Shown: in pieces, positions 1 through 32,000 of the stretch | How the letters are laid out: every line of letters begins with the position of its first letter | Position numbering within the stretch: position 1 is the first letter of the stretch | Source of the DNA: Coriobacteriaceae bacterium | GTDB lineage: Bacteria > Actinomycetota > Coriobacteriia > Coriobacteriales > Eggerthellaceae | Reading direction: 5' to 3' | Assembly: GCA_015062685.1 (NCBI GenBank) | Contig: SUUE01000002.1 | Span: forward strand, 129,692 to 161,691 | DNA length: 32,000 nt | Notes under the pieces: model-generated | What the model saw: the letters and a program-made list of their open reading frames with translations, nothing else | What the model was told of the DNA's origin: nothing | The model's database searches: none | Translations under genes and position numbers: made by a program

Positions 1-189
1 GATCTTGCGGACCGTGAAGGTCTCGCGGCTCGTGTGGCCGTGACGACGGATGACGTCGCCCTGGAACACCTGGATACGCTCGCGGTTGCCCTCGACGATG
101 CGGTAGTGAACCTTCACCGTGTCGCCCACGTTGAACTCCGGGATGTCCTGCTTCTTCTGCTTTTCTTCGATTGCGCGAATGATATCCAT
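1..189 (-). CDS. rplS: 50S ribosomal protein L19, first 63 codons only (3' end runs off the window)
   Basis: Missing from the ORF track because the window edge truncates it. Reverse complement from the ATG at 189-187 reads MDIIRAIEEKQKKQDIPEFNVGDTVKVHYRIVEGNRERIQVFQGDVIRRHGHTSRETFTVRKI. This matches the L19 N-terminal pattern (P.F..GDTV.V......EG...R.Q.F.G.VI.....FTVRKI). A GAAGGA Shine-Dalgarno lies a few nt upstream. Confidence 0.85.
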   Translation of the reverse strand, partial: MDIIRAIEEKQKKQDIPEFNVGDTVKVHYRIVEGNRERIQVFQGDVIRRHGHTSRETFTVRKI

Positions 190-376
190 CTTCGTTCCTT
201 CTATATGCTCGTGCCATAACCCTTACGGGAAACTTGTCTCTAGACGCGATTAGCTAGTATATCGCCCGCACCACGCGGTTGCAAGAATCGATTTGCGTAT
301 CGGCGAATCATCAAAACCTTGCCACAAACTCCCGCCCGCGACGGCCAGCTGCACGCCATTTGATACACTGCTAGCC

Positions 377-1762
377 ATGAATAGACCTGTTTCGATTATA
401 GGCGCGGGCCTTGCCGGCAGCGAGGCCGCACTGCAAATGGCCTCACGGGGCATCCCCGTCGTGCTCTACGAGATGCGCCCGGAGCGCACCACCGACGTCC
501 ATCGCACCGACGCGTGCGCCGAGCTCGTCTGCTCGAACTCGCTCAAGTCCATGAAGGCGGAAAGCGCGGCGGGCATGCTCAAGCGCGAGCTCGACGTGCT
601 CGGCTCCAAGCTCTACTCCGCCGCCCTGCGCCACGCGGTGCCCGCAGGCGGGGCGCTCGCCGTTGACCGCAATGCGTTCGCCGACGACGTCACGGCGCAA
701 ATTGACGCAGAGCCGCTCATCGAGCTGCGCAGGCGCGAGGTCACCGACCTTGCGGCCGTCGCGCGCGATTCGGCCGCCGTCATCCTTGCCACCGGCCCCC
801 TGACGAGCGATGCGCTCGCCGACGTGCTCACCTCGCTGGTAGGAGGCCCCGCGCTCGCGTTCTACGACGCGGCGGCGCCCATCGTCATGGCCGACTCCCT
901 CGACCATGCAATCCTATTCCGGCAGAGCCGCTACGAAGACGCCGCCGACGATGCGGGGAACGCGCAGGGCGATTACCTGAACGCCCCGTTCTCCAAAGAG
1001 GAATACGAGCGCTTCATCGACGAGCTGCTCGCCGCAGACCGCGTCATGGCACGAGACTTCGAATCGAAGGACCTGTTCCAGGCCTGCCAGCCGATCGAGG
1101 AAATCGCACGCGCGGGGCGCGACGCGCCGAGGTTCGGCCCCATGAAACCGGTGGGCCTCACGGATCCGCGCACGGGCAGGCGCCCCTGGGCGGCGCTGCA
1201 GCTGAGGGCCGAGGACGCGCTCGGCAGCTGCTACAACCTCGTGGGCTTCCAAACGAACCTCAAGTTCGGCGAGCAGGCCCGCGTGTTCCGGATAATCCCC
1301 GGGCTCGAGAACGCCGAGTTCGCTCGCTACGGGGTCATGCACCGGAACACCTTCCTGGATGCGCCGAGACTGCTCGACGGTGCGCTGAGGCTGCGCTGCA
1401 GCGGCATCGACGACATGGGGTGCCCCGTGTTCGTGGCCGGGCAGCTCGGAGGCACCGAGGGCTATTGCGAAGCCATACGCTCGGGCCTGCATGCGGCCCT
1501 TTCGGCATGCGCCCTCGTCCGGGGGCACGAAGCCCCCGCACTGCCGAAGGAAATGGCCTTCGGCGCCCTCATCGCGCACGCGACCAGCCCTGACACGATC
1601 GACTACCAGCCAATGCACGTGAACTTCGGCGTGCTACCGCCCCTCGACCCGCCCATCCGCAACAAGCGCGACCGGTATGCCGCTTATGCCACCCGCGGCG
1701 AGCGGGCCCTCGCGGAGTACCGGGCAGCCCTCGAGCATGCCGGCCTGATCGGCGGCATGTAA
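377..1762 (+). CDS. trmFO: methylenetetrahydrofolate--tRNA-(uracil-5-)-methyltransferase TrmFO (FAD-dependent)
   Basis: ORF 293..1762. I trimmed it to the ATG at 377, which gives MNRPVSIIGAGLAGSEAALQ, the GxGxxG FAD fold typical of a TrmFO/Gid N-terminus. Length is 461 aa and family-typical motifs (CSNSLK, FAGQ..G.EGY.E) are present. There is no obvious SD before 377, so the start is less certain than the identity. Confidence 0.88.
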   Translation: MNRPVSIIGAGLAGSEAALQMASRGIPVVLYEMRPERTTDVHRTDACAELVCSNSLKSMKAESAAGMLKRELDVLGSKLYSAALRHAVPAGGALAVDRNAFADDVTAQIDAEPLIELRRREVTDLAAVARDSAAVILATGPLTSDALADVLTSLVGGPALAFYDAAAPIVMADSLDHAILFRQSRYEDAADDAGNAQGDYLNAPFSKEEYERFIDELLAADRVMARDFESKDLFQACQPIEEIARAGRDAPRFGPMKPVGLTDPRTGRRPWAALQLRAEDALGSCYNLVGFQTNLKFGEQARVFRIIPGLENAEFARYGVMHRNTFLDAPRLLDGALRLRCSGIDDMGCPVFVAGQLGGTEGYCEAIRSGLHAALSACALVRGHEAPALPKEMAFGALIAHATSPDTIDYQPMHVNFGVLPPLDPPIRNKRDRYAAYATRGERALAEYRAALEHAGLIGGM

Positions 1763-2769
1763 TGGCGCGCCCCGTGAAGACCCGCGCTTCGAAGGCGCGG
1801 GCGCGGGAAAAAGCGGAACCCCCCGTCGATGCGCCGTCGAACGACGACGTTGCCCCGTCGCTCGCATTGCTCGACGGTTTCATCGAATCGCTCAAGGTCG
1901 AGAAGGCCGCCTCGGACCACACCATGAGGTCGTACCGCACTGACCTCGAATCGTTCCTTCGGTGGTGCTCGCGAAAGAACGTGGACCCCCTGCATGCCAC
2001 CCACCGGCAGCTACGCGGCTATCTCGGCGAGATGGACGCAGCCAGGTACGCGCGCTCCACCATCAACCGCCGCCTATCGTCGCTACGGGGCTTCTACGGT
2101 TGGATGAGCCTGAACGGCTACATCGGCGCCGACCCCACGGGCGCGCTATCGGGGCCGAAGCAGAACAAGCACCTGCCCCACGTGCTCAAGCACGACGAGA
2201 TGACCCGCCTCCTCCTCGTGAACGCGTCCGTCGACGCGTCGGGCAACCCCCGCGAGCAGACGGCCCGGGAATTGCGCAACCAAGCGGTGCTCGAGTTCCT
2301 CTACGCCTGCGGCGCGCGCATCTCGGAAGCGGCCGGGCTGACCCTTGGCGACGTCGACTTCGAGCAACGCCAAGTGAAGATATTCGGCAAGGGCCGCAAA
2401 GAGCGCATCGTGCCGCTCCACGACCTCTGCATCGAGACCATGCAGCGCTACCTGATCGAAGCACGCCCCCAGCTGCTCGGCGGCAAGGATACGGATCGGT
2501 TCTTCGTCTCGAACAAGGGCAACCCCATGAGCGCCGACAGCATGCGCAAGATGTTCAAGGACACCGTGCGCGCAGCGGGGCTCGACGACAGGCTGAGCCC
2601 GCACGACATGCGCCACACCTTCGCCACCGACCTACTCGATGGCGACGCGGACCTTCGCTCGGTGCAGGAAATGCTCGGCCACGCGAGCCTCTCAACGACG
2701 CAGATCTACACGCACCTCTCCCCCGCGCGCCTCAAGCAAGCCCACAACCAGGCCCATCCTCGCGCATAG
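1762..2769 (+). CDS. xerC: tyrosine site-specific recombinase, XerC/XerD family
   Basis: 335 aa. The start overlaps the trmFO stop (TAATG). The C-terminal catalytic region carries R..(ARISE), HDMRHTFAT, GH.S...TQIYTH (the R-H-R-Y tyrosine recombinase signature). The trmFO-xerC(codV) arrangement is a conserved housekeeping synteny in Gram-positives. XerC versus XerD cannot be decided from sequence alone. Confidence 0.82.
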   Translation: MARPVKTRASKARAREKAEPPVDAPSNDDVAPSLALLDGFIESLKVEKAASDHTMRSYRTDLESFLRWCSRKNVDPLHATHRQLRGYLGEMDAARYARSTINRRLSSLRGFYGWMSLNGYIGADPTGALSGPKQNKHLPHVLKHDEMTRLLLVNASVDASGNPREQTARELRNQAVLEFLYACGARISEAAGLTLGDVDFEQRQVKIFGKGRKERIVPLHDLCIETMQRYLIEARPQLLGGKDTDRFFVSNKGNPMSADSMRKMFKDTVRAAGLDDRLSPHDMRHTFATDLLDGDADLRSVQEMLGHASLSTTQIYTHLSPARLKQAHNQAHPRA

Positions 2770-2829
2770 CCATGTCGGGCTCTTACGATGACGCAAGGGC
2801 AACATCGTCGGACAACCTTTCGCGGTTCG

Positions 2830-2838
2830 TGCGATAAT
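2830..2838 (+). promoter_or_regulatory. candidate extended -10 promoter TGCGATAAT for the downstream hypothetical gene
   Basis: TG-n-GATAAT at 2830-2838 lies about 20 nt upstream of a strong AAGGGAG Shine-Dalgarno (2858-2864). No convincing -35 element. Confidence 0.3.
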
Positions 2839-2870
2839 GGCGTGACGGAAAACACGAAAAGGGAGCCCCC

Positions 2871-3560
2871 ATTAACGTCTTCGAATTCATAATCGCGCTC
2901 ATTCTCATCGGCGGTGCCGTAACGACGGCGGCCATCGTCGGCATCGTCTTCATCGTGCGCCGCGTCATGAAATGGGCGAAGAGGGAGACCCTCGGCGGGG
3001 GCAAGCAGCTCTACCTCGATTCCGACAAGGGGGCTGAGCCGCGCGACATCCAGGCCGCGCTCCGCGCCTACCTGCACGCACGAGGCATCGGGAGCCGCGC
3101 CCGCGCGGTATCGAACCAAGTGAAGGCCGCCCAGGAGAAGCAGGCGAACATGACGGCCGTCGTGAAGGCCAAGTTCCCCGAGGGCAGCTTGAGCAACCTG
3201 AAGTTCCAGTCCGCCGTCGACACCGCCTTCAACACGATCCTGAGGAACTGCACCATCCTCGCCAACCGGCTGAACGCCTTCGACGTCCGGGACTTCCAGA
3301 CGCTCGAGCGCGCAAAATCCGCCCAGATGCTCGGAAGGCGCGAGATGGTCACGGACGTCCAGGCCGAGCGCCTCAGGCTCATGAACGACGCCATTGCCAG
3401 CATGGACGACATCATCAACGCCAACGAGAGGCTGCTCCTCCAGCTCGACAAGCTGTCAGCCGAGCTCGCGCTCATCGGCTTCGACCAGAACGAGGCTGAC
3501 ACCAACGACATGCTCGAGGAGATCAAGACGCTCACCGAGCAAGCCAAGTTCTACCAGTAG
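2871..3560 (+). CDS. hypothetical membrane-anchored coiled-coil protein (start uncertain: ATT 2871 proposed, first canonical start is GTG 2955)
   Basis: The track ORF 2955..3560 (201 aa) has helical, heptad-like content (LRLMNDAIASMDDIINANERLLLQLDKLSAELALIG). The same frame is open back to a TAA at 2835-2837 and encodes a clean TM helix (VFEFIIALILIGGAVTTAAIVGIVFIV-RR) just upstream of the GTG. An AAGGGAG SD sits 6 nt before ATT at 2871. I do not recognise the family. Confidence 0.6.
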   Translation: MNVFEFIIALILIGGAVTTAAIVGIVFIVRRVMKWAKRETLGGGKQLYLDSDKGAEPRDIQAALRAYLHARGIGSRARAVSNQVKAAQEKQANMTAVVKAKFPEGSLSNLKFQSAVDTAFNTILRNCTILANRLNAFDVRDFQTLERAKSAQMLGRREMVTDVQAERLRLMNDAIASMDDIINANERLLLQLDKLSAELALIGFDQNEADTNDMLEEIKTLTEQAKFYQ

Positions 3561-3591
3561 GCTTGGGCACCGGGCGCAGCGGCACGCTCCC

Positions 3592-3927
3592 CTATACGAT
3601 CGCGACCAACAGGGCGAAGGCTATGACGCCGGCGACGGCGCACCACAGGAGCGATTTGGTCAAGCGGGCCACCACCACGACCACGAGCGCGGCGACGAGC
3701 GGCGCGGCCGCCGGCCATATCCCCGCATCGAACATGCCCGGCGTGAGCAGGTCGTTGGCCACGAGCGCTGCGAAGGCCGCCGGGGGAATGTAGCCGAGCG
3801 CCTCCTCGACGCGCGGCGGCAAGTTACGACCCTTGAGCAGGAACAGCGGCAGCACGCGGCAAGCGAGCATCGCGAGCGCGCATACGCCGAAGACGATCCA
3901 GAACTGGCCCCAATCAATCGGCTGCAT
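3592..3927 (-). CDS. azlD: branched-chain amino acid exporter small subunit, AzlD family
   Basis: About 111 aa, very hydrophobic with 3-4 TM segments. Overlaps the 3' end of azlC by 14 nt. The AzlC/AzlD pairing is typical. ATG 3927 is preferred over GTG 3933 on SD spacing (GGGAAAGGG). Confidence 0.75.
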   Translation of the reverse strand: MQPIDWGQFWIVFGVCALAMLACRVLPLFLLKGRNLPPRVEEALGYIPPAAFAALVANDLLTPGMFDAGIWPAAAPLVAALVVVVVARLTKSLLWCAVAGVIAFALLVAIV

Positions 3928-4624
3928 GCGCACCGGCCCTTTCCCGCACCCTTGCGAAGACGAACGCGCATGCCACGCCTATTATGGCCCCGAGGAAGAT
4001 AGCGGGGCCGGAAAGCCCCACCGCCTTGCATGCGAACACGCCCACCATCGCGCAGATAGCGGCAACCACGTTCTCGGGCGTCAGCTTCTGCGTCACGAGC
4101 AGGCATATGAAGATGGAGGTCATGGCGAATGCCGCGATGTTGAGCGGTATGAAATCGGCGAGCACCTCGCCGATGAGCGTGCCGACCACGCACGATATCG
4201 TCCACGACGACTGCGAGAACACGTTCACGAGCGTCGCGCGGGCGACCGACCAGCCACCCTGCTCGAACCGCTGGAGGTTCACGCCGAAGCTCTCGTCCGT
4301 GACCGAGGCCGCGAACCAGAAGGAAAGGCGCTTCGACGCGCCCTCGACCCACGGCGCGAACGCGGTCGAATACAGCATCTGCCGCGTGTTCACGAAGGAT
4401 ACGCTCGCGATGATGGAGGCCACGGGCGACCCCGCAAGCCACATGTTGGGAATCATGAACTGCCCTGCCCCTGAGTAGAAAAGCGCGCACATCAGGAACA
4501 CCTGGAACGCGTTGAGCCCGATCGAAGCCGAGAGGATGCCGCACGGCAAGCCAATGGCAACGTAGCCGAGCATGATGGGCACCGCGGCCTTGAAGGCTGC
4601 GCTTATGTCGACGCGGGTAAACAT
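3914..4624 (-). CDS. azlC: branched-chain amino acid exporter large subunit, AzlC family
   Basis: 236-aa polytopic membrane protein. The N-terminal region (AAFKAAVPIMLGYVAIGLPCGILS...FYSGAGQF) looks AzlC-like, and azlD follows immediately. Confidence 0.85.
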   Translation of the reverse strand: MFTRVDISAAFKAAVPIMLGYVAIGLPCGILSASIGLNAFQVFLMCALFYSGAGQFMIPNMWLAGSPVASIIASVSFVNTRQMLYSTAFAPWVEGASKRLSFWFAASVTDESFGVNLQRFEQGGWSVARATLVNVFSQSSWTISCVVGTLIGEVLADFIPLNIAAFAMTSIFICLLVTQKLTPENVVAAICAMVGVFACKAVGLSGPAIFLGAIIGVACAFVFARVRERAGAHAAD

Positions 4625-4631
4625 GGTTCGC

Positions 4632-4659
4632 GATTATACGCTTGACCAACGGCGGGTCA
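4632..4659 (-). promoter_or_regulatory. near-consensus sigma-70-type promoter of azlCD (TTGACC-N16-TATAAT), predicted leaderless transcript
   Basis: The minus strand reads caTTGACCcgccgttggtcaagcgTATAATcgcgaaccATG. The -35 is at 4659-4654 and the -10 at 4637-4632. Only 8 nt separate the -10 from the azlC ATG (4624), and there is no SD. Confidence 0.5.
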
Positions 4660-4706
4660 ATGCATGACTTTTGCTCTTATACATAACGGGTAGAACAAGA
4701 GTTACC

Positions 4707-5726
4707 TCACCCGAACAAGGCGCTCGGCTCGAACGCGCCATCTTCTGTGATGATGCGCGTGATGAAGCGCGCGGGCGTAACGTCGAAAGCGGGGTTCCAC
4801 ACCTCGACGCCCTCGATGGGCTCGGCGAGCACCTCACTCGCAGCGCGCTGCTCGATCACGATGCCGCGCCCGTCCTCCAACCGGGGGTCCACCGTCGAAG
4901 AAGGAGCGGCCACGTAGAACGGCACCCCGTGCTCGCGCGCGATGACCGCCAAGCCGTACGTGCCTATCTTGTTGGCCACGTCGCCGTTGCGCGCTATGCG
5001 GTCGGCGCCCACTATCACCGCATCGACCTCGCCTTTGGCCATGAGGCTCGCAGCCATGTTGTCGCATATGAGCGTGACCGGCACGCCTGCGCGGGCGAGT
5101 TCCCACGAGGTCAAGCGCGCTCCCTGCCCGACCGGCCTCGTCTCGTCGGCGTACACGCGCTCGACCTTGCCCTGCTCGGCCGCGGCATACACGACGCCCA
5201 GCGCCGTGCCGTAGTAATAAGTCGCCAAACTGCCGGCGTTGCAATGCGTGAGTATGCGCGACCCGGGCGCGATAAGGCCTGCGCCGTGTTCCCCTATCCG
5301 GCGGTTGCGAGCTTCGTCCTCGACCTGCATGGCCTCGACGAGGCTGAAGAGGGCGTCCGCCGCTGCAGCGATGCCCGCGCCATCGGGCATGTCCCCGACC
5401 TCGGCTAGCGCGCGGTCAACGGCCCAGCGCAAGTTCACCGCCGTGGGCCTCGCGGTCGCGATAACCTCGGCAGCATCTCGCATGCCCTCCAGCGATTCGG
5501 CATATGCCGCCCAGAGCGCAAGCGCCGCCGCGCCCGCAAGCCCGATCGCTGGCGCCCCGCGCACGGCGAGCACCTTTACCGCATCGACGACCTGGCGCCA
5601 ATCGCGCGTGCGCTCCATGCGAAGCTCCCCGGGGAGAGCCCGCTGGTCGACGTACTCGAAATAAACGCCGTCCGCATCTCTCCCGATTTCGACGGTCTTC
5701 GGTAAATTCTCTAAATGAAGTTCCAT
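4707..5726 (-). CDS. mtnA: S-methyl-5-thioribose-1-phosphate isomerase (eIF-2B alpha/beta/delta-like family)
   Basis: This is the C-terminal 339 aa of track ORF 4707..7217. It starts at the ATG at 5726 (MELHLENLPKTVEIGRDADGVYFEYVDQRALP) with a GAAGGGG SD. MtnA-type motifs are present: VRGAPAIG, THCNAGSLAT (catalytic Cys), ADETRP, GADRIARNGDVANKIGT (catalytic Asp). Confidence 0.85.
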   Translation of the reverse strand: MELHLENLPKTVEIGRDADGVYFEYVDQRALPGELRMERTRDWRQVVDAVKVLAVRGAPAIGLAGAAALALWAAYAESLEGMRDAAEVIATARPTAVNLRWAVDRALAEVGDMPDGAGIAAAADALFSLVEAMQVEDEARNRRIGEHGAGLIAPGSRILTHCNAGSLATYYYGTALGVVYAAAEQGKVERVYADETRPVGQGARLTSWELARAGVPVTLICDNMAASLMAKGEVDAVIVGADRIARNGDVANKIGTYGLAVIAREHGVPFYVAAPSSTVDPRLEDGRGIVIEQRAASEVLAEPIEGVEVWNPAFDVTPARFITRIITEDGAFEPSALFG

Positions 5727-5795
5727 AGGGCCCCTTCTCGTCGTTAAGGTGCTATTGTAGCGTGACTGGAAACAAGCGCGAGGAGACGGGAAACC

Positions 5796-6725
5796 ATGCA
5801 CATCCACAAAAACGTTTCGGAACTCATCGGCAACACGCCGCTCATCGAGCTCGCCAACTACGAACGAAACCACAACCTGAACGCCACCATCGCGGCCAAG
5901 GTCGAGTTCCTCAACCCGGCGGGGTCGATCAAGGACCGCGTGGCGAAGAACATGATCGAAGACGCGGTCGCCCGCGGCATGATCGACGACGACACCGTGC
6001 TCATAGAGCCCACATCGGGCAACACGGGCATCGGCTTGGCCGCGCTCGCGGCAGCGCGCGGCAACCGCCTCATCATCGCGATGCCCGAAACCATGTCGGT
6101 CGAGAGGCGCAACCTCATGAAGGCATACGGCGCGGAGCTCGTGCTGACCGATGGGTCGAAGGGCATGGCGGGCGCCATCGAGGAAGCCGAGCGGCTCGCG
6201 GCCGAAATCGACAACTCGTTCATTCCCGGCCAGTTCACCAACCCGGCTAACCCCGCAGCCCATTTCGACACGACCGGTCCCGAAATATGGCGCGACACCG
6301 ACGGAAAGGTCGACATCTTCGTCGCCGGCGTCGGCACGGGCGGCACGCTGAGCGGTGCGGGCAAGTTCTTGAAGGCCCAGAATCCGAACGTGCAGGTCGT
6401 CGCTGTCGAGCCCGCAGGCTCCCCCGTCCTGTCGAAGGGGACGGCCGGCAAGCACGACCTTCAGGGAATAGGAGCGGGTTTCGTGCCCGACACCCTGGAC
6501 ACCTCCGTCTACGACGAGGTCATCACGATCGAGGACGAGGAGGCCTACGAGGCCGGCCGCGAGCTCGCCGCCAAGGAGGGCCTGCTCGTCGGCATCACAT
6601 CGGGCGCCGCCGTCGCGGCCGCGCGCAAGCTTGCCGAGCGCCCCGAAAACGCCGGCAAGCTGATCGTGGCGATCCTCCCCGACACCGGCGAGCGCTACCT
6701 CACGACCGCCATGTTCGGAATCTAG
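5796..6725 (+). CDS. cysK: cysteine synthase A (O-acetylserine sulfhydrylase), PLP-dependent
   Basis: 309 aa with ELIGNTPLIEL, NPAGSIKDR (PLP lysine), EPTSGNTGIGLA and GVGTGGTLSG motifs. A GAGGAGA SD is present. Confidence 0.92.
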   Translation: MHIHKNVSELIGNTPLIELANYERNHNLNATIAAKVEFLNPAGSIKDRVAKNMIEDAVARGMIDDDTVLIEPTSGNTGIGLAALAAARGNRLIIAMPETMSVERRNLMKAYGAELVLTDGSKGMAGAIEEAERLAAEIDNSFIPGQFTNPANPAAHFDTTGPEIWRDTDGKVDIFVAGVGTGGTLSGAGKFLKAQNPNVQVVAVEPAGSPVLSKGTAGKHDLQGIGAGFVPDTLDTSVYDEVITIEDEEAYEAGRELAAKEGLLVGITSGAAVAAARKLAERPENAGKLIVAILPDTGERYLTTAMFGI

Positions 6726-6728
6726 AGC

Positions 6729-7823
6729 ATGGCAGGCGCAAGCAACAACCGCGTGCTCATGGCCATGAGCGGCGGCGTCGACAGCTCGGTGTCGGCGCTC
6801 GTGCTCCGCGATGCCGGCTACGACGTCGAGGGCGTCACGCTCAAGCTTTTCGACAACGACGACGCCTGCATCGAGGGCGAGAGCACGTGCTGCTCCCTCA
6901 AGGATGCAGACGACGCGCGCCAGGTGTGCCTCGAGCTGGGCATACCGCATTTCGTGTACAACTTCACCCGCACGTTCAACGCGGACGTCATGGACCGCTT
7001 CTGCAACGGATACCTGAACGGCGAGACACCCAACCCGTGCATCGACTGCAACCGCTACGTGAAGTTCGCGGCATTGCAGCAGCGCCGCCGCGAACTCGGT
7101 TACGACTACGTCGCAACCGGCCACTACGCGCGCATCGCCTTCAATGAGGAGACGGGGCGCTACGAGCTGAAACGCGGCCTCGACGCCAACAAGGATCAGA
7201 GCTACGTTCTCTTCCACCTAGACCAGGAAACGCTCGCCCATATGCTCTTTCCGCTGGGCGAGCTCACGAAGCCGCAAGTGCGAGAGCTCGCGAGCGCGCA
7301 TGGCTTCATAAACGCCGAGAAGGCAGAGAGCCAGGACATCTGCTTCGTGCCGGACGGGGATTACGCCGGCTTCATCAGCCGCCGCACCGGCAGCACCTTC
7401 GAGCCGGGCAACATCGTGAACCGCAGCGGCAAGGTCCTCGGCCGCCACAACGGCCTCATCCACTACACCATCGGCCAGCGGAAGGGCATCGGAGTCGCAT
7501 ACTCCGAGCCGCTCTACGTCTTCGCGAAGAACCCCACGCGCAACGAACTCGTCGTCGACACGGACGAGAACACGCGCTGCACGTCCGTCGAGGTAGACGA
7601 CGTCAATTTCATCGCCAGAACCTCTCTGCGCGAGCCCGAGAGGTTCACCGCGAAAACCCTCTACCGCCAAACCGCCAAGCCCTGCACGGTCCAGCAAACA
7701 GGCACCAGCAGCATCCGCATCACCTTCGACGAGCCCCAGCGAGCCAGCGCACCCGGCCAGGCCGCCGTCATCTACGACAGCGACACCGTCATCTGCGGCG
7801 GAACCATCTCCAACAGCCTGTAG
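6729..7823 (+). CDS. mnmA: tRNA-specific 2-thiouridylase (tRNA U34 2-thiolation)
   Basis: 364 aa with a PP-loop (AMSGGVDSSVSA), the NPCIDCN catalytic cysteine region, ATGHYAR and KDQSYVL. The start lies 3 nt after the cysK stop. Confidence 0.92.
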   Translation: MAGASNNRVLMAMSGGVDSSVSALVLRDAGYDVEGVTLKLFDNDDACIEGESTCCSLKDADDARQVCLELGIPHFVYNFTRTFNADVMDRFCNGYLNGETPNPCIDCNRYVKFAALQQRRRELGYDYVATGHYARIAFNEETGRYELKRGLDANKDQSYVLFHLDQETLAHMLFPLGELTKPQVRELASAHGFINAEKAESQDICFVPDGDYAGFISRRTGSTFEPGNIVNRSGKVLGRHNGLIHYTIGQRKGIGVAYSEPLYVFAKNPTRNELVVDTDENTRCTSVEVDDVNFIARTSLREPERFTAKTLYRQTAKPCTVQQTGTSSIRITFDEPQRASAPGQAAVIYDSDTVICGGTISNSL

Positions 7824-7835
7824 CATAACTAAGTA

Positions 7836-8033
7836 GCCCGCTTTTTGCGGTTTGCCCAGCCGGGCCCTGTTCGGGACCCTCTGAAGCTGCGACGAGTGAG
7901 GGCGAAGCGGTTAGCGAGGACTGTCTGAGCGAGCGAAGCGAGCGAGTTCCGCAGCTGCTTCGCCCGAACGAGGAGCGGTTAGCTTCAGCGGGTCCCGAAC
8001 AGGGCCCGGCTGGGCAAACTGCAAAAAGCGGGC
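7836..8033. repeat. ~200-bp composite palindromic element (53-bp inverted arms, 2 mismatches, 92-bp structured spacer)
   Basis: The left arm 7836-7888 (gcccgctttttgcGgtttgcccagccgggccctgttcgggacccTctgaagct) is the reverse complement of the right arm 7981-8033 except at the 2 capitalised positions. The spacer has extra pairing (GGGCGAAGC 7900-7908 with GCTTCGCCC 7957-7965) and a direct repeat AGCGGTTAGC (7906-7915, 7974-7983). It sits between the convergent mnmA and ppdK. Confidence 0.85.
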
Positions 8034-8040
8034 GGACAAC

Positions 8041-8072
8041 GACGCAAAAGGGGCCCGCACGAAGCGGGCCCC
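8041..8072 (-). terminator. rho-independent terminator of ppdK
   Basis: The minus strand reads GGGGCCCGC-ttcgt-GCGGGCCCC followed by TTTTGCG. The stem is 8050-8058/8064-8072 and lies 23 nt downstream of the ppdK stop. Confidence 0.7.
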
Positions 8073-8094
8073 TCAAACAATCGGCAGCTAAACG

Positions 8095-10803
8095 CTACGC
8101 CAAAGCAGCTTGCGCAGCGGCGAGACGCGCGACCGGCACGCGGTAAGGCGAGCAGGACACGTAGTTCAGGCCCACCTTGTGGAACTTCTTGATCGAGTCA
8201 GGGTCGCCGCCGTGCTCGCCGCACACGCCCGTCACCAGATCGGGGTTCGTGCTGCGGCCGCCCTTCACGGCGATGTCGATGAGCTTCACGACGCCGTCGT
8301 CGACGGTGGCGAACGGGTTCACCTTCATAATCCCCAGGGCCTCGTAGTCCTTGAAGAACTTGCCCTCGACGTCATCGCGGCTGAAGCCGAACGTCGTCTG
8401 CGTGAGATCGTTCGTGCCGAAGGAGAAGAAGTCGGCCTTCTCGGCGATCTCGTCGGCGGTCACGGCGGCGCGCGGCAGCTCGATCATCGTGCCGATCTCG
8501 ATGAAGCTCAGGTCAACGCCGTCGCGCTCCTCAACCTCGTGGATGGCCTTCTCGGCCTCTGTGCGGACGTAGACGAGCTCGCTTTCCATGGACACGAGCG
8601 GGATCATGACCTCGGGCTTGGGATCGAAGCCTTCCTTCAAGAGCTTCGCCGTAGCCGTCGCTATCGCGCGGACCTGCATCTGCGACAGGCCCGGCATCAC
8701 GATGCCAAGACGGCAGCCGCGCAGACCCAGCATCGGGTTCATCTCGGCCATGTTCTCGGCAGCAGCAAGCAGTCGCTGGGAAGCGGGATCGTGCTCGCCC
8801 TTCACGGCGTCGACCGCAACCTTTATGGCAAGCTCGTGCGCCGAAGGCAGGAACTCGTGCAGCGGCGGGTCGAGCAAGCGAACGATGACCGGCATTCCGT
8901 CCATCGCCTTGAGCATCTCGTAATAGTCGCCCACCTGCGCTTCATACAGCTTTTCAAGAGCCGAGTAATAGCTTTCGCTGTCCTGTTCGGCCAGGATCAT
9001 GTCGGCCACGATCTGCTTGCGGTCGCCCAGGAACATGTGCTCCGTGCGGCAAAGACCGATGCCCTCGGCGCCGAACTCTCGCGACTTCTGCGCATCTTCG
9101 GGGTTGTCGGCATTCGCGCGCACGCCGAGCGTGCGGAACTCATCGGCCCACTCGAGGATGGTATCCAGGTCGCCGGTCAGCTCAGGCTGCACCAAGTCGA
9201 CGGCGCCGAGCACCACGATGCCGGTCGTGCCGTCGAGCGAGATCATGTCGCCTTCGCGGATGACGATGTCCGTGCCGGAGATGGCGGCTTCCTTCTTCTC
9301 CGCGTCGATCTTGAGAGCCTCGACGCCGCATACGCACGGAGCGCCCATGCCGCGCGCGATGACGGCCGCGTGCGACGTCTTGCCGCCATGCGACGTGAGG
9401 ATGCCCTCCGCCGCGATCATGCCGGCCAGGTCGTCGGGAGTCGTCTCCCAGCGCACGAGCACCGTCTTCTTGCCCGCTTCCGCGGCGGCAACCGCAGCTT
9501 CGGCGGAGAACACGGCAGCGCCGACGGCGGCGCCGGGCGATGCGTTCAGGCCGCGGGCCACGACGTCATACGAGGCGTTCTTGTCGAATTGCGGGTGGAG
9601 CAGCTGGTCGAGCTGCTCGGGTGCGACGCGCTTGACGGCCTCCTCCTTGGTGATGAGGCCCTCCTTCTCCATGTCGATGGCGATCTTGAGGGCGGCCGCG
9701 GCGGTGCGCTTGCCCACGCGGGTCTGCAACATGAACAGCTTGCCCTGCTCGATGGTGAACTCGATGTCCATCATGTCGCGGAAATGGTGCTCGAGCAGCA
9801 CGAAGATCTCCTCCAGCTGCTTGCCGGCCTCCTCGAGGCCTGCGACGTGCTTGAGCTCGGAGATCGGAGACGTGTTGCGGATGCCGGCCACGACGTCCTC
9901 GCCCTGGGCATTGACCAGGTAGTCGCCGTAGAACTCGTTGGTGCCGTCGGCGGCGTTGCGCGTGAACGCGACGCCCGTGGCCGACGTATCGCCCTTGTTG
10001 CCGAACACCATGCACTGCACGTTGACTGCGGTGCCCAGGTCGTCGGCGATCTTGTTCTGCTTGCGGTAGAGCGTCGCGCGCGGGTTGTTCCACGAACCGA
10101 AAACGGCCTCGATAGCGAGCTTCAGCTGCACCATCGGGTCCTGCGGGAACGCGACCTTGCCGTCCACGACGAGCTCGGGATACTCGGCAGCGTCAACGCT
10201 ATCGGAGAAGATGCCCTTGAAGGTGGCGACGAGCGCCTCGAGGTCCTCGGCGTTCAGGTCGGTGTCCTGCTTCACGCCCTTCGCGTCCTTCGCGGCGGTG
10301 ATGGCGTGCTCGAACTTGTCGCCGTCGATGCCCATGACCACGTTCGAGAACATCTGGATGAAACGGCGGTAGCTGTCCCATGCGAAGCGGGGGTTTTCGG
10401 TCTGCTCGATGAGGCCGTGGATCGATCGGTCGTTCAAGCCGAGGTTGAGCACCGTGTCCATCATGCCCGGCATCGACATGGGCGCGCCCGAGCGGACGGA
10501 GACGAGCAGCGGGTCGGCGTCGTCGCCGATCTTCTTGCCCATGCGCTCCTCGAGGTCGGCGCGGAACTCGGAGATCTCGTCGAGCGCGCCCTCGGGCCAC
10601 GTGTTATCGGCGTTCGCGTATTCCATGCATGTCTGGCAAGTGATGGTGAACCCCGGGGGCACCGGCAGGCCGATGTTGGCCATCTCGGCGAGGTTCGCGC
10701 CCTTGCCGCCGAGCACGTACTTCATCTCGGCATTGCCTTCAGTAACGTTGTTTCCCTGTGCGTCATGCCCAAACTTGTAGACACGCTTGACTGCTTCAGT
10801 CAC
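8095..10803 (-). CDS. ppdK: pyruvate, phosphate dikinase
   Basis: Track ORF 8095..10818. PPDK hallmarks are present: N-terminal VYKFG....G......LGGKGANLAEM, phospho-histidine region GGKTSHAAVIARGMG, C-terminal PEP/pyruvate domain GLCRTEHMF and FFSFGTNDLTQ. I prefer the GTG start at 10803 (MTEAVKRVYKF) because the upstream GTG at 10818 is itself part of a GGAGGAG SD, 6 nt before 10803. Confidence 0.93.
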   Translation of the reverse strand: MTEAVKRVYKFGHDAQGNNVTEGNAEMKYVLGGKGANLAEMANIGLPVPPGFTITCQTCMEYANADNTWPEGALDEISEFRADLEERMGKKIGDDADPLLVSVRSGAPMSMPGMMDTVLNLGLNDRSIHGLIEQTENPRFAWDSYRRFIQMFSNVVMGIDGDKFEHAITAAKDAKGVKQDTDLNAEDLEALVATFKGIFSDSVDAAEYPELVVDGKVAFPQDPMVQLKLAIEAVFGSWNNPRATLYRKQNKIADDLGTAVNVQCMVFGNKGDTSATGVAFTRNAADGTNEFYGDYLVNAQGEDVVAGIRNTSPISELKHVAGLEEAGKQLEEIFVLLEHHFRDMMDIEFTIEQGKLFMLQTRVGKRTAAAALKIAIDMEKEGLITKEEAVKRVAPEQLDQLLHPQFDKNASYDVVARGLNASPGAAVGAAVFSAEAAVAAAEAGKKTVLVRWETTPDDLAGMIAAEGILTSHGGKTSHAAVIARGMGAPCVCGVEALKIDAEKKEAAISGTDIVIREGDMISLDGTTGIVVLGAVDLVQPELTGDLDTILEWADEFRTLGVRANADNPEDAQKSREFGAEGIGLCRTEHMFLGDRKQIVADMILAEQDSESYYSALEKLYEAQVGDYYEMLKAMDGMPVIVRLLDPPLHEFLPSAHELAIKVAVDAVKGEHDPASQRLLAAAENMAEMNPMLGLRGCRLGIVMPGLSQMQVRAIATATAKLLKEGFDPKPEVMIPLVSMESELVYVRTEAEKAIHEVEERDGVDLSFIEIGTMIELPRAAVTADEIAEKADFFSFGTNDLTQTTFGFSRDDVEGKFFKDYEALGIMKVNPFATVDDGVVKLIDIAVKGGRSTNPDLVTGVCGEHGGDPDSIKKFHKVGLNYVSCSPYRVPVARLAAAQAALA

Positions 10804-10930
10804 TTTGCACTCCTCCACTCGCTGCTCTGCTAGAGCTGCTCTGAACAGAAACTTTGAACGGCCCGCAGGCCGTCCACTTATCGATTTACATGGTAACTCA
10901 ATTCTGAGCCAACGGGTAACCGCTCGCCGA

Positions 10931-10961
10931 TAATTAAAAGGGCCTCCCGAGTGGGAGGCCC
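10931..10961 (-). terminator. rho-independent terminator downstream of rho
   Basis: The minus strand reads GGGCCTCCC-actc-GGGAGGCCC followed by TTTTAATTA. The stem is 10940-10948/10953-10961 and lies about 25 nt after the rho stop. Confidence 0.7.
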
Positions 10962-10986
10962 CTCCGTCTCATCTCGTTCAAAGACA

Positions 10987-12780
10987 TTACAGCTCGAGCG
11001 ACTCCGTCTTGCCATGCTGGGCCTTGCGGGCCATGCGCAGCAGGAACTCGTTGTTGTCGTCGGTCTGCTTGATGGACTTGATGAGCATGTCCATGGCGCG
11101 CTCGGTGTTGTTCATGTTCGCGAGGATGCGGCGCACCGCCCAGATGATGGGCGACATCTGCTGGTCGAGGAGCAGCTCCTCCTTGCGCGTGCCCGACGCG
11201 ACGGGGTCGATGGCCGGGAAGATGCGGCGATCGGCGAGCGAACGGTCCAGGCGGAGCTCCATGTTGCCCGTGCCCTTGAACTCCTCGAAGATCACCTCGT
11301 CCATCTTCGACCCGGTCTCGATGAGGGCCGACGCGAGGATGGTCAGCGAGCCGCCGTTCTCGATGTTGCGAGCGGCGCCGAGGAAGCGTTTCGGCGGATA
11401 CAGCGCGGTAGAATCCACGCCGCCCGAGAGCACGCGGCCCGACGCGGGCTGCGCGAGGTTGTACGCACGGGCAAGGCGCGTGATGCTGTCGAGCAGGATG
11501 ACGACGTCCTCGCCGTTCTCCACGAGGCGCTTGGCGCGCTCGATGACCATCTCGGCCACGGCAATGTGATTATCCGCGGGCATATCGAACGTGGAGGAAA
11601 TCACCTCGCCGTGAATCGAGCGTTGCATGTCGGTAACCTCTTCGGGGCGCTCGTCCACGAGCAGGCACATGAGGTGCACCTCGGGGTTGTTCGCATGGAT
11701 GGCAGCGGCGATGTCCTTAAGGATGGTGGTTTTGCCCGCCTTCGGCGGAGACACGATCAGGCCGCGCTGGCCCTTGCCGATGGGCGCTACCAGGTCGATG
11801 ACGCGCGCCGTCGTGGTGTTGTGGCCGTGCTCCATGATCAGGCGCTCTTCGGGATAGACCGGGGTGAGGTCCGAGAAGCGCGGGCGCTTCGACAGCTCTT
11901 CGATGGGCGTCCCGTTCACGCGGCTGATCTTCTGGACGGCCGCGAACTTCTCGTTCTCGCGGGCAGGGCGCGTCGTGCCCTCCACGTAGTCGCCCTTGCG
12001 CAAGCCATTGCGCTTGATGAGCGACATGCCCACGTAGCAGTCCTTCTCGCCGGGCAGGTAGCCGCTGCAACGCAGGAACCCGTAACCGTCAGAGAGGATG
12101 TCGAGCACGCCCGCGACGTCGAGGAAGCCCTCCGCCTTCACGCTCGCGTCGAACACGGCGTCGACGAGCTCGGCTTTCTTCATGCCCGTGACGTCCACCT
12201 CGAGGGCTGCGGCGCGCTCGCGCAGCTCGCCCACCTTGAGAGCCTCGAGCTCCTCGCGCGTGACGCTCGGCTCGATCTCGCGGTTGTTGCGCTGGCGGCG
12301 CTGGTGACGCTGGTTGTTGCGCTGATTGTTATTGCGCTGCTGGTTGTTTCGCTGTTGGCGCGAGGGCTGCTTGCCCTCGTCGGAAGAGGCGTCGTCCGAC
12401 GAGCGGTCCTTGCCGCCAGCCGACTCGACCGCGTTCTCGCCCGACTCGACGGACACGCTCGTCCTGCGGCTACGACGGCGCGGCTTCGGGGAATCGCCCT
12501 CTCCGGCGCCCTCGGAAGCCCCATCCGCCGTTTTCTCGGCGACAGCTTCCTTCTTCTCGGCGGAAGCCTGGCTGGCATCAGCGTCGTCGGCCTTCTTCGT
12601 GCGGCGGGCGCGCTTCGCGGGCGCCTCGCCCTCCTCGGCGGTCTCCTTGGCAGCCTTGGCCTTTGCTTTCGGGGCTTCTGCCTCCGCCTCCTTCGGCGCG
12701 CGCTTCACGCGGCGCCGTGCAGGGGCCTCGGCCGCCTCGTCGGATGCAGCATCGTTGTTCTGTTTCGTTTCTTCTGCCAT
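10987..12780 (-). CDS. rho: transcription termination factor Rho with ~170-aa low-complexity N-terminal extension
   Basis: 597 aa. A canonical Rho_N helix bundle (LEALKVGELRERAAALEVDVTGMKKAELVDAVF) is followed by the CSD-like RNA-binding domain (GVLDILSDGYGFLR) and the RecA-type ATPase (GKGQRGLIVSPPKAGKTT, LLVDERPEEV, VILLDSITRLARAYN). All of this is preceded by an E/A/K/R/S-rich region and an RNNQQRNNNQRNNQRHQRRQRNN tract. Confidence 0.93.
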   Translation of the reverse strand: MAEETKQNNDAASDEAAEAPARRRVKRAPKEAEAEAPKAKAKAAKETAEEGEAPAKRARRTKKADDADASQASAEKKEAVAEKTADGASEGAGEGDSPKPRRRSRRTSVSVESGENAVESAGGKDRSSDDASSDEGKQPSRQQRNNQQRNNNQRNNQRHQRRQRNNREIEPSVTREELEALKVGELRERAAALEVDVTGMKKAELVDAVFDASVKAEGFLDVAGVLDILSDGYGFLRCSGYLPGEKDCYVGMSLIKRNGLRKGDYVEGTTRPARENEKFAAVQKISRVNGTPIEELSKRPRFSDLTPVYPEERLIMEHGHNTTTARVIDLVAPIGKGQRGLIVSPPKAGKTTILKDIAAAIHANNPEVHLMCLLVDERPEEVTDMQRSIHGEVISSTFDMPADNHIAVAEMVIERAKRLVENGEDVVILLDSITRLARAYNLAQPASGRVLSGGVDSTALYPPKRFLGAARNIENGGSLTILASALIETGSKMDEVIFEEFKGTGNMELRLDRSLADRRIFPAIDPVASGTRKEELLLDQQMSPIIWAVRRILANMNNTERAMDMLIKSIKQTDDNNEFLLRMARKAQHGKTESLEL

Positions 12781-13461
12781 TTAAGCGTTCTGCACTTTCT
12801 CCCAGTCCTTCATGAAGGATTCGAGGCCGCGGTCGGTGAGCGGGTGCGCCACCATCTTCTTGAGCACGCCGAACGGCACCGTGGCGATATCGGCGCCCAT
12901 CAGCGCCGCCTGGGTCACGTGGTTGGCTGAGCGAACGGAAGCGGCGATGATCTCGATCTGCTCCCCGTTGACCGTGTTCTCGCGGAAATCGTAATTGTTG
13001 ATTGCCTGCACGACGTTGTTCAGCTGGTCCAGGCCATCCTCGGAGATGTCGTCGAAGCGGCCGATGAACGGGCTGATGTAACGGGCGCCTGCGCGGGCGG
13101 CGAGGATTGCCTGCGGCACCGTGAAGCACAGGGTCATGTTCACGGGGATGCCCTCGTCCGCGAGCTGGCGAGTGGCCGCGAGGCCCTCCACCATCGTGGG
13201 CACCTTCACGACGACGTTCGGCGCGATAGCCGCGAGCCTGCGGCCGTCCGCCACGATCTCGTCGCGCGTCATCGCAACGCTCTCGGCGCTCACCGGGCCG
13301 TCGACGATCTCGCAGATGCGAGCGATGTGGTCCTCGAAATCGGCCAGCTTGCCGCCGATGCGCGAGTACAGCGTGGGGTTGGTGGTGACGCCCGCGAGGG
13401 CGCCCCAGCTCGCCGCCTCCTCGATCTCGTTCAGATCGGCGGTGTCAAGGAAAAACTTCAC
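12781..13461 (-). CDS. tal: transaldolase, short (Fsa/TalC-like) type
   Basis: Track ORF 12781..13515 trimmed to the GTG at 13461 (VKFFLDTADLNEIEEA...GVTTNPTL), which follows an AAAGGAGGAG SD. That gives 226 aa, including the VVKVP Schiff-base lysine region and the ISPFIGR motif. The stop TAA is directly followed by the rho ATG. Confidence 0.88.
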   Translation of the reverse strand: MKFFLDTADLNEIEEAASWGALAGVTTNPTLYSRIGGKLADFEDHIARICEIVDGPVSAESVAMTRDEIVADGRRLAAIAPNVVVKVPTMVEGLAATRQLADEGIPVNMTLCFTVPQAILAARAGARYISPFIGRFDDISEDGLDQLNNVVQAINNYDFRENTVNGEQIEIIAASVRSANHVTQAALMGADIATVPFGVLKKMVAHPLTDRGLESFMKDWEKVQNA

Positions 13462-13571
13462 TACTCCTCCTTTGTCAGGGATTGCCTGCATGTCCTCGCA
13501 GGAAACGCACGGCATGCCGCGTTACCCGCATATGTATATGATTGGGAATCGAAAAGGACGCAGACTATAGT

Positions 13572-13599
13572 AAACGAAGCCAAACCGCTTCGCAAGCGG
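13572..13599 (-). terminator. weak candidate terminator after serA
   Basis: The minus strand reads CCGCTT-gcg-AAGCGG followed by TTTGGCTTCGTTT. The stem is only 6 bp. Confidence 0.4.
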
Positions 13600-13637
13600 G
13601 AATCATGGTTGTATGAACCGTGTATGGCCGGTTGGGC

Positions 13638-15218
13638 TTACAGCTTGACCAGCCAGAGATTCTCGAGGTCGGGGATAGCCGCGCGCAGCTCCTCGACGAG
13701 CTCCTCGTCCACCTCGCCCTCGATGTTCAGGTACACGACCGCGCTCTCGCACCCCTCGCGCTTGCCGATCTGCATCGTAGTGATGTTCACACCGGCATTG
13801 CCCAAGATAGTGCCGATCATGCCGATGCGCCCGGGGGCATCGACGTACTTCATGATGAGCGACTGCGCAGCCGGCTCGATATCGAAGCTGTAGCCGAACA
13901 GCGAGATGATGCGCGCGGGTCGGTCGGTTCCGTACAGCGTGCACGCGATCGAGTAGTCGTCCGTCTCGATCTTGACCATCGAATCGTAGCCCGCTGAATT
14001 GACCTGTGATGCGGTGGTGGCCTCGATGCCATGCCGCTGGGCAACCGAAGCGGCGTTCTGGCTGATGACGGCTCCCACGTTCTTGTACGCCAAGATGCCC
14101 TTGAGGGCACTGGCCAGAAGCGTTGACGTGTCCGCACTCGACAACGTGCCCGAAGCCGTGAGCGCCAGCTTGCGCGGAACGTCTTCCTCGAGTTGCAGGA
14201 GGATCTTGCCCATCATCTGGCAAGCGGTCAGGTACTGGCCGTACTTATCCATGACCTCGGGCGGGACGTTCGACATGTTGACGGCGGTCGGGACGATAGA
14301 GCCCGCGAGGCCCTGCGCCACGAACGTCGCGATCTGCACGCCCGCTCGCCTCTGCGCCTCGACCGTCGCAGCCCCGATGTGCGGCGTGACGATCGCGTTG
14401 TCGAACTCGTGAAGCGGCGATTCCGAGACGGGCTCGCCTTCGAGCACATCGAAGCCGACCGCGCGAATCTTGCCTGCAGCGATGAAGTCCGCGAGCGACT
14501 TCTCGTTGAAGATTCCGTCGCGCGCCACGTTGACGATGACGACGCCGTCCTTCATGGCCGCGAACTGCTCGGGGCCGAACATGTCCGCCGTCTCGGCCGT
14601 TTTCGGCATGTGGACCGTGATGAAATCGGCAAGGGGCAGCATGTCGTCCATGTCCTCGTACAGCTCAACTCCGAGCGTGGCGGCACGGTCGCGGCTGCAA
14701 TAAGGGTCGTATGCCACGAGGTTCATGCCGAACGCGGCAGCGCGCTGGGCCACGAGGCCGCCCACGCGGCCGAGGCCGAAGATGGCGAGCGTCTTCTCGT
14801 ACAGCTCGCACCCCATGAAGGCGGAGGGGTTCCATTCGCCCGCGTGCATGGAGGCATTGGCCTGGGGCACGTTGCGGGCGGCCGACAGGATGAGCGCCAT
14901 GGCGTACTCGGCAGCCGACATGATGTTGGAATTGGGGGCGTTGCAGACGACGATGCCGCGATCCGTCGCGGCCTCGAGATCGATGTTGTCGATGCTCACG
15001 CCCGCACGGCCGATAACCTTCAGCTTGTCAGCCGCCTCGATGACGCGGCGCGTGACCTGCGTGCGCGAGCGCACGATCAGGCCATCGTAACTTGCAATGC
15101 ATTGAACGAGCTCGTCTTCGGTGAGACCCGGCTTCAGGTCGACGTCCAGGCCCCTCGTCTTGAGGACGGAAATGCCCGCTGCGTCGATTTCGTCGGATAC
15201 CAGTACCTTATGAGCCAT
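13638..15218 (-). CDS. serA: D-3-phosphoglycerate dehydrogenase (long form with C-terminal ACT domain)
   Basis: Track ORF 13638..15296 trimmed to the ATG at 15218 (MAHKVLVSDEID), which has a GAGGGGG SD. That gives 526 aa with an NAD-binding GLGRVGG motif, RAD..VHMP.T..T and a catalytic HIGA region, plus a C-terminal ACT-like tail. Confidence 0.9.
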   Translation of the reverse strand: MAHKVLVSDEIDAAGISVLKTRGLDVDLKPGLTEDELVQCIASYDGLIVRSRTQVTRRVIEAADKLKVIGRAGVSIDNIDLEAATDRGIVVCNAPNSNIMSAAEYAMALILSAARNVPQANASMHAGEWNPSAFMGCELYEKTLAIFGLGRVGGLVAQRAAAFGMNLVAYDPYCSRDRAATLGVELYEDMDDMLPLADFITVHMPKTAETADMFGPEQFAAMKDGVVIVNVARDGIFNEKSLADFIAAGKIRAVGFDVLEGEPVSESPLHEFDNAIVTPHIGAATVEAQRRAGVQIATFVAQGLAGSIVPTAVNMSNVPPEVMDKYGQYLTACQMMGKILLQLEEDVPRKLALTASGTLSSADTSTLLASALKGILAYKNVGAVISQNAASVAQRHGIEATTASQVNSAGYDSMVKIETDDYSIACTLYGTDRPARIISLFGYSFDIEPAAQSLIMKYVDAPGRIGMIGTILGNAGVNITTMQIGKREGCESAVVYLNIEGEVDEELVEELRAAIPDLENLWLVKL

Positions 15219-15303
15219 GGCTGCCCCCTCACCTGGTTTGCAGATGGCTCTATGGTACCAAAACAGATGAGCTTGGCCAGACGGGCCTCGCCCCAACGGT
15301 TCC

Positions 15304-15798
15304 TTACGCTCCCTTGCTGTTTCGGGAGATGGCGATCTTTCCCGTGCGGGTTATCTCTTTGATCCCGTACGTGGCCAGGAGGTCCTCCATGCCCTGCAGC
15401 TTGTTCTGCGACCCCGTGGCCTCGATGGTGAGTTCGCTCGCCCCCACGTCGACGATGTTCGCGCGGAAAAGGTTGGCTATCTCGACGACTTCGCTTCGCT
15501 TCTCGGGAGGCGCGCTCACCTTGAACAGGACGAGCTCGCGCTCGATGTAGGAGTCGTTGGTGAGGTCCTGGAGCTTGTAGACGACCACGAGCTTGTTGAG
15601 CTGCTTGGTTATCTGCTCGTACGCTTCGTCATCCGCCATCACGATGATGGTGATCCGAGAGCGCGACGGATCCTCGGTCGGCCCCACAGACAACGACTCG
15701 ATGTTGAAGCCGCGCCGCGAAATGAGCCCGACGACGCGCGACAGCACGCCCGACTTGTTCTCGACCAGCACTGACATGACGTGCTTCATCTCGCTCAT
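15304..15798 (-). CDS. ilvN: acetolactate synthase small (regulatory) subunit
   Basis: 164 aa with an ACT domain N-terminus (HVMSVLVENKSGVLSRVVGLISRRGFNIESLSVGPTED). The start overlaps the ilvB stop (ATGA). Confidence 0.92.
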   Translation of the reverse strand: MSEMKHVMSVLVENKSGVLSRVVGLISRRGFNIESLSVGPTEDPSRSRITIIVMADDEAYEQITKQLNKLVVVYKLQDLTNDSYIERELVLFKVSAPPEKRSEVVEIANLFRANIVDVGASELTIEATGSQNKLQGMEDLLATYGIKEITRTGKIAISRNSKGA

Positions 15799-17651
15799 AG
15801 CTCTCCCCCATCGAGGTCATCGCCAGCCAGCCCGTTCCTGGCTCGTTCCCATTCGTCCACGCGGCAATCGGCCGCCGCAAGCTCGCAGCCGAGCTCCCCT
15901 CCCGGTGCGACCATGGGGAAGACGGCCTGATCGCGCGAGATGCGCACATCGACCAGATAGGGCCCCTCGGACGCCAGCATGCGCTCGAAGGCGCCCTGCA
16001 CCTCCTCGGGGCTGGAAACGCTCTCCGCCTCCCAGGAATAGGCCTGAGCGAGCTTGACGAAATCGGGGTTGTCGCTCAGCTCGGTGGCCGAGAAGCGCTT
16101 TCCGTAGAACAGCTTCTGCCATTGGCGCACCATACCGAGCGCGCGGTTGTCGAGCACGACCACCTTCACCGCCGCGCCGTTCACGGCGGCAGTTGCCATT
16201 TCCTGGCTGTTCATCTGCATGGAGCCGTCGCCCGCAATGCACACGACCTGGTCGTCCGGGAACGCGAGCGCGGCACCGATGGCAGCGGGCAACCCGAAGC
16301 CCATGGTGCCGAGGCCGCCCGACGACAGGAACGTGCGGGGAAGCTCGCGATCGATGAACTGCACCGCCCACATCTGGTTCTGCCCCACCTCGGTCGTCAC
16401 GATGGAGCGCTGCGGGTCGAGCATACCCGAAAGCTGGGCGAGGGCCACTTCGGGTACGATCTGACCCGGCACCTCCAACGCACGCGGGTCGAGTACGGGC
16501 AGGTCTCGGCGCCAGCCGAACACTTCCTCGACCCATTGCGCTGTATCCGGGCGAGCACCCGCGGATTCGAGCTCCTCCAGAAGCGCCCCCAAGACGATGG
16601 ACAAATCACCCACGATGGGCACTTGGGCCTCGCGCACCTTACCGATCTCGGCAGGGTCGATGTCGATGTGGATGACCTTGGCATGGGGCGCGAACGAGTC
16701 GATGCGGCCCGTCACGCGATCGGAGAACCTCGCGCCGCACGCGATGATCAAGTCGCACTCGTTGAGGGCGCGGTTGGCGTACTTCGAACCGTGCATACCG
16801 ACCGGCCCCAAGTTCAGGGGCTCGTGCGTCGGTATCGCGCCCTTCGCCATGAGCGTCGTGACCGCCGGTATGCCGAAGTCGCGCATGAGGCGGCATGCCT
16901 GGTCCGACGCGCTCGACGAGACGACTCCCCCGCCCGCGTAGAGCACGGGGCGCTCGCTTTCGGCGATGAGCGCGGCGGCTGCGCGAACCTGCCTGGCATT
17001 GCCGCGGTACGTCGGCTTGTACGACGGGATGTTCACCTCGTCGGGATACTCGAACACGACCTCCTCCTGGGCAAGGTCGCTCGGAACGTCGATCAGCACG
17101 GGGCCCGGGCGCCCCGTCTTCGCCACGTGGAACGCCTCGCGGAACGTGCGGGCGATGTCCCCAACCGATTTCAAGAGGTAGCTGTGCTTCACGATGGGCA
17201 TGGTTATGCCCACGATGTCTGATTCCTGGAACGAATCGGTGCCGATCACGGCACGCGGCACCTGGCCGGTCACGACGACGAGCGGAACCGAGTCCATGTA
17301 AGCCGTCGCGATGCCCGTCACGGTGTTCGTGGCGCCGGGGCCGCTCGTCACGATGGCCACGCCCACGTCGCCGGTGGCACGCGCGTAGCCGTCGGCCTCG
17401 TGCACGGCGCCCTGCTCGTGGCGCGCGAGCACGTGCCTTATGAGGGTCGAATCGTACAATGCGTCGTAAATCTGGATTGCATGGCCGCCGGGGTAACCGA
17501 ACACGAGCTCCACGCCCTCGGCTTCGAGCGAGGCGATGACCGCCTGGGCGCCCGTCATGCGCATTCCCTGCTTCGCGTTGCCGCTGCCCGGGCCCTTCGG
17601 CGCGCCCGCGCGCGCGAGGGGCCCCATCGGCTGCCACTTATCTTCCCTCAT
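15795..17651 (-). CDS. ilvB: acetolactate synthase large (catalytic) subunit, ThDP/FAD-dependent
   Basis: 618 aa with MTGAQAVIASLEAEGVELVFGYPGG, the ThDP motif GGLGTMGFGLPAAIGA and GDGSMQMNSQE. The ATG at 17651 has a GGGAGA SD. Internal ATGs at 17564 and 17558 would remove a ~30-aa non-conserved leader, so the start is somewhat uncertain. Confidence 0.9.
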   Translation of the reverse strand: MREDKWQPMGPLARAGAPKGPGSGNAKQGMRMTGAQAVIASLEAEGVELVFGYPGGHAIQIYDALYDSTLIRHVLARHEQGAVHEADGYARATGDVGVAIVTSGPGATNTVTGIATAYMDSVPLVVVTGQVPRAVIGTDSFQESDIVGITMPIVKHSYLLKSVGDIARTFREAFHVAKTGRPGPVLIDVPSDLAQEEVVFEYPDEVNIPSYKPTYRGNARQVRAAAALIAESERPVLYAGGGVVSSSASDQACRLMRDFGIPAVTTLMAKGAIPTHEPLNLGPVGMHGSKYANRALNECDLIIACGARFSDRVTGRIDSFAPHAKVIHIDIDPAEIGKVREAQVPIVGDLSIVLGALLEELESAGARPDTAQWVEEVFGWRRDLPVLDPRALEVPGQIVPEVALAQLSGMLDPQRSIVTTEVGQNQMWAVQFIDRELPRTFLSSGGLGTMGFGLPAAIGAALAFPDDQVVCIAGDGSMQMNSQEMATAAVNGAAVKVVVLDNRALGMVRQWQKLFYGKRFSATELSDNPDFVKLAQAYSWEAESVSSPEEVQGAFERMLASEGPYLVDVRISRDQAVFPMVAPGGELGCELAAADCRVDEWERARNGLAGDDLDGGEL

Positions 17652-17696
17652 CTTCGTCTCCCGAATGCGGGTCGGATTCCAGTTAATATCGTCACA

Positions 17697-17705
17697 ATTC
17701 TAGCA
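17697..17705 (-). promoter_or_regulatory. candidate extended -10 promoter (TGCTAGAAT) for ilvBN
   Basis: The minus strand reads gTGcTAGAATtgtgac, about 45 nt upstream of the ilvB ATG at 17651. It is the mirror image of the engB element at 17719-17727. Confidence 0.4.
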
Positions 17706-17718
17706 CCACATGAATCGA

Positions 17719-17727
17719 TGCTAGAAT
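17719..17727 (+). promoter_or_regulatory. candidate extended -10 promoter (TGCTAGAAT) for engB
   Basis: The plus strand reads aTGcTAGAATggg, about 60 nt upstream of the engB ATG at 17789. Confidence 0.4.
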
Positions 17728-17788
17728 GGGAGGTCAACCGCACCATTTCTATTGCAACCGCAGGCGCGTTTGCCGGAACGGAGAAACC

Positions 17789-18376
17789 ATGGGCATCAAC
17801 TTCAGGGGGGCGACGTACGAGCGCTCGTACGGGACGTCGGCGCAGCTGCCGGAATCGACTCTGCCGGAAATCGCCTTCGCGGGACGCTCCAACGTGGGCA
17901 AGTCCTCGCTGCTCAACAAGCTCTGCGACCACAAGGGCCTTGCAAAGGTGTCGCAGACCCCCGGCAAGACCGCCACGATCAACTTCTTCGCCACCGACAA
18001 GGCCTACCTCGTCGACCTGCCCGGTTACGGCTATGCGCGCGTCTCGCATTCGGAAAGGGACCGCTGGGCCGAGCTCATCGAGGGATACTTCAACCAGGAA
18101 CGCAACTTCTCGCTCGTGTGTTCCCTCATCGACATCCGCCACCCGGCGAGCGAGCTCGACGAGAACATGGTCCACTTCCTGCAAGAGGCCGAACTGCCCT
18201 ACCTCATCGTACTCACGAAGGGCGATAAACTGTCCAACGCGAAATGTAACCAGCAGCGCGCCGCGATCAAGCGGCAGCTGGGCGTGGCGGACGACGTGCC
18301 CATGATCATCACGTCAAGCCTGAAGGGCAACGGGATAGACAAGCTGCGACAAACGATTTCCGAGGCGATCCTCTAG
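17789..18376 (+). CDS. engB: ribosome biogenesis GTP-binding protein EngB/YsxC/YihA
   Basis: Track ORF 17726..18376 trimmed to the ATG at 17789 (MGINFRGATYERSY...PEIAFAGRSNVGKSSLLNKL), which has an ACGGAGA SD. G1 (GRSNVGKS), G3 (DLPGYGY) and G4 (TKGDK) motifs are present. Confidence 0.9.
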   Translation: MGINFRGATYERSYGTSAQLPESTLPEIAFAGRSNVGKSSLLNKLCDHKGLAKVSQTPGKTATINFFATDKAYLVDLPGYGYARVSHSERDRWAELIEGYFNQERNFSLVCSLIDIRHPASELDENMVHFLQEAELPYLIVLTKGDKLSNAKCNQQRAAIKRQLGVADDVPMIITSSLKGNGIDKLRQTISEAIL

Positions 18377-18394
18377 GGCGCGCCCCACGTCGCG

Positions 18395-18874
18395 TTAGCC
18401 TGCGAAGCCCGCATCCTCCACGAGCGCATCGCCGTCTGCGGCGGCGGTAGCCAGCGCGTCGCAGCGCTCGTTCTCATCGTGCCCGGCGTGCCCCTTCACC
18501 CAGTTGAACGACACCTCATGAGGCTCCACTGCGGTGATGAGACGCTTCCATAGGTCAACGTTCTTGACGGGCTGCTTCTGCGAGTTTTTCCACCCGCGGC
18601 GGACCCAGCCTGCAATCCAGTTGTCGGTGAACGCCTTGATCACATATTGGGAATCGGAATAGAACTCCACCGAGCACGGCCGCTTGAGCGCCTCGAACCC
18701 CACGATGGCGCCCATGAGCTCCATCCTGTTGTTGGTGGTCTCGCGGTAGCCTTGCGACAGCTCGCGCTCGTGAACGCCGCCCTTGGGGTCCGTGAACCTG
18801 AGCACCGTTCCATACCCGCCCGGCCCGGGATTCCCCCGGGACGAGCCATCAGAATATATCTCTACGTGTTGCAT
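18395..18874 (-). CDS. rnhA: ribonuclease HI
   Basis: This is the C-terminal 159 aa of track ORF 18395..19165. It starts at the ATG at 18874 ([22 protein letters not shown]). DEDD-type residues are present ([34 protein letters not shown]). The start is 2 nt after the stop of the upstream NlpC/P60 gene. Confidence 0.9.
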
Positions 18875-18876
18875 GC

Positions 18877-19986
18877 TTAGCCGGGGTAGCGGACGATGAT
18901 CATGCCGGACTGGACCGGGCCGATGATGACGCCGATGCCGTAGTCGGCGGCGTGGATCATCTGGCCACCGCCGATGTAGATGCCGGTATGGGTCCAGTTG
19001 ACGCAGATGTCGCCGGGCTGCGGGTTGGAGACCTGCGGCCAATCCATGAACGTGTAGGTAGTGCCGAGACGGATGTGCGAGCCGCTCAGGCAGTAGCTCA
19101 CGAGACCGGAGCAGTCGTAGCCACCGGGGCCGACGCCACCCCAGACATAGGGGGCGCCCAGGCAAGCGTACGCACGGCTGACGGTGTCGGAGCCGCCTTC
19201 GTATGCGACGTCGTCGTAGACGACGGGCTCGGAATCGGAACCCGCATCGTAGTAGCCGCCGTCATCGCTCGCGGCAGCGGACTGCGCCACGATCGCCGCG
19301 GCGCGGGCAGCCTCGGCGGCCTCCTGCGCCTTGCGCTCCTCCTCGAGCAGCTGAGCCGCTTCGGCGCTCAGGCTGTCGTACGTGGCCTGCATCTGGGCTA
19401 CGGTGGCCTGCGCCTGCTCGGCAGCCTTCTCGGCCTCTGCGGACTTCTCAGCCGCGACCTTGGCCTGCTCGTCGTAGATGGCAGCCTGCTCTTCCACTTC
19501 GGCCTTGAGTTCGCGCTGCTTCTCGATGAGGTCGGCGTCGCTCTGGTTGAACTTGTTCACCGCGTCGAAGCTCGTGGCGAACTCCTCGAAGGAGTTTGCT
19601 CCCAGAAGGATCTCGAGGAACGACACGCCGCCCGAGCGGTACATCTCGCGGGCGCGGTCGCCCAGGCGCTTCTGGACGTCGTTGATCTCGTCGTTGAGCT
19701 CGGCGATGCGCTTCTCGGCCGCATCGCGGTTCTCCTCCGCCGTTTGTTGCGCGGCGAGCGCCTCGCCGTACTCGGCGGACAGGCGGTCGAGTGTCTCCTG
19801 CATGGCATTCAGGTCGGCGAGCGCCGCTTCGGCTTCGGCCTGCTTCTCGGCTGCCGTTTCAGCAAACGCCGTCTTCGGCGTGGCCACGAGAGAGGCCGCC
19901 GCGAATGCGATTAAGATGGCTGCGAAGACCGCACCGGTCTTCTTGAGAATAGACGTATACGTAATCGATGGCGTCGTATGCTGCAT
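18877..19986 (-). CDS. secreted peptidoglycan endopeptidase: signal peptide + long coiled-coil + C-terminal NlpC/P60 domain (CwlO/RipA-like architecture)
   Basis: 369 aa. It has a signal peptide ([26 protein letters not shown]), ~200 aa of heptad-like E/A/Q-rich sequence, and then NlpC/P60 motifs: catalytic Cys in YDCSGLVSY and His in [23 protein letters not shown] is present. Confidence 0.88.
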
Positions 19987-20235
19987 TGTTTAACCTCCGT
20001 TTGCATAGCGTTGCGCACGTTATGAAAGTACCATAGAAAGCCGCAACGAGGCTGAAAACGCCCGTCCCGAAACAAAATCAGGATGGTCATGTCACAATTC
20101 GACCGTCGAATATCCACAGTTCAAAACCAGGATTGTGACTCGTCTTGCAGGGCATACAAGATGATGCAGGTCGGCGCTTTGGGGATATCACACTTGATAC
20201 CGGGCCGAATTCGTGCACTCGAGCCCTGTTTGCAG

Positions 20236-20260
20236 TTGGGGCGCTCATCGAGCGCCCCAA
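20236..20260 (-). terminator. strong hairpin after the second NlpC/P60 gene (terminator-like, no U-tract)
   Basis: TTGGGGCGCTC-atc-GAGCGCCCCAA, an 11-bp perfect stem with a 3-nt loop, 32 nt downstream of the stop at 20292. Neither strand has a T-run, so function as an intrinsic terminator is uncertain. Confidence 0.45.
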
Positions 20261-20291
20261 CGTTCTCACTGGCTTGGATGCCGCTTCGGCA

Positions 20292-21359
20292 CTAGCCGTT
20301 GTAGCGCACGTAGATCATGCCCGACTGAACGTCGCCCTCGACGACGCCGATGCCGTAGTCGGCGGCATGGACCATCCTGCCGTTGCCGACGTAGATGCCG
20401 GTATGGCCTTCGTTCACGCAGATGTCACCGGGCTGCGGATCGCTCACCTGCTGATAGCCCATGAAGGTGGTGGTGTTGCCGATGCGCTCGAAGCTGCCCG
20501 TGACGGCGTAGCCGACGAGACCGGAGCAGTCGAAGGCTCCGTCATAGCCCGAGGAACCGTAGCGATACGCATGGCCGATCATCGAGTAAGCGCGGTCGAC
20601 GATCGCGTTGCCCGTCACGGCATTGTACTCGGCGGGAGAAGAGTAAACCTGGCCGGTCGCGATGTCGGTGACCGTGCCATCGTCGTTCTGCACGCCACCA
20701 GTGGCATATTGCGCCTGCATTGCTGCCTGCTCCTGCATGTAGAGTTCCATGGCCTCGGCGCTCAGGTTGTTGTAAGTGGCCTCCATCTGCTCGACGAGTG
20801 CCGTAGCCTCGTCGTAGGCAGCCTGGGCCTCATCCGATTTCTGCTGCGCGATCTTGGCCTGCTCGTCGAACTGCGCCTTCGCTTCGCTCTGCTCGTCGCG
20901 AAGGGCCTTAGCCTGCGCCGAGAGCTGCGCGTCGGAATCGTTCAAGCGGTTGAGCAGGTCCCAGTTCTGGGCGAGCTCGTCCCATGTGGCGGAGCCGAAG
21001 AGCAGGTCGATGAACGAGGTGTTGCCGCTGCGATACATCTCGCGCGCACGGCCGCCGAGCCTGTCCTGGATGTCTTCGATTTCAGCAGTGATCTCGTCGA
21101 TGCGAGCCTGGGCAGCATCGCGCTTCTCCACGGCCGCAGCATATTCGCCGAGAGCCTCGAAATACCTGTTGGATGCTTGGGTCAGGGTCTCCTGCATGGC
21201 GTTGAGCTCGTTGAGAGCCGCCTGGGCCTCCGCCTCTTTCTCGGCAGCGGTCACCGCATAAGCAGGGCTTGCGAAGAGGGAGCAGGAGAGCGCGAGCGCA
21301 AGAGCCGCAATGGCTATGGAGCCTATGCCCGCGAACCTAACGATCGATGAAGACTTCAT
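20292..21359 (-). CDS. secreted peptidoglycan endopeptidase, paralog of 18877..19986 (signal peptide + coiled-coil + NlpC/P60)
   Basis: This is the C-terminal 355 aa of track ORF 20292..22133. It starts at the ATG at 21359 (MKSSSIVRFAGIGSIAIAALALALSCSLFASPAYA-VT) with a GGAGGT SD. Its architecture is collinear with the downstream paralog ([18 protein letters not shown]; [11 protein letters not shown]; FDCSGLVGY; HTGIYVGNGRMVHA). Confidence 0.88.
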   Translation of the reverse strand: MKSSSIVRFAGIGSIAIAALALALSCSLFASPAYAVTAAEKEAEAQAALNELNAMQETLTQASNRYFEALGEYAAAVEKRDAAQARIDEITAEIEDIQDRLGGRAREMYRSGNTSFIDLLFGSATWDELAQNWDLLNRLNDSDAQLSAQAKALRDEQSEAKAQFDEQAKIAQQKSDEAQAAYDEATALVEQMEATYNNLSAEAMELYMQEQAAMQAQYATGGVQNDDGTVTDIATGQVYSSPAEYNAVTGNAIVDRAYSMIGHAYRYGSSGYDGAFDCSGLVGYAVTGSFERIGNTTTFMGYQQVSDPQPGDICVNEGHTGIYVGNGRMVHAADYGIGVVEGDVQSGMIYVRYNG

Positions 21360-21514
21360 GACGTGAGTACCTCCGTTTCTTAGGTCTTCGTCCTCGAAAA
21401 GGTTACCAAACAATTGTGGAGAAGAGGGCACAACGTTTGCTTTGCGCATTAAATCCATTGCCATATAAGCCCCTGACCTCCATGTATGAGGAATCTGAGG
21501 ATACTCGTGACACT

Positions 21515-23500
21515 CTAGAAGAAATCGTAACGCGGCGGCAGCTCCTCCACTACATGGGCGTCGGAACCGTCGAGCTCGCGAAGGCTCGCGAACTCGTGCT
21601 CCCAGGTGAAGAACTCCCCCTCGTCGAAGCGGAGCTTCGCGCAGATGTCCTCGCAACCCGCGGGAACGATCGGGTGCATGAGCAGCGCGCAAATCCACAG
21701 CAAGTAGGCCGCGTCCACGAGCACCTGCTCGCGCGCGGCGGGGTCGTTGGCTGCCTCTGCGGCGGATATGCCGTCCGCCCAATGCTTGTTGGCGTAGCGG
21801 ATGAACTCGTCCATGAGCGACATGATCGAGTGCAGTTCGGCCTTCTTCATGGTGCGGTCGTAATCGGAAAGCGCCTTCATCGCACGGTCTCGCACCTCGG
21901 CAACCGGGTCGCCAGCGGGAATCGCCCCGCCGAAATTGCGCTTCGCCTCGTAGAGGACGCTGCGCGCGAGCCTGTTGAAGACGTTGCTCAGGAGCTTCGA
22001 TTCCTTGAGGGCGGGGTCTGCGACGCGCGTGTCGTTGCGGACCGTCTCGTCGGGGTCGAACGCCTTGGGCTTGAACCCGACCGACTTCTGGCCGAGCCCG
22101 AGCGCCAGGAAGTGCGCGCGCAGCTGCTCGCACGTGTAGTGCTCGAGCAGCTCGTCTGCCGTCGGCGGTTTGACCGCGCTGGACGAAGACGCCTTCTTGT
22201 TGCCGAGGAGCACGTGGTAGTTCGCGATGAGCCTCGTCTGGCGCAGCGGATGGTCGGTTGCTTCGTGGGAGAAGATCTCACCCGGCTTCAGCGCCTCCCA
22301 CATGGCGGGCTGCGCGACGCCGTAGAAGTAGAGGTTGTCCTGGCCGATGAACTGGTACACCTCGGCATCGTCGCTGCACCAGAAATCGCGCCAGGCTTCT
22401 TCGGGGAGGCCCCGCTCGTCATTGGCCGCGATGGTGAACGATATGGGGGCCCAGAGGCTCTCGGGCCAGCACCAGACGGTCAAGCCCTCGACGCCGTCGA
22501 TCACCGGCGCCTTCACGCCCCACTCGATGTTTCCCGTGATGCGGAACGGCACGAGCGCCTTGCCCGTGCGGAAGCGCATGCCCGCGCGGCGAAGCACGTC
22601 GCGCGCCGCATCGCGCTCGCCGATGGTGGCGAACTCCACCTCGAAGCTCGCCTTCCCCTTTTCGGGCTCGCGCACCTCATGGGCCGGGAGCTTGCCTTCC
22701 ACGGCCTCGAACTGCTCGCGCTCGTCGTTCTTGACATAGATGATCGGCGCGCCCAGGAACTCCGCGCATGTCTGCGGGACGATCGCGCGGACATCCTCGT
22801 CCGCCTCGAGGCCCGCCACGTGCTCGCGCAGGAAATCGCGGAACGCGGGAAGGTCGAAGTACCAGTTGGCGACGGGACGCATCTCGGGCACGGTGTCCGT
22901 CACCGTTGAACGCGGGGCGATGAGCTCCTCGGGCGCGTAGCTATGGCCGAGGTCGCACTCGTCCGCATAGCCCTTCTCCGACTTGCAGCCCTGCACGGGG
23001 CAGCGGCCGACAACTTGGCGCCCGTTCAGGAAGACGCCCGCCTCGGCGTCGTAGAACTGCTGCGTCTCCTCCAAGTGAAGCCAACCGTTCTCATGGAAAC
23101 GGCGGATGATGTTCTCGGTGAGCTGCTGGTGGCGCTCCCCTGCGTTGCCGATTCCGGACCCTTGGTAAATGTCCAGGCTGATGCCGTACGAATCGAGCGT
23201 CGCCTTCTGCGCGTCGTGGTTGCGCTGCACGTACTCGGCAATGGTGCCGTCGAACTCGCCCGCCTCGACGAGCTTCCGGTAGCCTTCGTCGATGGGCGAG
23301 CCGAAGCAGTCTGTTCCGCTGACGAATCGCACGTTGTCGCCGCCGATACGGTCGCGGAGGAAGCGGGCGTAGCAATCGGCCGGGACGAACACGCCGGCAA
23401 TGTGTCCGAAGTGAAGCGGCTTGTTGCCGTAGGGCATGCCGGCGGTCACCACGGCGCGGTTCGGCCACGCCTGGCGTTCAAACGATTGAGAGAAGGTCAT
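21515..23500 (-). CDS. metG: methionine--tRNA ligase (divergent form)
   Basis: Track ORF 21515..23512. The ATG at 23500 is preferred because a GGAG lies 6 nt upstream, giving MTFSQSFERQAWPNRAVVTAGMPYGNKPLHFGHI. It has the HIGH motif as HFGH, a zinc-knuckle CP segment (CPVQGC....ADECDLGH), and an anticodon-binding helical C-terminus. See the findings for the KMSKS position. Confidence 0.88.
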   Translation of the reverse strand: MTFSQSFERQAWPNRAVVTAGMPYGNKPLHFGHIAGVFVPADCYARFLRDRIGGDNVRFVSGTDCFGSPIDEGYRKLVEAGEFDGTIAEYVQRNHDAQKATLDSYGISLDIYQGSGIGNAGERHQQLTENIIRRFHENGWLHLEETQQFYDAEAGVFLNGRQVVGRCPVQGCKSEKGYADECDLGHSYAPEELIAPRSTVTDTVPEMRPVANWYFDLPAFRDFLREHVAGLEADEDVRAIVPQTCAEFLGAPIIYVKNDEREQFEAVEGKLPAHEVREPEKGKASFEVEFATIGERDAARDVLRRAGMRFRTGKALVPFRITGNIEWGVKAPVIDGVEGLTVWCWPESLWAPISFTIAANDERGLPEEAWRDFWCSDDAEVYQFIGQDNLYFYGVAQPAMWEALKPGEIFSHEATDHPLRQTRLIANYHVLLGNKKASSSSAVKPPTADELLEHYTCEQLRAHFLALGLGQKSVGFKPKAFDPDETVRNDTRVADPALKESKLLSNVFNRLARSVLYEAKRNFGGAIPAGDPVAEVRDRAMKALSDYDRTMKKAELHSIMSLMDEFIRYANKHWADGISAAEAANDPAAREQVLVDAAYLLWICALLMHPIVPAGCEDICAKLRFDEGEFFTWEHEFASLRELDGSDAHVVEELPPRYDFF

Positions 23501-23555
23501 CTTGTACTCCATTTCGATAACCGGCCCACGGAAACCACCCGATGGCCGGCAAGCG

Positions 23556-25241
23556 TTACAGCAAGCCCGCCTTGCCCGCGAGGTTGGCTAGCCTCGCCAG
23601 GTCCTCGACGGAATACTCCGTCTGGCCGAGCAAGCTGGACAAGCTCGATAAATCATAGTCCTTAATATAGAGTTCGGTCGTGTCATAACTTGAAATTCCC
23701 GCAAGCGCCGCCGCCTTGTCGCATGCGTCCTCGCGCGTTCCCACGGCATCGGCCAACCCGTTGAGCACGGCGTCGTCGCCTGTGAACGGCATGCCTGTGG
23801 CAATTGCCCTCACCTGCTCCTCGGTCATGTGGCGCCCGTCCATAACCTCTTGGATGAACATGTTGTTGATCTTGTTCACCATGTCCTGGTAATACGCGCG
23901 CTCTTCATCGGTCAGCGGGCGGTACCCGTAGGAAGAGTCCTTGCTTTCAGACGAGGTGATGGTCTCCATCTGCACGCCGAGCATGTCAAGCAGGCCCGAG
24001 ATGTCGGTAAGCTGCATGGCCGTGCCGATCGCGCCGATCTCCGTGGACCGTGCTACGTAGATGTAGTCGGACTGCGCCGAGATCATATACGCCGCGGAAG
24101 CGTTTATTGAGGCGCTCGACACCACGACGGGCTTGCTGAAGTCCTTGAGGTACTCGGACATCTCCTCGCCCGCCGTCGCCGTCCCGCCGCCCGAGTTGAC
24201 GCGGATCACGACGGCCTTGATGTGGCTATCGGCTTCCGCCTCGTCGAGCAGCTGCTTGAAGCCCTCGGGACTGCAGGCAGAACCGTCGTACTGGATGGTC
24301 CCGTCGAGGTCGATGATGGCGACCGTATCGCCAGTCAAGGCCTTGGGGGCAGTAGAGCTGCCGAGCTGAACCATGGCGTCGCTGCATGACTTCACGCAGA
24401 ACGCCGTGAGGGCGAACATGCACACGATGAAGACGATCGCGACGATCCAGCCGCGCGATTTCTTCTGGACGACCGCGGGTTGAACCGGCACGGCGGCCAC
24501 GTAGGGCTGAGCCGGTTGCGCGGCATAATACGCCGCCTGGGGCTGCTGCCCCATGGGCGCGGTCTGATACGCCGCATGCGGCTGCGCCTGCTGAGCTTGC
24601 TGCGCGGGCTGTGCCTGCTGTGCTTGCTGAGCGGGCCGGGCCTGCTGCGCAGCTTGCTGCGTTGGCCAGGCCTGCTGAGCGACCTGCTGAGAGGGTTGCG
24701 CTGCTTGGGACTGTTGCTGAGCGGGCTGCTGCCCCTGCGCCCTCGCCTGCTGCTGAACCGCCTGCTGCCTAACGGCCTGTTGTTGAGCTGCCGCCTGCTG
24801 CTGAGCGGCTTGCTGCTGGACAGCCTGCCCCTGTTGCTGCGAGGCCTTCTGCTGCGCAGGCTGCGCCTGCTGTTGTTGGACTGCCTGCTGCTGCGCCGTC
24901 TGCTGCATCGCTTCCCGCTGCTGCCTGATGGCCCTCTGCTGGGCAGCATGCATCTGCGACTGCTGCCGCATGGCCTGCTGCTGGGCGAGCTGCTGCTTGG
25001 CAAGCTGCTGCTGCGCGGCCTGGGCCGCCTGCTCGGGGGTCTGCGCCTGGGCTTGCTGGGCTTGCTGGGCTTGCTGGGCCTGCTGGGGCTGCTGCGCTTG
25101 CGCGGCGGGTTGGGGCCGAAGCGCTGGCTTGACCTGCAAAGGCTCGGTCGAACGAGGTTGGGATGCCGATTGAGCCAGCTCTGGGAAATAGAACGATTCC
25201 GCCGGTGTCAGCGGGTGCCTATTCTCGTCATTCGTGGTCAT
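23556..25241 (-). CDS. sppA: signal peptide peptidase SppA (36K type, S49 family) with long Gln/Ala-rich cytoplasmic N-terminal domain
   Basis: Track ORF 23556..25262 trimmed to the ATG at 25241 (MTTNDENRHP), which has an ACGGAGA SD. About 210 aa of Q/A-rich low complexity is followed by one TM helix (WIVAIVFIVCMFALTAFCV) and then the S49 domain (AVVIRVNSGGGTATAGEE, SINASAAYMISAQ, TSSESKDSSYGYRPLTDEE). Confidence 0.85.
   Translation of the reverse strand: MTTNDENRHPLTPAESFYFPELAQSASQPRSTEPLQVKPALRPQPAAQAQQPQQAQQAQQAQQAQAQTPEQAAQAAQQQLAKQQLAQQQAMRQQSQMHAAQQRAIRQQREAMQQTAQQQAVQQQQAQPAQQKASQQQGQAVQQQAAQQQAAAQQQAVRQQAVQQQARAQGQQPAQQQSQAAQPSQQVAQQAWPTQQAAQQARPAQQAQQAQPAQQAQQAQPHAAYQTAPMGQQPQAAYYAAQPAQPYVAAVPVQPAVVQKKSRGWIVAIVFIVCMFALTAFCVKSCSDAMVQLGSSTAPKALTGDTVAIIDLDGTIQYDGSACSPEGFKQLLDEAEADSHIKAVVIRVNSGGGTATAGEEMSEYLKDFSKPVVVSSASINASAAYMISAQSDYIYVARSTEIGAIGTAMQLTDISGLLDMLGVQMETITSSESKDSSYGYRPLTDEERAYYQDMVNKINNMFIQEVMDGRHMTEEQVRAIATGMPFTGDDAVLNGLADAVGTREDACDKAAALAGISSYDTTELYIKDYDLSSLSSLLGQTEYSVEDLARLANLAGKAGLL
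25051..25095. repeat. 9-bp in-frame tandem repeat (GCTTGCTGG x3, then GCCTGCTGG and GGCTGCTGC) inside sppA
   Basis: Read directly at 25051-25059, 25060-25068 and 25069-25077 (identical), and at 25078-25086 and 25087-25095 (degenerate). On the minus strand it encodes (QQA)n. Confidence 0.8.
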
Positions 25242-25294
25242 GGAATCTCCGTCCGGTAGCACATTTATTCAACGGAGCATTTTACCTCATGCTC

Positions 25295-25333
25295 AATGAA
25301 ATGGGCCGAGGGGAGGACGCCTCCCCTCGGCCC
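25295..25333 (-). terminator. rho-independent terminator closing the RR-metA-HK-DUF4956 string
   Basis: A perfect 14-bp stem (GGGCCGAGGGGAGG 25303-25316 with CCTCCCCTCGGCCC 25320-25333) and a 3-nt loop. It is followed on the minus strand by ATTTCATT and lies 25 nt after the DUF4956 stop. Confidence 0.7.
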
Positions 25334-25358
25334 ATCATATTCATCGCAGAACTTGACG

Positions 25359-26051
25359 CTAGAGCTGCTCGCGGCGCGCTTTAGGGCTGCCGAGCGATAT
25401 CTTCAGGTTGCCGTTCAAGCACCTCAGCTCATCGATCATGCTCTTCTCGAGGCCGGCTTCCTTCATGGCCACCCGGTACTCGAGCTGATAGAGGCTGCCC
25501 ATGTTGGTGGTGCTCACGTTCTCCAGCTCGTAGCTGCGCGTGTAGCTCTCGAGCACGCCGTCGAACGCCCCCTCGAATTCCAGGTCCTCGGGCGTGGTGA
25601 TCTTGAGCAGCTTGCTCGCCTCGCGCGGCTGGCCGAACGACGTGGTCACGTAGAGGATGTTGAACACGCCCACGACCACGGTGAGGATCGCAGCCACGCC
25701 GATGTAGCCCATGCCCGTGGCCAAGCCGATCGCCATGGCCAAGAACACGCTGCCGATATCCTTCGCGGTGCCCGCGATGGAGCGGAACCTCACGAGGTTG
25801 AAAACGCCCATGACGGCGACGCCGGCTCCCAGGTTCCCGTTCACGAGCGTGATGACCATCTGGACGATGACCGGCAGCAGCGCCAGCGTGATCACGAAAT
25901 TCTTCGAGTAGTCGTGCTTGTACATGTAGATGAGCGCGCCGACGAGGCCGAGCACGATCGACGCGAGCGTGCACCACATGAACCCGGCCGTGGTGACGGT
26001 GGTCATGGCGGATTCGGTCGTACCCAACACCGATGAAAAAAGAATGTCCAT
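25359..26051 (-). CDS. DUF4956 domain-containing membrane protein
   Basis: This is the C-terminal 230 aa of track ORF 25359..26204. It starts at the ATG at 26051 (MDILFSSVLG) behind a GGGAGGGAG SD. About 4 TM helices, including the conserved-looking FNLVRFRSIAGTAKDIGSVFLAMAIGLATG, are followed by a ~85-aa soluble tail. The family call comes from my recollection of the DUF4956 pattern and was not searched. Confidence 0.75.
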   Translation of the reverse strand: MDILFSSVLGTTESAMTTVTTAGFMWCTLASIVLGLVGALIYMYKHDYSKNFVITLALLPVIVQMVITLVNGNLGAGVAVMGVFNLVRFRSIAGTAKDIGSVFLAMAIGLATGMGYIGVAAILTVVVGVFNILYVTTSFGQPREASKLLKITTPEDLEFEGAFDGVLESYTRSYELENVSTTNMGSLYQLEYRVAMKEAGLEKSMIDELRCLNGNLKISLGSPKARREQL

Positions 26052-26133
26052 GTTTGGCTCCCTCCCATTCCATTGCTTCTTTCTGGAACGGAATAGTAAG
26101 AGCCGAACCTTAAGCCATCCTGAAACGCCGGCG

Positions 26134-27486
26134 CTAGACGCAGGGGATCGTGACGGTGAAGGTGGTGCCCTCGGATGCGGAGCTCGCGCACGTGATGTCG
26201 CCATCGTGCTCGCGCGCTATCTCGCGGGCAATCGCCAGGCCGAGGCCGAAGCCGCCCTCCCCCGACGTGCGCGCCTTGTCCGTGCGGTAGAAACGGTCGA
26301 AGATGTGCGGCAGGTCCTCCGGCGCGATGGTCGACCCCGTGTTGCTGATGGCGAGGCTCGCGATGCCGCCCGCGCACGTCAGCTTCACGTCGACCCTCCC
26401 GTGGTCGTCGACGTACTTGAGCGCGTTCTCGATGAGCGTGGAGGCCATCTTTCGAAGCCGCTGCACATCGCCGTCGACCGTGACCCCCTCGACAATCTGA
26501 CCCTCCAGCTCGCAACCGCGCTCGAACGCCACCGACTCGAACTGCAGGACGAGGCCGTCCACGAGATCGCTGAAATCGAGCTCCTCGCGCTGGAGCGCGC
26601 TACGCGACTCGACCTGCGCCAGCTCGAGCATCTCGTTCACGAGCCCCTGCATGTGCTCCGCCTCCACCTGGGTGCTCTCGATCCACTGGCTCTGGCTCGC
26701 TATGCTCGATTCTGGGTGCTTGAGAAGGATCGAGGTGTTTGCCAGCACCACCGTGAGCGGCGTCTTGAGTTCATGCGAGGCGTCCGCCACGAACTGCCGC
26801 TGAGCGGTCCAGGCCTCCTCGACGGGCCTCAGCGCCCACTTCGACAGCATGAGCGACAGGGCGAAGAACACGGCGAGCACCACGATGGCCGCTATGACGA
26901 GGTTCATGGCAAGCGATTGCCACCCCATGGTCGAAGCGGTGTCGGCGAACGCCACGTAGGTCGCGGTCTCGGTGGTGCGCTTCTGGTAGTGAAGGCCCAG
27001 ATCCCCGAGCGTGCCCTGCCCGTCCCCGGCCGCGAGCACGCGGTCCGACGCCTCGGACAGCACGGCCTCGTCGATCTCGGCCGTCGTGAAACCAGAGACG
27101 ATCTGGAGTTCCGATGCTTCCGTGGTCGTTGTCACCTGGTAAACGGCAACGGGCACGATATCGCGCGCGTCGCGGCCCTCGCCGCCGATGCGCGGCCCTT
27201 GGAACTGACCCTCATCCGTGACGGGAAGTTCCTCGCGGGGGCCGGGTTTGCCCGCCTGCCGATCGCCTTTGCCGCCGTTGGACGCGTCATCCCAGGCAGC
27301 GCCATAGTCGAAGCCCTCCGCATTGCCCACGACGACCCGATCGATCGCGTTCGCCATGGCCGCGTCGATGCTCGACATCGTTCGCTGGTACTCGCTTGCG
27401 CAGATGCCCGTGAACACCACGGCCAGCACGAGAGCCACCGACGTCATGACGATGGCGATGAACTTTATACGAAGCTTCTTGAGCAT
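26134..27486 (-). CDS. sensor histidine kinase (two TM segments, ~170-aa extracytoplasmic loop, HisKA + HATPase_c, no obvious HAMP/PAS)
   Basis: 450 aa. TM1 is FIAIVMTSVALVLAVVFTGI and TM2 is LAMNLVIAAIVVLAVFFALSLML. The H-box FVADASHELKTPL lies only ~20 aa after TM2. N, G1 and G2 boxes are present (ENALKY, DRFYR, GGFGLGLAIA). A GGGAGGA SD is present. Confidence 0.9.
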   Translation of the reverse strand: MLKKLRIKFIAIVMTSVALVLAVVFTGICASEYQRTMSSIDAAMANAIDRVVVGNAEGFDYGAAWDDASNGGKGDRQAGKPGPREELPVTDEGQFQGPRIGGEGRDARDIVPVAVYQVTTTTEASELQIVSGFTTAEIDEAVLSEASDRVLAAGDGQGTLGDLGLHYQKRTTETATYVAFADTASTMGWQSLAMNLVIAAIVVLAVFFALSLMLSKWALRPVEEAWTAQRQFVADASHELKTPLTVVLANTSILLKHPESSIASQSQWIESTQVEAEHMQGLVNEMLELAQVESRSALQREELDFSDLVDGLVLQFESVAFERGCELEGQIVEGVTVDGDVQRLRKMASTLIENALKYVDDHGRVDVKLTCAGGIASLAISNTGSTIAPEDLPHIFDRFYRTDKARTSGEGGFGLGLAIAREIAREHDGDITCASSASEGTTFTVTIPCV

Positions 27487-27503
27487 AGGGTCCTCCCGCG
27501 AGC

Positions 27504-28631
27504 CTACCTCCAGGGGTCGGGCTCGAACAGCGGCGGCTCCTCGCGGCGGTCGGAGTACGGGTCGTAGCCGTCGTCATCCTCGTTCATAGCGCGCAAGTAG
27601 GGCGACACGCGCGGCTTCTGGTCGTCGGACTCCCAATGGAGCGGCCTCGTGGCCACCTCCGTCTCGCGCGCATCCACCTCGGCGAGCTCGTCGGATATCT
27701 TGTGCGTCTCCTCGAGGCCGACGCGCCGCACGTCGTACGGCGTGGTCTGGTAGACGTAGTAATTGAGCCAGTTCGTGTACAGCAGCTGAGCATGCGCGCG
27801 CCAATTGGATTTCGGCGGGTTGTCGGGATCGTCTCCCGGGAAGTAATGCCGCGGCACGGCGATCTCGAGGCCCTTGTCCACATCCCTCTCGTACTCCGCG
27901 CCGAGCGTCGCGCGGTCATACTCGGGGTGGCCGAACACGAAGAAGTTCCTGCTGTCGATGCTCTTCGCGGCATACACGCCCGCCTCGTCCGAGAGCGCGA
28001 GGATCTCGAGTTCGGGATGCGCCTCGATATCGCCGATGCGCACTTCCGTGTAACGCGAATGCGGCGCCCAGAACGTGTCGTCGAAGCCGCGCAGCAGCGG
28101 CGAGGTCAATTTGATCTGCCGGTGCTCGAACACGCCGAACTTCTTCTTGCTCAGCGTGTGCTTGGGCACGCCGTAATGGTAGTAGATGCCCGCCTGAGCG
28201 CCCCAGCATATATGGAGCGTGCTATGGACGTTGGTCCGCGTCCACTCCATGATCTCGCAGAGTTCGGGCCAGTAGTCCACCTCCTCGAAGTCGAGGAGCT
28301 CCACCGGAGCCCCGGTGATGATCATGCCGTCGAAGCGCTCGTGGCGCACTTCGTCGAAGGTGCGGTAGAACATCTCGAGGTGCTGCTCGGACACGTTCTT
28401 GTGATCATGGCTCGCCATGTGCATGAGCGTGATCTCGATCTGCAGCGGCGTGTTCGACAGCTTGCGCAGGATCTGCGTCTCGGTCGCGATCTTCGTGGGC
28501 ATGAGGTTGAGCAGCACCACCCTCAGCGGGCGGATGTCCTGATGCATCGCGCGATACTCCGTCATGACGAAGATGTTCTCGCTTGCGAGCAGGTCGGTTG
28601 CGGGCAATGCGTCAGGTATGCGAATGGGCAT
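27504..28631 (-). CDS. metA: homoserine O-acyltransferase MetA, predicted acetyl-specific (Glu at position 111), with ~70-aa C-terminal extension
   Basis: Track ORF 27504..28661 trimmed to the ATG at 28631 ([15 protein letters not shown]). The catalytic triad sits at canonical positions: Cys142 (HICWG) and His235/Glu237 (FGHPE). GAPVE places Glu at residue 111. The protein is 375 aa, against roughly 305-310 aa for typical MetA. Confidence 0.9.
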
Positions 28632-28692
28632 GTTTTCCTCGTTCCACCGTGCCCCGCTCAACGGAATGCGTGTTCTCGCTAGGGGCTTTCTT

Positions 28693-29364
28693 CTAGTTTT
28701 CGACTAAACGATACCCCACACCGCGCACGGTTTCAATCTGAACGCTTGCGACGAGGTGCTTCAACTTCTTCCGGAGGAACGAAATGTACGCCTCGACGTT
28801 GTTGTCCACCGCCGTCGACTCGACCCCCCACACCTTCGCGATGAGGGTGTCCTTCGACACGATCTGATTCCTGTTGGTCATGAGCACCTGCAAGAGCGAG
28901 AACTCCTTGAAGGACAGGTTTATGGACTTGCCCGCACACGAGAGGTCGTGGCTCTCCAGGTTGAGCTTGATATCGCCCACTTCCAAGTTCTCGAAGACCA
29001 CCTGGCCCGTCCTTCGGGTGAGCGCCCGCAGATGCGCGAGGAGCTCCGCCGGGCTGAACGGCTTGGTCATGTAGTCGTCGGCGCCGGAATCGAGGCCCTC
29101 GATCTTGTCGGGTATCTGCGCGCGTGCGGTCAGCATGAGAAGCGGCGTGCTCACGCCCTTCCGGCGCAGCTCCTTGGCTACCTCGAAGCCGTCCATCTTC
29201 GGCAGCATCACGTCGAGGATGATGACGTCGTATATCCCGGATTCCCCGTAATCGAGCCCGGACTTGCCATCGTGCACCATATCGACCTGATAGTCGTTCT
29301 CCTCGAGGATCTTGCCTACGGCCTGCGCGAGGCGAATGTCGTCTTCGACTATAAGTACCTGCAT
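28693..29364 (-). CDS. OmpR/PhoB-family response regulator (REC + winged-helix)
   Basis: Track ORF 28693..29418 trimmed to the ATG at 29364 (MQVLIVEDD). It has the phospho-acceptor region [20 protein letters not shown] and KPF, and a C-terminal winged helix ([12 protein letters not shown]....[11 protein letters not shown]). Confidence 0.92.
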
Positions 29365-29422
29365 GCTCCCCACCTTTCCGTGTGATGAGTCCCATTCTAC
29401 TCGACAAGCTGAATACAACCTT

Positions 29423-29464
29423 AAACCGCGGTTTCAGATTCGGTTCAGGGTAGCCCGCTAACAT
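29423..29464. promoter_or_regulatory. candidate regulator binding sites in the RR / VTC divergent intergenic region
   Basis: A 12-bp perfect palindrome AAACCGCGGTTT lies at 29423-29434 and overlaps a 7-4-7 direct repeat GTTTCAG-ATTC-GGTTCAG at 29431-29448. The repeat ends 10 nt upstream of a TAACAT -10-like hexamer (29459-29464) that faces the VTC gene. Confidence 0.3.
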
Positions 29465-29495
29465 GTTCGCAGCGAAAGGGAGAAGCGGAGGAATC

Positions 29496-30410
29496 ATGGC
29501 TACCGTAAGCGACACGTTCGAGCGCAAGGAGAAGAAGTATCTGATCACGGCCGAGCAGTGCCGTGCCATCAAGGAGGCCCTCGCGCTCCGCATGGAGCTC
29601 GACGACTACGGTGCGTCACGCATCGACAGCCTCTACCTGGACACTCCGGACCGCTCGCTCATATGCAGGTCACTCGAAAAGCCCGTCTACAAGGAAAAGC
29701 TGCGCATCCGCAGCTACGGGGCCTTCTCTGAAGCCGGGAAGGTGTTCGTCGAGATCAAGAAGAAGTTCAAGGGGATCGTCTACAAGCGCCGCGTGGCCAT
29801 GAGCGCCGCCGGCGCCCAAGCGTTCTATTCGGGCGAGCTCTCGTATGAGGAAGCATGCGAGCGCTTCCCCATCGCGGGGTCCGCCCCCTCGACAGCGCTA
29901 TCTCCGGGAAAGGTTCAGATCGCACGCGAGATCGAAGCGTTCCTGAACCGCTATGACGGCCTCGCGCCATCGATGCTCATAAGCTGCATGCGCGAGGCCT
30001 GGCGCCCGATCGACCCCGAAGACGAAGACTGCGTCGATCGCATCACGTTCGACGAGGACATCTGCTACGTCGACCTGATGCAGGACTCGGCGGTGCAAAG
30101 GTGCCGCGTGACGGGGCCCGATCAGGTGGTCATGGAAGTGAAATGCGCGGGCGGCTACCCCGCATGGCTCTGCGAGCTGTTCTCGGAAGTCGGGGCCTAC
30201 CCGCGCTCGTTCTCGAAATACGGCAACGCGTACAAGCGCGTGCTCGCAGGTCAGGGCGCCATCGATATCCGCGATTCCGATTCCGGCAAGGTGTCCATCC
30301 ACCGCATACCCACCGCCCGCGAGCGCGTCGGCAAGCATTCGGGGTCGTTGATCTCGCCTTCGGCCGGCTACGAGCTGGCCACTCCCCTCACCTTCGCCCG
30401 AGCTTCATAA
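29496..30410 (+). CDS. VTC domain-containing protein (triphosphate tunnel metalloenzyme fold, polyphosphate-polymerase-like)
   Basis: Track ORF 29463..30410 trimmed to the ATG at 29496 (MATVSDTFERKEKKYLI) behind a GCGGAGG SD. It shows an alternating basic/acidic beta-strand pattern typical of VTC/CYTH tunnels: FERKEKKY, SLYLDTPD, EKLRIRSY, VFVEIKKKFKGIVYKRR, RITFDEDI, VVMEVKCAGGYPAWL, FSKY. The family call is from pattern recognition and was not searched. Confidence 0.78.
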   Translation: MATVSDTFERKEKKYLITAEQCRAIKEALALRMELDDYGASRIDSLYLDTPDRSLICRSLEKPVYKEKLRIRSYGAFSEAGKVFVEIKKKFKGIVYKRRVAMSAAGAQAFYSGELSYEEACERFPIAGSAPSTALSPGKVQIAREIEAFLNRYDGLAPSMLISCMREAWRPIDPEDEDCVDRITFDEDICYVDLMQDSAVQRCRVTGPDQVVMEVKCAGGYPAWLCELFSEVGAYPRSFSKYGNAYKRVLAGQGAIDIRDSDSGKVSIHRIPTARERVGKHSGSLISPSAGYELATPLTFARAS

Positions 30411-30457
30411 TCACCTCTCCCAAACAGTACAACCACAGTAAGGCTCGGCGTAAAGGA

Positions 30458-30495
30458 AGCCGCATCGGGTTCAACCCGATGCGGCTGTTTCTTCT
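30458..30495. terminator. bidirectional rho-independent terminator between the VTC gene (+) and lrgB (-)
   Basis: A 12-bp perfect stem AGCCGCATCGGG (30458-30469) with CCCGATGCGGCT (30475-30486) and loop ttcaa. It is followed by GTTTCTTCT on the plus strand and TTCCTTTAC on the minus strand. Confidence 0.75.
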
Positions 30496-30529
30496 GCTGC
30501 GCTTCGAAACACTGCGGGATCAGCGCACG

Positions 30530-31279
30530 CTAGCCCTGGAGCACGCAATGAGCGACGATCACGATGATCGTTGTCAAGATGCCCGATACGGCCAGCGCCA
30601 CGCCCGACATCGCGCCCTCGAGCTCACCCATCTCGATCGCCTTGGTGGTGCCCACGGCATGGGAGCACGCGCCGATAGCGACGCCCTTGGCGATGCTGCT
30701 CTTCACGCGGAACACCTTCGCCATGGTGGGCGAGAATATCGCGCCCAGGATGCCCGTGATGATCACGGCGGCCACGGTTATTGAGGTGATGCCTCCCAGC
30801 TCCTGGGATGCCGCGATGGCGATGGGCGTGGTCACCGACTTCGGGACGAACGAGAGCGCCATGTCGTTTCCCAATCCGAGCAGCTTGCATAGGCCGTATG
30901 CGCTGACCATCGACACGACTGACCCCACGAGGCACCCCGCCACGATGGGAACGAAATGCTCCTTCAGTATCTGGCGCTGCTTGTAGACGGAATATGCGAG
31001 GGCCACCGTTGCCGGCCCGAGCAGGAACGAGAAGAGCGAGACGCTCTCCTCGTAGGATTCGAGCGGGATGTTGAAGGCCGATAGCGCGAGCATGAGCCCG
31101 ATGAGCGTGACGAGGAGCGGGTTCAGCAATGGCGTCTTCACCTTTTTGTATAGCAGCACGCAGAGCTCGAACACGGCGATCGAAGCGAGCGAGCCGCCGA
31201 GGAGCACGAGCACGAAATGCGCATCGGGCATGACGATGTCGAGCACGCCGTTGGGCGCTAGGAAGAAGGGGATCTGCAT
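30530..31279 (-). CDS. lrgB: LrgB/CidB family membrane protein
   Basis: 249-aa polytopic protein with LLGPATVALA, PKSVTTPIA, and G.CSHAVGT..A.E.GE.EGAMS motifs typical of LrgB. The start is 3 nt after the lrgA stop. Confidence 0.88.
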   Translation of the reverse strand: MQIPFFLAPNGVLDIVMPDAHFVLVLLGGSLASIAVFELCVLLYKKVKTPLLNPLLVTLIGLMLALSAFNIPLESYEESVSLFSFLLGPATVALAYSVYKQRQILKEHFVPIVAGCLVGSVVSMVSAYGLCKLLGLGNDMALSFVPKSVTTPIAIAASQELGGITSITVAAVIITGILGAIFSPTMAKVFRVKSSIAKGVAIGACSHAVGTTKAIEMGELEGAMSGVALAVSGILTTIIVIVAHCVLQG

Positions 31280-31282
31280 GCT

Positions 31283-31879
31283 CTACGCCTCCTGGCTCAA
31301 GCGCGCGGCTTTACGGTTACGGCGCGCCTTGTTCTCATGCTTTTCCATGATGCGCGACACGGCCATGACCGTGAGGGATGTTGCCAAGAACACGATTACG
31401 GTCGTAACGACGCACACGAGGGCGAACTTGAGCGCCGCCTCCTGGAGGAGCGAGAAGCAGCCCATAATGCCCACGCCTGCGGGTATGAAGAAGATGGACA
31501 TGTTGTCCACCATGTAGTCGCATGCCTCGCCCACGTGCTTGGCCTTCAGGAGCCCCGTTGCGAGCAAAACGAGCAGCAGGGCCATGCCGACGATATTGCC
31601 CGGAATGGTTATGGGCAGGAAGTTCGCTATGAGGCAACCGACGCCGTAAACCGCGATGAGGATGACGAGCTGCAGCGCGATGATGCCCGCGCGCTTCAGC
31701 TTATCTGCGATGCGGCGCTCTGGTTCGGTTGCGGGGTCTGGACTGGTCGAAGGGGTTTGAGAAGCTGACGAGGCCCCGGTTTCCCGAGGCCCCTCGTTCG
31801 TTACTTGAAACATGCTTTTTGACGCGCTCGATTCTGCTTTGCTTGTCGTTCGTTTATCTAACGTCGCGGCACTATACAC
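31283..31879 (-). CDS. lrgA: LrgA/CidA family holin-like membrane protein (start uncertain: GTG 31879 or ATG 31813)
   Basis: The C-terminal ~135 aa has the four-TM LrgA pattern (IALQLVILIAVYGVGCLIANFLPITIPGNIVGMALLLVLL......FFIPAGVGIM). It is preceded by a 35-60 aa S/T/P/E-rich segment. Neither candidate start has a good SD. Confidence 0.8.
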   Translation of the reverse strand: MYSAATLDKRTTSKAESSASKSMFQVTNEGPRETGASSASQTPSTSPDPATEPERRIADKLKRAGIIALQLVILIAVYGVGCLIANFLPITIPGNIVGMALLLVLLATGLLKAKHVGEACDYMVDNMSIFFIPAGVGIMGCFSLLQEAALKFALVCVVTTVIVFLATSLTVMAVSRIMEKHENKARRNRKAARLSQEA

Positions 31880-31895
31880 CTACCGGGCGCCCGCT

Positions 31896-31947
31896 TCGCA
31901 ATTTCAACGTTTCATCACGTAGATACATCAGAGCGTTCAAATTGCGA
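31896..31947. promoter_or_regulatory. 14-bp inverted repeat upstream of lrgAB (candidate operator)
   Basis: TCGCAATTTCAACG (31896-31909) pairs with CGTTCAAATTGCGA (31934-31947) at 13 of 14 positions, with a 24-bp spacer. It lies 17-70 nt upstream of the longest lrgA ORF. Confidence 0.35.
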
Positions 31948-32000
31948 GCAGAGAATCTTCCGAATCGACGCAGAGCTCAACAAAAACAGCGGGCGGGCGA

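Follow-up and report, generated by a model that had tools for sequence, protein, structure and literature searches.

A conserved VTC-domain/DUF4956 gene module with its own predicted two-component control in a gut actinobacterium

Does a bacterial relative of yeast Vtc4 that is encoded close to a DUF4956 membrane protein and a sensor/regulator pair form one module with them, and might that module make polyphosphate? The question is raised by a locus in the window, by which we mean the whole stretch of 32,000 nucleotides that was analysed. Here, genes for a soluble VTC-domain protein of 304 aa (29496..30410, plus strand) and a polytopic DUF4956 membrane protein of 230 aa (25359..26051, minus strand) flank minus-strand genes for an OmpR/PhoB-family response regulator of 223 aa (28693..29364), the homoserine O-acetyltransferase MetA (27504..28631), and a sensor histidine kinase of 450 aa (26134..27486). 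A preliminary description had named these families, and every feature that it claimed was found at its coordinates: HMM searches identify the first protein as VTC (Pfam PF09359, E 1.3e-37; score 130.1 bits, cutoff 23; aligned over profile positions 1-233 of 235) and the second as DUF4956 (PF16316, E 2.8e-16; score 60-61 bits, cutoff 30.6), while Pfam domains agree with the assignment of the regulator (Response_reg and Trans_reg_C), MetA (HTS, E 2e-140) and the kinase (HisKA and HATPase_c). On the minus strand, the reading frame of the regulator spans 28693-29418, with the start placed at 29364, and that of DUF4956 spans 25359-26204, with the real start at the ATG at 26051, which gives a protein equal in length to its relatives. 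With starts at 28631, 27486 and 26051, intergenic gaps recomputed from the ORF coordinates are 61, 17 and 82 nt, as previously given.

The grouping of VTC with DUF4956 is not due to chance. In two independent censuses of the 80 best-matching loci, whose scope is this VTC subfamily rather than VTC proteins in general, 48 of 55 well-flanked related genome loci have DUF4956 within 600 nt of VTC, and VTC lies within 600 nt of DUF4956 in all 53 DUF4956-anchored metagenome loci, upholding the neighbourhood named in the preliminary description. An orthologous two-component system adjoins in 39 of the 55 well-flanked loci, and all four module genes are found together in 37. The module is kept through three gene orders in Coriobacteriia, Clostridia, Bacilli and one archaeal bin, and its flanking genes vary between loci. 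The bracketing of the sensor/regulator pair by VTC and DUF4956, to which the preliminary description drew attention, is present in the window but is a derived layout, the usual order elsewhere being VTC immediately followed by DUF4956, with the VTC stop overlapping the DUF4956 start by ~8 nt in 42 of 70 loci. Because the two genes are translationally coupled in most lineages, their products are likely to assemble into a complex on the inner face of the membrane. The metA gene (ORF 27504-28661, minus strand; NCBIfam MetA_acetyl 494 against a cutoff of 460), also listed earlier in the minus-strand string, does belong to it in the window but is not a conserved member: among 87 sources, it occupies this position between the regulator and kinase genes in the window and one other locus (L007) only, making it a lineage-specific insertion and a passenger outside the module. 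Directly downstream in 62 of the 87 sources is a gene for a Cthe_2159 protein (PF14262) with a lipoprotein signal sequence, which is absent from the window and its closest relatives; co-transcription of this beta-helix lipoprotein in most relatives suggests a destination in the envelope or at the cell surface.

Sequence comparison also places the two-component systems found beside VTC in one orthologous group. The regulator shares a median 55% identity with VTC-adjacent regulators elsewhere as opposed to 37% with non-adjacent regulators, and the alignment of VTC-adjacent kinases begins at residue 1 and takes in the sensor loop, as opposed to that of non-adjacent kinases, which begins only at about residue 229. 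In the kinase, two transmembrane segments flank an extracytoplasmic loop of ~155 aa, the linker is short, and neither a HAMP nor a PAS domain was detected. The regulator reaches no NCBIfam equivalog cutoff; its top score is for RppA (224 against 250). We considered and rejected the possibility that the pair is the PhoR/PhoB system of the phosphate regulon, because both proteins score below the respective equivalog cutoffs (PhoB 185.7 against 296; PhoR 178.7 against 334).

The earlier proposal that this two-component system is dedicated to the module finds further support in tandem repeats at the module promoters. The direct repeat TTTCAG-N5-nTTMAG, with a period of 11 bp and a TAnnAT box 9-10 nt downstream of it, is the likely operator. 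The pattern TTMAG-N6-TTMAG occurs exactly three times in the window against 0.00 expected copies, and allowing one mismatch adds none. These copies precede VTC (TTTCAG ATTCG GTTCAG, 29432..29448, plus strand, then 10 nt and the -10 element TAACAT at 29459-29464), the regulator operon (TTTAAG GTTGT ATTCAG, 29409..29425, minus strand, then 9 nt and TAGAAT at 29394-29399 in plus-strand numbering), and DUF4956, which has its own promoter (TTTCAG GATGG CTTAAG, 26109..26125, minus strand, then 10 nt and TACTAT at 26093-26098). An alternative upstream ATG of VTC at 29463 is overlapped by the -10 box, and we set the start at 29496 for this reason and because a GGAGGAA ribosome-binding site precedes it. 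Related loci (1.34 Mb) hold 99 boxes, where shuffled sequence has 8; of these 99, 85 are upstream of VTC (46), the regulator gene (31) or DUF4956; in an independent metagenome set, the same three genes account for 35 of 43 boxes. The spacing from box to TAnnAT is constant at 9-10 nt, and every close relative (L001, L003, L005, L007-L010) has a box in front of DUF4956. Based on this distribution, the box is likely the operator of the module's regulator, and its presence upstream of the regulator's own gene implies autoregulation. This arrangement resembles PhoR/PhoB pho boxes in that an OmpR/PhoB-family regulator would autoregulate its own operon and the -35 element gives way to tandem direct repeats, 11 bp in period, that stand ~10 nt before the -10 box, but it differs in the half-site TTTCAG, in the sizeable extracytoplasmic loop of the kinase, and in that no pst or pho genes were found near the module. 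We suggest that the membrane histidine kinase, via its extracytoplasmic sensor loop, phosphorylates the OmpR-type regulator, which would then bind the repeat in place of the -35 element at the promoters of its own operon, VTC and DUF4956; because all three promoters have the box, a signal would induce sensor, enzyme and membrane partner together. In the Senegalimassilia clade, a gene for a NUDIX hydrolase also has this box.

What might the enzyme do? The VTC protein is nearest to Vtc4 in both fold and profile. Its VTC domain comprises residues 1-250, behind which a tail of ~55 aa has low model confidence (AlphaFold2 model, pLDDT 73.7). The best eight Foldseek matches are all yeast VTC chains (top 3g3q, E 1.3e-9; TM 0.55-0.58), and a profile of relatives searched against the PDB matches only Vtc4, Vtc3 and Vtc2 (Vtc4 E 2.2e-13). 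The triphosphate-coordinating residues K200, R264, R266, K281, R361, S457 and K458 of Vtc4 correspond to K14, R70, R72, K88, R166, S240 and K241 in the window protein and are kept in 79-84 of 84 relatives; the tunnel Lys and Arg residues, whose lack of conservation the preliminary description had named as a refutation, are thus kept in about 84/84. In yeast, mutation of these residues lowers polyphosphate, and K458 separates active Vtc4 from the inactive Vtc2/3 (10.1101/2023.01.27.525886). The tunnel-exit residues R196, K294, R373 and K428 of Vtc4 also have counterparts. The sole residue of the triphosphate-binding set that differs from Vtc4 is Y359, the position of which is C164 in the window and Cys in this clade; the 84 relatives have Tyr (42), Cys (35), Val (5) or Thr (2) there. 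Moreover, E12 is invariant where Vtc4 has T198, creating an R-x-E-x-K strand, and E214, in an MEvK strand, is invariant in 84/84 relatives and can be paired with the Mn2+-binding E426 of VTC proteins by motif only, with no significant residue alignment.

We tentatively propose, based on these sequence features, that the VTC protein is a polyphosphate polymerase at the membrane within a self-contained regulatory and effector module. The effector pair would consist of the soluble Vtc4-like triphosphate-tunnel enzyme, which like yeast Vtc4 would most likely transfer the gamma-phosphate of ATP to a new or growing polyphosphate chain, and the DUF4956 protein, which might anchor the enzyme, gate the product or hand it on while its cytoplasmic ACT/PII-like domain senses a ligand. 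With the yeast VTC complex, the module shares the Pfam domain, the tunnel fold (its best PDB match), the triphosphate-binding Lys/Arg/Ser set including K458, and the pairing of a soluble catalytic domain with a membrane component. It differs in that its VTC protein lacks a fused transmembrane domain and has no Pfam match to SPX or DUF202; in the replacement of Y359 by Cys and T198 by Glu; in having DUF4956 with 4-5 helices and an ACT/PII-like domain instead of three-helix Vtc1-type (DUF202) channel subunits; in predicted two-component control where yeast uses inositol pyrophosphates and SPX; and in the beta-helix lipoprotein that is often co-transcribed. Points against the polymerase reading are the Cys at the Y359 position, the E12 strand, the motif-level pairing of E214 with E426, the dissimilarity of DUF4956 to the yeast subunits, a poorly modelled conserved loop in DUF4956, and the lack of the lipoprotein in the window and its closest relatives.

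The ExExK motif marks hydrolases of the CYTH/TTM family, and basic tunnel residues are common to all TTM family members and by themselves do not specify polymerase chemistry. The VTC protein could be a hydrolase, as most bacterial triphosphate-tunnel enzymes are, with tripolyphosphatase, polyphosphatase or NTPase activity in a module that degrades or senses polyphosphate or triphosphate at the membrane. We regard this as unlikely, albeit worth serious consideration. The invariant E12, which makes the R-x-E-x-K strand resemble the metal-binding motif, the frequency of Cys at the Y359 position, the family-wide sharing of the basic tunnel residues, and the box-bearing NUDIX hydrolase all speak for it, and with CYTH/TTM enzymes (class IV adenylate cyclase-like proteins and tripolyphosphatases) the protein has in common the eight-stranded tunnel fold and one acidic residue of the ExExK strand. 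However, other CYTH/TTM proteins, including characterised hydrolases, match its structure at E 1.7e-3 or weaker as compared with 1e-9 for Vtc4 and give no profile match, K458 as the mark of active polymerase subunits is kept, and a simple cytoplasmic phosphatase would not be expected to be so closely coupled to a membrane protein and a lipoprotein.

The membrane partner belongs to a large family (5319 clusters at 50% identity, E 1e-3 or better), of which all 19 diverse members examined match PF16316. Its layout comprises 4-5 helices, four of them confident, a conserved Gly-rich segment ending in VRFRS, and a C-terminal beta-alpha-beta-beta-alpha-beta domain; it has invariant motifs, and the signatures of the family are NGNxGAGVAV, VRFRS, IPEDL and RCRNGNL. 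In the AlphaFold2 model (mean pLDDT 72), the conserved loop of residues 72-95 is poorly modelled. Using Foldseek, the C-terminal domain alone gave matches, to PII-like SbtB, ACT and CutA folds (E 0.01-0.08), and we accordingly describe it as modelled to be ACT/PII-like; the membrane part had no PDB match, and the model did not match VTC transmembrane chains, with 7ytj, 8i6v and 9umg in the library. The role of a yeast-style translocation channel, raised by the preliminary description, is for this reason unsupported, and DUF4956 shows no similarity to Vtc1-type transmembrane subunits.

These features bring to mind a signalling pair, in which the tunnel enzyme would make a small phosphorylated or cyclic product that binds the ACT/PII-like domain of DUF4956, which would in turn modulate another membrane protein, perhaps the kinase, in an MgtC-like manner. 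The SbtB and ACT matches are consistent with this idea, and MgtC/SapB/YhiD proteins likewise combine a small polytopic membrane domain with a beta-alpha-beta-beta-alpha-beta domain that comes after it and is cytoplasmic; MgtC is the second commonest weak Pfam match, in 8 of 19 DUF4956 members, and the predicted Gly/Ala-rich helix motif AIGLxxGxGxY aligns locally with MgtC in hhalign. We nevertheless consider it improbable: the Foldseek E-values for the C-terminal domain are 0.01-0.08, the link to MgtC is not significant, Vtc4 is a far better structural match than the CYTH cyclase-like proteins, and the co-transcribed lipoprotein is left unexplained. Homology of DUF4956 to MgtC/SapB (PF02308) itself lacks statistical support, with a best Pfam E of 0.15, hhalign probabilities of 1.3% for YhiD and 3.8% (E 0.011) for a six-sequence MgtC alignment, and no DUF4956 signature motifs in MgtC.

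Two further explanations concern the module as a whole. That the genes are neighbours by chance or local synteny, with the two-component system regulating something else, might be suggested by the unrelated metA gene inside the operon and by the genes around the module in the window, all of which are housekeeping genes; the census contradicts this through linkage across distant lineages and three gene orders with changing flanks, and the boxes are specific to module promoters, leaving it with hardly any probability. That the module serves in anti-phage defence, or is a mobile accessory system of another kind, is just as remote, as nothing specific favours it beyond an uncharacterised multi-gene cassette being found in many lineages, VTC, DUF4956 and Cthe_2159 have no PADLOC model match, ORF and Pfam annotation of the window found no mobility genes adjoining the module, GC content is flat across the region, and the chromosomal context is kept within Eggerthellaceae.

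In full-text literature searches, we found no paper describing the module and no activity data on bacterial VTC-domain proteins, in agreement with the earlier statement that the VTC/DUF4956 pair has no experimentally assigned function. The pair does appear at the annotation level: cotH, a "poly-phosphate polymerase" gene and DUF4956 (with DUF4832 or a diguanylate cyclase/phosphodiesterase) have been reported as accessory genes next to the pel operons of Gram-positive bacteria (Whitfield et al. 2020, PMC7112168), and NELoc-2 of Clostridium perfringens contains VTC-domain and CotH genes (PMC11677781), the function being unassigned in both cases. The module described here differs from these in its partners, a dedicated two-component system and usually Cthe_2159, and CotH kinase and pel genes were absent from the window and the 160 related loci examined. 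With PPK1 and PPK2, the module may share its end product, polyphosphate from ATP; the folds and mechanisms are unrelated, and PPKs have neither a dedicated membrane protein nor a two-component system coupled to them. This gut actinobacterium has a conserved, uncharacterised gene set in which a sensor/regulator pair is predicted to control a Vtc4 relative and its obligatory membrane partner, and which may represent a third, unstudied bacterial way of making or handling polyphosphate.

Finally, we note two hairpins that bound the transcription units. The perfect 14-bp GC-rich hairpin described earlier as the terminator of the minus-strand unit is exactly at 25303-25333, between DUF4956 and sppA (GGGCCGAGGGGAGG, 25303-25316; loop ACG; CCTCCCCTCGGCCC, 25320-25333), and the 71-nt minus-strand RNA of 25280-25350 has a folding energy of -42.5 kcal/mol (z = -6.2 relative to shuffled sequences), but its 3' tail is just AUUUCAUU and a simple terminator scan gave no call there. 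Behind VTC, the terminator scan identified an intrinsic-terminator-like hairpin (30458..30486, plus strand) whose 13-bp stem leads into GTTTCTTCTG, so that VTC forms a monocistronic unit in the window.

Altogether, our results support with high confidence a model whereby the VTC-domain gene, its DUF4956 neighbour and the adjoining regulator and kinase genes form a conserved, autoregulated module with a predicted operator of its own. As judged from sequence, gut and rumen anaerobes carry a widespread, tightly linked module that includes a Vtc4-like enzyme whose active site is intact; besides the operator, the module has its own sensor, a membrane partner that is obligatory and, in many cases, a surface lipoprotein.

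The window has a G+C content of ~63%, and its nearest protein relatives come from Eggerthellaceae/Coriobacteriia assemblies. Pfam matched the family of each gene named in the preliminary description: VTC (PF09359, E 1.3e-37) at 29496-30410 on the plus strand and, on the minus strand, an OmpR-type response regulator (28693-29364), MetA (27504-28631), a histidine kinase with HisKA/HATPase_c domains (26134-27486) and DUF4956 (PF16316; 25359-26051). The gaps of 61, 17 and 82 nt described between the minus-strand genes were reproduced from the ORF coordinates, and the 14-bp hairpin at 25303-25333 is indeed perfect by sequence; a 71-nt stretch containing it folds at -42.5 kcal/mol (z = -6.2), although the hairpin has only a weak U-tract. 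A separate terminator-like hairpin, at 30458-30486, belongs to VTC. An Rfam scan of the whole window returned no RNA family match, and thus no riboswitch ahead of metA, and PADLOC gave no match to defence models for effector proteins. A metA gene flanked by regulator and kinase occurs solely in the window (gaps of 61 and 17 nt) and in the related locus L007, and is therefore a recent insertion. A weak promoter-like sequence of the sigma-70 type, TTGAAA-17-TATCGT (28736-28708, minus strand), falls within the 3' end of the regulator gene.

On the long contigs that carry three close VTC homologues, the regulator, kinase and DUF4956 genes all lie beside VTC and metA is missing; one of these contigs has the order kinase<regulator< / >VTC>DUF4956. 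For a wider census we scanned one genome per species, called ORFs in the best-matching 80 loci, searched these iteratively with the window proteins and counted linkage in the 55 loci whose flanks reach at least 3.5 kb on either side. In 48 of these 55, VTC and DUF4956 are no more than 600 nt apart; regulator and kinase are found within 3.5 kb in 39, and all four genes occur together in 37; the commonest orders are that just given and regulator>kinase>VTC>DUF4956. The module's carriers comprise Coriobacteriia, Lachnospiraceae, Oscillospiraceae, other Clostridia, some Bacilli and one Thermoplasmata bin. In the reverse census of 80 DUF4956-anchored metagenome contigs, VTC was found within 600 nt of DUF4956 in all 53 with enough upstream sequence, while the 22 contigs with large flanks have VTC in 22, the PF14262 beta-helix protein Cthe_2159 in 20 and a two-component system in 14; both censuses comprise best-matching loci and describe this VTC subfamily rather than every VTC protein. 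In 42 of 70 loci the VTC stop codon and the DUF4956 start overlap, usually by 8 nt, which is the hallmark of translational coupling. Modules of the Coriobacteriia-like version, with 45-52% identity and the operator box described below, also occur on contigs labelled as Prevotella, Butyrivibrio, Bacteroidaceae or Succinivibrio bins (loci L011, L012, L028, L030-L032); these labels probably reflect mis-binning and not the true hosts.

Unbiased clustering of the neighbouring ORFs brought out one further conserved gene, that for the Cthe_2159-family protein, which is directly 3' of DUF4956 on the same strand in 62/87 sources (among loci L011-L086 and L094-L173, for instance L019:11615-13693 and L064:11317-12897). 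The encoded proteins match the Pfam family at E 1e-77 to 1e-101 and have lipoprotein-type signal sequences; neither the window nor its closest relatives, L001-L010, possess the gene. The other recurrent ORF clusters only shadow the module genes, in antisense or in an alternate frame. In contrast to the published pel-associated clusters (PMC7112168), in which a CotH kinase is present, this clustering found no CotH kinase among the neighbouring ORFs of the module loci.

The two-component system had been proposed to be dedicated to the module, and the comparisons bear this out. The median identity to the window regulator is 55% (256 bits) among VTC-adjacent regulators vs 37% (144 bits) among other regulators in the same loci, and VTC-adjacent kinases align with the window kinase from residue 1, extracytoplasmic loop included, whereas the alignment of non-adjacent kinases is confined to the catalytic core. 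The sensor-loop alignment contained no diagnostic motif.

Alignment of the spacers between the divergent regulator and VTC genes in 31 loci revealed, on each strand, a conserved tandem direct repeat, TTTCAG-N5-nTTMAG, each copy being followed 9-10 nt further on by a TAnnAT box. The same repeat/-10 geometry is known for those PhoB-type activators that take the place of the -35 element. In the 32-kb window, TTMAG-N6-TTMAG occurs exactly three times vs 0.00 expected: before VTC (29432-29448, plus strand, 10 nt before TAACAT), before the regulator gene (29409-29425, minus strand, 9 nt before TAGAAT) and before DUF4956 in the 82-nt gap (26109-26125, minus strand, 10 nt before TACTAT). A search of the window with the 17-nt version, allowing one mismatch, found no further site. 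The 1.34 Mb of related loci contain 99 exact boxes vs 8 in shuffled sequence, of which 46 precede VTC, 31 the regulator gene and 8 DUF4956; these 8, the window's own aside, are all in its closest relatives, in which DUF4956 is transcribed separately from VTC. In an independent metagenome set, 35 of 43 boxes are at VTC, regulator or DUF4956 genes. We infer that the regulator binds the box, a prediction that makes the regulon directly testable and turns the three box-bearing promoters into ready reporters for finding the inducing signal.

Two observations concern variants of this arrangement. In L001 and L007, a long GC-rich near-perfect inverted repeat (for example, GGGGTGGCGGGGAGGGTGTCCGCC...GGCGGACACCCTCCCCGCCACCCC) sits between the two divergent boxes and lengthens the spacer from ~130 to 290-400 nt; this insert looks like a small repeat element. 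In four Senegalimassilia-like loci (L012, L013, L014 and L016), a NUDIX hydrolase gene with weak NudE-like similarity, a few kb from the module, has the same box, in the form TTTAAG-N5-TTTCAG, with TACTAT and a ~300-nt 5' leader (in L013, box at 15899 and ORF at 14642-15538, both minus strand), and may be an extra regulon member in this clade.

Assignment of the enzyme to the VTC family is firm. A profile of 17 diverse relatives matched only Vtc4, Vtc3 and Vtc2 in the PDB (Vtc4 at E 2.2e-13); profiles were needed because single sequences gave no match for VTC and only chance matches for DUF4956 (E 0.06 or weaker). The eight best Foldseek matches of an AlphaFold2 model (pLDDT 73.7) are yeast VTC chains (3g3q, E 1.3e-9, TM ~0.55-0.58), followed by CYTH 'adenylate cyclase'-like proteins at E 1.7e-3 or weaker. 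According to a cryo-EM preprint on the yeast complex (10.1101/2023.01.27.525886), K200, R264, R266, K281, R361, K458, S457 and Y359 of Vtc4 bind triphosphate and E426 binds Mn2+, all are needed for polyphosphate in vivo, and K458 alone is changed in Vtc2/Vtc3, the inactive subunits. By HMMER alignments, seven of these are conserved in the window protein, K200 as K14, R264 as R70, R266 as R72, K281 as K88, R361 as R166, S457 as S240 and K458, the Lys of active Vtc4, as K241, and each is retained in 79-84 of 84 relatives. The tunnel-exit residues R196, K294, R373 and K428 correspond to R10, K97, R182 and K216. The invariant E214, located in the MEvK strand, probably corresponds to E426, a motif-level match, as were all those obtained when the C-terminal half was compared with the PDB. 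The site is thus Vtc4-like with two deviations: Y359 is replaced by C164 (Y in 42, C in 35, V in 5 and T in 2 of the 84 relatives), and the T198 position is an invariant Glu, E12. We tentatively infer polymerase rather than hydrolase chemistry; that the VTC protein is a hydrolase ranks second and is doubtful. Proteins of the window clade also have a C-terminal tail of ~55 aa (residues 251-304, 30246-30410) that is absent from the ~230-aa Clostridial orthologues; G254 and K265 are invariant within the clade, and model confidence there is low.

The DUF4956 proteins, ~225-231 aa long and belonging to a family of 5319 clusters at 50% identity, are strongly conserved, with the signatures NGNxGAGVAVxGxFxLVRFRS, AMAxGLxxGMGY, IPEDLDY, NMGS and LRCRNGNL. 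An AlphaFold2 model (pLDDT 72) has helices at 21-43, 50-71, 96-113 and 117-136, a conserved stretch at 72-95 that is poorly modelled, and a C-terminal beta-alpha-beta-beta-alpha-beta domain at 147-221. In Foldseek, this domain alone found matches, to PII-like SbtB, ACT and CutA (E 0.01-0.08, TM ~0.5). The suggested analogy to the yeast channel has no structural backing, because the membrane part had no Foldseek match, including to the yeast VTC transmembrane chains, and a Vtc1-like channel was rejected. A distant relationship to MgtC was not accepted either: architecture, a common motif and recurring weak Pfam matches are MgtC-like, but hhalign gave probabilities of only 1.3% against E. coli YhiD and 3.8% against a six-sequence MgtC alignment from plasmid records.

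Full-text literature searches found no functional study of the VTC/DUF4956 module, only mentions of the pair at annotation level. To our knowledge, bacterial polyphosphate synthesis is ascribed to PPK1 and PPK2, and VTC-type synthesis is regarded as eukaryotic. The module places a VTC-type tunnel enzyme in bacteria, where both its membrane partner and its control logic differ from those of the eukaryotic complex. In the most likely reading, which we hold tentatively, a signal would induce a polyphosphate polymerase of Vtc4-like type that acts with DUF4956 at the membrane, in many cases alongside the surface lipoprotein; a signalling role for the module ranks third and is improbable. Export through DUF4956 is possible but unsupported. 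If the module makes polyphosphate, this would mean new enzymology, provide a function for DUF4956 and Cthe_2159-type proteins and have implications for how the VTC complex of eukaryotes arose. It is tempting, if rather unlikely, to speculate further that the prokaryotic synthase and DUF4956 deliver polyphosphate to the envelope, where the Cthe_2159 lipoprotein holds it, all under control of an envelope-sensing two-component system. Bacteria and some archaea would then have a third, PPK-independent bacterial polyphosphate route and a prokaryotic counterpart of the eukaryotic Vtc4 catalytic domain, from which the latter may derive, with a wholly different membrane partner. The operator prediction and the conserved active site render the module directly testable.

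The module flanks in the window are housekeeping genes (MetRS, SppA, LrgAB, PPDK, Rho, IlvBN and SerA). Pyruvate phosphate dikinase, ~14 kb from the module in the window (8095-10818, minus strand), adjoins it in the Eggerthellaceae loci L001 and L003-L005, which is probably synteny, not function. An 836-aa ORF (4707-7217, minus strand) has a sole Pfam domain, IF-2B/MtnA-like, in its last 280 residues and a 550-aa N-terminal part without a match; it may represent a fusion or, the DNA being GC-rich, an ORF that is over-extended. Finally, the SppA homologue (peptidase S49; 23556-25262, minus strand) has, ahead of its membrane segment, an N-terminal region of ~270 aa that consists nearly entirely of Gln/Ala-rich low-complexity repeats (QQAQQ and similar).
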